Below the pieces are notes generated by a model. The model had not been told where the DNA came from. It did not search any database and saw nothing but the letters and a program-made list of their open reading frames with translations. From IMG/VR virus record IMGVR_UViG_2645727757_000001, positions 64,001 through 128,000 of that record: a stretch of 64,000 nt of DNA; one strand, written 5' to 3'. Source of the DNA: a virus (taxonomy: Duplodnaviria > Caudoviricetes). The translations under genes and the position numbers were made by a program. Below are positions 1 to 64,000 of the stretch, piece by piece (positions within the stretch are counted from its first letter, which is position 1; the number at the start of each line of letters is the position of its first letter).

Positions 1-260
1 TCGCCCTGCTCGAACCATAGGCCACCGCTGCGCCTTGTACGCCTTGCTTCATTTACGGTTGGGATGCAGTTTAATTTATCAGCTACATCCTGTTCTAACT
101 TTTTCCATGACTTTTCATCATTATTATCCTTAAAAGAATTCAGATTACGTTTTTTCATGCTTTTTAATTTCTTATCAATAGGTAACTTCAATAAGCTATT
201 ATCAAAGCATCTATAACATTTTTCTGAATTTAAACATGAGGAATAATATTCACAATCCAT
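1..260 (-). CDS. Partial (5' part) putative PD-(D/E)XK Holliday junction resolvase-like protein
   Basis: Not in ORF track; ATG at 260 overlaps the upstream stop; translates MDCEYYSSCLNSEKCYRCF...WKKLEQDVADKLN...ARRTRRSGGLWFEQG and runs off the window; the E..VA..L / RxxxSG pattern fits Hjc-type resolvases. Confidence 0.5.
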   Translation of the reverse strand, partial: MDCEYYSSCLNSEKCYRCFDNSLLKLPIDKKLKSMKKRNLNSFKDNNDEKSWKKLEQDVADKLNCIPTVNEARRTRRSGGLWFEQG

Positions 261-769
261 TAGCTTCTAATATTACCTTCCAATTTAAGCATAGCATTGT
301 CAGCTATAAGTGCTGTTTTCTTTTCGCTTAATAGCTTAACAACAGCATCTATAAATGTACACCTATTTTCGGCTAATAAAACTAATGTATATATATCATA
401 ATCCTGATCTTCATAAGGAGTATATCTTAGATAATTAGTAACATGGCATTTTATATCATCTGTAGTAACCTTCGCCATAGGAATAGGACCTAAAGCTTTT
501 TCTTTAAAATTCTTTTCTTTTATGTTTATATGCAACTCTTTTTCGGATAACATTAGCTTATTTTTAAGAATATTTAAATCCTTTTTTAAATAAGCCTGTT
601 CAATAATAGCCTCACCTAATATGGTGTCTATTTCACTAGTTAACCTCATAATAGTTCTTTCATCTGGTTGTGGTGGGATTAAGATTTTAGAACACTCCTT
701 TATATAGTATTCTTCTTTCTCTTCCCATTCTTCATTACTATAATTAGAATTAACATATAGCATACTCAT
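260..769 (-). CDS. Hypothetical helical/coiled-coil protein
   Basis: 169-aa ORF tightly coupled to both neighbours. Confidence 0.6.
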   Translation of the reverse strand: MSMLYVNSNYSNEEWEEKEEYYIKECSKILIPPQPDERTIMRLTSEIDTILGEAIIEQAYLKKDLNILKNKLMLSEKELHINIKEKNFKEKALGPIPMAKVTTDDIKCHVTNYLRYTPYEDQDYDIYTLVLLAENRCTFIDAVVKLLSEKKTALIADNAMLKLEGNIRS

Positions 770-1438
770 TTATTTACTACCTTCTTTCAGATCATTTATA
801 TAATTCTTAACTGATTTATATATACAATTAGATATATAATCAATATTTTGACAAGCATCTATTGTTATATATAATCTATTAGAATCGTCAAGCATAGGAA
901 TCATTTTATATGAGTTTCTAATTCTTGACATAAATTTAAAATTTGATTCAAAAGAATCTAAATCTTTTTTTCTTTTTACAACTTCCGTAGCTGGAAGATC
1001 CAAAATAAATGTCATATTTGGTTTTGGTAAATCTTTTTGAAGTTCCTTTATGAATCTGTAAGCTTCATCAAAATTTTCTTTACTAGCCATATAGTACGCT
1101 AAAGTAGACATTTCGTATCTATCTATTAATAGAACATCATAATTCTTAATAATGTTATCAAATTCTTTATTCAGCGTTATTTGCTTACTCTGAATTGTAT
1201 CATCCAAAAAGAATCTTAATTGATCTAAAATATATAGATGCTGAATGAAATTTTTATCGCCTAAATGTAGCTTTTCTTTAATTAATAAACCTTCTTTAGA
1301 ATCATAATTAGGAAAATGAATAGATTTTACTCTTATTCCATCAAGTTTTAATCTCATTTCAAGAGCTTTGATTTGAGATGATTTACCACTTGTATCAAGA
1401 CCTTCAAAAGATATTATAAGTAGACTATTTTTATCCAT
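770..1438 (-). CDS. tmk: Thymidylate kinase
   Basis: ISFEGLDTSGKSSQ P-loop, FPNY, LIDRY..S..AY, LPKP motifs. Confidence 0.9.
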   Translation of the reverse strand: MDKNSLLIISFEGLDTSGKSSQIKALEMRLKLDGIRVKSIHFPNYDSKEGLLIKEKLHLGDKNFIQHLYILDQLRFFLDDTIQSKQITLNKEFDNIIKNYDVLLIDRYEMSTLAYYMASKENFDEAYRFIKELQKDLPKPNMTFILDLPATEVVKRKKDLDSFESNFKFMSRIRNSYKMIPMLDDSNRLYITIDACQNIDYISNCIYKSVKNYINDLKEGSK

Positions 1439-1439
1439 G

Positions 1440-1958
1440 TTATTCCCCTTCTAGTAATTTTCTGTACTTACTTAATACCTCTTCGGAATTGTAATAATTT
1501 TTGTCTTCCTTAGAACGAGCAATATCATCTGAAATATCTAAAAAATATAGTACTTTGGGGATTGTCACATTATTTTTTTTGAATGATATAACTCTTTCTG
1601 GATTCAAAAGTTCTAATTCCTTTTTTAATATAATGTTATCAAGTATATTATTATCGGTTTTGGTGTGAAAAGTAACATAATAATCGCTTAGGTTTTTACC
1701 TAAAGAATTAATAACATTAGTAAAGAAATTTAATCTTTCAGAATCTTTTTCAGAATCAAAAATTATTACTATACTAGATAATACATTTCCATATCCTATT
1801 GTTATAATAGAATCTGTTTTTGTTCTAGCATATTCCCAAAGATCATATAAGCAGCAACTTCTATTATATAAAAGCCATGCAGTATTTTTATCTACTTCAT
1901 GCCTGTTTATATGCTTTTTGAAAATTTTATTTGCTTCTAAATTTTTGTTTCTATACAT
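1440..1958 (-). CDS. Degenerate uracil-DNA glycosylase (family 4)-like protein
   Basis: GYGNVLSSIVIIF, YYVTF..K and KELELLNPERVI resemble the UDG4 fold; catalytic GExPG and HP motifs not seen. Confidence 0.4.
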   Translation of the reverse strand: MYRNKNLEANKIFKKHINRHEVDKNTAWLLYNRSCCLYDLWEYARTKTDSIITIGYGNVLSSIVIIFDSEKDSERLNFFTNVINSLGKNLSDYYVTFHTKTDNNILDNIILKKELELLNPERVISFKKNNVTIPKVLYFLDISDDIARSKEDKNYYNSEEVLSKYRKLLEGE

Positions 1959-2020
1959 AATTAAATTATAAATAACCTTTCTTTAATGTATTATTTATAG
2001 ATTAATAGTATGTTTAAATA

Positions 2021-2503
2021 TTATAATTTATATGAATACTTACAGTTACACAGGTCAAACTGTGATTCTGGAGCATTATGTGCATTTAATACATTATATA
2101 ATTTACATTCTCTCCAGGATGTTTTACATCCATTGCAACGTATATCCATTATTTCCTCTGCAAAATCGCAGAATGTGTCATAATCCATATATACCTTACT
2201 TTCGGCTTCTATTCTTCTCTTTTCAAGTTGATTTAATTGATGAATGTCATAGATACATATTGTATTATTATCTATCTTATTATTTATTTTCTTCAATTCT
2301 TTTTGGTCAAGATTATCAAATACAGTTTGAATAACTTCATTTATTGAAATTTTCGCCTCACTAAGCTTAGTTATCGCATCATTAGTTAAAATTTTTCTTT
2401 TACCCCATTCATTTATAATTTCATGTAGGTTATTATTTAAAGCTGTAAGGAACATTATTTGCATAGATTCACTAGAATTTAAATAATTTTTTCTGTACTT
2501 CAT
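2021..2503 (-). CDS. Conserved clostridial phage protein with C-terminal Cys cluster (DUF5651-like)
   Basis: YLNSSE N-terminus; CNGC..C..C.Y C-terminal cluster. Confidence 0.5.
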   Translation of the reverse strand: MKYRKNYLNSSESMQIMFLTALNNNLHEIINEWGKRKILTNDAITKLSEAKISINEVIQTVFDNLDQKELKKINNKIDNNTICIYDIHQLNQLEKRRIEAESKVYMDYDTFCDFAEEIMDIRCNGCKTSWRECKLYNVLNAHNAPESQFDLCNCKYSYKL

Positions 2504-2577
2504 CTAAAAAACCACCTTTTTGCTATTTTTATTAATATTAGTATAATTTTACCATATTTATTTAGATAAGTAAAAGT

Positions 2578-2615
2578 AAAAAAAAGTTCTGATTTAAAAT
2601 TTTAAATCAGAACTT
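2578..2615 (-). terminator. Rho-independent terminator
   Basis: 15-bp inverted repeat aagttctgatttaaa/tttaaatcagaactt followed by a U-run on the minus strand. Confidence 0.8.
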
Positions 2616-2619
2616 ATTT

Positions 2620-3702
2620 TTATATTGCAACACCTTTTTCTCTTAACCTATATATTTTAGAATGTATATTAGAAGTACATCTATTTAAATTTTTTGCTAT
2701 TATAACTATATCAACTTTTTCTTTCAATGAACTAATAAGATACTCTTCTTCTTTTTCAGTCCACTTCGTTCTTTTCTTTTGTACTATAAAAGAAGTATCT
2801 AGACCTAGCTCCCTAGCTTTAGCAAGAATAGCTCTATCTGTTCTATCAAAATCATTAGAAAGTTGTAATAAAGTATATCTTCCACTATAAATTTTACTTC
2901 TTAATAGTAATTCTTCGTTTTTAGTCCAGTTAAGCTTCTCTCTTGATTTAACAGGTTTTTCAAAGTCAATACGTCTTTTTTCCTTAACCCAATCTGGCTC
3001 TTCTCCTAAAGAAAACTCTTTAAATCTAGCAAAATTAAAAAAATTTTTATTTTTTTCGGCCCATACCCAAAATTTATTTAATTTAACATAATAAAAATTT
3101 TTACGTTTTGATTTTCTTGTTACAATAGGAAAACCATTTTTGACTAGTCTATTGAAAAGACCTCTTCCGTATTTTCCATTATACCCTAATGCTATTAATA
3201 GCTCTTTTAATCTTAATTCTTCTCTTGCTTCTGTAAAAGAACCTAAGCCAAGTTTTATGGCTTTGCTTCTAACTGATAATTCTGTTCTACCTAATTTTCT
3301 GCATATAGTCAAAACAGAAGTAGCACCCCATTTTGCTTCTAAATATTCTACCTCTTCATTTGTCCACATATTCTTTGCAGACATATAGTTTAACCCAAGT
3401 CTATTGGCTTTGTTTCTTATAGCTATATCAGTTCTATCTAGTTCTTCCGCTATATCTAAAGTTGGCATCTTTTCGCAATTTTTACGCAAGTATTCAACTT
3501 CTTCATCAGTCCAAGGTCTACTTATTAATGAACAGTTTAAATTAAGCAAAAAAGCTTTTCTTCTTATTGCTTCTGGGGTTCTATTTAATTTTTTAGCAAT
3601 TTTACCTACAGATACTAACCCACAATTATCTTGTAAATATTTAATCTCTTCATCAGTCCAGAATCTTCTTTTATTATTTTTCTCACAATACCCTTTAACC
3701 AT
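2620..3702 (-). CDS. Myb/SANT-like HTH repeat DNA-binding protein
   Basis: Five repeats of WTxEExxxL...L.RT..AI..KA..LGL. Confidence 0.7.
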   Translation of the reverse strand: MVKGYCEKNNKRRFWTDEEIKYLQDNCGLVSVGKIAKKLNRTPEAIRRKAFLLNLNCSLISRPWTDEEVEYLRKNCEKMPTLDIAEELDRTDIAIRNKANRLGLNYMSAKNMWTNEEVEYLEAKWGATSVLTICRKLGRTELSVRSKAIKLGLGSFTEAREELRLKELLIALGYNGKYGRGLFNRLVKNGFPIVTRKSKRKNFYYVKLNKFWVWAEKNKNFFNFARFKEFSLGEEPDWVKEKRRIDFEKPVKSREKLNWTKNEELLLRSKIYSGRYTLLQLSNDFDRTDRAILAKARELGLDTSFIVQKKRTKWTEKEEEYLISSLKEKVDIVIIAKNLNRCTSNIHSKIYRLREKGVAI

Positions 3703-3713
3703 TTAAGATAAAA

Positions 3714-3992
3714 TTATTTGTTTACTTTTTCTTTAAATGATTTTCCTGGTTTAAAGAATGGAGTATTACAAGCTTCTATTTTTATCACTTCTTTAGTTCT
3801 AGGATTTCTACCTTCTCTTGCAGCTCTTTCTCTAACGCCAAATGATCCAAACCCTATTAAGTTTACAGTTTCGCCTTGCTCTAAAGCTTTTTCTATAGAA
3901 TCAGTAAATATTTTTATAATATTTTCAGCTTCCTTTTTAGTAATCTCTTTATTGTTTTCTGTTATAAAATCTACAAATTGTCCTTTATTCAT
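3714..3992 (-). CDS. hup: HU-family histone-like DNA-binding protein
   Basis: MNKGQF...GFGSF.VRERAAREGRNPRT.E.I.I....P.FKPGK. Confidence 0.95.
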   Translation of the reverse strand: MNKGQFVDFITENNKEITKKEAENIIKIFTDSIEKALEQGETVNLIGFGSFGVRERAAREGRNPRTKEVIKIEACNTPFFKPGKSFKEKVNK

Positions 3993-4045
3993 TTAAAACA
4001 CACCTTTCAATATAGTATAAACCCTGATATATAGGGCTTAATGCT

Positions 4046-4075
4046 ATTTTAGGATATATTATATAAAGGTGTCAA
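4046..4075 (-). promoter_or_regulatory. SigA-type promoter upstream of HU
   Basis: Minus strand TTGACA-18 nt-TAAAAT. Confidence 0.55.
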
Positions 4076-4119
4076 TAATTTTATTACATTTTTAAACATA
4101 ATTGTTTTTTTATGATAAT

Positions 4120-4326
4120 TTAATTTTTTCTTTTCTTAATTAAATCATAACTTGAATCAGTTTTATTTATTTTTATAGTTACATTCATATAATTATCATC
4201 ACTATTATCTGTTGCAAGTGAAGAAACTACTAAATCAAGATATTCATTTAGTTCCTTCTCTGTTCTGCCTTTATATCCTGTAATTGTTATTTTATATTCG
4301 TTTGTTACTATTGTTTGTTTATTCAT
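4120..4326 (-). CDS. Hypothetical protein
   Basis: 68 aa, AAGGAG RBS. Confidence 0.6.
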   Translation of the reverse strand: MNKQTIVTNEYKITITGYKGRTEKELNEYLDLVVSSLATDNSDDNYMNVTIKINKTDSSYDLIKKRKN

Positions 4327-4394
4327 TATTTTAACTCCTTATAAATTATTGATATGTATAAAACCCAGGATAATAGTTCCCCTGGGTTATTTAA

Positions 4395-4697
4395 TTATTT
4401 ATACTCACATGAAAAAGCAACTGCTAATGTTTTTTCGTCTATACTAATAACACCATATTCTTTATATCTATAAGCATAATAAGTTTCTATTAATTGATCC
4501 ATAACACATTCAACTTTGCTTTTAAATGTAATATTTGAATTTTTAACTTTATCAATCCAGTATTCAGTATTTGATTTGTAATTTTTATCAATAAGATAGT
4601 CTTCTCCATTTTCTCCACTAGCATCAGCATCAAATGAAGCTATATAATCTATCATATCTTTTTCCCAAGTATCTAAATTTATTATTTTCATTTCCAT
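4395..4697 (-). CDS. Hypothetical protein
   Basis: 100-aa acidic ORF in co-oriented run. Confidence 0.6.
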   Translation of the reverse strand: MEMKIINLDTWEKDMIDYIASFDADASGENGEDYLIDKNYKSNTEYWIDKVKNSNITFKSKVECVMDQLIETYYAYRYKEYGVISIDEKTLAVAFSCEYK

Positions 4698-4733
4698 TTT
4701 ATCAACGCCACACTTTCTTCCATATAATACTAA

Positions 4734-5585
4734 TTATATATTAGATACATTCTCTAGTATATAGTCACAAGCTTTTTGAGATTGTTGAGCTGCTGAAACT
4801 ATTACGTTTCCACCTTCTTTTTTGATATAGGAATACCATCCTTTTAGGTAGCTAATAGAGTTATTGTCGCAATTAGAATCATTAACATTTAAATATGCTC
4901 TAAGAATACAACTTCCTATTTCAGCAACCAATTCTTCTTTACTATATTCAGTATCTCCAAATCTAGTTCCTTTAGTTAATCTATCTAGCCTATCTTTATG
5001 ACCTGTTGAATGTACCATTTCGTGAAAAGCTGTTGCATAAAATCCATTCAAAGAATTAAATTCTCCTTTTGTTGGTAAAGTAATACTATCACTTGTTGGA
5101 GAATAAAAAGCTCTATTTACTCCTTCCCTATACAGAATAGGACAAATTGAACTATATTTATCAATTACATTATTTGCTTCTAATATTTCATCTTCTTCAA
5201 ATTCATTTATATCTACATCAAAGTCAATACCTTCAATATCTGATTGATGAAATACTTTATAATATCTAAATATAGGAACAGTCTTTACTTCATCTGGATT
5301 TTCTTCATCTTCAACTTCGTTGAACTTCCAGAAAAAAACAGGAAATCCTTTTGATCCTTTTCTTATTTTACCTTTCTTATCCTTAATTTGATTGAAAGTC
5401 ATATAATAGCCACCGAAAGGTAGTGTAACTAAATTAATTCCATTATATCTTTTTTTAGATACAAAGTTATAAGGGAAAGTCATTCCATTCCAAGGCTTAA
5501 CCCATTGGAAAGGCTCGTTATTTTTAATAGCTTCATTTAATTTATCAAGTATTGTACTTTTAACTATATCAAATACTTTGTTCAT
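4734..5585 (-). CDS. ardC: ArdC-family antirestriction/ssDNA-binding protein (DUF1738 + zincin-like domain)
   Basis: WVKPW, RYNGIN, YMTFNQ, AFYSP..D.I.LP, FHEMVHSTGH..RL.R, YSKEELVAEIGS. Confidence 0.9.
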   Translation of the reverse strand: MNKVFDIVKSTILDKLNEAIKNNEPFQWVKPWNGMTFPYNFVSKKRYNGINLVTLPFGGYYMTFNQIKDKKGKIRKGSKGFPVFFWKFNEVEDEENPDEVKTVPIFRYYKVFHQSDIEGIDFDVDINEFEEDEILEANNVIDKYSSICPILYREGVNRAFYSPTSDSITLPTKGEFNSLNGFYATAFHEMVHSTGHKDRLDRLTKGTRFGDTEYSKEELVAEIGSCILRAYLNVNDSNCDNNSISYLKGWYSYIKKEGGNVIVSAAQQSQKACDYILENVSNI

Positions 5586-5607
5586 TACACGTTCCTCCTT
5601 AGTAAAT

Positions 5608-5640
5608 AAAAAAGGAATATGCAGTTTTGCATATTCCTTT
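5608..5640 (-). terminator. Rho-independent terminator
   Basis: aaaggaatatgca/tgcatattccttt stem with U-run. Confidence 0.75.
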
Positions 5641-5660
5641 AATATATATTTTAATTATTA

Positions 5661-6416
5661 TTATTCTATAATCTTGTCAACTACTTCAAAATATTCAGTT
5701 GAATCTATTCCAAAAGGAGATTCACTTAATTCATAATCATTTATATCACCATTTATAAAAGAATTTATTTCTTTTTCAGTACTTATTATAATTTGATTTC
5801 TATAAATTAAGGTTCTTTCTCCTTCATAAATTGGATATTTTTCTGTAATCTCATTTGTTCCAATTTTATATTTTATAAGTGTTTTTACCTGTTTAGGTCC
5901 TAATGCTGCTTTAGGTTTTTCCAAGATAGTGATACAATCTAATTTATATTGCTTAATTTCCTTCTCCACGATAGATTTAGGTATATTACTTAGTTTTAGT
6001 TCTATTCCTTCAATATCTCCTATTCGTGGATTTGCTCTTGAACCACCTCTACTTTCAAAGTTTCCATTAGTTACTATACAATTGTTAACCATTTTAACAT
6101 TACTATCTCTTGCTGGTCTTCTAACAACACTTACATTAAATATATCTATCTCGTCATCAATTCCATTTGGGTATTTTGCTTCAACATATTTTTTCAAATC
6201 AATCAGCATATCTACCCTTTCAATTTCATTAGTTCCATCTTCACCGAAAATATCTCTTAATGCTTTTAAAACATATTCTTTATTTTCAAGTTTAAATTTC
6301 CACTCACTTCCAGTCCAATTACCGTTAAGACTTCTTGCTTTTTTTATAAAAGGATAGGAATAATCAGTTAATGTATATAAATATCCATTTTCTTCTCTAG
6401 TTTTTACCATTTCCAA
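5661..6416 (-). CDS. Hypothetical phage protein
   Basis: 251 aa, TTG start with GAGGAGG RBS. Confidence 0.65.
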   Translation of the reverse strand: MEMVKTREENGYLYTLTDYSYPFIKKARSLNGNWTGSEWKFKLENKEYVLKALRDIFGEDGTNEIERVDMLIDLKKYVEAKYPNGIDDEIDIFNVSVVRRPARDSNVKMVNNCIVTNGNFESRGGSRANPRIGDIEGIELKLSNIPKSIVEKEIKQYKLDCITILEKPKAALGPKQVKTLIKYKIGTNEITEKYPIYEGERTLIYRNQIIISTEKEINSFINGDINDYELSESPFGIDSTEYFEVVDKIIE

Positions 6417-6468
6417 AAACCTCCTCTTACCTCCACATCTAATATAAAGTTTGAAATAGGCATTAAAC

Positions 6469-7701
6469 CTATTTCAAACCTATTCTTTTTAATAAATAAT
6501 CTTTATAGACTAATTTATCATTTTTATTAGAGATATTTGAAAATATCTCTTCCATTTCATTTAATATAATAGTTTGTTGGTTAACTATTAATTTATTTAA
6601 ATATTTAACCTTATCATCTATTACATCAATCATAGCAATAGAGCTATTTACTGAAATATAGTTTCTAACTTTAATAGTGTCAAAGTTTAATTCATTACAT
6701 ATATCAGCAGGATCATCACCACACTTTTCAGCTTTTACAAATTTAACGTTAAAACCTTTTGATAGCAGCATAGGTAATATTCTAAGCATATTTCCTATAC
6801 CAGCTTTATCTCCATCTAAAAAGAAGAAGAGGTTCTTAGTTAATTTAATTAGTAAGTCAGCTTGTTTTTCAGTAAATGCTGTTCCACATATACCAACAGT
6901 ATTAGTTAAACCAGCTTCATGTAATGAAAGAACATCAAAATATCCTTCAACTACGATTGCAGAATCTACTTTCTTTATAGAATCTCTAGCTTGGTTGTAT
7001 CCAAATAAAAGACTTCCTTTATTAAATACACCATATAATTCGCTATTAGAATCACTATGGTTTGCATCATTGATGTATTTAGGTTCTATACCATCTTTAA
7101 TGCCTCTATAAGCCATTCCTAAGCATCTTGATGTATTATCACTACCTATCTCTAAGAATGGGAATGATATTCTTCCTTTTATGCAATTTAGGAATTTTGG
7201 ATTAGTATTCGCAGTAATAGAATTTTTAGGTACATATCCTAATCTAAACTTCTTTATAGTTTCTTCTGATATACCTCTTGAAGTTATATAGTTTAAAGCT
7301 TCCTCATTATTGAGTAACTTTTTCTCATAAAGTAAACAAGTACTATTTTTTTTATTTTTAAAATCCTCATGCTTATGATTAACATTAATCTCAAAATTAA
7401 TATTTTCATTAGCTGCTATCTTCTTACAGGCTTCCTTAAAATCAACTTTTTCATATTTCATTACAAAGTCAATTAAACTTCCACCTTCATTGCAACTATA
7501 GCAATGAAATCTATTTGAATCACTATATAAATTAAATGAACCATTAGTTTCATTTACAAGAGGACAAAGAGCGGTTTCTCTTTTTCCAGCATGATGTAGT
7601 TTTATTTCAGGATAATTTCTTTTAAAATATTCTATTATGCTAACATCTCTTGTTATAACCTCTGCTAATTCCTTATAATTATTAATACACACGTTGATCA
7701 C
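6469..7701 (-). CDS. dnaG: DNA primase DnaG (CHC2 zinc finger + TOPRIM)
   Basis: LCP...FHCYSC..GG, FRLGY, RISFP, PKYIN, VVEGYFDV, LDGDKAG, DPAD. Confidence 0.95.
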   Translation of the reverse strand: MINVCINNYKELAEVITRDVSIIEYFKRNYPEIKLHHAGKRETALCPLVNETNGSFNLYSDSNRFHCYSCNEGGSLIDFVMKYEKVDFKEACKKIAANENINFEINVNHKHEDFKNKKNSTCLLYEKKLLNNEEALNYITSRGISEETIKKFRLGYVPKNSITANTNPKFLNCIKGRISFPFLEIGSDNTSRCLGMAYRGIKDGIEPKYINDANHSDSNSELYGVFNKGSLLFGYNQARDSIKKVDSAIVVEGYFDVLSLHEAGLTNTVGICGTAFTEKQADLLIKLTKNLFFFLDGDKAGIGNMLRILPMLLSKGFNVKFVKAEKCGDDPADICNELNFDTIKVRNYISVNSSIAMIDVIDDKVKYLNKLIVNQQTIILNEMEEIFSNISNKNDKLVYKDYLLKRIGLK

Positions 7702-7763
7702 CTCTTCTTCTGTAGTTAATAATAAAAGCCTATAGAATAGCTCTACAGGCTTTTAAATAGCTT

Positions 7764-8174
7764 CTAATTAAGTTTGCTGACTTCTACCCAGTCAGCATAG
7801 ATCCAAACATCGTCAATACATTTATTTGTTATATTTAAATCTTCATCTAAAATTTCCAAATAAGATGCTAACATACTATTCATTTGATTATCGAATAATC
7901 TTGAATCTAATAGATATTCATTCTTTTCCTGATCTTTGTATAATATAATATCTAATATATTTTTATTGTCCGTGATACATCTAATAGAATTTGTATCTCT
8001 TTTATCTGCTAAATTAAAATATTCAGTATTATTTAAATTAAAAGTATTATTTATATTTTCTTGAATATCTTCTTTACTTAATATATTGCTTAGTAAACTC
8101 ATTTTATCATCATCCTTTATAAAATAAATATTTAACTTATTTTGCAATATAGTATTCTGTAGAACACTTATCAC
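7764..8174 (-). CDS. Hypothetical protein
   Basis: 136 aa; true start may be a downstream ATG. Confidence 0.5.
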   Translation of the reverse strand: MISVLQNTILQNKLNIYFIKDDDKMSLLSNILSKEDIQENINNTFNLNNTEYFNLADKRDTNSIRCITDNKNILDIILYKDQEKNEYLLDSRLFDNQMNSMLASYLEILDEDLNITNKCIDDVWIYADWVEVSKLN

Positions 8175-8889
8175 ATTTTACTTTTTCATTGATATTTTTA
8201 ATATCGCCATTGTCATTTGAACATACAGGACAAATATTCTTATTAACTATATCAGAATATTTATCATTCCACTTATCCATAGTATTTGTATTTCCGCAAT
8301 TTATACAATAACCTTCTCTTTCTGGACTTGCTTCATATTTAATATATTCTGATAATATTAATTGAGATAATTCAATAGGACTTATTTTAGAAATATCTTT
8401 GTTATTTTTAAAATTAGCTGTGCTAATAAGCAAATGTAAATTTGGTTCTCTTTCATCATAATCTCTAATAATGAAATTATCTTCCACTTTAACTGAACAC
8501 CATTGTCCGCAATCAGGACAAGCAAATACAACACTTTCCCCGTATTTTGGTGTATCATCCTCTTCTTCTTCTATAACTTTACTATTAGAAGAATCATATC
8601 TAGCTAATATTTCATCATCAGAAGTTTTAGGAATACCATCATTACTATCTGTAACACAAATCTCTTCTGTATCAGATTTAGTTGGTATAATTTCATAAGG
8701 TAGATTTTTAGCTTTTTTATCATCTTTAGTAATTATATTGTCTTCTGCTTTACTTATTATTTTATTAGCAAAAGATATTAGTTTATCAACTGAATTATCG
8801 TTGCAGCTGATTTCTACATCTATATTACCTAATTTTTTATTTAAACTAATCTTTAGATAATTATTCATATCTGACTTTGCTTTCTCCAT
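8137..8889 (-). CDS. Zinc-ribbon-containing hypothetical protein
   Basis: CPDC, CINC, CPVC and CDKC pairs. Confidence 0.6.
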   Translation of the reverse strand: MEKAKSDMNNYLKISLNKKLGNIDVEISCNDNSVDKLISFANKIISKAEDNIITKDDKKAKNLPYEIIPTKSDTEEICVTDSNDGIPKTSDDEILARYDSSNSKVIEEEEDDTPKYGESVVFACPDCGQWCSVKVEDNFIIRDYDEREPNLHLLISTANFKNNKDISKISPIELSQLILSEYIKYEASPEREGYCINCGNTNTMDKWNDKYSDIVNKNICPVCSNDNGDIKNINEKVKCDKCSTEYYIAK

Positions 8890-9508
8890 CTACATCACCC
8901 TTTTCAATTATTATGCTGTTATCTGCAACAGCTTTTAAACTCTCTGAATGAGTTATTAGTATTGTTTGCTTATTAAACAATGAACATAATTTTTGAATAA
9001 ATTCAGCATATTTAACACTTGCATATTCTGAAATCATTGATCCAGGTTCATCAAGTAAAATCGCATTATTTATACGAGGATGATTGAAAGCTTTAAGATA
9101 TGCAAACCTAAGAGCTGTAGATATTACATTAATATATCCACCACCACAATCTTCCTCTGGAATCTGTTTAGATTCTATTCCGTCAATTGTAGTTACAACA
9201 TAAAATTCAGCAGATGGAACACCTCTTTGGTTATCAAGTTCAATAACAAATTTGCTATCATTACCGTAAACTTGATTTAAAGCCATTGTAACAATATTCT
9301 CTAAATGACATTTAGCTTTTTCTCTAGCTAGTGAAGATGCTTTATTTAATAATTCTTGTGTTTTTAATAACACTTGATAATTATTAGATATTTCATCATA
9401 TTTTAAAGAATATGACTTCATAGTTTCATAGATTTTCTTTTCACTAGATTCTTTTACTAGAATCTCATTTCTAAGTTCATCTATTATATTGTCTAGCATA
9501 TCACTCAC
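8861..9508 (-). CDS. SbcC/Rad50 C-terminal ABC-ATPase half
   Basis: Coiled coil, variant signature CGGG, Walker B ILLDEP, H-loop LITH. Confidence 0.8.
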   Translation of the reverse strand: MSDMLDNIIDELRNEILVKESSEKKIYETMKSYSLKYDEISNNYQVLLKTQELLNKASSLAREKAKCHLENIVTMALNQVYGNDSKFVIELDNQRGVPSAEFYVVTTIDGIESKQIPEEDCGGGYINVISTALRFAYLKAFNHPRINNAILLDEPGSMISEYASVKYAEFIQKLCSLFNKQTILITHSESLKAVADNSIIIEKGDVDGESKVRYE

Positions 9509-9510
9509 TC

Positions 9511-9774
9511 CTAGTCATTTTTATTTGAAAGTATTGTATCTATTTGCTCCATAAGAACATTAAGGTTATTTTCCAAGTCTAATATAGTATTATTTAGCTC
9601 ACTTGGTTCAAAACCTTCTGCTTTTATTTCATTAATTAATTCATCACGCCTGGTTTGTAAGCTTTTTATATTTGTTTCTATAACAAGCTTTTTCTTTTCA
9701 AGATCACTATAAGCTTCCTCATAATTTTTAAGCTTATCTTTATATTCTTTTAATTTTGTTACATTGTTTTCCAT
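9511..9774 (-). CDS. Short coiled-coil protein of the split SbcCD locus
   Basis: 87-aa heptad-rich ORF between the two SbcC halves. Confidence 0.6.
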   Translation of the reverse strand: MENNVTKLKEYKDKLKNYEEAYSDLEKKKLVIETNIKSLQTRRDELINEIKAEGFEPSELNNTILDLENNLNVLMEQIDTILSNKND

Positions 9775-12113
9775 CAGTTTACCTCCGCATCATCTAAAAT
9801 TAATTTAGCATCTATAACTTGATTACATACAGGACATACATTTATTTTAGAAATGTATTCTTTAAATTCTTTCTTTAATGAATCTATTAATACTTTTCCT
9901 TTTGAAATCCTAGTTTCAAGCTCATTTTTAGATTTATCTTCTATTTCTATACTTTTACTATTTTCTTCAACTAAATTAGTGTATTTATATAAGGTATTCA
10001 GCATATCTATTCCGTTATTAATCTTTAATATAAAATCTTTAAGCTTATCTATATCATCTTGATTAATAGCTTTAGACTTTAATGATTTAATATTATTAAT
10101 AACCTTATCTAAATCATCTTTTAAATTATTTATATTTTCATATGAATTTAAAGTTTCCTTATATTCATTAACTAACATCTTGTTATCAAGAATATTAGTT
10201 ATATCAAATAATTTATCATTATCTAATTTAATTAAATTAACTATATGCCTAGCTTCCTTTAACATAGAATAATATTTATCTATTCTAATATATTCTTCAA
10301 GACAGCTTGAATATTCTTTTATTTTTATATTCAATGAATCCATATAGTCAAGATTAGCAAGTTTAGAATTTAAATCTGAAATTTCATTTTCTATAGCATC
10401 ATATTTATGCTTTAGATTTTTAGCTAAAGTTAATAAAGTTTCTATATTATTTTTTTCTTTAGAAAACATCTCTAATGTTTTTAGTAAATTCTTCTTTTCC
10501 TCTAGGTCTTCAAACTCTTTTAACTTTTCATTCTCTTTATTTATAAGATCAACGTAAAAGTTCATTTCTTTTGATGCATTTAAAGCATCTTTGCTACATT
10601 GTTTTATAGCTATATCCATAGTTTGTGCACCTATAAGCCTACCTAATGCACTTGCTTTAACTGAAACAGGTTCAGTTATAAGAAAATGTGGATGTAGCTG
10701 ATCTGCTACATTTATTTTATATTTTCTATCTTTAGCTAAAGTTACATTAAGCATTTGATGGGTATTTATAACCTCAATAGGAATTTCAGAACCAAATCCT
10801 TTGAATACTTCTACGTTACCATTAGTATCAGTTACCTCATAAGTTCCAGAAGAGGTTCTTGTCCTACTTCTTTTTATGCTGCTACCATCACTAAAAGTTA
10901 CTTTTACTTCACAGGAATTTTGATTTGTTCTAATGAAATTAGAACCTTTAGGCTCATTAAATAAACACCATACAAGTGCTCTTAAAGAGGAAGTTTTTCC
11001 ATTTCCAGATTCACCTACAATAGCGTTTAATCCTTCTGTATATTTAATTACTTCATGTTTATATGATTGGAAGTTTTTAATTTCAAGTTCTGTTATTCTA
11101 AGCTCATAAGGTTTCTCTACAAAGCCTTTTAAAACATCATTTTCTTCATCTGACATTTCTTCGGCTCTTGTTATTAACTCTATGGCTTTGTTCTCTACAT
11201 CTTTTTCTACTTGATTTTTTGAAGTTATTTCTTTAACTATATCAATAGATGAAGAGTGACTTTGTATATTAGATAAGTCTTCAATACTTTTTTGGAATTC
11301 ATTAATTAAGGAAATTTTATCATTTTTATTGATAATCTTTTTAAGATCGAATACTTCTTCTCTTTTTCTTGCTGTTTTTAAATAGATATACTCATGTTTT
11401 TCTTCTATCTTTCCATTAACATTATTAAAGTCTAGTAATAATACTTTTGGCATATCTTCTCTTGATGATTCAACTCTTATAGTACTACCTGGATTAATAA
11501 AAGTAGTATTATCTATAATTGTTTCTTTCCAACCATCGTGATAATGTCCCGCAAGTATAAGATCAGCATCAGTTTTTACATCTTTGATTAATGTATGAGG
11601 TATTCCAGGATAAAATGGTCTATCAAGCAACATACTATGTGTTGCTAAGATATTATAATCTCCTTTATAGCTCATAGCGTAATCATCAAATCTGCAAGTA
11701 TCAATATCTTTATAATAATGTTGACCTTCTATAATAAGCTTTAATCCGTCAATGTCATATTCTTTATATTTACCTCTATATAATAATTCAACTACTTTAG
11801 TTTTATTTAGTAATCCTAAAGTAGTTTGGTCTATAGTTGATATATTATATCCATATAAGTCGTGATTTCCTACTACAACAATAACGGGAACTCCCCAAGA
11901 CTTTATTATTTCGGCAATTTTTCCTGTATATCGTAAACTTACCTTTGGGCTATGAAACATATCTCCCCCGTGCAGAACTAAATCTACATTGTTTTTCTTA
12001 ATGATTTCACCTATTTCATTTAATTTGTCATAGGTTACAGTTTCATATACATCAAGTCTACTTGCAGGATTTTTAGCTGTTAAATGAGTATCTGTTATAT
12101 ATAGTATTCTCAT
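9774..12113 (-). CDS. SbcD/Mre11 metallophosphoesterase fused to SbcC/Rad50 N-terminal half with zinc hook
   Basis: DTH, GGDMFH, GNHD, GHYH, NPGS; then IKNFQSY, Walker A GESGNGKTS, coiled coil, CPVC. Confidence 0.9.
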   Translation of the reverse strand: MRILYITDTHLTAKNPASRLDVYETVTYDKLNEIGEIIKKNNVDLVLHGGDMFHSPKVSLRYTGKIAEIIKSWGVPVIVVVGNHDLYGYNISTIDQTTLGLLNKTKVVELLYRGKYKEYDIDGLKLIIEGQHYYKDIDTCRFDDYAMSYKGDYNILATHSMLLDRPFYPGIPHTLIKDVKTDADLILAGHYHDGWKETIIDNTTFINPGSTIRVESSREDMPKVLLLDFNNVNGKIEEKHEYIYLKTARKREEVFDLKKIINKNDKISLINEFQKSIEDLSNIQSHSSSIDIVKEITSKNQVEKDVENKAIELITRAEEMSDEENDVLKGFVEKPYELRITELEIKNFQSYKHEVIKYTEGLNAIVGESGNGKTSSLRALVWCLFNEPKGSNFIRTNQNSCEVKVTFSDGSSIKRSRTRTSSGTYEVTDTNGNVEVFKGFGSEIPIEVINTHQMLNVTLAKDRKYKINVADQLHPHFLITEPVSVKASALGRLIGAQTMDIAIKQCSKDALNASKEMNFYVDLINKENEKLKEFEDLEEKKNLLKTLEMFSKEKNNIETLLTLAKNLKHKYDAIENEISDLNSKLANLDYMDSLNIKIKEYSSCLEEYIRIDKYYSMLKEARHIVNLIKLDNDKLFDITNILDNKMLVNEYKETLNSYENINNLKDDLDKVINNIKSLKSKAINQDDIDKLKDFILKINNGIDMLNTLYKYTNLVEENSKSIEIEDKSKNELETRISKGKVLIDSLKKEFKEYISKINVCPVCNQVIDAKLILDDAEVN

Positions 12114-12154
12114 TTTTTTTGCCTCCTGTATAATATTTTTATATCTTTTGTTTT

Positions 12155-12886
12155 TTAATATTTCTTATAATTTTTACATCCGCAACTTGGACATTCTATT
12201 TCTTCGTCATCACTTAATTCATCATCTTTGAAAATATAATCACAATCATCACATACATATGCTATAACTTCATCACCAAGTGCTCTAAGATAATCTATTT
12301 CATTTTCATATTCTTCAAGAACCGTTGTTATTTCATCACTACCTTCGTGATATTGTATTTTTCCAATGTCATATATTCCACAACCAGATTCCTCTGCTGA
12401 AAACTCGCAATCAACTTTATACTTTTTACATATAAGGTCTAAAATAGGTTTTGGATAAGTCCAAGGACTTTCAAAATTTACAAACGCTTCCGTATCGAAA
12501 TATTCTTTATAAAATGCAGAAGAATTCTTATCTACATCCCATTTTACACCGTAGTTGTCTATCCTCCATTCATACCAGTTAATAACTGTATAACCTTTAG
12601 GTTTTATAGAACAACCATGAATATGTCTTTCAGTACCTTGGCATATATATGGCTTAATATCATCAGTTATATCTTCATCTTTTATTACGGATATTTCATT
12701 TACTTCATTGTGTTCAATTAGATTACCTTCATCATCGAATGTTAAAAATTCAAATGGTTCTGGTATTAATTTTGTATATGAAAAATCATTTTCGTTTAGT
12801 AATTCTTCTTTTAGTTTTTTTATCCTGCTGTTTATATTTGATTTAAAAGTAGCGCATACGAAGCACCAATTTGGCATATTAATCAC
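12155..12886 (-). CDS. YubB/DUF1281-like ferredoxin-fold protein with C-terminal zinc ribbon
   Basis: MPNWC, WYEWRIDNYGVKWD, FESPW..P, E.GCG; CDDC...CPSC. Confidence 0.65.
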   Translation of the reverse strand: MINMPNWCFVCATFKSNINSRIKKLKEELLNENDFSYTKLIPEPFEFLTFDDEGNLIEHNEVNEISVIKDEDITDDIKPYICQGTERHIHGCSIKPKGYTVINWYEWRIDNYGVKWDVDKNSSAFYKEYFDTEAFVNFESPWTYPKPILDLICKKYKVDCEFSAEESGCGIYDIGKIQYHEGSDEITTVLEEYENEIDYLRALGDEVIAYVCDDCDYIFKDDELSDDEEIECPSCGCKNYKKY

Positions 12887-12904
12887 TTTCCCTTCTTTTG
12901 TGTA

Positions 12905-13402
12905 TTATTTATTTCCAGAACTTCCGAAGCCATTATCACCTCTTGAAGTTTTTTCAAGACTATTTACTTTTTTAAAATCTACATCGTGATAATCAATAAT
13001 AATCATTTGGGCTATTCTAGTACCTTTTTTAATTTTTCTAGGAAATAGACCAATTCTTGTCATTATTGCACTTATTACACCTGTATAATTGCAATCAATT
13101 ATTCCAGGAACAACGAAATTTCCTTTAAGACTTTCACCACTTCTGCTAGTAACAATACCAAATTTCCCTTTTGGTAAAGAACATCTAAAATTCAAAGGAA
13201 CCTTTTTAGTTCTAAAAGGAAAAATCCAAGTATCTTCTACAGCATACAAATCATAACCAGCATCACCTTTTTCGTGTTTGTAAGCTGGAACATCGTCTAT
13301 AACCTTCATAAAATCAGCTTTAACGATTTCCTTATTAGTTATTGTATGCTCCATATCTTCAAATGGATTTGTTTTTAAATTTTCTAACAAATTTACTACC
13401 AC
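12905..13402 (-). CDS. dut: Trimeric dUTPase
   Basis: AGYDL, RSG, GIIDCNYTG, RIAQ, RGDNGFGSSG. Confidence 0.95.
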   Translation of the reverse strand: MVVNLLENLKTNPFEDMEHTITNKEIVKADFMKVIDDVPAYKHEKGDAGYDLYAVEDTWIFPFRTKKVPLNFRCSLPKGKFGIVTSRSGESLKGNFVVPGIIDCNYTGVISAIMTRIGLFPRKIKKGTRIAQMIIIDYHDVDFKKVNSLEKTSRGDNGFGSSGNK

Positions 13403-13504
13403 CTTCCAATTAATATAATAAAATTATACTAATTAATTATAGCAAATTCTAGTAATAATGTTAAAATAAGTCAGAATAATGGATAACTATTCTGACTTAT
13501 ATTT

Positions 13505-14326
13505 TTACATAGCAGTAAGATATTTAATTAATTTAAATCCATCAGTAAGCGTTACGTCTTCTAGATTATTTACATGGAATTCATTGTTTAATATAGACGT
13601 AAAATCTTCATTGGAAATATTCTTTGCATTTAATAGTTCTTTGATTTTCATTACTTGTGAACTATTAACATTCAAAGTCATTCTTCCTTTGTTATTACTA
13701 AGAGAATTTAATGTAGGATTAACACCTTGATTATTATTTCTCTTTTCTTCATTTTGTTTATTATTTACGTTACTTTTATTTTGATTATTATTGTTTCTAC
13801 TATTATTATTATTTTTAATATTTCTATTGTCATTATTATGATTAAAACTATCATCTTCCTCATATAGTTCTTCTATTGAAACTAAGCCTGTATTAGTATA
13901 AAGCTTTAATGCTCTTGATATAGCTCTAGTTTCTGCCATTCGGATGAAATGAGGTGCTACCATCTTGTTTGTATTTGATTGGTTTGCATCTCCTATGCTT
14001 GTGTAAAGTACTTCAATCAATTCATCAGTTTTTGGATCAATGTCATATCCAACTAATGTTGCTTTCATAATACATACACCTGCATTTTCTTTGCTAGGAT
14101 ATTGTAATATTTCAGTTGTTAAAGACTTTATGCCTTTTATATTAGCTAATATCCTCAATCCTTCGCTTGTGATAGCTTCACTTGCTTTTCCAGAATCTTT
14201 TCTTCCAAATGAAACAATGTATTTATCCCTAAAATCCTTAGAGTTAAATACATTCTTAACCTTTTCGTCTATTAGTTGTTTATTAGTCTTTTCTTCTTCT
14301 TTACCGTTTACTTTTTTATCTTCCAT
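13505..14326 (-). CDS. Hypothetical protein, possible ssDNA-annealing protein
   Basis: GDA...RMAETRAISRAL core with an Asn-rich linker; lies in the recombination block. Confidence 0.35.
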   Translation of the reverse strand: MEDKKVNGKEEEKTNKQLIDEKVKNVFNSKDFRDKYIVSFGRKDSGKASEAITSEGLRILANIKGIKSLTTEILQYPSKENAGVCIMKATLVGYDIDPKTDELIEVLYTSIGDANQSNTNKMVAPHFIRMAETRAISRALKLYTNTGLVSIEELYEEDDSFNHNNDNRNIKNNNNSRNNNNQNKSNVNNKQNEEKRNNNQGVNPTLNSLSNNKGRMTLNVNSSQVMKIKELLNAKNISNEDFTSILNNEFHVNNLEDVTLTDGFKLIKYLTAM

Positions 14327-14338
14327 TGAAAATCCTCC

Positions 14339-14638
14339 TTAAAAAATTATTTCAATTTTGTTGTTCTCAAAATCGAATATATCTTTTTTTGCTAATATAT
14401 ATCCAATTCTTTCAGCGTAGCTACACCCTCTAACTAAGAAATAATTTTCACCCTCATAAATGATGGTATAAAAGAATAACTCTTCAATATCATCACCATC
14501 ATATAATTCGTCTAAATATTCTGTCAATTTGTAATAATTATCCCAGATAACGTCATATATAGAAAAGTTTCTAGGAATATTTTTATCGGGAAAAACTATA
14601 TCTTTTTTGTGTTTTTTCAGTTCTTGAAGTAGTTCCAA
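14339..14638 (-). CDS. Hypothetical protein
   Basis: 99 aa, AGGAGG RBS. Confidence 0.6.
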   Translation of the reverse strand: MELLQELKKHKKDIVFPDKNIPRNFSIYDVIWDNYYKLTEYLDELYDGDDIEELFFYTIIYEGENYFLVRGCSYAERIGYILAKKDIFDFENNKIEIIF

Positions 14639-14686
14639 TGTGAATATCCTCCTATACTTATATTAACCTTAAAAAGAACATAGAAA

Positions 14687-16546
14687 TTAGTCTGAATAAG
14701 CTAAATATTTAGAAGGAATCTCGCTTATGAACTCTGTCGCTTTTAAAGTGTCGGTCATATGCTTAGTTTTCTTCAAAATAGAGTAGGATATATAGACTTT
14801 TTTCTTTGCTCTTGATAATGCAACATAGAATAATCTTCTATTCTCATCCGTCTTACTTTCATTACTGTATTTACAAAATGTTTTGTTGTCAGCTCCTATT
14901 AAAAATACATTAGTATATTCAAGACCTTTAGAAGAATGAACTGTAGATAATGTAACGCAATCTATTTTTCTTCTAGTAGGTTGAGGTAAATTTACAGTAA
15001 CATAGTCTATAAATTCATTTATACTTGCATTGTTTTCTGTACAATGAGTATCACATAAATGAATTAAATCCTTGATGTTTTCTAATTCCTTAGTAGACCA
15101 GTTACATTTATAAACTCTCTCTTTTAAATAATCTGCAACATTTTTAATATAGATGTAGGGTTTAACTTTGTTATATATATTAACAAGTTCAATGAACTTA
15201 TTAACTTCATTAATAAAACCAGTTTCAACTCTGCAAGTTTTTAAAGCTGTAAGATAATCAATTTGTTCTAATCTTGCTTTAGCTACAGCAGAATCAATAA
15301 CTGTATCATTTGTACCTGGTATAAGTTCAGCTACATTTTTAAAATACCTTTTATCTTGCCTGTTAACAGCAAATTTAATGATAGTAAGAATATTTTTTAT
15401 TTCCATATAAGAATAGAAAATATTATCTCCTTTTACATTATAAGGTATTTTATTCTTTCTGAATACTGTTTTAATAACTTCACATTGCTTATTATTTCTA
15501 TATAAAACGCAAAAATCACTATACTTAGCATCACTATTTTCTTTTGCTTTTTCTATCATAGCCTTAACAAAATAAGCTTCATCAGTTGAATTTTTGCACT
15601 TTTTAACTATAATAGGATAACCATATTCATTTTCAGTAACGGAATTTTTTATAAATCCCTTTGAACTATGATTTATTAAAGCATCACAAGCCTTAACTAT
15701 AATTTTTGTTGATCTATAGTTTTGATTTAGTTCTAAAATTTGAGTATTTTTAAAATTCTTTTGGAACTCTATCATATATTCTGGGCTTGTGCCTCTAAAG
15801 CCATAAATTGCTTGTGCTTCGTCACCTACTAGGAATAGGTTATTTCCTTCGTATATTAGTTGTAGGAACTTAAATTGAGCGTAATTACAGTCTTGTACTT
15901 CATCACACATAATATATTTAAATTTATTTCTACAGTAATCCAAAGCTCTTTTACTGGTTCTTAGTAAAGTAACTGTATACATAATTATGTCATCATAATC
16001 AACCAAAGAATCTTTTATTAGTAATCTTTGATAACGTTCATATACAGTTGCAAACTGATGTTCTTCATCACAAGTGAACCTCTTCATTAAATGTGTACTG
16101 CTTTTTAAATTTCCTTTCAATATACTTATTTCAGATTTATAATCTTTAAAAGTATGAGAATCACATATAGCTCCTTCATTAGCTAAAGCTTTTCTTAGCA
16201 TATCTCCGCTTTCAGTAGAGCTTAAAACAGAAAGCTTTTTAAAATATAAGTCTTTCTTGAATTTCTTTAGTAAATTAAGACATACACTATGAAAAGTCCC
16301 AATAGTTATTTTGTCATAGTCTTTAACCTTATCTTTAATTTTCTTTTTAAGTTCATTAGCTGCTTTAACAGTAAATGTAATTATCATTATATTTTCCTCA
16401 TTTACTTTAAGTTCATTAACTATATATTTAGTTCTTTCAGCTAATGTTGAACTTTTTCCACTACCTGGACCTGCAAGTAATAATGTATTTTTATCTATAC
16501 TTTTAGTAACAGCATTTAATTGTTTTTCATTTAATTTCATTGTCAT
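14687..16546 (-). CDS. UvrD/PcrA-family SF1 helicase
   Basis: LNEKQ, AGPGSGKS, TFT..AA.EL, DEVQD, VGD..QAIYGFRG, NYRS, TVHSSKGLEY, RRLFYVALSRAK. Confidence 0.95.
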   Translation of the reverse strand: MTMKLNEKQLNAVTKSIDKNTLLLAGPGSGKSSTLAERTKYIVNELKVNEENIMIITFTVKAANELKKKIKDKVKDYDKITIGTFHSVCLNLLKKFKKDLYFKKLSVLSSTESGDMLRKALANEGAICDSHTFKDYKSEISILKGNLKSSTHLMKRFTCDEEHQFATVYERYQRLLIKDSLVDYDDIIMYTVTLLRTSKRALDYCRNKFKYIMCDEVQDCNYAQFKFLQLIYEGNNLFLVGDEAQAIYGFRGTSPEYMIEFQKNFKNTQILELNQNYRSTKIIVKACDALINHSSKGFIKNSVTENEYGYPIIVKKCKNSTDEAYFVKAMIEKAKENSDAKYSDFCVLYRNNKQCEVIKTVFRKNKIPYNVKGDNIFYSYMEIKNILTIIKFAVNRQDKRYFKNVAELIPGTNDTVIDSAVAKARLEQIDYLTALKTCRVETGFINEVNKFIELVNIYNKVKPYIYIKNVADYLKERVYKCNWSTKELENIKDLIHLCDTHCTENNASINEFIDYVTVNLPQPTRRKIDCVTLSTVHSSKGLEYTNVFLIGADNKTFCKYSNESKTDENRRLFYVALSRAKKKVYISYSILKKTKHMTDTLKATEFISEIPSKYLAYSD

Positions 16547-16558
16547 TACACCTCACAC

Positions 16559-16588
16559 AAAAAAGCCTAGTCATTAAGACTAGGCTTT
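16559..16588 (-). terminator. Terminator after groEL
   Basis: aaagcctagtc/gactaggcttt stem with U-run. Confidence 0.75.
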
Positions 16589-16592
16589 ATTA

Positions 16593-18191
<1,599 letters not shown>

Positions 18192-18258
18192 TCAAATACA
18201 CCTCAATCTTTAAACTTTTGAATTATAATTTATTATCTTATGTTTTATGTTTAAAGTA

Positions 18259-20757
18259 TTATTTCAGTTCCTTGAATTCTTTTTCGAGTTCTTTTTCTTC
18301 TTTCATTATTTGCTCTATTTCATCATTAGATAGTGATTTTGTCTTAATATCACCTAATAATGATTCAAGCAAACCATTTATATATTCTTTAACAGCGTTA
18401 TTATTTTTAAAACTTTCTGTAAGATTATTTTTTCCTTGCCAAACACATTCAAATCCATCTAATATTAATGTATTTCCTTCTTCGTCTAATAATCTAAACC
18501 AAGCACCCTTTTTAGATATAAGATTTTCTCTTTCTAAGATATTAATTACTTCTAATTCTCTATCTATTCCTTCATTATATCTTGCAAAGTAATCACAAGT
18601 TGTAAATGGATTTCCTTTTGCAAATCTGTTTTTAATAGTTTTGCAATGTATTTTTACACCTTCTTCTAACGTTATTGGATCATTAGAGTCCTGTTTAATT
18701 CTTCTCATATGGATTCTTTGAGAAGCATAAAAGCCTAATGCTCTTCCCCCTGTTGTAGTTTCTGGATTTCCAAACATAACTCCAACTTTTTCTCTTATCT
18801 GATTTATGAATAATAATGTGCAATTATTTTTAGATGCAGAACCAGTTATTACTCTAAATAATCTTGATAAAAGTCTTGCAATTAATCCAACATTTTGTTT
18901 ATCCATTTCATCTGACATTTCTTTTGAAGGACATAAACCTGCACTTAATTTATTAACGTATAGCTCTTTATCTATACATCTAGAGATTACTCTCATTGGT
19001 AGCTCGTCCTAAAAGCTACTTCATCGGTTGGTCATTTCCAACCTAGCTTAGACTATATCATTCACCTATAAAGGCATTGCCCCGTTTTCGTGGAAGTTTT
19101 TATTGCCATATCATTAGACTTAGGCTCACTTCTAGTCGTTGAACCTCTCCAATATATTTCTATACTGGCTTGGTAACTGATTGTCCTTTAAGGAGTTCCC
19201 AGTTTTTACGGAGTTTTACTTCGACTACAGGATTTATTCATAAAATACTCTTTGAATTTATCTTTTTTCCTATTAAGATATATACTAGAACCATCATATA
19301 AGTAATCATATATTTTTTTTATTGAATTATGACCTCCATATGAAAGTATTTTTATATTCTTTGAGTTTATTAATTTTGTTTTATTTAAAGAACAGTTGTT
19401 AATAAGTTCTTCTTGGATGGATTCTAGTAATATTTTATTACCAGCTATAGAAAATATACATGCATATGATTTATAAATACCATATTTTCTTTTTATAACT
19501 CTTTCTGAAAAACTTATGCTTCCATCGCCATCAAAATAACCTCTTATAAAATGTCTTTTTAAGTCATTATTTATATTTGGGAATTTAACATTTTTAGTCT
19601 TATTTTCAGTAAAACCAAATTTTTTTAAATCCATTGTTAATTTCCTTGAATATAGATTTAATGTAGCTATATCATACGCTTCTTCTTTGATAGGCGCATT
19701 GCTATTTAAAAATTTTTTAAAATAGTGCAATATATCAATATCTCTTTTATTTATAGAGATTCTTGTTATTCTATCTCTTGAATTGCATCCATCTGCAAGT
19801 AAAAATCCTAGAAGATATGCTTTTATTTCTGTATCTATTTTTTCAAAGAAATTTTCATTTAAACTATATTTTCTATATTCATTAAGATTTCTTTTTTTAA
19901 CACCATATCGCTTTAATATATCATAAAACATTAGCTCTTTAATGTTTAAATATCTTGATATTTTAGTTCCACCTATATTTGTATTTGTATAAAATTTTAT
20001 AGCTAACTTTTCTTGGGATTTAGTACACTTCCAATTATTATTTCTTTCTTTTAAATAATTATTAACTATAGCTCCAATTATAGGTTCGCTTTTTAGAACT
20101 ATCTCTGATATTTCTTTATGCGTTTTACCTCTACAATATAGTACAACTACTCTTTTTTTAAATTCAAAACTATAATTTGATAAATTCGGTTTCCATGTAG
20201 GCATTGAATATCACCTCTATATTATAATATCGGATTAATATTATAATATAGTAATCACATATAACGCTAGTATATTATGAAAAAAGTTTTTGTTTAATCG
20301 AATTTATTACCATCATATCAAATTTACCAGAATCAACTAAAGCTCTTAATACATCAAATCCTTGCTCTGCTGGAATATTTGCTTGATCCCAATAAGCTAT
20401 ACATGATATATCAACACCAAGGCTTTCTAAGTATTCTGGATCAACGGAAGATTCAGTTTCATACCATCCTACCATAAATGTTCTTCCTTCTTCTTTAGCC
20501 TTTTGTTGATTCTTTTTTATAATCTCAATAGCCATAGAAGTTTTTCCACTACTTTCTGGACCAAATAATTCTATTATTTTTCCTTCCGCTACACCTCCGT
20601 ATAGCATTAAGTCAAATTCATAAGAAGGAGAACTTAACCTTTTAACTGTCATTTTATCTTTTATATCACCCATAAACGATACTGTATTGGCTCCAAATCT
20701 TTTATTTATATTGGCCATAACAGTATTTAAATTTACATTTCCTTTACTAGCACTCAT
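18259..20757 (-). CDS. recA: RecA recombinase, two exons (20757-20297 and 18943-18259; 381 aa spliced)
   Basis: Exon 1: IIELFGPESSGKTS; exon 2: FINQIREKVGVMFGNPETTTGGRALGFYAS; spliced junction reads VINSI-AGL in frame. Confidence 0.92.
18944..20296 (-). ncRNA. Group I intron in recA
   Basis: 5' exon ends in U and intron ends in G; internal guide CCUGUAGUCGAA (19231-19220) pairs with 5' exon UUCGAU|UA (U-G at the splice site) and with 3' exon UGCAGG; R GUUCAACGACUA, S AUGAUAUAGUCU. Confidence 0.92.
19206..20204 (-). CDS. Intron-encoded LAGLIDADG homing endonuclease with N-terminal HTH
   Basis: AYLLGFLLADGC and FIRGYFDGDGSI motifs; YLNRK C-terminus. Confidence 0.9.
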   Translation of the reverse strand: MPTWKPNLSNYSFEFKKRVVVLYCRGKTHKEISEIVLKSEPIIGAIVNNYLKERNNNWKCTKSQEKLAIKFYTNTNIGGTKISRYLNIKELMFYDILKRYGVKKRNLNEYRKYSLNENFFEKIDTEIKAYLLGFLLADGCNSRDRITRISINKRDIDILHYFKKFLNSNAPIKEEAYDIATLNLYSRKLTMDLKKFGFTENKTKNVKFPNINNDLKRHFIRGYFDGDGSISFSERVIKRKYGIYKSYACIFSIAGNKILLESIQEELINNCSLNKTKLINSKNIKILSYGGHNSIKKIYDYLYDGSSIYLNRKKDKFKEYFMNKSCSRSKTP

Positions 20758-20769
20758 ATATAAATACCT

Positions 20770-21081
20770 CTATACTTTTAATACCCTTTTTTTAAGGTCA
20801 TTTAAAGATGATAGTAATGTATCTTTAGCACCTTTAATTTCAGTATCTTTTAATGTGTTGGCTAATATAATCATATCATCTATAATTTTTTCAAGGTCTA
20901 TGATATTGCAATCATATAAAAATTCTGATTGTTCCTTGCTTAATTTCAAAGATAAAGCTACATCAGTAGTGATTTGCTTTTTTATATCTTCACAACCTTC
21001 TAGTTCTAAAGCTCTATAATAATATAATATTGAAGTTAAGAGAGCATTTTTAGCTCCCTTAACCTTATTATCATTTATCAA
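20770..21081 (-). CDS. Hypothetical protein
   Basis: 103 aa, overlaps the ssb stop. Confidence 0.6.
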   Translation of the reverse strand: MINDNKVKGAKNALLTSILYYYRALELEGCEDIKKQITTDVALSLKLSKEQSEFLYDCNIIDLEKIIDDMIILANTLKDTEIKGAKDTLLSSLNDLKKRVLKV

Positions 21082-21551
21082 AATGGCATATCTCCTGCAT
21101 CATAATTATCATAATAATCATCTGGAGGCATATCTCCTCCATTATTATAATTATTGTTGTTATTATAATTATTGTTATTGTTATTATTGTTATTATTTGA
21201 ACCAGAATCGCTTAAAGTAAATGAAACTTGTTCTACATTCAAGTAAGAACCAAATGTTTTATTACCGAAATCATCAGTTTTTTCGTATGATCTATAAGAT
21301 GCAAGTACTTTAATAGGTTTTCCCTTAGAGAAATATGAAGCAATAAAATCAGCAGATTTTCCATAAGCTATTAAATTTATAAAATCAGCATCTTGTGCTC
21401 CATTTTGTTTTTGCTTTGTTGTTAAATTTCTTGCTACCGCTATAGTAATTGATACTTTAGAGAAAGCATTTTCTCCTGTACCTACAACCGATTTGTTTGG
21501 ATCTTTTACAAGTCTACCCTCAAAAGAACAAAAATTATTAATATTTAACAT
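21078..21551 (-). CDS. ssb: Single-stranded DNA-binding protein
   Basis: GRLVKDP, IAVAR, ADFINLIAYGKSA, KGK; Asn-rich linker; acidic DMPF tail. Confidence 0.92.
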   Translation of the reverse strand: MLNINNFCSFEGRLVKDPNKSVVGTGENAFSKVSITIAVARNLTTKQKQNGAQDADFINLIAYGKSADFIASYFSKGKPIKVLASYRSYEKTDDFGNKTFGSYLNVEQVSFTLSDSGSNNNNNNNNNNYNNNNNYNNGGDMPPDDYYDNYDAGDMPF

Positions 21552-21575
21552 GATATCACCTAACCTTTCTTTTTA

Positions 21576-21830
21576 TTAATCAGCATCACCAAAAATGCTA
21601 TAATTATATATGCTTTCAGCTATAGCTGCCGTAATTAAATAAGCATCTTTCATCGTTGCATTTTCCTCAATAATAATATCTATTATCTTGTCATAAATTC
21701 TTAAAGCTTTTTCTAATTGTTCATCTTCTTTATTTATACTTTTATCAACGATGTTTTTAATTTCACTTTTATCTACTCTTTTTTCAACTAAAGTATTGTT
21801 CATTTTTTCACTTTGATAAGTAATATCCAT
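21576..21830 (-). CDS. Hypothetical protein
   Basis: 84 aa, GAGG RBS. Confidence 0.55.
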   Translation of the reverse strand: MDITYQSEKMNNTLVEKRVDKSEIKNIVDKSINKEDEQLEKALRIYDKIIDIIIEENATMKDAYLITAAIAESIYNYSIFGDAD

Positions 21831-21848
21831 ACATTTATACCTCGCTTT

Positions 21849-24800
21849 TTAATCTAATGTGAAATCAAAATTATTGCTTACTTTTGGAGCTTCTTTAATT
21901 TCGATATTGTTGTTATATTTTTTAGTAGGTTCTTTAATGTCAGATACTTTTTTGGAAGTATCAACTGAAATATTTTTGAAAATATTGTTATATTTTCCTG
22001 TGAAGGTTAAAACAGAACCCTCCAAGAACTGATTTTTAAACTTATGAAATGCTTTTGAGAATAAATTAACTCTAAATAATGTTCCATTTTTATCTTTTAA
22101 TATAGCAGCTAAAAATTGTTTGGAATTTTTAGTGTATTTAATTTCTGAACTTATTACTATTCCTGATGTAGTTACCTTGCTATTCATTTTACAAGCACTT
22201 AAATCTGTATATGGTAATCCATCCGCAGGATTGGAAGAAATAAAATCTCCTAAATAATCAAATTCATATTTAAACTTATCTATATCACTATAGGAAGCAA
22301 CATTTAGTAGTTCTTTGCCTTTATTTTTCTTGCTTTTAATATACTCATTGTACAATTCATGTCTGTTGCTGTTTATTTCATCGAAGCAACCAGATAATAT
22401 TAAGCTAACTTCAACTTTCATATCTACGGGGCATTTTTTATTGCCACTGGACGTATAATTATCGGCAAACAGATTAATATTTTCCTTTGAGTGCATTTCA
22501 TCGTAAAATTCTTTGAAGGAATTAAATTTACCAACCTTTTTTCTTATATTTAAAATATAGTTTATTGCACTTAATCCAACGTTTTTAATGGCAATAAATC
22601 CATATCTTATTTCATTTTCTTTATTTGAAGAGAATCCAGCTATGCTATGATTTATTGAAGGAGGAAGTACATCAACACCTCTTCTTCTACATTGTTGCAA
22701 TGTTGCTGATATTTTTTCACTATCATCTAAGTTCTTTAGACAACCTAAAGCCCATTCTACAGGGTGATGGAAACTTAAATATGCAGTTTTATATCCTACA
22801 AAGCCATAGGCAACACTATGAGATTTATTAAAAGCATATTTACAGAACTCTTCCATAATATCGAAAATATCTCTAGCTAATTTTTCATCAAAGTTATTGT
22901 TAATAGCTCCTATACACCAGTCACTATCTTCTTCACTTAAACCAATAACTTTTTTATCTTTTCCAATTCCTTCATATATAGATTTTTTACCATATATGAA
23001 TTCATTACGAATTTCGGGAATCATAGAAAGTTTCTTTTTTGCAAGAGGTTTTCTTATTCTGCTATCGGCTCCGCCTAAGTTATATCCTGCCATTACTTGT
23101 CCTAATCTCATACAATCTTCTTGGTAGAGAATTGTACCGTATGTTTCTTCTAAAATCCAGTCAATTCGTTCATCTAATTCTGGTACATCACCAGTTCTTT
23201 TTCTTTCAGCATACATATCCGCCATTGAAAGCCCAGTTTGCTTATTTTTAGCTAACGGTCCAGGGCGATTTGAGGCGTTAACAGCAACTAAATCCTCAAA
23301 TTTATTTACATTATAATCATATAATAATTTTATAGCTCCTTGTCCTGCCATCTGGAAGATATTAGTTGTGTCTCCATTACGAAGCATTTTATAAATCTTC
23401 TTATCACTTACATCTTCACTATCATACCAATCCCAATCTAAACCTGCTAAATCCATAGCATCTTTAATCTGATCTAATGTTCTAAGACCTAAAGCATCTA
23501 TTTTAAGTAACTTATAAAAGTCAACATCTGCCATATCAGCTTGTATTATAGGAAGTACTGCTGTATTGGAACCTGTTTCGATAGGTAAGTGATTTCTTAA
23601 TGGTTCATTTGAAATGATAACTCCACCAGCATGAATACCTTTTGAAGCAATAGCTCCGCCTAAATTTTCTAAAGCTAAACCTACCTCTGGATATTTTTCT
23701 ATCATAATTTCAAGTTTTTCTACAGTAGAAACTATGTTATCAAATTCAGCTTCGGTAAGCTCATAGTCATTAGGATTCTTATAAGCATTTAATAATGTTT
23801 TATAAGATAAAGGTTCTTCCCCTATAAAAGAAGGAGCATATTTCGTTAAGTCATTTACTTCATCAAATTTATCTGGAGCAAGAACTGACATAACTGCTTT
23901 TATTAAATTTTTAAATTTATATTCAGTAAAAGTTATAATTTGAGAAACATATTCTATACCGTATTTCTCTTTAAGATATAATATAGCTTTAGCTCTATCT
24001 CTCTTGGAAATATCGGTGTCTATATCAGGAGCTTCCATTCTTAATGGATTTAAAAATCTCTCAAATAATAAATTATATTTTATCGGGTCTATTTTAGTTA
24101 TATCTAATACATAAGCTACAATTGATCCAGCTCCACTCATTTATACCCTGGTTTTCACCATATTTACATTCTATAAAAGAATAGGGATTAGACTATATCT
24201 TCATCCTATTTCTAGGAGCAACGCACTTCAAAGGGTAGCATCTCCCTCTTACATAATAGTCGTTTGACTTTTTTATTTGTTGTAAGTTTTATAATCTATA
24301 ATTTTTTTCACAGATTTCCATGTCATATTATATTTTTTACTTAAAGATGATATAGAGTAACCTTCTTTATGTCTTTGTCTTATATCTTCTGCATCTTGTA
24401 ATGTCAATTTTCTTTGTGTCTTCTGCATTTTTATAGGCTCTTTATCTTTATCAAAATTATAATATCTACAATTTAGAATATCTGCTATAGTTGTTTTAGA
24501 AACATTATATTTGATAGCTAGTTTTCTTTGGGAAGTATTTGAAGTTAAATATTCTTTTCTTATTTCATCAGCTTGTAAATCAGTTAAACTTCTATTTTTA
24601 GGTTTTTTTGCTTTATTTAAACCTGTGGCAAAAGCGTGTAACTGATTTTCACCGTTTGTACACCATTCTAAATTAGAAACATTATTATTACTCTTATCTC
24701 CATCCTTATGATTTACTTGTGGTAAATTATTAGGATTTTCTATATAAGTTATTGCTACTAATCTATGAATTCTGTACGATTTTTTATTCAACTTTATTCC

Positions 24801-26232
24801 TTCATAACCTTTTCTATTTATAGATGTTTTTAAATACTTATTTGTAATTGTTGAATAAATTCTACCGTCTTCATCTATTAAATATTTTTCTAAACCTTCT
24901 ATATTTATAGTTTTCACAATAATCACCTCTGATTATTAATTATACAACAAATAAACTTAGCACAGGATAGGCTTGTCGTATAGATTTAGCTTTCCCTGTT
25001 AGCATAACTTCTATTACTCATTTCCTAGTAATCCTAACCGTAAGTTATACACCCTCTTGCAATAAAGGTTCACGTTGTTTTACTTAGTAAATTACTCTAC
25101 TAAGGAGGCCATATTAACCTCTTCCTGGACCTAAAGGTATACCAGCTTTTCTACAATATAAAAACCAATCCCAAAGTATTAAGAAATATCCAGCATATCC
25201 TTTAGAACAAATAACATCAAGTTCATAATTAAGTCTTTTAAGTCTTACTTCATAATCTTTTTGCTTTTTGTTTATATACTTTTTATTTAAACAATCAAAG
25301 GCTAGTTCTCTTAGATAAGTAGATTCATCATAGCCTTTAGGACATTTAAACTTAGGATATAACCCATTACTACTCTTTGGTTTTGGATCAATTTTGCATT
25401 GTTCTGAAATCTTTACTGTATTATCTATAGCTGATAATGGTATATCGTATTCTATACAATAATCTTTTAATTCATCATAGCTCATAAGATAATTTTCAGT
25501 ATCCATTCCATTTGGAAAGCCATCCATCTTTTTTAATATATTATGATATATTTTATCTTCCTTTTTTAAATAATGTGTATCTGTAGTAATAACCAGTTCA
25601 ATACCAGTTTCTTTTGATATTTGTACTAAGTCATTATTTACAAGTAGCTGTTGTGGAATTATATGAGGTTGAACCTCTAAATAAAAAGAATCAAAAATAG
25701 AGTTATAATAAATAGCTTTTTCTTTAGCTTTTTGATATTCTCCATTTAAGATTAATTTAGGAATTAAGCCACCTATACATCCACTCAAAGCTATTATTCC
25801 ATTTCCGTATTTCTCTAAAACACTATCTTCTGTTTGTGATTTACCTTCCGTTTTTGCGGATTTACTTTTCCTTTTTATTTTATGTGTTCCTGCATCGGAA
25901 GCTATATTATAAAGATTCTCTAATCCATCATTATTCTTGGCCAATAAAACCATGTGAAAAGAATCTCTATTTCCTTCTTCTCTTTCTTCACAATGATAAA
26001 TTTCGCATCCAATTATAGCATTAGTATACGTTGATACTTCACTATAAAATTTAACTAATGAATAAATATTTCCATGATCCGTTAATGCTATTCCAACAAT
26101 ATCATCTTTTGAATCATCTTCATTAGATTCTTTTGCTACTTTCGCATATTGATATGGTGCTACTATAGAATCTTTAATTGAATAAACAGTATGATTATGC
26201 AAATACGCAATTTTACCTAATGTTCTCACCAC
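21849..26232 (-). CDS. dnaE: DNA polymerase III alpha subunit, two exons (26232-25117 and 24137-21849; 1134 aa spliced)
   Basis: PHP motifs HNHT.YS..D, ALTDHGN, TTDTHY; junction GPGRG|SGAGSIVAY; FERFLNP.R...PDIDTD, HAGG, KIDALGL, RPGP, YQE, YAFNKSH. Confidence 0.95.
24138..25116 (-). ncRNA. Group I intron in dnaE
   Basis: P1 GAGGU|UA..UGGCCUC with U-G at the splice site; terminal G at 24138; P3 CAACGU/GCGUUG; R GUCAAACGACUA; S AAGAUAUAGUCU; removal restores GRGS in frame. Confidence 0.92.
24273..24926 (-). CDS. Intron-encoded HNH homing endonuclease with C-terminal HTH repeats
   Basis: HRLVA..YI.NP.NLPQVNHKDGDK.NN.V.NLEWCT..EN..HA; flanked by a UUUAUUUGUUG/CAACAAAUAAA stem. Confidence 0.9.
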   Translation of the reverse strand: MIIVKTINIEGLEKYLIDEDGRIYSTITNKYLKTSINRKGYEGIKLNKKSYRIHRLVAITYIENPNNLPQVNHKDGDKSNNNVSNLEWCTNGENQLHAFATGLNKAKKPKNRSLTDLQADEIRKEYLTSNTSQRKLAIKYNVSKTTIADILNCRYYNFDKDKEPIKMQKTQRKLTLQDAEDIRQRHKEGYSISSLSKKYNMTWKSVKKIIDYKTYNK

Positions 26233-26251
26233 TTTACTTCATAAAGTTATA

Positions 26252-26701
26252 TTAATAATGTTTAGATAATTCTTTAAGTTTTTCTAATTGAGTGTCGCTA
26301 ATATACATATATTGTTGTCTATTCTTATAGATATGATTAACATATTGTTTTAGTGTTCTAGCTCCTTTGTCTTTATTGCATCTTTTGCAGCAACATTTTA
26401 AATTGCTAGGTAAATCAGAACCTCCATTTTTGTAATAGCTCTTAGGAATTACATGGTCTATAGAGGCTTTACTTGACTTTTGATTGCAAATATAACAAAT
26501 GTTATTACTTTTTTTTATGATGGAATCTTTTATATTTCTTCTATCTTTTTTACTTAAAGCTAGACATAATTTATTTTTTCCTATCCAATAAGCACATTTT
26601 CTATCTATTAGTTTATTTGCTCTAATTAAACTTGTTTTACTTAAAAATTTACCCTCATTATCAAAAACTGAAATTATTTTTTTATTATCTTCATTATACA
26701 A
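26252..26701 (-). CDS. HNH endonuclease with RRXRR/PLMP-like N-terminus
   Basis: CYIC..SIDHVIPKS..GG.D...NL..CC.RCN..KG; N-terminus VFDNEGKFLSKTSLIRANKLIDRKCA. Confidence 0.75.
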   Translation of the reverse strand: MYNEDNKKIISVFDNEGKFLSKTSLIRANKLIDRKCAYWIGKNKLCLALSKKDRRNIKDSIIKKSNNICYICNQKSSKASIDHVIPKSYYKNGGSDLPSNLKCCCKRCNKDKGARTLKQYVNHIYKNRQQYMYISDTQLEKLKELSKHY

Positions 26702-26746
26702 AATATCCCACCTTTTATAAATTATAACATTTAGAAATTCATTTTG

Positions 26747-27358
26747 CTACTCTTCTGTATCGTAAAGTATTTTCAACATATCATTATCTAAACTAAGTTT
26801 ATCTTTAATAAAGTTTTTAAATACTGAATCTTTTAAATTTTTTAATTCTTTTTCAATTATTTCATTAAATCTTTGAGATGACTGAACTAATGAATTTAGT
26901 AAATTTAATTTTTCTGTATAGCTTTCTTCTCTGGATAATAGTTGTTTAATTCTTGTTTCTTCATCTATCCATGTATATTGTGCATCTTCATATGGATCAT
27001 CCATAAATTTTTTTACATATACGTTACAATGTTTGCAATATAATATATCTATACAATATACAGGATGTAAAAAATATTCTTCTGAAATCATTATTTTCCC
27101 ACAATGTTTACATAAAGTTCCATGCATTTCTTCTTTAGTTAAAAGTGCACCATCTTTGTTAAACCAATTATTTTCTGCAATATCATTCTTACCAAGCTTA
27201 GGTGAGGTACAAATAGTTCCACAATGATTACATATATAAGTAGAATCATCCTCACGTCTTTTTACTAAATTCATTATCCTATTACAATTTTCACACACTA
27301 ACATAAAGTTACCTCCTAAAATTTTATTAAGCTTATAATGAATAAGCTCCATGTGCAT
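26747..27358 (-). CDS. Zinc-ribbon protein (likely start MLVCENC at ~27304)
   Basis: Four CxxC pairs; AGGAGG precedes the internal ATG. Confidence 0.6.
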   Translation of the reverse strand: MHMELIHYKLNKILGGNFMLVCENCNRIMNLVKRREDDSTYICNHCGTICTSPKLGKNDIAENNWFNKDGALLTKEEMHGTLCKHCGKIMISEEYFLHPVYCIDILYCKHCNVYVKKFMDDPYEDAQYTWIDEETRIKQLLSREESYTEKLNLLNSLVQSSQRFNEIIEKELKNLKDSVFKNFIKDKLSLDNDMLKILYDTEE

Positions 27359-27414
27359 AGCACTATGTAAAAAAATAAGGTCCTTAATAAAATTAAGAAC
27401 CTTATCTAAAATAT

Positions 27415-27792
27415 TTAATTTAATATATATCCAGTATCTCTTTCAATTTGTTCTATAGCTAATCTCTTTTGTTCCTCCAACATTTCTGTATCAAAACTAA
27501 ATTTTAATCCAGTTATTTCTTCTGATGATTCTTCTAACTCGTCTGTTTTTGAATTTAACTCTATAGCTAATCTAGGATCACAACAGTTAAGTAACATATT
27601 TCCTATAGTATCTAATACAAATAAATCTAACATAGTAGTAACTGTTACCTTACCATTTAAAGGACATTTTAATATAAACTTTGCTAAATTCTCTACATTA
27701 TTTTCTAATAAAATTTTATAATATGATCCTTCTCTATCATATATAATCCCATATACAAACTTGTCATTTTTAAAATCATCTCTGAAATCCAT
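27415..27792 (-). CDS. Hypothetical protein
   Basis: 125 aa, GAGG RBS. Confidence 0.6.
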   Translation of the reverse strand: MDFRDDFKNDKFVYGIIYDREGSYYKILLENNVENLAKFILKCPLNGKVTVTTMLDLFVLDTIGNMLLNCCDPRLAIELNSKTDELEESSEEITGLKFSFDTEMLEEQKRLAIEQIERDTGYILN

Positions 27793-27795
27793 ATA

Positions 27796-28335
27796 TTACA
27801 CCTCATTACCTTTAAGATTTTCTAATTCTTTTTCTAAATTTTTAAGCTTTTCTTTTTTCTTTTCAATACTTTCTATTTGTGATTTTAAATCCACTATTTC
27901 ATGCTCTAATTCAGAAGCTATTTTATTGTTATTATTTGTATTAAATTCTTTATATGATTTTTCTAAAACTTCTAACATAAATGATTGTATTATTTTATGT
28001 GCTTTTTCTTTATCTAATAAATATGAAAAATCTTCACTAATTATTTCGAAGCAATTATCACAAGCAGCACATGAACCTTCATATTTTAGTTCATATATTT
28101 CTGATATTAATTCATCCTTTGATTTATCTTCATATATTTTTTCTATAAACTTTCTATATAAAGTTGATTCATAGTATGATAAAGTGCTAATAAACTTTTT
28201 TTCAAATTCTGACTCACCAGTTGAATCAATGTATTTGTAATAATTATTAACACAATTTAATACTGGTAAATTTTCTATTGCTTCCTTTATTTCTTTATAG
28301 TTGTCTTTAAATATTTCATTAATTTTCATGTTCAA
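27796..28335 (-). CDS. Hypothetical protein with C-terminal coiled coil
   Basis: 179 aa, GGGAGG RBS. Confidence 0.6.
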   Translation of the reverse strand: MNMKINEIFKDNYKEIKEAIENLPVLNCVNNYYKYIDSTGESEFEKKFISTLSYYESTLYRKFIEKIYEDKSKDELISEIYELKYEGSCAACDNCFEIISEDFSYLLDKEKAHKIIQSFMLEVLEKSYKEFNTNNNNKIASELEHEIVDLKSQIESIEKKKEKLKNLEKELENLKGNEV

Positions 28336-28453
28336 TTCCTCCCTAAGCTCTTTTTATTTTACTCATATAGTTCTCCTTATATAAAAAGGATATGACTTTT
28401 AAATATTTATAAGTCATATCCTTTTAGTAAATATATTAATTTTTAATGTTACT

Positions 28454-28909
28454 TCATACTACTGAAATATTTTCTATTCTGACTATAACATCTTTTATAT
28501 TTTCAGAATCTTTTACTAGAGAAAATTCAAATAAAAATTTACCTTCATTATAAGTTATAACAAAGCTTTCTTTTATATCATCATAATTAAACATATCATC
28601 ATCAATAACATAGTAATTATTAAAATCTTCTAATGAAGTTTCTAATCCAAGTAGCTCTTCACCTAAAGATTCAAGTTTTTCTTGGATGATGAAATCTCTA
28701 TATACATCATATGGAATAAGTGTAATAGAATATATATAATTATTAAACCTATAACAATCTAATAATAAAAATTCTTCATTATCTTTGTTATATACAGTTT
28801 TATTTTTATTAAATATTACCTCATTTCTTGATATTTTATATCCAGAATTTAAAATAGCTCCTTCAATAGTGTTAAATTTTTTGTTAATTTCTAATTTTGT
28901 TGTACGCAT
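28454..28909 (-). CDS. Hypothetical protein
   Basis: 151 aa, AGGAGG RBS. Confidence 0.6.
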   Translation of the reverse strand: MRTTKLEINKKFNTIEGAILNSGYKISRNEVIFNKNKTVYNKDNEEFLLLDCYRFNNYIYSITLIPYDVYRDFIIQEKLESLGEELLGLETSLEDFNNYYVIDDDMFNYDDIKESFVITYNEGKFLFEFSLVKDSENIKDVIVRIENISVV

Positions 28910-28965
28910 TATAACCCTCCTAAAATATTTTTTACGCTATTAACGTAATACATCTTATGTTAAGG

Positions 28966-29412
28966 TTAATTCTTTAATATTATAACTGAATATGGGGATA
29001 TATATAGCTTACCTATAAGCAAATCTGCATATTCAACCTTCTTTAATTGAAGGAAAATCTTATCTTTTCCATTGCTAGTATAGACAATGTAATTTTCATT
29101 ATCAATCATTTCATTTGAAACTCTATGAGCTTCTTTTGGATCAATATATAACATATCCATATTAGCATTTATAGAATCAAATTCTATAAGAGGACCATAA
29201 TCCCCTATAACTATCCTGTCTATCTTACTAATAAGAGGGATGTTATCAGAATTATTAACTTTATAGTTTTTAAGATTATCTAAATCTATATCATTTATAA
29301 TATCTTTAAAAAACCATTCCCTTACATTAGCAGATAAATCATCTGGTAGCTTTTTATATTTATAAGATACAATTAATCTTTCAATCATTCCTAAAGCTTT
29401 ATCTCTTCTCAC
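28966..29412 (-). CDS. Hypothetical protein
   Basis: 148 aa, GTG start, AGGAGG RBS. Confidence 0.6.
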   Translation of the reverse strand: MRRDKALGMIERLIVSYKYKKLPDDLSANVREWFFKDIINDIDLDNLKNYKVNNSDNIPLISKIDRIVIGDYGPLIEFDSINANMDMLYIDPKEAHRVSNEMIDNENYIVYTSNGKDKIFLQLKKVEYADLLIGKLYISPYSVIILKN

Positions 29413-29483
29413 ACAATCCCTCCTATTATAAATAAAAGTTATTTGAAATAAACTTATATCAAATAACTTTTAATCTAATATTT

Positions 29484-30344
29484 TTACCAAGAAGCGTAGT
29501 AATAAACAATATCTTTATCAAAATCTACTTCATTTAATACTTTTATACAAGTTTCTATTGTAGATTCCCAATCTTCTATTAATGATTCTCCCCAGAAGAA
29601 TCCTGTAGCTTTTGGAATGTTTAATACTACATTATTTTCTTTATTATATTTTTCTTCAAGTTCGTTTAGCCTATCATTATATTCATTTTCAGAAGATCCA
29701 ATAAATTCTTTAGTAACAAATGGTCCAATATCTTTTTCGATAATTTTATTATCTTTTTTAAACTCATTTGTAAGTTCTTCTTCAAACTTTGCATAATTAA
29801 GATGATGAGGCATATCTTTTTTGACTTTCTCTAATAATGTTTCAAAGAACTGTTTATCTAAGATAACAGTATCACATGATTCAAGTCCTTTTGGAAATAA
29901 AACATTACTTTCCATATATCCATGTAAATCTGAATGTTTTCTCCAATATTTAACTTCTTCAAAATTGATATTATCATAATTACCATTCTCTATATTATCA
30001 TATATTAATTTTAATGCTTTATATTCTTTTTCAGCATCTTTTTTTAGTTTATTACGTTTATCAACATCTTCACAATCATTTAATCCATAATTCTCATTTA
30101 AGAAAGCTTCAAAACTTTTTAATGAGTTAGCTAATTTTTCACCATTTTCATAATCCCAAGCAAATAAAAAATCATCTTCTCTTTTTTTAATTTCTTCTGG
30201 TTTGTCTTTGAAATTGTGATAAATTTTAAGCTTATTCAAGTAATATGCAACACTAAAAACTCCACCTACATCTTCTAAAATAGATAATAATTTTTCATCA
30301 GTTTTTACATTTTTTATCTTTCTTAAGTACATATCTAATCCCAT
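29484..30344 (-). CDS. Conserved phage hypothetical protein
   Basis: MGLDMYL...YWRKH..LHG.M...GFFWG...YYYASW pattern typical of phage accessory proteins. Confidence 0.65.
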   Translation of the reverse strand: MGLDMYLRKIKNVKTDEKLLSILEDVGGVFSVAYYLNKLKIYHNFKDKPEEIKKREDDFLFAWDYENGEKLANSLKSFEAFLNENYGLNDCEDVDKRNKLKKDAEKEYKALKLIYDNIENGNYDNINFEEVKYWRKHSDLHGYMESNVLFPKGLESCDTVILDKQFFETLLEKVKKDMPHHLNYAKFEEELTNEFKKDNKIIEKDIGPFVTKEFIGSSENEYNDRLNELEEKYNKENNVVLNIPKATGFFWGESLIEDWESTIETCIKVLNEVDFDKDIVYYYASW

Positions 30345-30444
30345 AACCGTTCACCACTTTCTATAACCTTACTGTTCCCATAAAATGAAAAAACAGTATA
30401 ATTATATAATATCATAATCATACTGTTCATTGTTATTCATTTTC

Positions 30445-30696
30445 TTAATACTTGTGTAAATTTTTATTTTTTATATCAGATAAATATATTCCTTCATCCA
30501 TTTCTTTGTTATATAATTCTTCTCCATCTATAAATATAGAATCATATTGAGATACCTCCCAACTGTCTACATAGCTAAGATTAACACCTTCTACATCTGG
30601 AAGTCCACTACATACATTTGAAATAGCATTTTCTAAATTATCTGCTTCAATTTCTGTATAACTTATAATCTGCATTGGTATTCTATACTTAGGCAT
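30445..30696 (-). CDS. Hypothetical protein
   Basis: 83 aa, GAGG RBS. Confidence 0.55.
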   Translation of the reverse strand: MPKYRIPMQIISYTEIEADNLENAISNVCSGLPDVEGVNLSYVDSWEVSQYDSIFIDGEELYNKEMDEGIYLSDIKNKNLHKY

Positions 30697-30727
30697 AAAT
30701 TATCTTCCTCTCTACCTGTCATTTGAA

Positions 30728-31090
30728 TTATAAAAATTCTTTAGATGGTTTCCAGTCATCAACATCATCACCATTAATGTTAAAGTATGCTTTATCATCT
30801 ACAATTTTAACATTACCATTATTTATAAGTTCATCTAAATAAGTTTCTGGTGATTGCCAATCAACAACATCAAATAATTCTTTAGCTAATCTCTTATTGC
30901 CTAATGCAATATTAAAAAAATCATGGTAGTTATATTTATAATCTGATAGTTCTGGGATGTAGCATACTTCTTTTGACTTTTTATTAAATTCATTATAGTC
31001 TTTATACACTTTTCCCTGTGCACTATACCCTCTTGTATATAAATATTCTCCATCATTTTGTAATTCTTTTGATCCTATAACATTATTCAT
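30728..31090 (-). CDS. Hypothetical phage protein
   Basis: CYIPE...LFDVVDWQSPET motif; coupled to upstream gene. Confidence 0.6.
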   Translation of the reverse strand: MNNVIGSKELQNDGEYLYTRGYSAQGKVYKDYNEFNKKSKEVCYIPELSDYKYNYHDFFNIALGNKRLAKELFDVVDWQSPETYLDELINNGNVKIVDDKAYFNINGDDVDDWKPSKEFL

Positions 31091-31790
31091 TGTTATTACC
31101 TATTGAACTTTCAGTATTAATTTTGCTTAAGTCAATAAAACTTGAATAATCAATATATTTTTTATCTATTTTCTTAAAGATATTATCCATATCTTTTTCT
31201 GATAAAGTTTCAAAACTATCAATATATTTAACCATTTCCATATAGTCATTGTATATCTCTTCGTATTCTTCATCAGAATCGGAAATTACACTATTTTTAA
31301 AGTTTTCCTTAATGTCATTATCAAAGTAATGATTTAAATATTCTAAAGCACTAACTTTAATAAATCCATAATGCTCTTTTTCATCAATATAATCTGATTT
31401 AAATAATGCAAATTTAGGTCTTTTATATCTATAATCTATTACGAATACTCCATCATTATTATCGAACTCAAAAGGACTATCATATTCTCCTTCTAGTTTT
31501 TTATCTGTGTAGTCAAAATCTTTTTCTAAATCACCTGCATATACAAAACTATTATTGTATATGTTAAGAGATACAAGTGAACGTATTAATGTTTTTACTT
31601 CTACTATACGTTTATACGTTCCTTTTAAATTACTATATACCCTTGCACAATTTTCCTCACCAAATTTTAACATTTGATAAAGCCTAGATATTGAATAATG
31701 TCCCCAACTCCATTGAAGATGATAGCCATGAGTATATGAATTACCTTCATTATCACTTGTTATTGCAAATATCTGAAATCTTTGTCCCAT
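31083..31790 (-). CDS. Hypothetical protein
   Basis: 235 aa; MGQR..HLQW.WG..DNNDG. Confidence 0.6.
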   Translation of the reverse strand: MGQRFQIFAITSDNEGNSYTHGYHLQWSWGHYSISRLYQMLKFGEENCARVYSNLKGTYKRIVEVKTLIRSLVSLNIYNNSFVYAGDLEKDFDYTDKKLEGEYDSPFEFDNNDGVFVIDYRYKRPKFALFKSDYIDEKEHYGFIKVSALEYLNHYFDNDIKENFKNSVISDSDEEYEEIYNDYMEMVKYIDSFETLSEKDMDNIFKKIDKKYIDYSSFIDLSKINTESSIGNNNE

Positions 31791-31823
31791 TTTTTTTCAC
31801 CACTTTCTTGTCTTTTTAATTGA

Positions 31824-32288
31824 TTACATTATTATTCCTAGTTTTTTAAGACTAGTGTTCCTTACATTATTTCCATCTTCATATACTATTACATGATCTA
31901 GTAGCTTAATACCAAGAAGTTCACTACATTCAGCTATTTTTTTTGTAACTTCTATATCATTAATAGATGCCTCAGAATCGTTTCCTGGATGATTATGAGC
32001 TAAAATTATGCTACTTGCATTATTTAATATTGCTCTTTTAAAAATCTCTCTAGGTGAAACTAATGAACTATTTATAGTTCCACGGGAAACTTCAAACAGA
32101 CCAGTTACAACATTTTGAGTGTTTAGTGTAGCTAACACAAGAACTTCTTCTGTTTGTTTTTCTAAATTTAATACACCACTTAATACTTTTACAATATCAT
32201 TTGGTGAAGAGATTTTATTTTCAATCTCATATTTAGCACTAGTTTCTTTAACTAATTGTAATGAATATTTTCTAAAGATGTGTTTCAT
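31824..32288 (-). CDS. radC: RadC-family JAB domain protein
   Basis: E...GTINSSLVSPREIFK.A....A.SIILAHNHPG....S..D..VT.....LLGI.LLDHVI. Confidence 0.9.
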   Translation of the reverse strand: MKHIFRKYSLQLVKETSAKYEIENKISSPNDIVKVLSGVLNLEKQTEEVLVLATLNTQNVVTGLFEVSRGTINSSLVSPREIFKRAILNNASSIILAHNHPGNDSEASINDIEVTKKIAECSELLGIKLLDHVIVYEDGNNVRNTSLKKLGIIM

Positions 32289-32357
32289 TATAAATTCCTC
32301 CTAAGTTTATAAATTTAAAAAATAAGAGGAAACTAATTCATAGCTTCCTCTGTTGTG

Positions 32358-32693
32358 TTATTCTTGTATGTCAACTGATTCATAATTTAAATAATCATCA
32401 GTTTTAAATTCATTTATCTTTATACAAGCACGATCTCCATTATCTTTATCGAAAACATAAAAACAAAGTTCATTATCCTCAATAGAAAGTGTGCTATCTT
32501 CTTGCTCTTTATTGGCATATTGCTTTATATAATTCTCATCTATTTCAAATGTATTAATATATGATTTTCTTAGTTCTTTAAGCTTTTTTATTGCAAGTTC
32601 TTTATCAGCAGTAACTAAAACAATATTAGCATTATATTCAAATACATTATTCATAAATAAAGAATCTTCTGTTACTATATAAATCTTATTCAT
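32358..32693 (-). CDS. Hypothetical protein
   Basis: 111 aa, GGGAG RBS. Confidence 0.6.
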   Translation of the reverse strand: MNKIYIVTEDSLFMNNVFEYNANIVLVTADKELAIKKLKELRKSYINTFEIDENYIKQYANKEQEDSTLSIEDNELCFYVFDKDNGDRACIKINEFKTDDYLNYESVDIQE

Positions 32694-32708
32694 TATTTTT
32701 AGCTCCCT

Positions 32709-32988
32709 TTAATATTCTTCTGGCAATAATATTGTTGTGTAGCTCCTATCCCATTCTGTAATAACCCATAAAGTATAATCTTTTATGTGATATACGGACA
32801 TAACTCTATCTTCAATATTATTTTTTTATATTATTATTTTGAAGTTCTTTATCTTCCTCTGATAAATCTCCAAAATCATAATTACTATGCCTATGAAGAA
32901 TATTATTTAAATCTTTCATAGATACTACTTTTTCTTCTATGAGATTTTTAATACCTATAGTAGCAATTACTTTTCCTAAAGTAAGCAT
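32709..32988 (-). pseudogene. Frameshifted small conserved plasmid/phage gene
   Basis: MLTLGKVIATIG...RH...DFGDLSEEDK then stop; deleting one A of the A7 run (32821-32827) joins RVMSVY...WVITEWDRSYTTILLPEEY. Confidence 0.75.
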
Positions 32989-33012
32989 ACATTACCACCT
33001 CTTGTTTATAGA

Positions 33013-33471
33013 TTATTTATGATAATCAAAAATACTTCCTATATAATGTTTTTCACCGTCTAATACATTATCTCTTATATAAGTATCTAAAGTATCATAT
33101 TCTCCAGAACTATATAAAACATAATAATCATTTGATTTACTAATAATATCTACTAGTCTATTCATAGGAAGAGAAACACAGAATGCTTCAAAATCAATGG
33201 ATTTATAAAATTTTACAAAGTTATCATATGACTTTTTAAAGTAACTTTTTTTAAATCCTTTTTCAAATGTTATTGATTTTTCTGACTTGTCATAAATTAT
33301 TCCATGAGGCTCTAACATGTTTATTAATTCAGAAATACTTTCTTTTATATTGTCATCATCTTTAACATAGTCAGATACTTCATCTACAAAGTATTCTTGT
33401 GCTGTTTCTATGTCTATTAAAGAATCCTCATTTATTTTTTGTGTGTCTATTTGAAAAATTCTAGAGTGCAT
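33013..33471 (-). CDS. Hypothetical protein
   Basis: MHSRIFQI...IG..FDYH, 152 aa. Confidence 0.6.
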   Translation of the reverse strand: MHSRIFQIDTQKINEDSLIDIETAQEYFVDEVSDYVKDDDNIKESISELINMLEPHGIIYDKSEKSITFEKGFKKSYFKKSYDNFVKFYKSIDFEAFCVSLPMNRLVDIISKSNDYYVLYSSGEYDTLDTYIRDNVLDGEKHYIGSIFDYHK

Positions 33472-33514
33472 TTATATCATCCTTTCAGTTACCGTTTTTA
33501 TTTTCTTTTGTAAT

Positions 33515-33841
33515 CTATTTATCTTCGATTAAACATATAGAAATTACTATATTATGTTCATCAACAATTAAATGTTGAAGATCAACATATTTATAGAAAT
33601 CATCTGATTCAAAATAGCTTTTTATTTTATCTAATATTAAGATAGCATCATCAAAAGACTTGACCTCTATATTTCTATAACAATTTTCCAATTGCGTAAT
33701 ATATTCTCCATCTTCAATTTCTATCATATATTCAAAACCATTTAAGCCATTAAAATCATAATCTATATCATTAAAGAAGTCTTCTAGACCATTTATAAAA
33801 TTATAAATAGGTATTTTATCAATTTTATGTTTATTACACAT
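33515..33841 (-). CDS. Hypothetical protein
   Basis: 108 aa acidic, AAGGAG RBS. Confidence 0.55.
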   Translation of the reverse strand: MCNKHKIDKIPIYNFINGLEDFFNDIDYDFNGLNGFEYMIEIEDGEYITQLENCYRNIEVKSFDDAILILDKIKSYFESDDFYKYVDLQHLIVDEHNIVISICLIEDK

Positions 33842-33868
33842 AGCAATGCTCCTTTGTTGGTTATTTTT

Positions 33869-34159
33869 TTAAGAATCTTCTTTGTCTAATATTAAAAGAA
33901 TATCTCTTTCATTTAATATTAAATAATCTTTATTCTTAGTCTTTATTGGTGTACCTGCAAAATTGGTAAATACAACAGTATCTCCAACTTTAACTCTCAT
34001 AGGTATCTTTGTACCATTATCAGAAATTGCACCATCACCTACACAAGCAACTATTCCCTTATTAGTTTGTTTATCTTCTCTTCCTGGAATAATAACTCCA
34101 CCAATCTTTTCAGCTAATTTAATTTCTTCTACTAGAACTCTAGCTCCTATAACCTTCAT
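33869..34159 (-). CDS. groES: Co-chaperonin GroES
   Basis: RVLV, GGVIIP mobile loop, G.V.CVGDG, VKVGDTVVF..FAGT, YLILNERDIL. Confidence 0.95.
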   Translation of the reverse strand: MKVIGARVLVEEIKLAEKIGGVIIPGREDKQTNKGIVACVGDGAISDNGTKIPMRVKVGDTVVFTNFAGTPIKTKNKDYLILNERDILLILDKEDS

Positions 34160-34233
34160 AATTTTAAATTCCCCTTTCTATTTAATATAACTATATTTTA
34201 CTATATTTTAATAGAATTGGAAATTAAAAGGAA

Positions 34234-34374
34234 CTAAGTTAATATAGATAAAATTAATATAACTAAGAATAAGAATAAAAACATTGAACCAAAGCTTAAT
34301 GTATACCAAAAGCCAAGTTCCTTTTCTCTTCTTTGCTTTTTTTCTTCTTTTTCTCTTCTTTCATCATCATTCAT
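34234..34374 (-). CDS. Small membrane protein (~46 aa, not in ORF track)
   Basis: AAGGAGG RBS; MNDDERREKEEKKQRREKELGFWYTLSFGSMFLFLFLVILILSILT. Confidence 0.55.
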   Translation of the reverse strand: MNDDERREKEEKKQRREKELGFWYTLSFGSMFLFLFLVILILSILT

Positions 34375-34431
34375 TTAAAATATTCCTCCTTTTAATAATT
34401 CCTCCTTTCAATAAATTAATGAACGATAATG

Positions 34432-34758
34432 TTAATGTTCATTAAAATACTTCTCTTCTAATAATGTATTTTTTAAATCCTCTTCTTCATAAGTACTTAT
34501 TCCATTACCGCAATTAAACGTACATATTGGACTATTATCTTTGAAGTTATATAATTCTGAATATATTTTTCCAGAATCATTTATAACTATTGAAGATATA
34601 TTTCGATGTATTCCGTTAGCTGCATCAATACTTATTTCTAAAATAGTATTATTGCCTTTTCTTTTTGATTCTACTTCTATTAGTCCTATATCTGTTATTA
34701 TTGCATCTAGTATGTTTTCTCTAATGTTAATCATCTTATCTTGTTTATGTTCGTCCAT
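34432..34758 (-). CDS. Hypothetical protein
   Basis: 108 aa, AGGAGG RBS. Confidence 0.6.
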   Translation of the reverse strand: MDEHKQDKMINIRENILDAIITDIGLIEVESKRKGNNTILEISIDAANGIHRNISSIVINDSGKIYSELYNFKDNSPICTFNCGNGISTYEEEDLKNTLLEEKYFNEH

Positions 34759-35004
34759 GAGCTATTCCTCCTATCGTTAGGCTAAATAGATACATTTATA
34801 TAACAATAAAATATAATATTAAATATTATTATTAAGTCTATATAAAACAAACTCTATAGCTTCAATCGCTTGGTTGTTTATAGTAGTTTAATAACTAATA
34901 TGAAAAGTTATATTAAATTATTTTTATATACCTTTTAGCTAATATGTGTATAGCTTGTTGCTATAAATAGAGTAACCTCTATGTAAAAAGAAGGATACTT
35001 AATA

Positions 35005-35229
35005 TTAAGCATCCTTCGTATCTTTATAATATTTACCAAAACCATTATAGTCATATTCTTCTGGTAAGTTTTCGTAATATTCTCTTACAAATTCTTCTGA
35101 ATATGTTTTTTTCTCTTTTACTTTATTACTTAAAGCATTGGATATTTGTTCTCTCCAATCTTCAATCTGACAGTCAGTAATATTATTTTTTTTGTTTTTA
35201 TTAAATATTTTTCTTAAGTATTTTAACAA
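35005..35229 (-). CDS. Hypothetical protein
   Basis: 74 aa, TTG start, AGGAG RBS. Confidence 0.5.
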   Translation of the reverse strand: MLKYLRKIFNKNKKNNITDCQIEDWREQISNALSNKVKEKKTYSEEFVREYYENLPEEYDYNGFGKYYKDTKDA

Positions 35230-35242
35230 TTAATACCATCTC

Positions 35243-35374
35243 CTATATTATACCATTATCTTTTGCTTTCTTTGCGAAATTAACAGTTCCTTTACTTATA
35301 AAATATGATAGCATTACTATTTTAAAACATACTATCGCTTCATAAGAAAAGAACCTTGAAAATAATGCTGTCAT
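35243..35374 (-). CDS. Small hydrophobic protein (~43 aa, not in ORF track)
   Basis: AGGAGG RBS; MTALFSRFFSYEAIVCFKIVMLSYFISKG... Confidence 0.45.
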   Translation of the reverse strand: MTALFSRFFSYEAIVCFKIVMLSYFISKGTVNFAKKAKDNGII

Positions 35375-35540
35375 AACTACCCTCCTAAATATTTCTTATA
35401 AAAGGCACGAACTCTGCTATTATTGTAAATAATTGTTTACTCATTAAGCATAAAAAGAAAAAGTCAACACCTAATGAAATTAAACCTTGTTTATATTCTT
35501 TTTCCATAATAAAAACCTCGCTACTAATTTTAATTATTTA

Positions 35541-35813
35541 TTATTTTAATATTGCATTCTTTACTGATTCTATTAAGCTGTCAACAACACCTTCTGTAGC
35601 CTTTCCTAAGTCTAATGATTCAAAAGCTCCACCAATATTACCTTTTAATACTAGTAGTGCATCTATAAAGTACATAGCTGTGCAAGAATAACCTGCAAGA
35701 CCTAATATAGATGCTATGCTCTTTTTACCTGCTGTTTCTATAACTTTTTTTGTAACAAAAGTAGTTCCAAACATTAAAACTACTTGTCCAAGTATTTTTC
35801 CTAATTGAGCCAT
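35541..35813 (-). CDS. SpoIIIAC/AD-like two-TM membrane protein (paralogue 5)
   Basis: TM-VIETAGKKSIASILGLAG-TM pattern. Confidence 0.5.
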   Translation of the reverse strand: MAQLGKILGQVVLMFGTTFVTKKVIETAGKKSIASILGLAGYSCTAMYFIDALLVLKGNIGGAFESLDLGKATEGVVDSLIESVKNAILK

Positions 35814-35865
35814 AATATTACCTCCAAAAAAATATAGCTAGTATTTAGCACTAGCTATATTATTA

Positions 35866-36051
35866 TTATAAACTAGAAAGTTTCTTTGCTAATGATGCAA
35901 CAGCAGAAACAGCAGTTCCACCCATTATAGAAATACCTAATACTTCTGTTAATTTAGCTTGACTACCTCTTCCAGAAGCTTCTAATACAACACTAACGAT
36001 TGTAGTTCCAAATCCAACACCTAACATAGTTACTATAGTTCCAATACCCAT
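35866..36051 (-). CDS. SpoIIIAC/AD-like two-TM membrane protein (paralogue 4)
   Basis: 61 aa: LGVGFGTTIVSVVLEASGRGSQAKLTEVLG resembles SpoIIIAC GxG...VL..xG+.xxA....L.G. Confidence 0.6.
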   Translation of the reverse strand: MGIGTIVTMLGVGFGTTIVSVVLEASGRGSQAKLTEVLGISIMGGTAVSAVASLAKKLSSL

Positions 36052-36108
36052 AATTTTATATCCTCCTCAATTTAAAAAGATTATTTTTATTTTAATTTTA
36101 ATATTAAT

Positions 36109-36297
36109 TTAAATAAGTTTCATAAGATTTTCAGCTAACAACAAAACTCCTGTAATTGTAGTACAAGCCATTATTACTATCCCTAATACTTCTGTTAGTT
36201 TTGCTTGATTATATTTGCCTAACGCTTCTAAAACAACACTAACTATTGTAGAGCTTATACCAATTCCAAGCATGGTTATTATAGTTTTTATACCCAT
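36109..36297 (-). CDS. SpoIIIAC/AD-like two-TM membrane protein (paralogue 3)
   Basis: Near-duplicate of 35866..36051 (TIVSVVLEA.G...QAKLTEVLGI). Confidence 0.6.
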   Translation of the reverse strand: MGIKTIITMLGIGISSTIVSVVLEALGKYNQAKLTEVLGIVIMACTTITGVLLLAENLMKLI

Positions 36298-36323
36298 ATA
36301 ACTCTCCCTTTAAAGTATGCTTA

Positions 36324-36500
36324 TTAAAGATTTCTTAACAGATGTGCAATACTGATAACGTAAGGAATCGCAACTAAAAATAATAAACCTACACCTATAG
36401 TCTCTGCTACTTTTGCTAAGAATTCCTCATCATATTTTCTTAATATTGTACCAAGATGTGCGATACCTGTACCAGCGGCAATAATTATTATTTTATTCAT
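36324..36500 (-). CDS. SpoIIIAC/AD-like two-TM membrane protein (paralogue 2; 58 aa, not in ORF track)
   Basis: AAGGAG RBS; MNKIIIIAAGTGIAHLGTILRKYDEEFLAKVAETIGVGLLFLVAIPYVISIAHLLRNL. Confidence 0.55.
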   Translation of the reverse strand: MNKIIIIAAGTGIAHLGTILRKYDEEFLAKVAETIGVGLLFLVAIPYVISIAHLLRNL

Positions 36501-36523
36501 AATTTTGCTCCTTTATTTAATTA

Positions 36524-36709
36524 TTAAAGTTTTATAAGTAGTTTTGTAATTGCACCAATGCTAATAAATGTAGCTACGCCTATCGTAGATAAGCTTGTAA
36601 CTCCTACTAACTTAGACAATGATTTCATATCATGTTGATCTAATGAATTACTAACTTGTGCGAGTATCATACTACTGCCGAGCATAATTATCATAGATTT
36701 TACAATCAT
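36524..36709 (-). CDS. SpoIIIAC/AD-like two-TM membrane protein (paralogue 1)
   Basis: 61 aa, same TM-loop-TM layout (IIMLG...LDQHDMKSLSKLVGV). Confidence 0.45.
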   Translation of the reverse strand: MIVKSMIIMLGSSMILAQVSNSLDQHDMKSLSKLVGVTSLSTIGVATFISIGAITKLLIKL

Positions 36710-36725
36710 AATTATCCCCCTTTAT

Positions 36726-37109
36726 TTAAATTAAATTTTTTTTAAGTTCTTTTATTGAACCTCCACTTTCTTTCGCAATTTCCATTGATGAACATACCAT
36801 ATTAAAAGCTGTTAAAACTCCTATAGAAACCGCAGCATTATATATGTCCTTCTCTGACATATAAGAAATGTTTTTCTTTAGTTTATCTCTTTTTAAATTA
36901 AGATTATCGGTATTTTTTAAAGACATTATCAATTTGTTTTTATCAATATTAACGTATTGTTCCTTTGAAATGTAAGCATTTAAAAAATCATTAGCTACGT
37001 TATCAATAACAGTACTTGTTACCTCACTAATGATGTCAAACAGTAAAATCTCTGTAGCAGACCTAAAATCTGAATCATTTGCTTCATTTTTTATCAAATC
37101 AAATTCCAT
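36726..37109 (-). CDS. Hypothetical protein
   Basis: 127 aa, GGAGG RBS. Confidence 0.6.
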   Translation of the reverse strand: MEFDLIKNEANDSDFRSATEILLFDIISEVTSTVIDNVANDFLNAYISKEQYVNIDKNKLIMSLKNTDNLNLKRDKLKKNISYMSEKDIYNAAVSIGVLTAFNMVCSSMEIAKESGGSIKELKKNLI

Positions 37110-37125
37110 AATAAATTCCTCCGAT

Positions 37126-37431
37126 TCAATTATTTTTATTTCTGAAAGATATTTTACCTTCTTGAACTAACTTGCGGAGATTATTATATTGATCTCCTAT
37201 CTCCTTATATTCTTTCTTTAATGGAGAAGAATTATTCAAGTTATTTTTCATTGAATCATCAGTAAACTTGCTCCTTGCAAGAGAATAGCTATATATTTCT
37301 TCTTTTTTCTTTTTAAACCATAAAAGATTTACTATATATTTAATCCAATTTGGTAGCAAATATATAAATAATTTACCTAATAAATATATAGCTATTAGTT
37401 GAAATATGATAGTTAATATGGAAATGACCAA
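37126..37431 (-). CDS. Membrane-anchored hypothetical protein
   Basis: N-terminal TM helix; AAGGAGG RBS. Confidence 0.6.
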   Translation of the reverse strand: MVISILTIIFQLIAIYLLGKLFIYLLPNWIKYIVNLLWFKKKKEEIYSYSLARSKFTDDSMKNNLNNSSPLKKEYKEIGDQYNNLRKLVQEGKISFRNKNN

Positions 37432-37744
37432 TATATCACCTCCTTGCTTTAGTATTTTTTATGATGGATTTCTTTTGTTGGGTATATTTACGATATACAA
37501 CGACATATCTATATAAGATATATAGATAATATGAAACATTAGTTTATATATAATAAACAATATTATATTAAGAACATATCATATGAATTACTAAACTAAT
37601 CACCTTGCGATAAACGATCAGCCTTCAATTGGCCTAGTCTAGCATACAGCATTAGAAGAGCAAGACACACAACATATCCATAATATATATTATTCATATA
37701 TATAGACAATATTTATACTACTAGATATAAATATTGATATGTAT

Positions 37745-37781
37745 AAAATAAGACCATTAAAAATTTAATGGTCTTATTTTT
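37745..37781. terminator. Bidirectional-type terminator after FtsK-like gene
   Basis: 17-bp inverted repeat aaaataagaccattaaa/tttaatggtcttatttt. Confidence 0.75.
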
Positions 37782-37785
37782 AAAA

Positions 37786-39363
37786 TTAATATCTTCTATA
37801 GGTATCTTTTATTCTATCTACATCTAAATCTATACTTATTTCAGAGTTATCGTTACTCTTTTTACTCTTAGTTTTCTTAGCTTTATCCTTTGATTTACCT
37901 TCAGTGTCTGATACAACTTCAACTTCTTTGTATTCTATTGCATTTATACTTTCTCCAATATCACCGCTATTTTCTTTTTCTATTTCATGGTACATTTCAA
38001 TTATCATTTTATCCATTTCATATTTTATTTTCTCTGCATTAGACTTTTTAGCTCCTGACTTATTATTAGGATCACTCTCATAAGCTTTTAATAAATCTTT
38101 TCTTAATTTTTGTCTTCTTTCAATCATATAATCTGATTTTCCAGGGATAAGATATTTTTGAATATTATTCTTTATATCTTCTGATGTTATCCAAGGTACT
38201 AATCCGTAACTTATGGTACTACCAAATTTATATGCAAATTCTCTTTGTTCTAATCTTAAAGCTAATTCTGGGTCATCAATAGCAACAGAACTTGATACAG
38301 CATTGTTTTGTCTAAAGGAAATAATCACTGTAGACTGGCTTTTGATGAATGGATCTAGGTTATCTTTAGTAGGTCTTTGAAGAGATACAATTAAGAATAC
38401 TCCAAGTGCTGCCCCGTATTGTGCGATACGTCTTATAAGCATATTTACTAAAGATTTATCATTTTTAAGTTCTTTGCTTTCTCCAGTACAAGCTTCATAT
38501 AAGGTTGATGCTTCATCAACAGCAACAATACAAGTTTTAATTTGGTCATTTGGATGTTGCTTATTGTAATCAACATAATTATCTCCTTTAAATGCCTTGT
38601 GCATAGGACGTATTTTCATTGTTCTTTCATTCATTTCACTAGCAATAATAAGTAAAGATTCTTTTATAGATTTAATATTATCTGCATATAAATTACAATG
38701 CGCCAAATCGGCGTATGGTTCTAAATCACTCTTTGAACCTTGAATAAGATTTAATTCAAGTTCTTCTGGAGTATAAAGTGATACTAAGTTTGTTATAATA
38801 CAATCTAACATCTTGGATTTTCCACTTCTGGTACCACCTGTCAATAAAATATGAGGTAATGTAAGCATATCAACAAATATAGGTTGACCAGAATAATCAT
38901 TTCCTAGATATAGGTTCCTAGGATTATTGTCTTTAGCTTTTAAAGGAGCTATAACTCTATATTTTAAATGTTCTTGTGTAGACATTATAAATTCTACTCT
39001 AACCATTCTTGAACGTTTATACCTATTTAATGTAACTAAACATCCTAAGCCATCTTGCAATTTTTCTTTTAACTCAACTAATTGAGTATAAGTTAAACCA
39101 GCAGTAAGGAAACATTCACTTTTATATCCATAGATAGTTTTTTCAGTAAAATTTAATCCATAAGTTTCGTAAAAATCATTTAAAGCACTTGAATTAACCA
39201 TTATTTTCATCCATTGTTCATGTAAATCTAAAATTGCTTTTTTCTCTTCTACACTTTTTAAGTATCTATCTATATATTTATTATTTTTCCTGCTAAATGG
39301 AATTCTTCTTAGCATTTCTGCAAATTTTTCATTATAAAATTTAGAATTTGATTTTTGATGCAT
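37786..39363 (-). CDS. FtsK/SpoIIIE-family ATPase
   Basis: PHILLTGGTRSGKS Walker A, EMNER, VAVDEA Walker B, LQRP. Confidence 0.85.
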   Translation of the reverse strand: MHQKSNSKFYNEKFAEMLRRIPFSRKNNKYIDRYLKSVEEKKAILDLHEQWMKIMVNSSALNDFYETYGLNFTEKTIYGYKSECFLTAGLTYTQLVELKEKLQDGLGCLVTLNRYKRSRMVRVEFIMSTQEHLKYRVIAPLKAKDNNPRNLYLGNDYSGQPIFVDMLTLPHILLTGGTRSGKSKMLDCIITNLVSLYTPEELELNLIQGSKSDLEPYADLAHCNLYADNIKSIKESLLIIASEMNERTMKIRPMHKAFKGDNYVDYNKQHPNDQIKTCIVAVDEASTLYEACTGESKELKNDKSLVNMLIRRIAQYGAALGVFLIVSLQRPTKDNLDPFIKSQSTVIISFRQNNAVSSSVAIDDPELALRLEQREFAYKFGSTISYGLVPWITSEDIKNNIQKYLIPGKSDYMIERRQKLRKDLLKAYESDPNNKSGAKKSNAEKIKYEMDKMIIEMYHEIEKENSGDIGESINAIEYKEVEVVSDTEGKSKDKAKKTKSKKSNDNSEISIDLDVDRIKDTYRRY

Positions 39364-39583
39364 TATTACTATCCTCCCTGCGCTTTTTAGAAGCTTGTAT
39401 AATTTTTCTACAATCCATAGATTTGTATTCTTTTACTTCTCTTATTTCATTTCCTTGTGCATCGTGTGAAATAACCTCAATTTTTGAAAAACCTTCTGTA
39501 TTTGTACCTTTCATAAGCATACAACCTACAATGCCACAACAAATTGTGCCACCAACCATTATTAATACATCGTTACTAATCAT
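39341..39583 (-). CDS. Small membrane-anchored protein
   Basis: N-terminal TM; overlaps the FtsK start. Confidence 0.6.
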   Translation of the reverse strand: MISNDVLIMVGGTICCGIVGCMLMKGTNTEGFSKIEVISHDAQGNEIREVKEYKSMDCRKIIQASKKRREDSNNASKIKF

Positions 39584-39641
39584 AAATTTCCCTCCTTAAA
39601 TAAAAAAAAGTTATGCACTTATCGGTACACAACTTCTTAAT

Positions 39642-40340
39642 TTATAAATATTTATTTATTTCACTAACTATATATGGAGCATAAAAATAAGCCTCAACTA
39701 ATAATATTTTTTTAAAAGTATCATTTAAATCTTTAAAGTTTACTTTATCAAAAATATTAATAACATCTATTTTGGGTAAATTAAAAAATGTATTAAAATC
39801 TAACCCGAAATAGTTCCAATTGGTTAAATTCATAAAATAACCAGATGGAAAAAACAATAAAGGAACAGGCTTAAAATTATCATAATAAAACTTTATATCT
39901 TTATCTTTATAATCTATAGTTTTATTATTTTTATCTCCAATGATAAAAAGAACATAATTTAAAAACTTATCTATATTGTTTATATCATAGTTGATACATT
40001 TATCAACCATATCTTGAAGTACTTTAATTTCACTAGATCCACTAGAAGTTTTTATGTTTTTTATTGAATACTTATGATTTTTAATAGCATCTATCCTGTC
40101 ATTTGTAATTTTATCAAAAGCTATTAATTGCTTAAAAAAGCAACCGTGATAACATAAAGATTTAAATGGTAATTCTTCAAATATGCAATTAACACCAAAC
40201 TTTCTTATATTATCATCATATATATCTAGTATCTTATCTCTAAAATTAACAAATCTAAAGTTATCTTTTCTTTTGACTATATTAATTTTAGATTCCATTA
40301 ATGAATTTAAGTCATCAAAGTTAATCTTTTTATCATCCAT
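39642..40340 (-). CDS. Hypothetical protein
   Basis: 232 aa, no motif recognised. Confidence 0.55.
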   Translation of the reverse strand: MDDKKINFDDLNSLMESKINIVKRKDNFRFVNFRDKILDIYDDNIRKFGVNCIFEELPFKSLCYHGCFFKQLIAFDKITNDRIDAIKNHKYSIKNIKTSSGSSEIKVLQDMVDKCINYDINNIDKFLNYVLFIIGDKNNKTIDYKDKDIKFYYDNFKPVPLLFFPSGYFMNLTNWNYFGLDFNTFFNLPKIDVINIFDKVNFKDLNDTFKKILLVEAYFYAPYIVSEINKYL

Positions 40341-40536
40341 ACACTATCATTCCCTTACTATTCTGTAATTAAATGGTAATATATATATGTTATTATGTCA
40401 ATTAGACATAGTATGTAAATAAAAGAAAGAAAAAGAGAAGAGATAATAATAAAACAATTAAATATCTCTTATAAACTCTTTTTAATTCTTAAACACTATT
40501 GAGCTAATGATAAAACAAAATTCTCAATAGTAAACC

Positions 40537-41034
40537 CTAAGAAACTTTAGAATCTTTTGCATTAATATTTTTCTTGTCATCTTTGTAATTTAAGTAAGAC
40601 ATATAATTTTCCTTAGCATATTTATAAAAATCAGATATACAACTATTACGATATACACCAGACTTTTTATAAGGCTTTTTTTGGAATTTATTGTTTGTCT
40701 GTTTCTTAGTGTTGTTTACATTAGCTTTTTTAAAATTTACGTTAGTATCTTTAACCTCGTTTTTATTATAATTAGAACTAAAGGTATTACTCATATTATC
40801 ATAATACTCTTGTTGATTCTTCTTATAATGTTTACCTTCTCTAGACTTAGCTACATAATAATTAAACTTATTACTAGCAAACTTATATCCTCTATTTCTT
40901 ATAAAGTTTCTTAAAGGATAAGGTACAAAACTAAGAGCTAAAGATGTCACAATTTTAGCAAGAACTAAAGTAATAACAGCAAATACTAAAACTACTAAGA
41001 TATTTCTAAAAATATTAAATATAAAATCCATCAT
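40537..41034 (-). CDS. Membrane-anchored basic hypothetical protein
   Basis: N-terminal TM, Lys/Asn-rich tail; AAGGAGG RBS. Confidence 0.6.
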   Translation of the reverse strand: MMDFIFNIFRNILVVLVFAVITLVLAKIVTSLALSFVPYPLRNFIRNRGYKFASNKFNYYVAKSREGKHYKKNQQEYYDNMSNTFSSNYNKNEVKDTNVNFKKANVNNTKKQTNNKFQKKPYKKSGVYRNSCISDFYKYAKENYMSYLNYKDDKKNINAKDSKVS

Positions 41035-41102
41035 AAAAATCCCTCCTTATCTTTAGTAGTATGTAAAAAGGATGTATCTGAAATCAAATACATCCATTAA
41101 TA

Positions 41103-42626
41103 TTAAGAATATGAAATAGATTTGGCTTTATTTTTAAATTTCTCTTCAAATCTACTTGTTTTCTTGACTTTGAATTTTTGTAAATTCTTATTAAAAATAT
41201 CATCATCAACTATGAAACTTCTTCCTGTATCTATACCATCTATATTTTCATAGACAAAAGTTCTTTTATTTACATCTAATGATATAGCTAGTTTTGCTGC
41301 TTCATCATTTCCTAAGGTAGTGTAAGCTGCTTCTTTGGTATTTTGTTTAAAGCATATTTTATTACATAAAAATCCTCTTAAACTAACACCAATAGAATCT
41401 TCACCAGCTCTTTGTGATAAAATAACAACATAAATTCCACTATTTCTTGCTTCTCTGCATAGTAAATTTAAAAGCTTATTATATTTCTTTTTCTTAGCTT
41501 TTATATCTGGAGAATCTGTATCATCTTCTTTGAAATTTGCAATTTCATCTATAATAAGCATTAATATAGGAAGTTTATTTTTTGCTATTTTATTATAGCT
41601 ATATATATTAGTTATATTTTCTTTACATTTGTTAAATAATGAATTTCTTATTTTGTGTTCATTCCTTAATCTCTCTAGTGATCCTATACATTTTTCTAAT
41701 GTTTCAGAATAAGAACAACATTGTTCTATATTTTTAAATGGTCTAAAATCTTGCTTATCAGTAAGCATATTGAAGAATAGACCTAATTTATCCTTGCCAT
41801 TTGAAAGACATGAGTTCATAAGTGCTGTCATTATAGCTATACTCTTTCCAGAACAAGGAATACCCCCAATTAAAGCATTAGGTAACTTTTTAAAATTTAA
41901 TATAATGTTCTTTTTAAAATTACCTAATCCAACACACAACTCATAAGGTTCAACCTTTACAGGTTTAAAATCATAATTAAAATTAACTTTTTGTTTTTCT
42001 ATATCTATAACAACTATATTTAAATCTTCATCCCATTTAATAATAGATTTTCCTAAAGATTTATCAATTAAATCTTTATGATTTTCTAGTACTTCATAAC
42101 TTAATCCTAGTGGTATATTAACTTTTAATCTATATCCAGCAACTTCTCCATCTACATAAATATCAGAAATATCTTCTATTTTATATGATTCTCCTATTAT
42201 ATTTCTAACTTTACTTTTATTTGAGAAAATTTTATCCCATATAAAATATATTTTTTCTTTATCATCTATAGGCAATTCATTTAAATGAACAATCATATTT
42301 GCAGATGTTTTATCTTTATTTAAAATAAATCTAACCTCTCCACCAAACGCTGATTCTATGCTAGATTGTAAAGATTTAAGGAAAGAAAAGTTTGTACCTT
42401 TTTTGAATTCTAAAGTGCTATCAAAACCATAAGACTTTATATCTATATCTGTTATTTCAAAAGTATCTTCTGATTTTCTATCAGTGCATCCTTTAATGAC
42501 ATCTTCCCATGATTCTTCTATTTTATTTTTTATCTTCAATGTTTTTCTAAAATCCTTAGTAAGATATGATATACCACAACACGCAATTCCTAAAAAGTAC
42601 AAACTAGCTAACATAATTTCATTCAC
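41103..42626 (-). CDS. FtsK/SpoIIIE-family ATPase with N-terminal TM and duplicated alpha/beta domain
   Basis: PNALIGGIPCSGKS, LIIDEIA, REARNSGI..I.SQR. Confidence 0.85.
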   Translation of the reverse strand: MNEIMLASLYFLGIACCGISYLTKDFRKTLKIKNKIEESWEDVIKGCTDRKSEDTFEITDIDIKSYGFDSTLEFKKGTNFSFLKSLQSSIESAFGGEVRFILNKDKTSANMIVHLNELPIDDKEKIYFIWDKIFSNKSKVRNIIGESYKIEDISDIYVDGEVAGYRLKVNIPLGLSYEVLENHKDLIDKSLGKSIIKWDEDLNIVVIDIEKQKVNFNYDFKPVKVEPYELCVGLGNFKKNIILNFKKLPNALIGGIPCSGKSIAIMTALMNSCLSNGKDKLGLFFNMLTDKQDFRPFKNIEQCCSYSETLEKCIGSLERLRNEHKIRNSLFNKCKENITNIYSYNKIAKNKLPILMLIIDEIANFKEDDTDSPDIKAKKKKYNKLLNLLCREARNSGIYVVILSQRAGEDSIGVSLRGFLCNKICFKQNTKEAAYTTLGNDEAAKLAISLDVNKRTFVYENIDGIDTGRSFIVDDDIFNKNLQKFKVKKTSRFEEKFKNKAKSISYS

Positions 42627-42852
42627 CTCTGGCTTTCTTAATTTTTATACCTATAATTTCAGTAATAATTAAAACAGAACCTATAGAAATAGTTGCAATA
42701 GATAAAGGATCAAGTGAACTTAACTTAGAAATAGCAATAGTATCAACATTATTTAAAACTTTAATAGCTAAAGGAGCAGAAACAGCTCCAATAGCCATAC
42801 ATTTTAAACTAGTACTAGGTTTATCTTTATAATAATCAACTAATTTACTCAT
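42619..42852 (-). CDS. Small two-TM membrane protein
   Basis: Two hydrophobic segments; overlaps the FtsK start. Confidence 0.6.
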   Translation of the reverse strand: MSKLVDYYKDKPSTSLKCMAIGAVSAPLAIKVLNNVDTIAISKLSSLDPLSIATISIGSVLIITEIIGIKIKKARGE

Positions 42853-42992
42853 TATATTGATTTCCTCCTATTCTTATATTGATTATCGTCATAGATATTT
42901 ACTAACTTTCCAGTTGAATCATCTATAACATCACTTTCTACATCACTTGAATATTTATTATAAATATCATCTATATAGTATTTATTTTTCAT
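42852..42992 (-). CDS. Small acidic protein (46 aa, not in ORF track)
   Basis: AGGAG RBS; MKNKYYIDDIYNKYSSDVESDVIDD...; overlaps both neighbours. Confidence 0.5.
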   Translation of the reverse strand: MKNKYYIDDIYNKYSSDVESDVIDDSTGKLVNIYDDNQYKNRRKSI

Positions 42993-43248
42993 TTTTCTCT
43001 TCTCCTGCGGCTAGTATCATACTTGCAGCTCCACCACAGAATACTGTAAAGTATGCTATAGTCATTCCAATTAATGAAGGTTGAGTTGATTGTGCTACAC
43101 TTGTATTTGCTATACATTCAAGAGTTTTATTGTTAAGTTGCATAAATGCGGGTATTATTACTGGAGAAAGTATTGTTCCACCTAATAGCATATTCATTCC
43201 ATTTCTAACGCTCTTTCTATTTGAATATTTTTCTAATAAATTTGTCAT
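42982..43248 (-). CDS. Small two-TM membrane protein
   Basis: Two hydrophobic segments; AAGGAGG RBS. Confidence 0.6.
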   Translation of the reverse strand: MTNLLEKYSNRKSVRNGMNMLLGGTILSPVIIPAFMQLNNKTLECIANTSVAQSTQPSLIGMTIAYFTVFCGGAASMILAAGEEKNEK

Positions 43249-43262
43249 TTTAAAAATCCTCC

Positions 43263-43607
43263 TTATGATAAAATATCTATAAAATCTTGACCTATAGAAA
43301 TATAAAGTTTTATTATATCTGCAACTTTAGGGAATATAGCAACTAAAAGTTTGTTATATTTAACTAAGAAATCAACAATTATTTCTTCATCTAAACTAAT
43401 AGAACAAGAATCATCATCTAAATATTCAATATCTAGATTTTCAATAACATCATCAACAAAGTTATTTAATTCTTCTTTTAAACTATTTTCATCTGTAGAA
43501 TCATCAATAGATTTGCTTAAATTAATAGAACCATCCTTTATAGAATCAAAAACCTTCATAAATTCAATACCTTCATTTTTACTAATTATAATTTTCATTA
43601 CCTTCAC
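43263..43607 (-). CDS. Hypothetical acidic protein
   Basis: 114 aa. Confidence 0.55.
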   Translation of the reverse strand: MKVMKIIISKNEGIEFMKVFDSIKDGSINLSKSIDDSTDENSLKEELNNFVDDVIENLDIEYLDDDSCSISLDEEIIVDFLVKYNKLLVAIFPKVADIIKLYISIGQDFIDILS

Positions 43608-43641
43608 CTCAATTAAAATTTAAATTTATAATAAAAACTTT

Positions 43642-44166
43642 TTAATAAATGAAATTTGGAACAATTTCAACGTATTTTTCTGGTTTATTGTTAGTTGCAT
43701 ATATAGAATCTCCACACCATAAACCATTTAATGGAGCATTAAAACCACAATATTCGTATCTATAATCATCATCCATAGTTGATGTAAGAAGTGGAAGAGG
43801 ATGTATAGTTAAACCATTTCTACACTTAGGACATTTAGTAAGATCAATATAATAAGCACAAGTATCATTAACAAGATATCTAAAATTATTTCCTGGGTTT
43901 TCATAGAATTCTAAATCTTTATAACTAGCTGATTCTATAAATAAATTAATACCTTTATCATTTGTGAATAATCCTTTCATAGCATAATCTCCACACCAAA
44001 TAATTTTATCCTTATACCAAGGTCCATCTTCTCCTATAAGCTCCATAACTCTGTTCATAAAAGGATTGTTTATAAAAGAGTGTTCAAAGAATTTAGTTCC
44101 ATCATCAAGATTTGATTGCATAACTTCCTTTTTAGTTAAATTTACCACTTTAAAATATTGTCCCAT
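43642..44166 (-). CDS. Conserved phage hypothetical protein
   Basis: MGQYF..VNL...W..D.I.W.GDY...IHPLPLLT...G.W.GD. Confidence 0.65.
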   Translation of the reverse strand: MGQYFKVVNLTKKEVMQSNLDDGTKFFEHSFINNPFMNRVMELIGEDGPWYKDKIIWCGDYAMKGLFTNDKGINLFIESASYKDLEFYENPGNNFRYLVNDTCAYYIDLTKCPKCRNGLTIHPLPLLTSTMDDDYRYEYCGFNAPLNGLWCGDSIYATNNKPEKYVEIVPNFIY

Positions 44167-44224
44167 AAAAATATTCCCTCCTAAAAAATAAGGAAGCTAC
44201 ATAAGTAGCCTCCTAAAATTATTA

Positions 44225-44929
44225 TTATTCTATACAAGTTTTATTCAAAGTTAACATACTTACTATAGCTTTAGCTACGTGACATATTAAAGTTATACCT
44301 TTAGTTAATATTAAACCTAGTATTTCTATAACTGTAAAAGTAACATCTTTAACAGCATCTATTACAATGCCTAATGTATCACCTATTGTACCTAAAACCT
44401 TGGATGCGAAACCTTTTGCGAGTTTCTTTTGTGGTACCTTAAAGTTCTTACTAAGCTCATAAGATTTCTTTGAATAGTAACCAGATTTCATGTAATTTTG
44501 TAACTTCTCTAAGAATTTTCTTGATTTTTTGGCTTCCTCCTTAGTGATATTTGGATCTTCTTCAACCTCAATCATTTCTACTTCTTCAAGAATATCATTA
44601 ACATCTTTTTTATTTTCTTTATCGTTAATATTTTTATTTTCTTTATTCTTTGTATCTGTATTTGCTTTAACAACATCTTCTTTATTTTCCTTAACCTTAT
44701 CTTCTTTTTGTTCAACTTCTTCATCCTCTTCTGTATATGAATATTCATCTAAGGTATTTTTATCTGTAGGGTTTTTCTTAGAAGAAACTTTCTTTTCTTT
44801 ACCTCCTTCATCCATTACTAGATTTGTAGATTCAACATTGACATATTCAGAATCGGATGATACAACTTCTGTAGTTGAAGTAATATCATCTTCGCCTAAA
44901 TCAACAACATTGTCTAATTTAATCTTCAT
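44225..44929 (-). CDS. Acidic protein with C-terminal amphipathic/hydrophobic helices
   Basis: Glu/Asp-rich N-terminus; GTIGDTLGIVIDAVKDVTFTVIEILGLIL C-terminus. Confidence 0.6.
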   Translation of the reverse strand: MKIKLDNVVDLGEDDITSTTEVVSSDSEYVNVESTNLVMDEGGKEKKVSSKKNPTDKNTLDEYSYTEEDEEVEQKEDKVKENKEDVVKANTDTKNKENKNINDKENKKDVNDILEEVEMIEVEEDPNITKEEAKKSRKFLEKLQNYMKSGYYSKKSYELSKNFKVPQKKLAKGFASKVLGTIGDTLGIVIDAVKDVTFTVIEILGLILTKGITLICHVAKAIVSMLTLNKTCIE

Positions 44930-44999
44930 ATTAATTTCCTCCTTATTGTTATATATAAAAAAAGAAGCTGAAAAATTCAGCTCCTAATTTATCTAATAT

Positions 45000-45377
45000 T
45001 TAATTATCCATATCTATATCACCATTGGTTTCAATGACAACCTCTTCTTTAATATCTGTATTGTTATTATCTTTAACCTCAATATTATTATCTATATCAT
45101 CTATAATATCTTTTTCTTTGATTCCATTTTCTTCAACTTCATTTGTATCTATATCTTTTATTGGAATAGTAGATGTTTCTGATAAATACATTCCATTTTT
45201 AATATTATCTTCTTCTTCTATTCTATTTACTTCGTATCCTATAGAATCAAGATATTTTGTTACTGCAATTTTAACTAATTTTGATGGTGAAATCATAGGG
45301 TTTTCTTCAAGATAATGAAAAATCCTTGAATTTTTCTTTCTTGTTATTGAAGCACCTATATATTTTTTATCTTGCAT
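45000..45377 (-). CDS. Putative ParR-like adaptor (RHH-like N-terminus, acidic tail)
   Basis: Immediately downstream of the ParM-like gene; YIGASIT...IFHYL...SKLVKIAVTKYL. Confidence 0.55.
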   Translation of the reverse strand: MQDKKYIGASITRKKNSRIFHYLEENPMISPSKLVKIAVTKYLDSIGYEVNRIEEEDNIKNGMYLSETSTIPIKDIDTNEVEENGIKEKDIIDDIDNNIEVKDNNNTDIKEEVVIETNGDIDMDN

Positions 45378-45400
45378 AAACTTTTTCTCCTTCCAAATGA

Positions 45401-46417
45401 TTATTCTTCTGAATCATCTTTTGTATCAAAACCTTCAAATGTTACTTTTGCGGCTCTTTCATATGCTAAGGCATTTGAGAATTGTGGATTTTTCTCTACA
45501 ATAATATCCTCTTGGTCAATTCCATTAGCTTCCATTACATAAGGTTTAAGAAGTGCAGCACAACCACCTATAAGATATAATTTATCTGCCATTAAGTCAA
45601 AATTATTCTTTTCAAGTTCTGCTTTTATTCTATTAACAAAGTCTAGTAATATATTATCTACATCTTTTGATATATCAATAGTTCCTTGACCAATTCTTTT
45701 GAATTTCTTGTTTAATAAAAGTTTAACAGCATCATCTGTAGTCACATTTCTAAACTTATGTTTATTTGTTAAAATAGTCTTGAAATTTGTAAGTAAAGCT
45801 TCAAAACCCAAGTCATTAAAAGTAAATACATTTCCATTCTTATAGAACTTTCCGTCTATAAGTTCCCATTTACCTGCATCAAAAGTACCTCCACCAAAGT
45901 CATATACAATACAACAAGTATTTTCTTTAGAGATTATTGCAGATTGTGGTTCGACTATGGCATCCTCTACTGTTAAGGCATATTGTATTCCATCTAGTTC
46001 AACAGGCATATTTTTGATTTTTAATGCTGATTGTCTACATTCTTCTTTACAATCATCAAATTGCTCTAATGGTGTACCAAGACCAATTTTAGCTCTTATG
46101 TCTATAGGCATATCTCTTAATGTTTTTTTAGGATTATCTTTTAAAAATTTCTTTTGTGCTGATCTTATTATAGCTGTACAAAGAGTAGCAGTATAAATAT
46201 CTTTTTCGTATTTTGTAGGTCCTGTAAATGAAGAACCTTCTTCATCACCTACTTTATATTCCTTACCGTCTATAATTACATCATAGCTGTTTCTTATATG
46301 GCTTGTACCATATCTGTTTGACACATAAGACAGAAATCTAACACCTCTTGATGTTTTAGTATAAGCGTTACCAATATCAACGCCTAAAATGATTCTAAAG
46401 ATTTTTTTTGCTCCCAT
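45401..46417 (-). CDS. parM: ParM/StbA-family actin-like partition ATPase
   Basis: GVDIGNAYTK (phosphate 1), DFGGGTFD (phosphate 2), IGGCA, PQFSNA. Confidence 0.85.
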   Translation of the reverse strand: MGAKKIFRIILGVDIGNAYTKTSRGVRFLSYVSNRYGTSHIRNSYDVIIDGKEYKVGDEEGSSFTGPTKYEKDIYTATLCTAIIRSAQKKFLKDNPKKTLRDMPIDIRAKIGLGTPLEQFDDCKEECRQSALKIKNMPVELDGIQYALTVEDAIVEPQSAIISKENTCCIVYDFGGGTFDAGKWELIDGKFYKNGNVFTFNDLGFEALLTNFKTILTNKHKFRNVTTDDAVKLLLNKKFKRIGQGTIDISKDVDNILLDFVNRIKAELEKNNFDLMADKLYLIGGCAALLKPYVMEANGIDQEDIIVEKNPQFSNALAYERAAKVTFEGFDTKDDSEE

Positions 46418-46439
46418 GTTGTTCCTCCTAATTATTACT

Positions 46440-46635
46440 AATATTATTTCACTATCTTTTTACAAATTTAGTGAAATATATGTATATATCTATAATTATC
46501 TACAAATATAATACTATATTTATATATAATTATTCAACTATAAATATATAAAAATAAAAATATATGTAACTATATACATATATAAATATATAAAATTATA
46601 TACTTATATATGTATAGAATTATATATATTGAAAT
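46440..46635. repeat. AT-rich repeat tract, candidate parC centromere/promoter
   Basis: Nearly all A/T; tatatgta x3 and tataaatatataaaa x2; directly upstream of parM. Confidence 0.45.
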
Positions 46636-46706
46636 AAAAAGGGATAGGTATATATAAACCTATCCCCTAAAACCTCAATGAAGTGGATTTCTCCACCTCT
46701 TAAATA

Positions 46707-47498
46707 TTATTCAAGTTCTGTATCACCATTAGTACTTAAATCATCAACAAGCTCTGATTCTTCTTGTTCCTCTTGTTCTTCGAATTTATAATTAGAATTC
46801 ATTTCTTCATTTAATTTAGTAGCTTCTTCAAAATTTCCCTCTTCAAGCATTTTTTGAATTTTATCAGTAATATCTTCTGAATTTTCTTCTATTCCTTTTT
46901 CAGAAGTTATTTCTTTATTAGTTTCATCAGTTTCTTTTACTACATTAGCATTAACTAATTGATCTGCATTTATCTCTTCACTTTCATCAAGTAATACAGC
47001 ATCAGTAACTACAATAGCATCAGATTTCTTGTTCTTAATGTTTTCTGGAGTTGCATCAGCAAATTCTATATCAGATACAGAAAGTCTAGTATTTTCATAT
47101 CTAATTGGTTGTTCAAATGAACATTTAATGTTACGTGGTTTTCCGTCAATTTCTATTTGAAGTACTTTTTCTATTGTAACTTTACTTTCAGTTTTGTATT
47201 TTTCGATATTTCCATGAACAACTATTCTTCTTGAAATAAATTTATCTTCTTCATCATAAATATTAAAGTTCTTATCAATAATCTTAGCTAAGTTACCATA
47301 TGCACAGCAGTTCATAAAGTCAGAATCTTTGACTTTCTTAGTTTCACCATTTTCATCTACTACAGTTCTTAAGTAATTTCTATCAGTTGCAATAGTAAAG
47401 TTAATAACGTATGATGGATTTTTACCTTCCTTATTAGCGTTTAAATCTCTTAATTTCCCACATTTTACTGTTCTTGCGAATGCTGAAGTTTTTAACAT
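46707..47498 (-). CDS. SSB-like OB-fold protein with long acidic tail
   Basis: FTIATDR...DFMNCCAYG..A; paralogue of 51679..52206. Confidence 0.75.
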   Translation of the reverse strand: MLKTSAFARTVKCGKLRDLNANKEGKNPSYVINFTIATDRNYLRTVVDENGETKKVKDSDFMNCCAYGNLAKIIDKNFNIYDEEDKFISRRIVVHGNIEKYKTESKVTIEKVLQIEIDGKPRNIKCSFEQPIRYENTRLSVSDIEFADATPENIKNKKSDAIVVTDAVLLDESEEINADQLVNANVVKETDETNKEITSEKGIEENSEDITDKIQKMLEEGNFEEATKLNEEMNSNYKFEEQEEQEESELVDDLSTNGDTELE

Positions 47499-47602
47499 AA
47501 ATAATCTCTCCCTTTTTTTTACATTTTTTTATTTTTTAATTATTATTTTGATACAATTTAATACAAAGCAGATTACGCTATCATCTTAATGTATATTAAT
47601 TC

Positions 47603-47962
47603 CTAATTATTAATTATCTCTAGTTTATCTACTAAAACCCAAAATTCAGATTCATAAAAGTTAGGTATACATGGTTCAAAAATATCTGTAAATTTATCAT
47701 TTGCTATGATTGTTCCATTAACTTTTGCTTTTTTGTTGCTGCATAAATAAAGAGTATTAAAAATATCCTCTTCAAAAGTAATGCAACTAACTGTTATATG
47801 TGCATTATTATAATTACACATAACTGTAGATAAAGTTTCATTAGATATTTTTGATGAATCAGTAATAGTAAAAAATTTTACTTTATTTGATTTGCCATCA
47901 TTAATACTAATATCGACATCATCAAAAACTTCGCTTATATTACCAAATAAGCTAACTTTCAT
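47603..47962 (-). CDS. Possible divergent OB-fold protein
   Basis: VSLFGNI..V...F.I...V.C..F...V.G.I strand pattern. Confidence 0.4.
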   Translation of the reverse strand: MKVSLFGNISEVFDDVDISINDGKSNKVKFFTITDSSKISNETLSTVMCNYNNAHITVSCITFEEDIFNTLYLCSNKKAKVNGTIIANDKFTDIFEPCIPNFYESEFWVLVDKLEIINN

Positions 47963-48116
47963 TTTACCTCCTATAAAATATTGCTAACTAAAAAATCCAT
48001 ACCTCCAAAAGTAAGGTATGGACTACATAAAGCTTAAGCTCTATGACAATGTAAGATAAACTTACTATGTATAAACGTAAAAAAACCAGATACATTAGTA
48101 CCTGGCAACTAAAAAA

Positions 48117-48683
48117 CTACATTTTATTTAATATATTAGCTATTTCTCTTAAAGTTTCTCTTTCTTCTTTAGGAATATCATCATCATTAAGTATTCTATC
48201 AATAAATTTATTGAATACCATATTTCTATTTTCCTCACCAAACATTTGATAATCTCCAAGAATATTTATTGAATGAGTAAAATAATTATATACTATTGGA
48301 TCATTAGGATCGCACCCAAAGAATTTAATAGTATTTTTAATTGAATCATCTAAAGCTTTGAAGAAATCAATATCAATTTCTTTACATCTTAAATCTATAT
48401 TATCTAAAGCTTTTCTGTTATCTCTTTTAATAATTTCCTTAGAAGATTCATAGAATACTCTATTTATTGTTGTAGGTTTTACTCTTGAAGAGTACATAAA
48501 ATCACTAAGTTCTTTAGCACAAATTGCAAGTTGAAGAGGTGAAATAAGATCTAAAACCTTATATGTTAAAGTTTTATTTTCATCTTCTCTTTCCTTACAG
48601 TTAAAGTTATCTTTTTCTACTTTGTAACCCGATTCCTTTAACTTTTTAATCATAAATTCTAATTCTTTATCCATATTTCCCAC
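48117..48683 (-). CDS. Hypothetical protein
   Basis: 188 aa. Confidence 0.6.
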   Translation of the reverse strand: MGNMDKELEFMIKKLKESGYKVEKDNFNCKEREDENKTLTYKVLDLISPLQLAICAKELSDFMYSSRVKPTTINRVFYESSKEIIKRDNRKALDNIDLRCKEIDIDFFKALDDSIKNTIKFFGCDPNDPIVYNYFTHSINILGDYQMFGEENRNMVFNKFIDRILNDDDIPKEERETLREIANILNKM

Positions 48684-48699
48684 TCACCTTTTAATAATA

Positions 48700-49137
48700 T
48701 TAATAAAGATAATCCTTTTCTCCCTTATCTTTATTGTTGTATATATCATGGAAATCAAGTTCTTCATTCTTAGGTAAATTTTTAGAACCCTCTCTAACCT
48801 CTACCTTAGAATTAAATTCCTTTTCTTCCATAATGATATTATCTTCTTTTTTAGCATAATTTGCAAGTATAACATAATCATCAAAAGTTTCTTTCATAAA
48901 TTCAATATCTTCTTTAGTAACTTTCATTGACATATGTTGTATATAGCTTGTATCTTCTAATATTTCAAGTTCCTCTAGTAATTCACTATAAGGTTCTTCT
49001 AAAGCTATAGCTCTTTCAACTTTTTCTATAATAGAATCAACTGTATCAACTAATATTGTATCTACAGATAAACGTACTGCTAATTCTTCTAATTTCTTTT
49101 TGAAATCATTCCATAAAGATAATGAATATCTTTGCAT
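48700..49137 (-). CDS. Hypothetical acidic protein
   Basis: 145 aa, AAGGTG RBS. Confidence 0.6.
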   Translation of the reverse strand: MQRYSLSLWNDFKKKLEELAVRLSVDTILVDTVDSIIEKVERAIALEEPYSELLEELEILEDTSYIQHMSMKVTKEDIEFMKETFDDYVILANYAKKEDNIIMEEKEFNSKVEVREGSKNLPKNEELDFHDIYNNKDKGEKDYLY

Positions 49138-49214
49138 TGTATATCACCTTTCTTTCAAAAAATAAAAAAAGCTGCATAGCATGAGGTTAGAGCCATGCAG
49201 CAAGAAGTGTTGTA

Positions 49215-49736
49215 TTAATTATTTTCCTCTTCATTATCTTCCATTTTCTTCTCTAATGACTTAGAGGCGTTAGATAAATGAATTTTCCAGTTAGTATATT
49301 CAATTAATGAAACTCCTAAAAGTATCATTCTTTTAAAAGTAAAGTTAGATTCATCAAGTTCACCTTTAAATTCTACTTCTCCAGTTTTATTTAACTCTTC
49401 ATTATCTGCATAAGCTCCTAAAGCTGGATATAAATTAGTAATAACTAGCTTATTAGCAATTTCCTTTTCATTAAAGAATTCATCTTCATTCTTCATAAAT
49501 GCTTGTGCACAATATCCAATACACTTAGATAAAGTTAAAATTGCTGTTTTTATAGAAATCTCTTTAGAATCAACTTTAGCTTTAATGTTAGTTATTATTT
49601 CTTCTACGTGTGTTTCAATTAATTCATCTTCTTGTTGACAAGTTTCTTTAGCAAGTTTTAATAAAGGATTGTTATTAAAAAAATCTATAACATCCTGTTC
49701 ATTGTTAACATCATTTAAATCATAATTTTCGTTCAT
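49215..49736 (-). CDS. Hypothetical acidic protein
   Basis: 173 aa, GAGG RBS. Confidence 0.6.
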   Translation of the reverse strand: MNENYDLNDVNNEQDVIDFFNNNPLLKLAKETCQQEDELIETHVEEIITNIKAKVDSKEISIKTAILTLSKCIGYCAQAFMKNEDEFFNEKEIANKLVITNLYPALGAYADNEELNKTGEVEFKGELDESNFTFKRMILLGVSLIEYTNWKIHLSNASKSLEKKMEDNEEENN

Positions 49737-49931
49737 GGTTACACCTCTCTAATAAATACTACTATAAGTTTAACTTATAATATTTATCAAATCAACCAAA
49801 AAATTACAGTAAATGACGAAGCAGTTTATTGACTTACTTAGGTCTATGTAAAAGAAGCCAAAAGGCTCCATATATAAAATTACATTTTAACTAACATAAA
49901 AAAGAGCCTAAAAGGCTCATTAAAAATATTA

Positions 49932-50057
49932 TTATTTATTTTTTATCTTATTTATAGGTTTTAATTTAGCATTAGCTTTCATATTTTTATTAAGTCTATC
50001 TAAACTTTCTTTTCCTCTTTTTAATATGTCTTCTAGTACTAATTGTGCATTATCCAT
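49932..50057 (-). CDS. Small basic protein (41 aa, not in ORF track)
   Basis: GGAG RBS; MDNAQLVLEDILKRGKESLDRLNKNMK... Confidence 0.4.
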   Translation of the reverse strand: MDNAQLVLEDILKRGKESLDRLNKNMKANAKLKPINKIKNK

Positions 50058-50301
50058 TGTATTTCTCCATTTCTTCAAGTCTTTCTACATTTCTTTTTTC
50101 AATTGAGTATATTATATCATCTATTTCATCTATCATGTTTTCTATTGCTCTTTTCATTCCAGAATTATAGCCAAAATGATAAAATCCAGTTTTAGTTAGA
50201 CTAGATTTATTTAAAGTATCTATTTCAACTATTTCCGAAACTCTTTCTAATCTTAGTTTTAATTTTTCTCTTAGTATTGTTAACTTACTTAATTCATCCA
50301 T
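50050..50301 (-). CDS. Hypothetical protein
   Basis: 83 aa, GGAG RBS. Confidence 0.55.
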   Translation of the reverse strand: MDELSKLTILREKLKLRLERVSEIVEIDTLNKSSLTKTGFYHFGYNSGMKRAIENMIDEIDDIIYSIEKRNVERLEEMEKYNG

Positions 50302-50355
50302 AACAACTCTCCATTCTTTAAATAAAAAAATATTTCATCATAAGTTTTATTAAAC

Positions 50356-50793
50356 CTATAGTATATTTAAATTAACACAATAGGCTACATACTTTCCCAT
50401 AGCTTTAGATATAGAATCACTAACCTTTTTCCTTGGCTTATCATCTTCTATATCCTCTATTAGTTCATCATCCAATTCATCTTCTGATAAATAAGCAGAA
50501 CCATCTACTTTTAAAGTATTAGTGTCTTCATTATAACTACCATAAAAGAATACCACATCATTATCATATTCACTAGAGTAGTTATACCTATTGTCTATAG
50601 AGATAGCAATATGATCTTTAGCTATACAGTCAATACTATCACTAATCTCTACTCTACCTATTTTAGATATATTAATAGACTTAATTATATCTACTTTAAA
50701 AGAAATACATACTCCATCATTATTGTCATTTACCTGTATATTCTTTACTGAATTTACTCTACCATATAAAGCAATATTACTCATTAAATTCAC
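50356..50793 (-). CDS. Divergent SSB-like OB-fold protein
   Basis: IALYGRV...ISFKV...SDSIDCIA...A....V.F.G; acidic tail. Confidence 0.5.
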   Translation of the reverse strand: MNLMSNIALYGRVNSVKNIQVNDNNDGVCISFKVDIIKSINISKIGRVEISDSIDCIAKDHIAISIDNRYNYSSEYDNDVVFFYGSYNEDTNTLKVDGSAYLSEDELDDELIEDIEDDKPRKKVSDSISKAMGKYVAYCVNLNIL

Positions 50794-50859
50794 TCCAATC
50801 TTTTTATTGTTGTTACAATCCTATATTTTTTAGACTTATATAGTAATAATCTTATGAAA

Positions 50860-51672
50860 TTTTGGAAATACTAAAGGTATTCCATGAACACCTAGTTATA
50901 CCAGTTACATAACAGCTAAAATAAAGTCAATTTGCCATACCGAGGTGCTGTTTTATGGTATTTGCCCTAGAGGTCACATTAAGATGGTGCGTTTCCCTAG
51001 AAAAATAACCAGTATCCTTTCATTTTATAACAAAAACGCTTGAAAATGGCTCAACCACAAGGGATTATCGGCAATTTTAAGCGTAATTGGTTAAAAATAA
51101 AGTGAAATGGTTATTACTAGTGTAAGCCCATCTAAACATAAGATTACTGGTAAAATACCGTAGGTATCGGTCAAGCCATAGGTTATTAAGGCATAATGAC
51201 ACTTTAACCAGTAATCGGCTATCTAAGGCAACCTAAACTACAATAATACCAATAGGGAATGGTAACATTATAGTTTATCTGTTAGTAAAAAGTATTTTCC
51301 CTTAATCGCTACATCCGAAAATTTATTCTTTCGGGATATGCCCTTGGTCTTAACTTAACCTCGTCGTCACCGCTGCGCTCTGCGCTTCGGGCGGGGCCCT
51401 GCACTCCGCTCCGACTCGGTACGTACGACCTTCGGTCATACCCTACAGAATAAATTTCTGCGTAGCGATAAGGGAATGCTGTTAACTAAAAGCTATCGGG
51501 AAATCTCGTTGAATTGGATTACCTATAGCTTCAAGATAGCAGTTATGTATATGGAGATATTACTTCCGTAATACCGAAGGAACTTGGCACAATGCATCCA
51601 AGTTTCAAAAAAGGAGTGTGGTAAGTTATAATGCCACTTACCAAGGCTATGTAGGTGGGTTCTTCACCCACA
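50860..51672 (-). ncRNA. Large (~800 nt) highly base-paired non-coding element (ncRNA or folded ssDNA signal)
   Basis: No credible ORF; nested long-range stems 51537-49/50906-18, 51462-76/51297-312, 51207-16/51142-51, 51266-77/51234-45; G-U pairs and a GGAA loop work only on the minus strand. Confidence 0.6.
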
Positions 51673-51678
51673 GGAATA

Positions 51679-52206
51679 TTAATATGGAACATTACCTTCA
51701 TCAAATTCTTCATCAATCTCTTCTTCTGTAACTTCTTCAACTATAGCTGTAGATGATGAAGAGGCAATGTTAGTTGGATTAGCTGATAGGAAGTTTATAT
51801 TATCTACAACTAGTTTGCAACCATATTGCTTAATAGAAGTAGTAAGTGTAACTCTAGTTCTAACACCGTTGACAGTAATTATATCAGAAACTTCAACAGG
51901 TTTGTCTATAGTGAATGTTTCAAGAGTACCTTCGATATATAAAGGACGGCTTATAAATCTTCCAAATTCATCATAGATGTTGCAGTACTTCTCAATAGTT
52001 TCAGCAGTCTTTCCATAAGCAACACAAAGAAGGAAGTCAGATTGTTTAACCTTTTTAGTTTCACCATTTTCATCAACAGTAGTTCTTTGGAATTTTCTAT
52101 CTGTAGCTATAGTGAATGTTATACTCTTAGTAGTCTTATCCTCTTTTTCGTTAACCTTTAAATTATTACATCTTACAGTTCTACCATTTAATATTGTTCT
52201 TATCAT
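51679..52206 (-). CDS. SSB-like OB-fold protein
   Basis: LNGRTV, FTIATDR, DFLLCVAYGKTAE, IEGTLET; acidic tail ending NVPY. Confidence 0.8.
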   Translation of the reverse strand: MIRTILNGRTVRCNNLKVNEKEDKTTKSITFTIATDRKFQRTTVDENGETKKVKQSDFLLCVAYGKTAETIEKYCNIYDEFGRFISRPLYIEGTLETFTIDKPVEVSDIITVNGVRTRVTLTTSIKQYGCKLVVDNINFLSANPTNIASSSSTAIVEEVTEEEIDEEFDEGNVPY

Positions 52207-52317
52207 AAAAAATCACTCCTAAAATTTATTATTTATTATTTATTGAATCGGATAAACCTGCTATGTAATCTTTGGTACAACTTATGGAGATACCTGTTAC
52301 AGCAAATCCATTACATC

Positions 52318-52354
52318 AAAAATGAAGAGGCGGGATAATCCACAACCTCTTCAT
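52318..52354 (-). terminator. Rho-independent terminator of an ORF-less minus-strand unit
   Basis: ATGAAGAGG...CCTCTTCAT followed by TTTT on the minus strand. Confidence 0.7.
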
Positions 52355-52472
52355 CTTCAAAGTGTATAAAATTATGATTTGAATAGGAACCTTGAATCCT
52401 GTAGGAAATGTACCGAGTTGATTCAGCACATCAACCACAGGAATCAAAGAATCCATAAGAACAGAACTCGAA

Positions 52473-52580
52473 GGCTCAAAAGCTCTAAGCTCTGTTCTCT
52501 AGGCTCTGGCTCTATCAATAGAACCATAGTCACGGTACTCTGGCTCTGGTGCTCTGTTTCTGGCTCTAGGCTCTGGCTCT
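52473..52580. repeat. (G)GCTCT short-repeat tract
   Basis: Nine GCTCT copies; 17-nt direct repeat ctctaggctctggctct at 52497 and 52564. Confidence 0.85.
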
Positions 52581-52638
52581 TGACGTACCGAAGGTATAAA
52601 AAATGACCTCTATAAAAATATAGAAGTCATTATTATAA

Positions 52639-53679
52639 TTATTTTTGAACCTCATTCAACTTGAACTCAACAGTATATTCAAACTCTTTGTCTATGGCAC
52701 CAATCAAGCCTAGTACCTTAGTTTCAATTTCCTCGCCTGTAAATAAACCATTGAGAGATAGAGAAATTCCTTGTTTATTTTTCTCTTCCGCAAGTTGATT
52801 GTTAAGAGTAAGCACCTCATTCTTTAGCTGCTCTATAAGTTTTAATTGTTCATCTAGTATTCGTTTAGTTTCAGCATCCATCACAGGAGTTGGTTCATGG
52901 TGGATTTCTGCTTCATCAACCTTTTGTGCTTCAATTATAGTATCACTATTTTTAACAACAACAGTTTTAGTTTCATTAGTTGTATCAGCTTGTTCATTCA
53001 TAGAATCTACAGATAGTTCTCCTTTTTTAATCATTTCCTTGATACCAACAACATCTATACCATATTTACTATAGTATGTTGATATAGAAGCAGCAGCTAA
53101 TCCAGTTGCTTTAGCTATATCGTTTGTATCATATCCCTTAATAACACAATCTGTAATATATTCTTTTCTTTGTTGTTTATCCATTAATTTAAATCTTCTA
53201 GCTATATCTGGAAGTGCACCATTATTTTCAGCACCTATAGAAAGCTTTGTTTGAACCTGTTTATCATTTTTAGTTCCAGCAGTAGGAGTTATCTTCTTCG
53301 ATCTTATTTCATATTCAACTCCATATTTATTAAATAAAGTATAAAGTTTCCCCATAGAAATACCAAAATGTTCAGTCAACTTCTTTACAGGATGTTTAGC
53401 CTTTATTGTTTTTAAAATTGATGTTATAGCTTGTGGATCTTTTTTCTCTAACTCCACTAAGCTAGGAATGTTTTTAATATCATCATATACGTTACTCATT
53501 ATAACCTCTCCGTTCAGTAATTTTTTTTCACTTCTTGAAAGAAAATCGTATTGTGTTTTAACACCGCCTCGAATGAAACCTTTCCTAGAAGCTCTGTTAT
53601 AAACACCTCTTCCGCTTTTCTTTTTCTCGAATACATCCATATGGAATATTCTTTCTACGTCATTATCTCTGTTATACAT
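52639..53679 (-). CDS. Phage protein with HTH motifs and coiled coil, putative regulator
   Basis: KKLTEHFGISMGKLYTLF and DIAKATGLAAASISTY HTH-like segments. Confidence 0.6.
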   Translation of the reverse strand: MYNRDNDVERIFHMDVFEKKKSGRGVYNRASRKGFIRGGVKTQYDFLSRSEKKLLNGEVIMSNVYDDIKNIPSLVELEKKDPQAITSILKTIKAKHPVKKLTEHFGISMGKLYTLFNKYGVEYEIRSKKITPTAGTKNDKQVQTKLSIGAENNGALPDIARRFKLMDKQQRKEYITDCVIKGYDTNDIAKATGLAAASISTYYSKYGIDVVGIKEMIKKGELSVDSMNEQADTTNETKTVVVKNSDTIIEAQKVDEAEIHHEPTPVMDAETKRILDEQLKLIEQLKNEVLTLNNQLAEEKNKQGISLSLNGLFTGEEIETKVLGLIGAIDKEFEYTVEFKLNEVQK

Positions 53680-53723
53680 TTCCCATACTACACCCTCTAT
53701 TCCTAATTTTTTATCTCAATTAA

Positions 53724-53752
53724 ATTATAATATTTTATATACCACTATTCAA
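53724..53752 (-). promoter_or_regulatory. SigA-type promoter
   Basis: Minus strand TTGAAT-17 nt-TATAAT upstream of 53679. Confidence 0.55.
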
Positions 53753-53805
53753 TATTTTTTGACATATTAGGACATTAGAGGGAAAACCCCTCTAATATTC
53801 CATAC

Positions 53806-54666
53806 CTAGCACTTAATTCTTGTAGGTCTTAATCCATATTCTTTAGCTATATTATAGAACAATAAAGCTGAACCAGGTTTAGGTGAGTTTTCGCTAGTGA
53901 ATACTACTACTGATCTGTTTTTAAATTTACCAGCTAACTCGGCAAGTGTAACAGCTATTCTAGTAACAGGAGAAGTGTTATCTGGTTTACTATTAAGTTT
54001 CATAAATTTAATATCATTTATTTCAGCGAAATCAATAGCGTGTTTACAAGCACCATATTTTTCTCTAGTTATAATAAGAACATTTTCTTTACCGTATTTT
54101 TCTATTGCTTTATTACATTCAGATTCAACTAAAGCATAATCAACATAAGTTGTTCCATCAATTATTAAAGCGAATTTATCACTTAATTTCTTACAGTTAG
54201 TTTTTATGCTAACGTTTTCTTTTTCGTGAACGCTATAAACCTTAGCACTTGTATTTTCTTCTATTACATATTCATAAACCTCAAATCTATCATCTAATAT
54301 ATTCATAATGTTCTTTTCTATAGAAGACCAGTTCTTAGAAGAGAATTTATATCCAAATGATGGTATTCTTACAGAGTTCCATCCCATTTCATCTATAAGA
54401 CTAACAAGCTCTTTGCATGATTTCACTATTTGTGAAAGACTTGGTTTTCCATTAACTAATACAGGTAGTGAGATAAATGTTACTAGTTTATCATCAATAA
54501 GTTCATTAGCAAATAGTTCTACAGATTTAGCATTTGATAAGTCAGTAGTATCAAGATCATTGAATTTAGTTTTGAATTCTTTAGCAAAGTCTTTAGTAGC
54601 AGGAACAGCAAAGATTTCTCCATCAGCGAAATTGAACATATTAGTTTTTATTGTAGATTTTTTCAT
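53806..54666 (-). CDS. Putative Macro-like domain fused to SLOG/DUF2493-like domain
   Basis: N: FAKEFK..F...IVKSCKELV.L....GW.SV.IP.FG....W..I...LDDRF; C: LIIDG....DY......IIT....GA...A..FA. Confidence 0.45.
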   Translation of the reverse strand: MKKSTIKTNMFNFADGEIFAVPATKDFAKEFKTKFNDLDTTDLSNAKSVELFANELIDDKLVTFISLPVLVNGKPSLSQIVKSCKELVSLIDEMGWNSVRIPSFGYKFSSKNWSSIEKNIMNILDDRFEVYEYVIEENTSAKVYSVHEKENVSIKTNCKKLSDKFALIIDGTTYVDYALVESECNKAIEKYGKENVLIITREKYGACKHAIDFAEINDIKFMKLNSKPDNTSPVTRIAVTLAELAGKFKNRSVVVFTSENSPKPGSALLFYNIAKEYGLRPTRIKC

Positions 54667-54724
54667 AATTAATACACTCCTTATAATTAAAAATTTATTT
54701 TTTATAATTTAATTTTGATAAAAT

Positions 54725-54752
54725 AAAAAGAGCTTAGTATAAAACTAAGCTC
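54725..54752 (-). terminator. Terminator after polymerase gene
   Basis: gagcttagt/actaagctc stem with U-run. Confidence 0.7.
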
Positions 54753-54779
54753 AATACAAAAACCTCAATTTAATATAAA

Positions 54780-57700
54780 TTAATCTTCAAATTCAAATTC
54801 AAATTCAAATTCTTCACTTGATAAATCATCAAGAACTTCTATTCCATCTAGTTCATCAAAGTTATCATTTAGGCTATCAATTACTTCACAGTCTATAACT
54901 TCTAGTGAATCATCAAATGATTCTTCTACTACTGAACTTGTATCAAAAGTGAATTCAGCATTATCCTCTTCAATTACTTCAAATCCTTCTGTTATTTCTT
55001 CTTCGTAATTTAATAGGTCTATTCCGTCATATTCTACAACGTCACTCATTTTAACTTTATCTTCAACTTTAATAGTTTCTTCATCTGAAATTTCTCTTAC
55101 AGCTTTAACTCTTATATCTATATTGTTTCTGTAAGCTAATTCTTCCTTTTCATCAGTCCATTCGATAACGTTGTTATTTATTTGATAATCATTAGGAATA
55201 TAATGCATATCACTTTCGCTAAAGTCAGCTTTAAATACTAAACCGTTTGCAGAATTTACATCGTTTAATCCGTAGCTACCAACCATCATTAATGGTTTCT
55301 TATCTACTACTACCCAAAGACCATCATTACATCTTTGTACTGTAAATTCTCCTTTAGCTTGTATAGTTCTTATAGATTCTGATACAGATTCTCCATCTGT
55401 TGAGTATACTAATGTCATAAATTCATTAGTATTTGTTGCTTTCGCAACAACTCTATTTTGCGCTGCCGCGCAAATTCTAGGAACTCTAATAATCTTAGAA
55501 TCTTCAACTTCAATTACATCATATTTTCCAGGTCTTAAATCAGTAGTTTCTACGAATTTACCATTTATGAATAATGCACCAACATTATTTATAACAACTG
55601 ATTTTACTTCTTCATCTGTCTTTGGTAATCTGTATAAATCACTACCTTTAGTACATTCTCTTAATAAATCTAATAGTTCATTTCTGAATACATTCCATAC
55701 AAATCCTCTAGATTTTGTATTGTCATTATTAGGTCTTATATAACATACTTCATAAGCTGTAGCTACTACTGTATTTAATTTACTAATACTACCATTAACG
55801 TATGATAATAATGCATTTCTGTATTCATTGTAGATAGATTCTATCTTTTCCCAAGATTCTTTTCTTACTTTTTCTACTTCTTCTTGTGTCATTTCATCAT
55901 CTATTGTATATAGTGAACGAACATCTATTATACGTTCTCTGCAAAGCTTTTCCATTTTAGCTATTCTTGGTTTTATAGAAGCGTGTTCATCTTTATCAAC
56001 AACTTTTAATAATTTATATACTAAAGTTGTATCAGTAGCTACCTTTTTAGTTAGTATTTCTCTAATTCTAGCTTTACTATATTTGTATAAGTTTGTCATT
56101 GGAGAATCAGATTCTTTTAATATTCTTTCATCATCTATATATACATCACCACATTTAGCTATGAAATATTCTGAATTTTTCTTGAATTGTTTCTTTGCAA
56201 GTAACCATTCTGGTCTTACTTTCATATTAGCATATGCAGGAATAACTACTTCTTCACCAGTCTTTTGTTTATCTATATCCCATCCTTGGATAAATCTTAA
56301 TTTCTTTAATACATCAGATACTCTGTGTTTTCTTCCTGTCTTGTCTATATAAGTTGTACATCCACTATTTAATAAATCAGTAAATGTTGTAGCAACGTCA
56401 GTAATAAATCCTAATTGTGATCCTTCCATAGAATCTCTGTAGAAGCTCCTTAAAATATCCTCATTAATATCACTAACAGGAGCTTTGTGTTTAAGGTTAT
56501 CATTTATAACATAGTCTTTATTATTAAAGAATTTAATAACTCTTTCATCTCTAATACAGTTAGCATGGTCACCATCAACGTCTGCTCCACCAAGAGAAGG
56601 TAATATATCATCGAATGGATTTAAGACCATTAAGTCTTCTAAATACCAAAGACGGTCATTTTTGCAAGTAGTTATCTTTCTAGCTTCACTCTTATCTATT
56701 AAAGGATTTCTAGTTAAAACAACTTCTCCTTCTATATTGTTAAGATAGAACTCTCCAGATTGTAAACAACCAAATCTATCAGTAAGATATAATGGGTCAA
56801 CTACTAGGAAATTATAATCTCCTTCAACTTGGATTCTACCAAATGCAACTTCATATAGGTAATTACCTACAAGTTTTCTTAATTTAGAATTGATATATTC
56901 ATCTTTTAGTATTTCATCTGACGCTTCTAATGCCTCTGTTAATACACTTACTAGATGTTTTTCTTCATAATCAAGGTTGTATTCACTATTAGTATCTTTA
57001 ACTAAACCTAAGAAAGTTTTAGCAGCTACAGGATTAGATAATATATTATCTTTAACTTTACTAAATTCAGTTTCAGCAAGTTCAATTAAGTTCTTAGAAT
57101 CTATGTCACTAGCACCTATTGCTTGATAATTTAGATAAGATTTTCCTGTCTTTTTGTGGTTTAGTGATACTACAGAGAATTCTAGTTTAGAACGTCCAGT
57201 TTCATCTCTAAAAGCATCACTATCGTACTTTCTTACGCTTTCTGGCATAAGAATATCGTAATCAGCATATTCTGGAACTCTCTTGTTAAAGTCGTCCATT
57301 ACAACTATACCTTTATCTCCACCGTGTCTAAATTGAATTATTCTTTGTACCTTTTTGAAAATCTTTCTTAATCTTGAATTACCATCTATAGCTATCTTTA
57401 AAGTTGCTAAATTTAAATCTTTATATGCTTCTAAGAAGTAATCTAATTCAGCTTTACTCATTAATCCTAAATCCTCTGTAGCTTTAGCTAAAAATTCAAC
57501 TGTAGCAGATGCTTGACCATCACAAGCTGTATTACAGATATAGTTATCTCTAATGAATTTAGGGATTAATTTTTCACATAAATAGCCATCTGGTAACATG
57601 AATCTATTTAATTTAGATTTTAAATCATAATTTCCAGTTTCAGTTTTCTTTAATATAACATCACCAAATGGTTTTATTATTTCCTCTGGAATTATGCAAG

Positions 57701-58964
57701 TAGATTCAGCTATTTCAACGTTATCTTTAATAACTTTAATCATAGGTTTTAGTGAAGTTGATTTTGAGTTAGTAGCAGCTAGAGCTTTACGTCCATCATA
57801 TTTACTAACATTACATTTACCATTTTCATCTAATATAGCACTAGGATCACCGCATAATAGTCTATTAGCAACAGTTGTCCATTTTTCTGATGAATAAGTT
57901 ATTCTACTTTGTCTAGCTTGTGAGAAACTTCTAGAACAAGGATTAAAATGTCTATTAAGTTCTTCATCGTAATATCCTTCCATTATAATGAATTTTACTT
58001 TTTCTAAAAGTATTTCTTTTGATTCTTCAAAGCAAGTCTTTCTTTCAGCTTTAGATAAATCCTTATATACGTATCCTCTTGATTTAATATTATCCATTAC
58101 CATTCTATTAGTTACACTTCCATTGAAAGTTGAGAAGTTGTATAGTTGATATTGAACTGTTCCATCTTCTAAAGTAACCTTAGAACCAAATTCTCTAGCT
58201 AATCTTGATTCAGATATTTTTTCTTTACATTTAGCTTCTTTAGGTAATACATATTTTCCGTTTTTGAATACTATATCATCAATAGTAAACATCTTAGTGT
58301 GATATTGGTTTTTCTTAATCCTAGGTCTGTTTATATAGTATTCAGCTAATGATTTAATGCTATCTAATTCGATGTAGTTCATTAATCTTACAGCTTCGCT
58401 ATTGAATATGAATATATCGTTATTTGCCCCGTATAGGGAATCTTCTGTGTCTACTTCGACTGATTCTCTTATGAACTTTTTATCGAATGTTACACCATCA
58501 ACGTATCTTGCCATTTTCTTAAAGTTTATGGCAGTAACAACTGAACAACCTTCTACATATTCACTATCTTCATTTGGTACAACTGTTCCAAAGATTTTCT
58601 TTATTAATTTATAATCATCAGTATTAGTTATTTTGATTATATTACCTTCGTTCTTTAATATTAAGAAACCTTCAACTGTTCCTTCGATTATTCCTCTCTT
58701 GTATTTTCTAACTAGTGAAGGTCTTTTTCCAGAGTACTTTTTAGTAACTAAACCGCCTTGTGGTAATACAGTTATACCGTTGCTTATTTTATAGTTAACT
58801 GTATTTTGAGAAGAGCTTAAAAGAGATTTGTTCAATAACATACTATTGAATCTTTCCATTAAAGCATTAATCATTGTTTCCTTAGTATTAGTAGCATCCA
58901 TACCTGTTAATGAACATAATTCTTCCTTGTTTAATCTCTTTAATAAATTTTCTAATTTTTTCAT
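54780..58964 (-). CDS. YonO-like / cellular-RdRP-like single-subunit two-barrel RNA polymerase
   Basis: CDGQ, QFRHGGDKG, LTRNP, LGGADVDGD (DxDGD catalytic loop), DIDKQKTG; start set to ATG 58964 after an AAGGAG RBS. Confidence 0.85.
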   Translation of the reverse strand: MKKLENLLKRLNKEELCSLTGMDATNTKETMINALMERFNSMLLNKSLLSSSQNTVNYKISNGITVLPQGGLVTKKYSGKRPSLVRKYKRGIIEGTVEGFLILKNEGNIIKITNTDDYKLIKKIFGTVVPNEDSEYVEGCSVVTAINFKKMARYVDGVTFDKKFIRESVEVDTEDSLYGANNDIFIFNSEAVRLMNYIELDSIKSLAEYYINRPRIKKNQYHTKMFTIDDIVFKNGKYVLPKEAKCKEKISESRLAREFGSKVTLEDGTVQYQLYNFSTFNGSVTNRMVMDNIKSRGYVYKDLSKAERKTCFEESKEILLEKVKFIIMEGYYDEELNRHFNPCSRSFSQARQSRITYSSEKWTTVANRLLCGDPSAILDENGKCNVSKYDGRKALAATNSKSTSLKPMIKVIKDNVEIAESTCIIPEEIIKPFGDVILKKTETGNYDLKSKLNRFMLPDGYLCEKLIPKFIRDNYICNTACDGQASATVEFLAKATEDLGLMSKAELDYFLEAYKDLNLATLKIAIDGNSRLRKIFKKVQRIIQFRHGGDKGIVVMDDFNKRVPEYADYDILMPESVRKYDSDAFRDETGRSKLEFSVVSLNHKKTGKSYLNYQAIGASDIDSKNLIELAETEFSKVKDNILSNPVAAKTFLGLVKDTNSEYNLDYEEKHLVSVLTEALEASDEILKDEYINSKLRKLVGNYLYEVAFGRIQVEGDYNFLVVDPLYLTDRFGCLQSGEFYLNNIEGEVVLTRNPLIDKSEARKITTCKNDRLWYLEDLMVLNPFDDILPSLGGADVDGDHANCIRDERVIKFFNNKDYVINDNLKHKAPVSDINEDILRSFYRDSMEGSQLGFITDVATTFTDLLNSGCTTYIDKTGRKHRVSDVLKKLRFIQGWDIDKQKTGEEVVIPAYANMKVRPEWLLAKKQFKKNSEYFIAKCGDVYIDDERILKESDSPMTNLYKYSKARIREILTKKVATDTTLVYKLLKVVDKDEHASIKPRIAKMEKLCRERIIDVRSLYTIDDEMTQEEVEKVRKESWEKIESIYNEYRNALLSYVNGSISKLNTVVATAYEVCYIRPNNDNTKSRGFVWNVFRNELLDLLRECTKGSDLYRLPKTDEEVKSVVINNVGALFINGKFVETTDLRPGKYDVIEVEDSKIIRVPRICAAAQNRVVAKATNTNEFMTLVYSTDGESVSESIRTIQAKGEFTVQRCNDGLWVVVDKKPLMMVGSYGLNDVNSANGLVFKADFSESDMHYIPNDYQINNNVIEWTDEKEELAYRNNIDIRVKAVREISDEETIKVEDKVKMSDVVEYDGIDLLNYEEEITEGFEVIEEDNAEFTFDTSSVVEESFDDSLEVIDCEVIDSLNDNFDELDGIEVLDDLSSEEFEFEFEFED

Positions 58965-59068
58965 AATTTTAACACTCCTTTTATTCAAATCATAATTTTT
59001 ATAAAGCACTTAGTAATAAAGCAATAAAAAAGAGGAAGCCAATTTTTTTGACTTCCACTTAGTAAAAC

Positions 59069-59428
59069 CTATTTAATTAACTTAGATAGATTTTCTCCAA
59101 TTTCAAAATCTATTTTCTTATTAGTTTTCTTATCAATAATCCTTAGTTTATTATCATATACCAAAGTATAATTACTTTTGTCATTAGTTAATATAGAATC
59201 ATTAGTTTTACTCTCATTTTTAGCTTTAGTTACTTTAGGTTCTTTTTCAATTATATCTGGAATAAAATCCACTTCTATAACTTCAACTTCCTTTTTATTG
59301 CTTAGTGTATAAAAGTCTTTTAGTAAGTTTTTTAGTGAATTAAAATTTTCTTTTGTATAATTATCCTTTGATGCATTAAGAGCAACTGCAAGATCATATA
59401 TTGCTTTATTCATTTTATCCATATACAA
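59069..59428 (-). CDS. Hypothetical protein
   Basis: 119 aa, AGGAGG RBS. Confidence 0.6.
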   Translation of the reverse strand: MYMDKMNKAIYDLAVALNASKDNYTKENFNSLKNLLKDFYTLSNKKEVEVIEVDFIPDIIEKEPKVTKAKNESKTNDSILTNDKSNYTLVYDNKLRIIDKKTNKKIDFEIGENLSKLIK

Positions 59429-59433
59429 ACCTC

Positions 59434-59904
59434 CTAATAAATTGATGAATTAAAGTATTTTCTTTGGCAAGTATAACAATAATACTTACCTTCATGTTTA
59501 GTTCCTTCTGCTTTGTGCATATGCCTTTCTATGAAGTCAACTGTTCTCTTTTGTAATCTCTTTCCACACAAATCACAATGTTTATTACTAAGGGTTTTAT
59601 CTTTGCTAAAGTTATCATTATAATTATCTTTACAGTAAAGTTTTTCTAGAGCTATATCTGTACAATTAATAACTTCAACCTTGTTATCTATGATAAGAAC
59701 TAAACTAGGTTTACCGTTTATTTCTCTTATATCCAATATAGGTTTAGATACAGCTTTTACTTCTTCAATAACGTTAACCTCTATATTATCTTTATCTTTG
59801 TGAATAAGGTCAGGTATACTATCGAAAGTACACCCTTCTTCTTCTTTTAGTATGAAGTTATCCAATATATCAAGATCATCTAAGGAAATATCGAATTCAT
59901 TCAT
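59434..59904 (-). CDS. Hypothetical protein with C-terminal zinc finger
   Basis: CDLCG...YCYTCQ. Confidence 0.6.
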   Translation of the reverse strand: MNEFDISLDDLDILDNFILKEEEGCTFDSIPDLIHKDKDNIEVNVIEEVKAVSKPILDIREINGKPSLVLIIDNKVEVINCTDIALEKLYCKDNYNDNFSKDKTLSNKHCDLCGKRLQKRTVDFIERHMHKAEGTKHEGKYYCYTCQRKYFNSSIY

Positions 59905-60788
59905 TATTTATCTTCCTCCATTTCTTCTAATCTTTTTCTTAATTTAGAAATTAATTCTTCATTTCTCTTTATTGCATCTTCTGTTTCCTTCTTAGATACT
60001 TCAACTTTAAAAGCATCCTTTTTGTTTAATATATTGTGGTCGAAGCTTCTCTTAATACTCTTACAAGCTCCTACAGTTTCTTTGCAAGTGTTATAACCAA
60101 CTCTAACTATTAAAGTAACGCCAACTACTAAAGTATTTACAGCAAACTTAGCAATACCTAGAAATACAGCAGCTAATCCTATAACAAATATTCCAAATTT
60201 AGCGAAGATATTTATTATTGTTGGGTGCATTTCCTCGATATTGTATGCTTTCTCTTCTAAACTAGCTTTTAAATCTTTCAACATTTTTGAAGACTTGTTT
60301 TCTTCTCCATCAGTTATTTCTTCAACTTCCTTAATTCTTTTGTTTAATGCTGTTATTAATTCGTAGTAACCTGCTTCTGGAGTTGAGTTTAATATCTTTT
60401 CTACTCTAGTTTTTCCAATGAATCTAAATGATTTATTAACATCACCTTCTAATATCTTTAAATCTTCCTCTAGTTTCTTAACTTCCTCTTCTGTAGCTTG
60501 TCTTTCTTTCGCTTCTTCTTCTGCCTTTACTTCTTTTGCAGCTTCTGTAAATAACTTATCAAAGAAATCTTTATCTAGGTCTTCCTCATTTTCAGCTACT
60601 TCGTATTTTCTTCCCATTTCTTTTAGTACCTCTTCAAAGTCTTTGTCTTCTTCATCAACTATAACAACAGCATCTTTAAATTTGCTGAATAGATATAGCA
60701 TAGCTTTTCTGATGTTTTCTTCATTTCTGTCAAGGTTGAATTTAACAGTTTTTTCCATTGAGTTTGTAGTGAATTTCATTTTGAACAT
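59904..60788 (-). CDS. Coiled-coil protein with hydrophobic/amphipathic segment
   Basis: Glu/Lys-rich; IFAKFGIFVIGLAAVFLGIAKFAVNTLVVGV; GGAGG RBS. Confidence 0.6.
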   Translation of the reverse strand: MFKMKFTTNSMEKTVKFNLDRNEENIRKAMLYLFSKFKDAVVIVDEEDKDFEEVLKEMGRKYEVAENEEDLDKDFFDKLFTEAAKEVKAEEEAKERQATEEEVKKLEEDLKILEGDVNKSFRFIGKTRVEKILNSTPEAGYYELITALNKRIKEVEEITDGEENKSSKMLKDLKASLEEKAYNIEEMHPTIINIFAKFGIFVIGLAAVFLGIAKFAVNTLVVGVTLIVRVGYNTCKETVGACKSIKRSFDHNILNKKDAFKVEVSKKETEDAIKRNEELISKLRKRLEEMEEDK

Positions 60789-61013
60789 AAAGCACCTCCA
60801 TTGAGCGGGTAGGTCATTGCCTATATATCCACATACTCTGTGCCAAAAAACATTTCAAAAGATAAACTCCATATAGTAGGGGTACCCCATGAAACATTTT
60901 TTTATTTCAAGGGTTATATATATAGGTACTGCCAGAAAATATATCTAATTTTTTTGGGCTAGGGTGATCCAAATTAACGGTCATTTTGAAGTGATAAGGC
61001 GGGGTTTGGGCGC

Positions 61014-61049
61014 AAAAAAAATATACTAGCTTAGAAAAGCTAGTATATA
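61014..61049 (-). terminator. Terminator-like hairpin
   Basis: atatactagctt/aagctagtatat stem with U-run on the minus strand. Confidence 0.6.
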
Positions 61050-61190
61050 TAACTAAATTTTTTGGTACATAACATAGAAATGTTACAAATTTAAAGTTTT
61101 CTGGAGTATATAAAGAGGTATAGGAGCTAAATATATCAAAACAAAGTTTTGCTATATTAGCAATAATATAAATGCTAGGAGGTATAGCTT

Positions 61191-61457
61191 ATGGCAATTA
61201 AAATGGTAGTTGATGAAATAAGGCGTTTAAGCCAAGAAGAAGGCTTAAACGATTTGGAAATAGCCAAGATACTAGGATGCTCCCAGTCAACTGTGAGCCG
61301 AGCGAGATCTTCTAACAATATACCAAGGTATAATGTTAGAAATCGAAAGGATAAGAGCTATGTATGTCTTTCCTGCAATAAAGAAATCTTTATAGCACGA
61401 AAGGAAAAAGTTAAGCTTTATTGTCCTGAATGTAAAGAAAAAAGGCAGAAAAAATAG
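61191..61457 (+). CDS. HTH + zinc-ribbon regulator; the only credible plus-strand gene
   Basis: AGGAGG RBS; LNDLEIAKILGCSQSTVSRAR; CLSC...YCPEC. Confidence 0.8.
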   Translation: MAIKMVVDEIRRLSQEEGLNDLEIAKILGCSQSTVSRARSSNNIPRYNVRNRKDKSYVCLSCNKEIFIARKEKVKLYCPECKEKRQKK

Positions 61458-61697
61458 CTAAAAAAAAAATTTTGGCCCCTGGCTAAAAATAGCCAAGGGC
61501 CGTGTTATAAAATAAAAAAGGTAAAATAGTAATGTAATATATTTAAAAGAGGAAAGCCGAGTTAAAAACTCGACTACAACTCTACAATAACACTTTTCTA
61601 AGTAGATTCCATAAATATTCTCGAAGTAAATGGAGGAGCCATGAGTAAGGTCCCCAAAAGTATTTTATCTTATTTTTACAATTTTGTAAATAATTTT

Positions 61698-62723
61698 TTA
61701 AGTAATATATTTATTTTTATAAGAGGAATTTTCAACCTTGCTTCTAATTGCATCGCTACAATCAAGTAGAATTTGTATGGCCATCTTGCTATAAATAATA
61801 ACAACAAATGGTTTCTTATAATATGCTTTTATTACATATCTACGCATTAGGTAATCACCTATAAATTCCATTACTATTTTGTCTTTGCATGATATTGTTA
61901 ATCCCATTCTTGTAATATTAGCTGATTTTTCAAAAATCCCTTCAATAAAAGCATCTTGGTACTCTATTGGTATATTTAAGCCTTTGTTCGTAATGAAAGA
62001 TTTAAAATCATTTATCAAATTAACGTCCCTTGATTTCATTAAATATGATGTTTGTCCCGATTTTATAATTGTTGGTTTAATTAAAAATACTTCATCAACA
62101 ATTAACTCTAATAATTCCACTTGCTTTATAGGTAAAGTAAATGTTATTTCATATTTGTTTACAGCTACATTTTTTATATTGTAAGTAGAAAACATTACAC
62201 CTAAAATATAAGCCTTGCTATTGTCAAGTTTATTAAAATATCCTATTTTATAAGGTGCTTTAACTGAATTTAAAAGTGTTCTAATTTTTTTATGATGTAG
62301 TATTCTTTCTACTTTTCTATTACTTAAATTTACCTCTTTAGCTATATCTGGAACTTTTTTACCACCAATATAATCATTAACTATAATATTAACTATATTT
62401 TTATCAAGTTCATCAATAAATAAAAGTTCTTTTTTTCTTGAATTAATTATTGTATTAATAGTTGAATATGATAATCCATATCTTTCTGCTATTTTTCTTG
62501 TTGCACACCCATCTAAATATTCTTTATATATTTTATCTTTTTCCTTTTCGGAAGCTCTTCTAAACTTCCCATTAGCTACTTTATCGCCTAAATTTCTTTT
62601 TATAGTTTCAGCAGAAACCTCATAAAGTTCTCCAATTTCTTTGAGGCTCATTCCAGATTCATACATATTTTTTATAGTTTCTATATCTTCAAATGATATT
62701 TTCCTTTTTCCCATGTTCCTCAC
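61698..62723 (-). CDS. Multi-HTH protein with degenerate LAGLIDADG domain
   Basis: Three HTH repeats; YFNKLDNSKAYILGVMFS and FIEGIFEKS lack the catalytic DG. Confidence 0.65.
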   Translation of the reverse strand: MRNMGKRKISFEDIETIKNMYESGMSLKEIGELYEVSAETIKRNLGDKVANGKFRRASEKEKDKIYKEYLDGCATRKIAERYGLSYSTINTIINSRKKELLFIDELDKNIVNIIVNDYIGGKKVPDIAKEVNLSNRKVERILHHKKIRTLLNSVKAPYKIGYFNKLDNSKAYILGVMFSTYNIKNVAVNKYEITFTLPIKQVELLELIVDEVFLIKPTIIKSGQTSYLMKSRDVNLINDFKSFITNKGLNIPIEYQDAFIEGIFEKSANITRMGLTISCKDKIVMEFIGDYLMRRYVIKAYYKKPFVVIIYSKMAIQILLDCSDAIRSKVENSSYKNKYIT

Positions 62724-62724
62724 C

Positions 62725-63759
62725 TTATATGTTTAGTTTTTCATAATATTCTCTATAATTACTATTTAAAGCACGATCGATAAGTTCTGGATGCTCTCTT
62801 AATAAGCTTTCTATACTTTTTTTATTTATTACAAGAACACTATTCTTTGTTATAGTACTGTGTATTATTTCTAATTTATCAAAGTAATTTAATATACCAT
62901 TTAAATAATTTTGATCTTTAAATAGTATTCTTATTCCAGGTCTAACGATTCTTAAAGAATACATAAAGTAACCTTTAAAGAATGAATGTAAATATTTTTC
63001 TGGTATATTAATATCACCTTCCATTCCATAACTGATTAGATCATCAAGTATTTCTTTGCTATTAAATTTTGCAATAAAATTATTATCATGGCATTTATGG
63101 ATATTAATAGTTCCTACTGATGTTAATTCATCTAGCAGCTCTCTTACAACAGGAATCATTTCTTTAGTCAATGAAAAACATACACAATGTTTTCTATATG
63201 CATGTTTTGATATGCATGACATAGAAAATATTAATCCCATATTATAAGCTTTTTTATCATCTAAATTTTTAAAATAATCCGCTTTCAATACAACGCCTCG
63301 TGTATTTTCCAAGTTATTATATTGAATTATTTTATGAATAGTGCCATATGCTAATTTATATTTTTTAGCTATTTTTGCAATGGCAAGATTGTTTTTGTAA
63401 TCTTCTTTTATTCCCTCTAATATTTCATTATCTAAATTTGAAATAAATTCTGTGTGATTAGATTTAAATTTAATTGTCTGTACTATTGTTTCCATAGAAG
63501 TGTTATATTCTTTACTTAAATCTTCAACACTTTTTCCAGCTAAATAGTCTTTGTATAATCTATTTTTATCTGATATTGATAAATAATCACACCCTCTTTT
63601 TTTAATTGAGTTATTTATTCCATAGTCTTCTCTTTTTAACCAATAATATATTGTTGTTCTTGTTACATCAAACATATTAGCTATTTCAACTATAGAAAGA
63701 CCACTATCATATAAAGTCTTTATAGTTAATAAATCTTCTTCGTCTATCTTGTTACGCAT
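62725..63759 (-). CDS. Multi-HTH protein with degenerate LAGLIDADG domain (paralogue)
   Basis: Three HTH repeats; YFKNLDDKKAYNMGLIFSMS and FFKGYFMYS. Confidence 0.65.
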   Translation of the reverse strand: MRNKIDEEDLLTIKTLYDSGLSIVEIANMFDVTRTTIYYWLKREDYGINNSIKKRGCDYLSISDKNRLYKDYLAGKSVEDLSKEYNTSMETIVQTIKFKSNHTEFISNLDNEILEGIKEDYKNNLAIAKIAKKYKLAYGTIHKIIQYNNLENTRGVVLKADYFKNLDDKKAYNMGLIFSMSCISKHAYRKHCVCFSLTKEMIPVVRELLDELTSVGTINIHKCHDNNFIAKFNSKEILDDLISYGMEGDINIPEKYLHSFFKGYFMYSLRIVRPGIRILFKDQNYLNGILNYFDKLEIIHSTITKNSVLVINKKSIESLLREHPELIDRALNSNYREYYEKLNI

Positions 63760-63780
63760 TCCCTAACCTCTCCCATATTG

Positions 63781-63963
63781 TTAATTGTATAATTTAATAA
63801 AACTCTTAATGTTTTCTTCCCCTTCTATCTTTGCACATTTTGATTTTACTTTTGTTGCAACAATTCCATTTTCAGCTAAGTATTCTAATATAAAATCTTT
63901 TGTACCAGTATTTTTATATTTTATATTTACAACATCTTCTTTAATTTCACATGAATATTCCAA
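63781..63963 (-). CDS. Small hypothetical protein
   Basis: 60 aa, TTG start, AAGG RBS. Confidence 0.4.
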   Translation of the reverse strand: MEYSCEIKEDVVNIKYKNTGTKDFILEYLAENGIVATKVKSKCAKIEGEENIKSFIKLYN

Positions 63964-64000
63964 ATAACCTTTTACAAATTGTTTTATAAGATTATTTGGA

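What the first reader, a model, noticed from the sequence alone, without database searches (positions are those of the whole stretch)
35243..46635. Five tandem SpoIIIAC/AD-like peptides with two FtsK/SpoIIIE ATPases and ParMR: candidate spore-access / DNA-transfer module
Seen: five consecutive 58-90-aa two-TM ORFs (35541-36709, one missed by the ORF track), two of them near duplicates. They share a TM-[VL.xxG+xxxA.L...G]-TM layout. They lie downstream of two FtsK-type ATPases, each preceded by small membrane proteins, and a ParM/ParR pair. Established: SpoIIIAC/AD are small membrane subunits of the mother-cell/forespore SpoIIIA-SpoIIQ complex, and SpoIIIE pumps DNA into the forespore. Inference: the element encodes its own septal translocase/channel, or SpoIIIA mimics, to route its genome into spores or modulate sporulation. 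Alternatively these are pilin-like subunits of a minimal conjugation system; no relaxase or VirB4 was recognised here.
Basis: partly seen in the sequence, partly recalled or inferred. Interest (0 to 1): 0.8.

Follow-up and report, generated by a model that had tools for sequence, protein, structure and literature searches.

The report
SpoIIIAC-like peptides beside phage-plasmid DNA pumps
A 185-kb plasmid-like phage of a spore-forming Clostridium carries relatives of a small sporulation-channel protein (SpoIIIAC) next to two DNA-pump ATPases, a pairing that recurs in related elements and hints at an untested way of handling the element's DNA at a membrane, perhaps during spore formation.

Summary
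The window is part of Clostridium baratii plasmid pCBJ, a myovirus-type phage-plasmid. The five tandem small ORFs, two FtsK-type ATPases and ParM/ParR are all there.

Three of the five peptides (p3, p4, p5) are true but divergent SpoIIIAC homologues:
- profile-profile probability 96% against 4.6% for a reversed control;
- a profile built from phage-plasmid peptides pulled genuine SpoIIIAC out of 1.84 billion proteins;
- that kind of profile hit exactly the chromosomal spoIIIAC in 87 of 399 Clostridia genomes.

p1 and p2 are not detectably related.

The family (about 97 clusters, short and long forms) follows an FtsK-like gene in 12 of 12 c-st-like loci. A second, SpoIIIAC-closer peptide sits directly upstream of the FtsK-like gene in a C. 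estertheticum phage-plasmid clade.

The ATPases resemble the conjugation coupling protein TcpA. Relatives add a winged-helix, nuclease-like Replic_Relax (MOBC-type) protein; pCBJ has none.

Best reading (confidence 0.4): membrane partners of an element-encoded DNA translocase. No expression, binding or phenotype data exist. The spore-delivery idea stays speculative.

The parts
46474..46630 (.). AT-rich direct and inverted repeats upstream of parM; candidate parC-like centromere
   Evidence: families D1, I1, I2; function inferred from position only
45401..46417 (-). ParM/Alp-type actin-like partition ATPase
   Evidence: ALP_N 42.8 bits (cut-off 26.3), ParM_N 28.8 bits (cut-off 27.4); phrog_691 E 6.9e-29
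45000..45377 (-). ParR-like adaptor (weak); terminator-like site follows at 44985-44963
   Evidence: NF010497 ParR E 1.3e-3, 18.8 bits, far below the cut-off of 140; position behind parM
44225..44929 (-). 234-aa acidic protein with two C-terminal hydrophobic segments; own terminator-like site
   Evidence: no family match
42982..43248 (-). 88-aa small membrane protein (two hydrophobic segments) upstream of FtsK2
   Evidence: no family match
42619..42852 (-). 77-aa small membrane protein directly upstream of FtsK2, overlapping its start
41103..42626 (-). FtsK2: FtsK/TcpA-like ATPase with one N-terminal hydrophobic segment; terminator-like site at 41095-41070
   Evidence: PF01580 27.8 bits; phrog_1358 E 2.7e-41; its only PDB matches are the three sequences of TcpA (6o1w-6o1z), 258 aa, E 1.5e-5
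40537..41034 (-). 165-aa protein: N-terminal TM plus basic tail (31 K+R against 11 D+E). It is homologous to the 100-aa TM protein that lies between the wHTH gene and the peptides in relative L010
   Evidence: (32% over 65 aa, pairwise E 2e-5)
39642..40340 (-). 232-aa protein of unknown fold; only 2 homologues found
   Evidence: AF2 model pLDDT 47, unusable; not like the wHTH/Replic_Relax proteins
39341..39583 (-). 80-aa protein with one TM, overlapping the FtsK1 start by 23 nt; likely a separately encoded membrane anchor
   Evidence: c-st, pNPD1_1 and L010 have a 57-65-aa one-TM ORF at the same place
37786..39363 (-). FtsK1: FtsK/TcpA-like ATPase without a TM segment of its own
   Evidence: PF01580 74.9 bits; phrog_1358 E 1.5e-55; FtsK and EccC chains around Walker A, TcpA over 232 aa (E 4e-9); closest relative L010, 38% identity
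37560..37700 (-). Structured, relatively G+C-rich intergenic element between FtsK1 and the 101-aa gene; an AT-rich hairpin lies just after the FtsK1 stop (about 37745-37780)
   Evidence: sequence; MFE -38.1 kcal/mol, z -2.91; no Rfam match there
37126..37431 (-). 101-aa protein: N-terminal TM plus basic tail. Same architecture as the 165-aa protein but no detectable similarity
36726..37109 (-). 127-aa soluble protein of unknown function, directly upstream of the peptides
   Evidence: no match
36524..36709 (-). p1, 61-aa two-segment hydrophobic peptide; not a demonstrable SpoIIIAC-family member
36324..36500 (-). p2, 58-aa two-segment hydrophobic peptide; only a faint SpoIIIAC match
   Evidence: PF06686 E 1.8e-3, 18.8 bits, below 24; not significant
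36109..36297 (-). p3, 62-aa short-form SpoIIIAC-family hairpin peptide
35866..36051 (-). p4, 61-aa short-form SpoIIIAC-family hairpin peptide (RefSeq: SpoIIIAC/SpoIIIAD family protein)
   Evidence: (37-39% identical to chromosomal SpoIIIAC over 54 aa)
35831..35861 (-). Terminator-like hairpin between p4 and p5
35541..35813 (-). p5, 90-aa long-form family member: hairpin core plus a tail of about 35 aa
   Evidence: long-form profile without pCBJ sequences, E 1.8e-11

Best explanation
pCBJ is a plasmid-maintained tailed phage. Next to its ParMR partition genes it carries an accessory membrane module.

Components of the module:
- two TcpA/FtsK-type motor ATPases, each with separately encoded small membrane anchors;
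- one-TM proteins with basic tails;
- hairpin peptides descended from the sporulation protein SpoIIIAC (two short forms, p3 and p4, and one long form, p5), plus two unrelated small hydrophobic peptides (p1, p2).

Proposed mechanism (inferred). The SpoIIIAC-derived hairpins assemble in the membrane as the platform or conduit part of an element-encoded DNA-handling machine, and the FtsK-like hexamers are its motors. In relatives a winged-helix plus nuclease-like (Replic_Relax/MOBC-type) protein would pick and perhaps nick the element's DNA; pCBJ has lost or replaced that part. The purpose would be to hold or move the plasmid-prophage DNA at or across a membrane. Given the SpoIIIAC ancestry and the exclusively clostridial hosts seen so far, that most likely means at the sporulation septum or the forespore membranes.

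Shown: gene content, homology and recurrent synteny. Inferred: assembly, partnership with the ATPase, DNA as substrate, and the link to sporulation.
For: Homology of p3, p4 and p5 to SpoIIIAC:
- hhalign of the phage-plasmid peptide family against 34 chromosomal Clostridiaceae SpoIIIAC gives probability 96%, P 4.7e-9, columns 5-59 on 5-59. The reversed control gives 4.6%. For scale, SpoIIIAC against the two halves of SpoIIIAD gives 83-88%.
- A profile of phage-plasmid peptides only found 114 clusters at E<=1e-3 among 1.84 billion representatives.
- Of the 113 scanned, 30 match PF06686 (best E 1.1e-20) and no other family matches more than 2.
- A short-form profile hit exactly one place in 87 of 399 Clostridia genomes. 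For the three genomes I compared (G031, G001, G014) that place is the spoIIIAC position found with PF06686.
- p4 is 37-39% identical to chromosomal SpoIIIAC over 54 aa.

Link to the ATPase:
- 12 of 12 c-st-like IMG/VR loci, about four distinct lineages, have the order FtsK-like, wHTH, short peptide, long peptide.
- Six loci of a C. estertheticum phage-plasmid clade have a bona fide PF06686 peptide (40.1 bits, cut-off 24) directly upstream of the FtsK-like gene, behind a one-TM ORF.
- The two peptide types grouped together in only 2 of 100 NJ bootstraps. That fits two separate recruitments of a SpoIIIAC relative to the same ATPase.

Motor type: both ATPases align with TcpA over the motor domain. 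FtsK1 has no TM segment of its own, so it needs membrane partners if it acts at a membrane.

Rarity outside these elements: in 37 of 41 Clostridiaceae genomes the PF06686 matches are the three of the spoIIIA operon. The only further match was one sub-threshold hit (19.9 bits) in one genome.
Against: - No direct evidence of expression, assembly or binding.
- The loci were found through the FtsK-like gene, so the synteny count is biased. The genomic context of the roughly 97 family clusters from metagenomes is unknown; my attempts to fetch it failed.
- 25 other loci with the FtsK-like gene (24 of them also with the wHTH gene) carry no such peptide. Five of those loci are cut at or near the FtsK start and so cannot be judged. 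The motor therefore does not need the peptides in general.
- No fusion of the hairpin to an ATPase was seen among the 114 hits; the longest hit is 135 aa.
- In c-st-like loci about 1 kb separates the wHTH gene from the peptides. In pCBJ an AT-rich hairpin follows FtsK1. The peptides may therefore be a separate transcription unit.
- pCBJ lacks the wHTH/nuclease partner altogether.
- p1 and p2 are not family members.
- Monophyly of the family has weak support (27 of 100).
Confidence: 0.4

Rival explanations
1. SpoIIIA mimics. The peptides insert into the host's mother-cell SpoIIIA-SpoIIQ complex in place of, or beside, SpoIIIAC/AD. They thereby tune, block or exploit sporulation for the phage, independently of the neighbouring ATPases.
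For: The peptides descend from SpoIIIAC. SpoIIIA proteins including SpoIIIAD form one membrane complex (PMC2703783, passages read). The C. estertheticum-type copy is 38-47% identical to chromosomal SpoIIIAC over its full length, close enough to compete for the same partners. All hosts seen are Clostridium.
Against: This reading does not explain why two different SpoIIIAC-derived lineages both sit beside the same FtsK-like gene. The p3/p4/p5 type is divergent (Pfam 17-20 bits, below the cut-off of 24). No sporulation-type promoter evidence. No phenotype data.
Confidence: 0.2
2. Conjugative mobilisation module. The FtsK-like protein is a TcpA-type coupling protein and, in relatives, the Replic_Relax protein is a MOBC-type relaxase. 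[quoted passage not shown] The peptides would be accessory membrane parts or unrelated.
For: TcpA is the only PDB match of FtsK2 and matches the motor domain of FtsK1 over 232 aa. PF13814 is filed as Rel_PF13814/MobC (PMC5357655, table passage) and as a PD-(D/E)XK family usually fused to HTH (PMC3424549, abstract and passages). The c-st protein folds with pLDDT 90 into an N-terminal winged helix (Z 9.6, rmsd 2.2 over 71 residues) and a C-terminal domain whose weak Foldseek matches are nearly all PD-(D/E)XK nucleases. Invariant H, D and E residues are seen in 24 sequences. Small C. perfringens plasmids with ftsK-like genes were suggested to be mobilisable (PMC10210947, passage).
Against: pCBJ has no Replic_Relax-like gene. 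PLSDB types it, and the relatives whose typing I saw, as non-mobilizable. No VirB4 is annotated in the roughly 141 kb of the record that I read. The peptide family was not found in 399 Clostridia genomes apart from spoIIIAC itself, although conjugative elements are common there (recalled). The same FtsK plus Replic_Relax pair sits in many non-plasmid Bacillus and Geobacillus phages, where another role, such as replication, is possible.
Confidence: 0.15
3. Unrelated small membrane proteins, for example holin-, antiholin-, exclusion- or toxin-like peptides. In this reading their position near the ATPases is an accident of phage accessory-gene packing.
For: p1 and p2 have no family. The upstream part of the array is replaced by unlike sequence in relatives from four sequencing runs, and in one run by about 200 fewer letters, as expected for fast-evolving accessory genes. 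The C. estertheticum peptide has a faint holin match (PF16079, E 0.018).
Against: Among 113 family representatives no holin, pilin or bacteriocin family matched; every family other than PF06686 matched at most 2 members. pCBJ has an annotated holin and amidase elsewhere. The short-plus-long pair is conserved behind the FtsK-like gene in 12 of 12 c-st-like loci. There is no PADLOC system: only FtsK-domain matches to SspH and mad8.
Confidence: 0.15

Closest known systems
SpoIIIAC (and SpoIIIAD) of the spoIIIA operon of endospore formers, Pfam PF06686 / TIGR02848
   Same: Size (about 61-65 aa), hairpin layout and the conserved loop with G-K followed by A. p4 is 37-39% identical to Clostridiaceae SpoIIIAC. 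Profile-level homology. A short and a long form side by side recalls SpoIIIAC plus the double-domain SpoIIIAD (PMC7924749, passage).
   Different: Encoded on a phage-plasmid, not in a spoIIIA operon. Below the curated thresholds (17-20 bits against 24; 20-22 bits against 56.65). The long form adds a tail rather than a second hairpin. Neighbours are FtsK/TcpA-like ATPases instead of SpoIIIAA/AB/AE.
TcpA, the FtsK-like coupling protein of Clostridium perfringens plasmid pCW3 (PDB 6o1w-6o1z)
   Same: Alignment over the whole motor domain (232 and 258 residues). Clostridial mobile element. Small membrane proteins are encoded nearby. That TcpD and TcpE are such proteins in pCW3 is recalled, not tested.
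   Different: No Tcp-type secretion genes (VirB4-like TcpF, TcpH, TcpC) are annotated in the parts of pCBJ that I read. FtsK1 lacks N-terminal TM helices. The element is a tailed phage.
FtsK/SpoIIIE plus replication-relaxation operon of Bacillus and Geobacillus temperate phages and phage-plasmids (e.g. RBClin15, PMC11526630; Geobacillus phage PK5.1)
   Same: The same gene pair, FtsK-like followed by a protein of about 200 aa (wHTH, Replic_Relax type), is present in the relatives of pCBJ.
   Different: pCBJ has two ATPases and no Replic_Relax gene. The Bacillus, Geobacillus and C. perfringens phage loci that I scanned (0 of 3) have no SpoIIIAC-like peptide.
Clostridium phage c-st, genes CST192-CST197 (annotated hypothetical)
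   Same: Same module order: one-TM ORF, FtsK-like, wHTH, TM protein with basic tail, short peptide, long peptide. A plasmid-maintained large phage of a toxigenic Clostridium.
   Different: c-st has one ATPase, one short and one long peptide, a Replic_Relax-like gene and an FtsZ-like gene close by (that it is the TubZ-type partition GTPase is recalled). pCBJ has two ATPases, extra small peptides, no Replic_Relax gene and ParM/ParR partition.
Phage modules of a TcpA-like ATPase with small membrane proteins and a PD-(D/E)XK nuclease, noted earlier in this scan in cyanophages and actinophages (e1-3727169, e1-3670264, e1-3273346)
   Same: A tailed phage carrying a non-packaging FtsK/TcpA-like motor with small membrane partners and, in relatives, a PD-(D/E)XK-type protein.
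   Different: Those notes are unchecked AI notes on other genomes. None mentions SpoIIIAC-like peptides (the word was met in no finding).

Membership tests
SpoIIIAC/SpoIIIAD family (PF06686, TIGR02848) | Score above the curated threshold of the family model | tested here: not met
   p4 20 bits, p2 18.8, p3 17.1 (cut-off 24), p1 and p5 no match.: TIGR02848 22 and 20.6 bits (cut-off 56.65). Sub-threshold PF06686 matches also occur in control genomes such as E. coli. The C. estertheticum-type peptide does pass (40.1 bits).
SpoIIIAC/SpoIIIAD family (PF06686, TIGR02848) | Homology to genuine chromosomal SpoIIIAC by profile methods with controls | tested here: met
   Met for p3, p4 and p5 and for the family as a whole: 96% against 4.6% for the reversed control; 30 of 113 hits are PF06686; a single hit, at spoIIIAC where checked, in 87 of 399 genomes. 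In one search p3, p4 and p5 reach 97%, 98% and 70% against the short-form family profile, but only 56%, 52% and 32% against the SpoIIIAC alignment. Not met for p1 and p2 (5-6% against the family profile).
SpoIIIAC/SpoIIIAD family (PF06686, TIGR02848) | Hairpin of about 65 aa with two hydrophobic helices and a conserved G-K loop | tested here: met
   (the G is nearly invariant in 113 sequences). p3, p4 and p5 keep the loop G and a basic residue after it (R in p4). p1 and p2 lack it. p5 is only moderately hydrophobic.
SpoIIIAC/SpoIIIAD family (PF06686, TIGR02848) | [quoted passage not shown] | tested here: not met
   Genomic context is a phage-plasmid beside FtsK-like genes. Function in the complex is not testable with these tools.
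FtsK/SpoIIIE family, TcpA-type coupling proteins | FtsK_SpoIIIE motor domain above threshold, with Walker A and B | tested here: met
   (74.9 and 27.8 bits, cut-off 24). GxxxxGKS and hhhhDE motifs read from the translations. Invariant G, K, D and E columns.
FtsK/SpoIIIE family, TcpA-type coupling proteins | N-terminal transmembrane anchor in the same polypeptide | tested here: inconclusive
   FtsK2 has one N-terminal segment and FtsK1 none, but an 80-aa one-TM ORF overlaps the FtsK1 start.
FtsK/SpoIIIE family, TcpA-type coupling proteins | C-terminal gamma (winged-helix, DNA-sequence-reading) domain of FtsK/SpoIIIE proper | tested here: not met
   no second Pfam domain at E<=0.01. The C-terminal 120 residues of FtsK1 are low-complexity K/E/S-rich sequence.
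Conjugation or mobilisation system (coupling protein + relaxase + type IV secretion) | A relaxase (here MOBC / PF13814-type) on the element | tested here: not met
   a custom HMM of 37 wHTH proteins finds nothing in the whole 185-kb record at E<=0.1.: no match in the cluster. Relatives do carry the gene (PF13814 at 33.2 bits, cut-off 25.3, in C. perfringens p4).
Conjugation or mobilisation system (coupling protein + relaxase + type IV secretion) | VirB4-type ATPase and mating-pore genes | tested here: inconclusive
   None is annotated in record positions 1-100000 and 130246-171638. PLSDB types the record as non-mobilizable. About 44 kb of the record was not read and no VirB4 profile was run.
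ParMRC partition system | Actin-like ParM, a small adaptor gene downstream, a repeat centromere upstream | tested here: met
   ParM is firm. The adaptor rests on position and a weak ParR match. The repeats are present but AT-rich in an AT-rich genome.
Phage holins | Match to a holin family, position in the lysis cassette | tested here: not met
   No holin family for the pCBJ peptides. At most 2 of 113 family members match any family other than PF06686. The annotated holin and amidase lie about 43 kb away around the 185-kb circle.

The most novel reading that the evidence does not exclude
Clostridial phage-plasmids use a SpoIIIAC-derived adaptor to dock a TcpA-type DNA pump onto, or to build it beside, the mother-cell SpoIIIA-SpoIIQ channel. 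In relatives a MOBC-type nickase would serve as pilot. The prophage genome would then be 'conjugated' from the mother cell into the forespore, which would guarantee inheritance through spores. pCBJ, with two pumps and extra peptide copies, would be an elaborated version.
Probability: 0.1. Interest if true: 0.9.

Novelty: new variant of a known kind. Interest (0 to 1): 0.6.

Why it matters
SpoIIIAC and SpoIIIAD are conserved, essential-for-sporulation membrane proteins, and how they act remains unknown (recalled). PMC2703783 places SpoIIIAD in the complex and draws SpoIIIAC in its model without assigning either a role; I read passages only.

A mobile-element branch of this family (about 97 clusters), recruited at least once and probably twice next to a TcpA-type DNA motor, offers a second, simpler context in which to ask what such hairpins do.

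It also gives a concrete, testable idea for how low-copy plasmid-prophages of spore formers deal with membranes and septa. Such elements include those of toxigenic clostridia.

If the peptides work with the ATPase, they define a new kind of small membrane partner for FtsK-like motors. If they act on the host SpoIIIA complex, they are a new class of phage sporulation modulators.

Tried and rejected
- DNA and protein look-ups. Megablast of the region against phages found nothing. tblastn with p4 found only pCBJ itself among plasmids and nothing among phages.
- Locus fetching. The search for related loci with single FtsK1, with the 7-sequence FtsK alignment, with the short-peptide alignment, with one family member in viral and in metagenome contigs and with the c-st-type FtsK alignment in genome contigs gave nothing. 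The context of most family members therefore stays unknown.
- Naming of ten family clusters: nine carry no name and one a generic membrane-protein name.
No binding test was made.
- RNA evidence: no RNA holder listed.
- Sigma-E-type -10 motif CATACANT (consensus recalled): 11 matches against 12.2 expected, none on the coding strand in the cluster.
- Sigma-70-like sites are not enriched: 87 against 93 expected.
- Rfam: only one sub-threshold match, caiA RNA, 31.5 bits against 55.5, at 44927-44993.
- The 232-aa protein: ESM Atlas best score 0.76, within noise. Only 2 homologues. AF2 model pLDDT 47, not searched further.
- No protein of the cluster resembles the wHTH/Replic_Relax proteins; the best is the ParR-like protein at 12.9%.
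- The 101-aa TM protein shows no similarity to the L010 TM protein.
- PADLOC: no defence system.
- Tree programs could not be loaded. My own NJ bootstrap resolves little: 27 of 100 for family monophyly.
- Foldseek against the PDB gave no match at E<=1e-3 for the c-st wHTH protein. The VIA-align list is filled by the N-terminal winged helix, so the C-terminal nuclease-like domain was barely tested.
- Rejected readings: a type VII secretion system, because only ATPase-domain similarity to EssC/EccC exists, far below the cut-offs; and an artefact of ORF calling, because p3, p4 and p5 have dozens of conserved relatives.

Full report
**What the window is.** Region 35243-46635 is 100% identical to Clostridium baratii str. 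Sullivan plasmid pCBJ (NZ_CP006906.1, 185,364 bp, circular). All genes of the region lie on the minus strand and G+C is about 26%. The record carries a holin, an amidase, a tail sheath, a baseplate J protein and very large structural-looking genes. The window holds phage-type replication genes: a split DNA polymerase III alpha, primase, helicase, GroEL/GroES and SbcCD-like proteins. IMG/VR lists the record as a virus. pCBJ is therefore a plasmid-maintained tailed phage, a phage-plasmid. It has no close DNA relative among deposited phages.

**The observation.** The five small ORFs are real and consecutive: p1 36524-36709, p2 36324-36500, p3 36109-36297, p4 35866-36051 and p5 35541-35813. RefSeq annotates all five, and p4 as 'SpoIIIAC/SpoIIIAD family protein'.
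- Upstream in transcription order lie a 127-aa soluble protein, a 101-aa protein with one TM segment and a basic tail, and a 350-bp gap.
- Then comes FtsK1 (PF01580, 74.9 bits) with an overlapping 80-aa one-TM ORF.
- Next are a 232-aa protein and a 165-aa protein with one TM segment and a basic tail.
- Then FtsK2 (27.8 bits, one N-terminal hydrophobic segment), preceded by 77-, 46- and 88-aa ORFs.
- Three more genes follow, and then ParR-like and ParM with AT-rich repeats upstream.
- Terminator-like hairpins are enriched: 12 found against 1.9 expected. They split the region into units ending at 44985-44963, 44214-44191, 41095-41070, 39638-39605, 35861-35831 (between p4 and p5) and 35017-34990. 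An AT-rich hairpin also follows the FtsK1 stop.

**Are the peptides SpoIIIAC-like?** The curated models give only sub-threshold matches: PF06686 at 17-20 bits against a cut-off of 24 for p2, p3 and p4, and TIGR02848 at 20-22 bits against 56.65. Such weak matches also occur in E. coli and other controls. I therefore tested homology in other ways.
1. I collected 34 chromosomal SpoIIIAC and 33 SpoIIIAD proteins from Clostridiaceae genomes. In 37 of 41 genomes PF06686 matches at 34-74 bits: three matches in 36 of them (AC plus the two halves of AD), and in one genome a fourth, sub-threshold match (19.9 bits) on another contig.
2. hhalign of the phage-plasmid peptide family against the SpoIIIAC alignment gave probability 96%, P 4.7e-9, in register over 55 columns. 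The reversed alignment gave 4.6%. SpoIIIAC against the two SpoIIIAD halves, an accepted relationship, gave 83-88%.
3. A profile made only of phage-plasmid peptides, searched against 1.84 billion representatives, found 114 clusters at E<=1e-3. Of the 113 scanned with Pfam, 30 match PF06686 (best E 1.1e-20) and no other family matches more than 2. By my own HMMs, 16 are SpoIIIAC proper and 97 belong to the phage-plasmid type, which comes in a short form of 60-66 aa and a long form of 70-105 aa.
4. A short-form profile without any pCBJ sequence hit exactly one place in each of 87 of 399 Clostridia genomes. For the three genomes I compared, it is the spoIIIAC position.
5. p4 is 37-39% identical to chromosomal SpoIIIAC over 54 residues.

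The homology does not extend to p1 and p2. With profiles free of pCBJ sequences, p4, p3 and p5 stand out among 923 ORFs of the record (E 1.4e-12, 1.2e-11, and 8.5e-6 or 1.8e-11). p1 and p2 do not (E 0.94 and 4.5). hhalign gives them 5-6%. They resemble only each other.

**Surroundings in relatives.** The closest FtsK1 relatives are on large Clostridium phage-plasmids: an IMG/VR contig of 194 kb (38% identity), C. botulinum pNPD1_1-type plasmids, phage c-st and group III elements.
- All 12 IMG/VR loci of this kind, about four distinct lineages, share the order: one-TM ORF, FtsK-like, a protein of about 200 aa, a gap of about 1 kb, a TM protein with a basic tail, short peptide, long peptide.
- The pCBJ 165-aa protein is homologous to that TM protein.
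- A second group of 36-60-kb Clostridium phage-plasmids and prophage-like contigs has the FtsK-like gene followed by the 160-200-aa protein.
- Within that group, one clade of six loci, including C. estertheticum pCM034-51, has a peptide that passes PF06686 (40.1 bits). It is 38-47% identical to chromosomal SpoIIIAC and is inserted between the one-TM ORF and the FtsK-like gene.
- The other 25 loci with an FtsK match have no such peptide. Five of them are cut at the FtsK start.
- Three phages of Bacillus, Geobacillus and C. perfringens with FtsK-like genes have none.
- In a neighbour-joining analysis the C. estertheticum-type peptides grouped with the phage-plasmid family in only 2 of 100 bootstraps. 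The tree is otherwise poorly resolved, with family monophyly at 27 of 100.

Two separate recruitments of a SpoIIIAC relative beside the same ATPase are therefore likely but not proven.

**The ATPases and their missing partner.** FtsK2 matches only TcpA, the coupling protein of the conjugative plasmid pCW3, among solved structures (258 residues). FtsK1 matches FtsK and EccC around Walker A, and TcpA over 232 residues.
- The roughly 200-aa neighbour in relatives matches Pfam Replic_Relax weakly or, in C. perfringens p4, above threshold.
- Its c-st member folds confidently (pLDDT 90.2) into an N-terminal winged helix (Z 9.6, rmsd 2.2 A over 71 residues).
- Its C-terminal domain has only weak Foldseek matches, but nearly all of them are PD-(D/E)XK nucleases. 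Invariant H, D and E residues are seen.
- This agrees with the assignment of Replic_Relax to that superfamily (PMC3424549, abstract and passages). CONJscan files the family as MOBC relaxases (PMC5357655, one table passage).
- An FtsK/SpoIIIE plus replication-relaxation operon has been noted in a Bacillus phage-plasmid without a tested function (PMC11526630, one passage).
- pCBJ has no such gene anywhere, and none of its cluster proteins resembles it.

**How it most likely works.**

*Shown:*
- gene content;
- the SpoIIIAC ancestry of p3, p4 and p5;
- the TcpA-like nature of the ATPases;
- recurrent linkage of the two in clostridial phage-plasmids;
- rarity of the peptides elsewhere.

*Inferred:*
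- the hairpins form the membrane platform of an element-encoded DNA-handling machine driven by the FtsK-like motors;
- one-TM anchors and basic-tailed TM proteins are further parts;
- in relatives a site-specific wHTH/nuclease selects the DNA.

The ancestry from a protein of the mother-cell to forespore channel, and the clostridial host range, point to sporulation as the setting. SpoIIIA proteins form one membrane complex (PMC2703783, passages). Nothing here shows timing or substrate.

I put 0.4 on the partnership-with-the-motor reading, 0.2 on SpoIIIA mimicry independent of the motors, 0.15 on conjugative mobilisation and 0.15 on unrelated small membrane functions.

**Results against my reading.**
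- The synteny sample was drawn through the ATPase gene.
- The context of most family members could not be fetched.
- Many FtsK plus wHTH loci lack the peptides.
- No fusion proteins exist among the 114 hits; the longest is 135 aa.
- The peptides may be transcribed apart from the ATPase.
- No RNA data were available.

**Natural variation.** Contigs from four public runs of four studies carry relatives roughly 85-93% identical over p5, p4, the 127-aa and 101-aa genes and FtsK1. The stretch from about 36167 to 36719 (the first half of p3, plus p2 and p1) is replaced by unlike sequence of similar length. In one run it is replaced by about 200 fewer letters. The upstream small peptides therefore turn over fast and may vary in number. 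These are contigs at a threshold of 80% likeness, so this is a description, not a count of alleles.

**Novelty and literature.**
- Nine papers in the library hold both 'SpoIIIAC' and 'phage'. From titles and abstract starts, none concerns a phage- or plasmid-encoded SpoIIIAC. I read passages of one of them only, from a different listing.
- Six papers hold SpoIIIAC, SpoIIIAD, SpoIIIAE and 'channel'. I read passages of two of them.
- No supplements were consulted.
- NCBI's pipeline already names p4 and the C. estertheticum peptide as family members, so the bare resemblance is on record.
- As far as these searches show, three things are not on record: a populated mobile-element branch of the family with short and long forms, its linkage to TcpA-like ATPases, and its expansion in pCBJ.
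- Earlier notes of this scan describe TcpA-like motors with small membrane proteins and PD-(D/E)XK nucleases in phages of filamentous cyanobacteria and actinobacteria. I did not test those notes.
- I rate this a new variant of a known kind, interest 0.6.

Noticed in passing
window 21849-26232: The DNA polymerase III alpha gene is in two pieces: a PHP-domain N-terminal part at 25114-26232 and the polymerase part at 21849-24140. An HNH endonuclease gene (24273-24926) lies between them and another HNH gene at 26252-26701. It looks like a homing-endonuclease-split polymerase.
   Followed up: no
window 18259-20757: A UvsX/RecA-like recombinase is also split: the N-terminal part at 20275-20757 and the C-terminal part at 18259-18996, with an endonuclease gene (19206-20204, phrog_4645) between them.
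   Followed up: no
window 16593-18191 and 33869-34159: Phage-encoded GroEL and GroES homologues lie about 16 kb apart.
   Followed up: no
window 21078-21551, 46707-47498, 51679-52206: Three single-strand-binding-protein paralogues occur in one window. The 263-aa copy next to parM has a long acidic tail.
   Followed up: no
window 37560-37700 (minus strand): A relatively G+C-rich intergenic stretch between FtsK1 and the 101-aa gene folds better than shuffles (MFE -38.1 kcal/mol, z -2.91) and matches no Rfam family. It could be a leader, a small RNA or a DNA site such as an origin of transfer.
   Followed up: partly
window about 36167-36719: In relatives from four sequencing runs this part of the peptide array is replaced by unlike sequence. 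In one run the replacement is about 200 letters shorter, while both flanks are conserved.
   Followed up: partly
window 4734-5585: An ArdA-like anti-restriction protein (phrog_7245, E 6.1e-68) lies in the early/replication region.
   Followed up: no
window 54780-59009: A 1409-aa ORF has no PHROG match at E<=1e-5. RefSeq calls it hypothetical.
   Followed up: no
L010 12168-13549; L003 6028-7368: In the c-st-like relatives an FtsZ-like GTPase gene with a small DNA-binding-like or regulator gene next to it lies close to the FtsK/peptide module. pCBJ has ParM/ParR instead, so the partition system is swapped while the module is kept. The TubZ/TubR naming is recalled, not tested.
   Followed up: no
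L007 8834-9217, L008 8739-9134, L009 9434-9841: A membrane-bound 'metal-dependent hydrolase' gene follows the FtsK-like plus wHTH pair in three small Clostridium phage-plasmids.
   Followed up: no

Follow-up and report, generated by a model that had tools for sequence, protein, structure and literature searches.

The element lies in a gene-free spacer (50794-51678) between two minus-strand genes of a 64,000-nt window, the whole stretch of DNA that was analysed, which corresponds to positions 64001-128000 in a virus record of 185,364 bp (genome GC content 27.6%). Coordinates are those of the window unless the record is named. The features along the locus are as follows.

50356..50793, minus strand: downstream gene, encoding a 145-aa protein with a weak likeness to the SSB N-terminus
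50794..51678, minus strand: gene-free spacer separating the genes for SSB and the 145-aa protein (GC 38%; fold z -8.58)
50860..50974, minus strand: weakly structured 3' part (z 0.2), with the 3' arm (50906-50918) of the predicted outer stem and a terminator-like hairpin (50875-50893)
50975..51141, minus strand: long imperfect rod of 167 nt (z -4.5), within the block best conserved against the relative in sequencing run X9
51142..51231, minus strand: hairpin domain with a closing stem of 10 bp, 51207-51216 with 51142-51151 (z -2.4)
51232..51295, minus strand: hairpin with a 12-bp stem, 51266-51277 with 51234-51245 (z -3.8 on the minus strand versus -0.75 on the plus strand)
51296..51478, minus strand: core hairpin, consisting of a 26-bp stalk (51450-51478 with 51296-51325) and a GC-rich rod (-80.6 kcal/mol, z -7.4)
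51325..51450, minus strand: the GC-rich rod itself, 38 pairs in 7 helices with a two-hairpin apex; a second copy is 87% identical
51479..51552, minus strand: one hairpin, plus 51537-51549 as 5' arm of the outer closing stem predicted in the MFE fold
51553..51678, minus strand: 5' segment of four short hairpins, including a GGAA-tetraloop hairpin at 51556-51575 (z -2.9); least constrained, with indels in the run X9 relative
51679..52206, minus strand: upstream gene, complete, encoding a 175-aa SSB-family protein (PF00436, 4.7e-6)

An earlier note on this DNA had described a stretch of about 800 nt without open reading frames, lying between two SSB-like genes. The first part is borne out, as the ORFs that fall wholly inside 50794-51678 are short (31-41 aa). 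The second part holds for the upstream neighbour, which scores 27.0 bits against PF00436 (cut-off 26) and shares 40% identity over 163 aa with a paralogue at 46707-47498, in an alignment that spans residues 1-156 and leaves an acidic tail at the end. It does not hold for the downstream protein, which resembles SSB weakly (BLASTP E 0.007), has its own N-terminus at the ORF start, and has no Pfam or PHROG match. The GC-rich core set in an AT-rich background is evident, with a GC content of 0.54-0.62 at 51300-51449 versus 0.22-0.30 in the flanking genes and a peak of 0.75 in 60-nt windows. When all gaps of ≥350 nt with no ORF of ≥80 aa are compared (21 in total), the spacer ranks fifth by length and shares the top GC content (0.38). 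Long GC-enriched spacers of AT-rich genomes are the places where structured noncoding RNAs are found by the GC-IGR method, as outlined in an excerpt of its description (PMC6429828).

The spacer is identical at 885 of 885 bases to NZ_CP006906.1 (blastn, plasmids), the circular plasmid pCBJ of Clostridium baratii str. Sullivan. Pfam scans identified phage structural genes on pCBJ (capsid protein, tail sheath, tail fibres, and amidase) as well as genes for a Rep_3 initiator (PF01051, 7.5e-20) and a ParM-type segregation protein. Since capsid, tail-sheath, and Rep_3 genes are present on one replicon, pCBJ is a phage-plasmid. Its replication set, also identified with Pfam, includes a DnaG-type primase, a DnaB-like helicase, Pol III alpha, recA, and UvrD. 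The Pol III alpha gene is interrupted by an HNH ORF and recA by a LAGLIDADG ORF, and an intein is present within one large protein. At least three SSB-family proteins are encoded in the window (21078-21551, 46707-47498, and 51679-52206), and a 1409-aa protein with homology to RdRP (PF05183, 5.2e-22) is encoded 3 kb upstream of the element, with a DxDGD-type motif visible in its translation. An ArdC-like gene is present elsewhere in the window, and the PLSDB mobility type of pCBJ is non-mobilizable.

The strong fold beyond dinucleotide-shuffled controls was confirmed on both strands of 50800-51680, with free energies of -265.6 kcal/mol (z -8.58) on the minus strand and -254.1 kcal/mol (z -7.46) on the plus strand; on each strand, 0 of 20 shuffles fold as well. 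Since the GC core is scattered when the region is shuffled as a whole, a possible source of inflated z scores, sub-segments were scored separately (100 shuffles each, minus strand). These gave z scores of -7.4 for 51296-51478, -4.5 for 50975-51141, and -2.4 to -3.8 for three others, and 50794-50974 is unstructured (z about 0). For background windows taken from the genome's first 20 kb, the mean z is -0.58 (sd 1.13), and 1 of 170 falls below -4. In a GC-regressed MFE scan of 2058 windows, the best window of the element ranks about 13th (-3.1 sd) and is outranked by several AT-rich palindromic spacers elsewhere on pCBJ, which speaks against an RNA reading; the plasmid is therefore generally hairpin-rich, and the element is distinctive by its length and GC content.

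All five stems named in the earlier note are present in the MFE fold with mean pair probabilities of 0.85-0.99: the outer stem (51537-51549 with 50906-50918, 12 pairs), 51462-51476 with 51297-51312 (15 pairs), 51207-51216 with 51142-51151 (10 pairs, P 0.97), 51266-51277 with 51234-51245 (12 pairs, P 0.98), and the GGAA hairpin at 51556-51575 (P 0.99). Most of the hairpin domains are enclosed by the 12-pair outer stem in this fold; a single large multibranch closed by that stem is a thermodynamic prediction, and predicted long-range pairs of this kind are unreliable. The structure is most plausibly a series of about five long hairpins, each folding independently, that extends over about 700 nt (51678-50975); one ornate multibranch is the less fitting description. 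Within the GC-rich rod, the helices are separated by purine-rich internal loops (GAA/AAG, two GU/UAA, and tandem GA). The claim that several stems need G-U pairs found only on the minus strand is moderately true, in that 50975-51678 has an excess of them on that strand and no exclusivity (18 on the minus versus 12 on the plus strand). Single mismatches flanked by pairs in the same interval comprise 8 U.U on the minus strand, and 0 U.U and 3 A.A on the plus strand. Three of four sub-domains fold better on the minus strand and one on the plus strand; the strand asymmetry outside the rod is small, which counts against an RNA reading.

The rod recurs once in its own genome, at 130457-130572 (plus strand) of the record, with 87% identity (BLAST, E 2.9e-35). 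This second copy (copy 2) is inverted relative to that in the element (copy 1) and lies 15 kb from it, outside the window and just downstream of the Rep_3 gene; when the element was compared with its own genome by BLAST, nothing beyond the rod aligned with the copy 2 locus. The stalk of copy 2 is 62 bp long, AT-rich, and unrelated to the copy 1 stalk, and the whole hairpin measures 288 nt. Both stalks pair despite their unrelated sequences (26 bp in copy 1 and 62 bp in copy 2), the pattern expected where a stalk need only be double-stranded. The copy 2 stalk is a near-perfect palindrome with 1 G-U among its 62 pairs, and being almost perfectly Watson-Crick it looks more like a DNA palindrome, a point against an RNA reading. 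The 34-nt apex of the rod is identical between the copies, and the first C(GNA)G loop remains GNA in copy 2 (GAA to GCA).

Comparison of the two copies over the 38 rod pairs revealed four double changes that are still paired and two one-sided changes to G-U, with 4 of 76 cells of the alignment unpaired. Slid controls gave 0-1 double changes and 24 of 500 shuffles were as good, the shuffles being a weak control with two rows. RNAalifold run on the two copies independently recovered the same rod, with 33 pairs, 4 of them compensatory and none broken. A covariance model built from both copies finds just those two in 190,366 bases and has 0 matches in three other records. The sense strand of the hairpin folds better than its complement in copy 1 (-80.6 versus -72.6 kcal/mol) and in copy 2 (-95.8 versus -83.7 kcal/mol). 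Its advantage is 8-12 kcal/mol under RNA parameters and 5 kcal/mol under those for DNA. An open reading frame runs through the rod, and in this frame the amino acid is altered at nearly every difference between the copies. A coding role was rejected, as the open frame is a GC artefact and the protein is not conserved between the copies.

On one side of copy 2 is the Rep_3 gene with its downstream repeats (iterons: five copies of a 17-mer and other families), and on the other a group of four HTH genes; the minimum of the cumulative GC skew is about 2 kb away. Copy 2 is oriented against its flanking genes, which also counts against an RNA reading, and no promoter was scored on its own strand. 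Of the best promoter-like site nearby (11 of 12 matches), the -35 alone falls within the stalk, and the site is directed away from the rod sense strand. A promoter scan of the element itself yielded 7 promoter-like sites versus 11.5 expected, none of them convincing, again a point against an RNA reading.

Relatives of the element were sought in several collections. Exact-pattern scans for the rod returned 0 matches in viral, metagenome, and genome contig collections, and a 26-mer from the best-conserved block returned 0 in the genome contig collection. Searches of the element with blastn found no match among phages and just its own record among plasmids, and protein-guided searches for the locus among viral and metagenome contigs, using the SSB protein, the 145-aa protein, the polymerase, and a polymerase alignment, gave none that was confirmed. 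The record MT835469.1, which encodes a distant SSB homologue, has no comparable spacer, and two related Clostridium Rep_3 plasmids have no GC-rich island in the spacer downstream of rep. Relatives of the polymerase with 90%, 82%, and 50% identity are present in the protein database, and an 8.8-kb stretch is partly present in 18 of the 22 sequencing runs listed (10 studies); none of these runs is recorded as RNA.

Four of the 22 runs (X1-X3 and X9) were compared with 50700-51760. Runs X1-X3 contain near-identical short pieces that cover parts of the element at low depth, and run X9 contains a relative with about 90% identity at high depth. One X9 contig aligns without gaps over the 658 nt of 50700-51357, of which 564 are noncoding, and differs by 63 substitutions; another contig is a homologue of copy 2. 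The relative has indels at 51592-51661, and its rod apex (51358-51420) is replaced by a different GC-rich sequence. When the visible letters of this apex were aligned by hand, tandem G.A steps were kept and helix pairs were changed. Among the differences listed, 24 of 172 nt differ at 50794-50965 (14.0%), 9 of 207 nt at 50966-51172 (4.3%), and 7 of 94 nt in the adjoining coding flank (7.4%). The 33 listed substitutions inside the element were placed on the MFE fold: 16 are at unpaired positions, 7 are one-sided changes that keep the pair, 5 break a pair of which both sides were seen (three of these at P ≥0.76), and 5 more have their partner among 52 further differences outside the listing; none of the 33 is part of a compensatory change. 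This comparison supports constraint on the element, which has no indels across 50700-51357 and includes a block more conserved than the coding flank, and does not support the detailed fold.

Known RNA classes were sought throughout the plasmid. With Rfam 15 at the gathering score, the window gave 0 matches, as did the remaining 126,366 plasmid bases. In E-value mode, 50700-51800 gave 7 chance-level matches, the best of them at 22.2 bits versus a gathering score of 70 and none to GOLLD, ROOL, OLE, HEARO, or raiA, so that these identities are excluded. ARAGORN predicted 0 genes in the whole 185-kb record, and tRNA and tmRNA were rejected. A retron noncoding RNA and a TnpB/IscB guide RNA were likewise rejected for want of a partner reverse transcriptase or TnpB gene, as PF00078 (RVT_1) and PF07282 are absent from the record and both were detected in control genomes. 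A split exon with a group I intron insertion was rejected on the grounds that the upstream SSB gene is complete and the downstream ORF has its own N-terminus, and the group I intron model RF00028 has no match. Rfam is also silent at the endonuclease-bearing interruptions of recA and Pol III alpha, and its miss therefore weighs little against a divergent ribozyme; nothing else in the element points to an intron. A group II intron was rejected, with no match to RF00029 or another group II model at E up to 10 and no RVT_1. An Frpo-type single-stranded-DNA promoter is not supported, as neither stalk contains a -35/-10 pair, and hammerhead and K-turn readings of the apex were rejected by eye because conserved core letters are missing in copy 1.

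The element is real, conserved, strongly folding, and noncoding, and it is of a kind absent from Rfam. It is a candidate new class with thin comparative support, the comparative basis of the whole analysis being two rod copies and one relative. The earlier note had suggested a large phage noncoding RNA, either of the GOLLD/ROOL size class or of a new class; the known families have fallen away, and a new noncoding RNA class, which we prefer, is possible on the strength of the fold statistics, the four compensatory changes in one paralogue, and one indel-free relative. We tentatively favor the reading that the element may be a structured RNA, with the rod on its stalk as the predicted working part, over a single-stranded-DNA replication signal. 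Copy 1 has the same orientation as all surrounding genes and would therefore be transcribed unless transcription terminates upstream. By analogy, a conserved rod on freely varying duplex stalks would have the look of processed stable RNAs. Transcription, processing, protein binding, and the biological role of the element are points that we only infer.

According to the preferred reading, a structured noncoding RNA domain would be transcribed from the minus strand, co-directionally with the SSB gene upstream, and its functional unit would be the GC-rich rod of about 125 nt, a helix with regularly spaced purine-rich loops and a variable apex. The stalk may serve as an RNase III-type processing stalk that releases a stable small rod RNA, and the periodic internal loops may be docking sites for a protein. 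The earlier note further conjectured that the element might be bound by the flanking OB-fold proteins or used by the RdRP-like polymerase. The same rod would also be made from the second locus next to the Rep_3 origin, and this location leads to our guess that the rod connects plasmid maintenance with the phage module for replication and transcription. A fuller version of this proposal, which we consider unlikely to be correct as a whole, is that the rod is a new small structured RNA produced from two loci of the phage-plasmid (the lytic module beside the SSB and RdRP-like genes, and the Rep_3 origin), cut from duplex stalks and read by a plasmid-encoded protein at its G.A-rich loops. The RNA might serve as an origin primer, an R-loop RNA, or a decoy, for instance, and would couple the plasmid and phage modes of replication or switch between them; the array of about 700 nt would then represent a new large phage noncoding RNA class.

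It is possible, if rather doubtful, that the element is instead a folded single-stranded-DNA replication signal, the second suggestion of the earlier note. Its hairpins would then form on the lagging-strand template while this is exposed and would recruit a primase or primosome, as ssi and primosome-assembly sites do. Candidates to act on such hairpins are the DnaG-type primase, the DnaB-like helicase, and the SSB-family proteins (at least three) of pCBJ. The location of copy 2, a contextual point outside the reach of the earlier note, just downstream of the Rep_3 gene, flanked by iterons and about 2 kb from the GC-skew minimum, is consistent with this role, as are the near-perfect palindrome of its stalk, the retention of GNA in the first C(GNA)G loop, and the DNA-parameter folds, which give a stable hairpin with the same strand preference (5 kcal/mol). 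Precedents are found in ssiA of pAMbeta1 (excerpt of PMC5703833) and in ssiA and ssiB of RSF1010 (excerpt of PMC8567376). However, a leftward fork from the Rep_3 origin (132-134 kb of the record) would place the favored strand of copy 2 on the leading-strand template, and copy 1 is 17 kb away from that origin. A spacer dense in GCTCTGGCTCT repeats, beside an HTH gene, is located 1 kb from copy 1 and could be a second origin; judging from the orientations, an origin there would put the favored strand of both copies on the lagging-strand template of diverging forks. The lagging-strand placement of copy 1 fits solely if this repeat-rich spacer (52.2-52.6 kb) is an origin. Further points against a DNA signal are that the elements are 183-288 nt within a 700-nt array, far above the 40-nt ssi sites in the excerpted account of RSF1010 (PMC8567376), and that the two related Clostridium Rep_3 plasmids lack a GC-rich island downstream of rep.

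Two further explanations were considered. It is quite unlikely that the spacer is a purely cis-acting, intercistronic mRNA block without a product acting in trans, with stabilizer, processing, and terminator hairpins that set the expression of SSB relative to later genes. Its orientation is that of the flanking genes, terminator-like hairpins are present at both ends (51605-51643, by eye, and 50875-50893), the unstructured 115-180 nt at the 3' end could contain the next promoter, and the neighboring spacer 52207-52638 is also strongly structured (z -8.0). However, 700 nt of conserved, indel-free hairpins far exceeds what such a block needs, and it leaves unexplained both the second, inverted rod at the plasmid origin and the retention of the rod at 87% identity while the stalks are unrelated. 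The least probable explanation, and a very unlikely one, is a relic or selfish insertion of no use to the plasmid, in which a mobile cluster rich in GC, or else a decayed intron, would have inserted twice into AT-rich palindromes. pCBJ is rich in selfish elements (the homing-endonuclease ORFs in recA and Pol III alpha, and the intein), and the 34-nt apex, identical between the copies yet different in copy 1 of the relative, suggests recent gene conversion. At its base, the rod bears a loose resemblance to a group II domain V. Against this, there is no Rfam intron match and no reverse transcriptase or TnpB on pCBJ, the flanking genes are complete and not split exons, the covariance model finds just two copies in 190,366 bases, and exact-pattern scans of three public collections gave 0 matches. 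The compensatory changes and the indel-free conservation point to selection on the fold.

Phage-plasmids choose between quiet plasmid replication and lytic growth. To our knowledge, almost nothing is known of noncoding elements in this choice, especially in clostridia, and a conserved module common to the lytic replication block and the Rep_3 origin offers a concrete handle on it. Were the element to act as RNA, it would be a new addition to the few classes of large structured RNAs known from phages; as folded DNA, it would be an unusually large initiation signal in a Gram-positive replicon equipped with primase, helicase, polymerase, and SSBs of its own. In either case, the PLSDB gene table of pCBJ, which contains no RNA genes, shows no feature in the spacer.

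The element shares features with several known systems. Frpo-type promoters are single-stranded-DNA promoters of conjugative plasmids; in common with them, pCBJ has a hairpin of about 200-300 nt beside ssb-type genes on a plasmid and an ArdC-like gene in the window. Unlike those promoters, its stalks have no -35/-10 pair, and pCBJ is non-mobilizable and carries phage structural genes. RNase III processing stalks surround rRNAs and occur in phage T7 early RNAs. The difference between copies 1 and 2 resembles these in presenting what would be a conserved structured RNA on a long perfect duplex whose sequence is free if paired, but the 62-bp AT-rich stalk of copy 2 could equally be a DNA palindrome, and cleavage is a prediction here.

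Among replication signals, pAMbeta1 has ssiA downstream of its ori (excerpt of PMC5703833), and RSF1010 has ssiA and ssiB, 40-nt sites that are inverted repeats within oriV (excerpt of PMC8567376). As far as these excerpts describe ssi and primosome-assembly sites, the rod copies have in common with them strand-preferring hairpins, copies on opposite strands, C-G-closed GNA-type loops, and the location of one copy just downstream of an initiator gene. Unlike the RSF1010 sites as described there, the hairpins are four to seven times larger than 40 nt and the two rod copies are 15 kb apart, not inside one oriV, and the strand logic of the copies fits ssi sites only with an assumed second origin. 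GOLLD, ROOL, and OLE are large ornate bacterial and prophage RNAs, according to an excerpt of PMC12286853. Unlike these, the element has no covariance-model match even at E up to 10, consists of serial long hairpins and not multi-junction ornate domains, and is known from one plasmid family, with one module duplicated at the plasmid origin. It has in common with them the size class of about 700-900 nt, the lack of a long ORF, a strong fold signal, and GC enrichment versus the AT-rich background of Bacillota mobile elements.

The spacer that lies next upstream of the main structured element is itself strongly folded, with a folding energy of z -8.03 relative to shuffled sequence and none of 100 shuffles equally good. 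The features concerned are as follows (window coordinates).

52207-52638: structured spacer, 432 nt, GC 0.37
52482-52580: four GCTCTGGCTCT-type repeats, inside this spacer
52602-52631: 13-bp terminator hairpin, inside this spacer

Given its position, with an HTH/DUF7487 gene on one side and the SSB gene on the other, this spacer could be either an operator array or a second origin of the phage type. The origin region with the Rep_3 gene is located at G000:C1:129829-134074 in coordinates of the whole record (5830-10075 of the excised locus L003). Upstream of the Rep_3 gene, GC drops to 2-5% over one stretch and there are roughly 15 TTTCCCAAAAYGCTC-type repeats; downstream are five GTGGTATCTAATCAACC repeats plus several TAATGTAATC repeats, followed by four tandem HTH paralogues of ~340 aa.

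Several other spacers in the plasmid are structured or enriched in GC.

Window 46418-46706: spacer from the ParM gene to the 263-aa SSB gene
G000:C1:134641-134910 and 140581-141120: further strong hairpin-forming spacers
L012:17755-18284 (locus from the same record; G000 155254-155783): other GC-enriched spacer (0.38), directly after the tail-sheath gene

Among the plasmid's spacers, the one at G000:C1:162555-163350 forms hairpins most strongly (-5.7 sd at GC 0.25). The spacer next to the ParM gene ranks second in the plasmid for negative GC-adjusted folding energy (-5.0 sd) and may represent a partition site or a palindrome. The spacer after the tail-sheath gene (fold z -2.86) might contain a gene that is either short or interrupted.

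Two replication genes are each split in two, recA within window 18259-20757 and the Pol III alpha (DnaE-type) gene within window 21849-26232.

20275-20757: recA, N-terminal part
19206-20204: LAGLIDADG ORF separating the two recA parts
18259-18996: recA, C-terminal part
25114-26232: Pol III alpha, PHP and N-terminal part
24273-24926: HNH ORF separating the two Pol III alpha parts
21849-24140: Pol III alpha, remaining part
26252-26701: second HNH ORF

The recA interruption resembles an intron that encodes a homing endonuclease; window 18259-20757 gave no Rfam match. The presence of Intein_splicing and LAGLIDADG domains in a 2320-aa ORF (L014:2391-9353, on another locus of the record) indicates that it contains an intein.

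The BoNT/F7 cluster is located on pCBJ, according to PMC8879937. Non-exhaustive Pfam scans of 102 ORFs of the record, which covered all ORFs of at least 1000 aa among those listed and omitted three locus-straddling ORFs of at least 300 aa, detected no neurotoxin family.

The window also encodes an RdRP-like protein.

54780-59009: 1409-aa RdRP-like protein, PF05183 match

Its match to the eukaryote-type RdRP family (PF05183), together with a DxDGD-type motif, suggests that it is a single-subunit RNA polymerase. Relatives in public assemblies share 90%, 82%, and 50% identity with this protein, and its closest relative in a cultured phage is ORF099 of Bacillus phage 0305phi8-36, at 25.5% identity.
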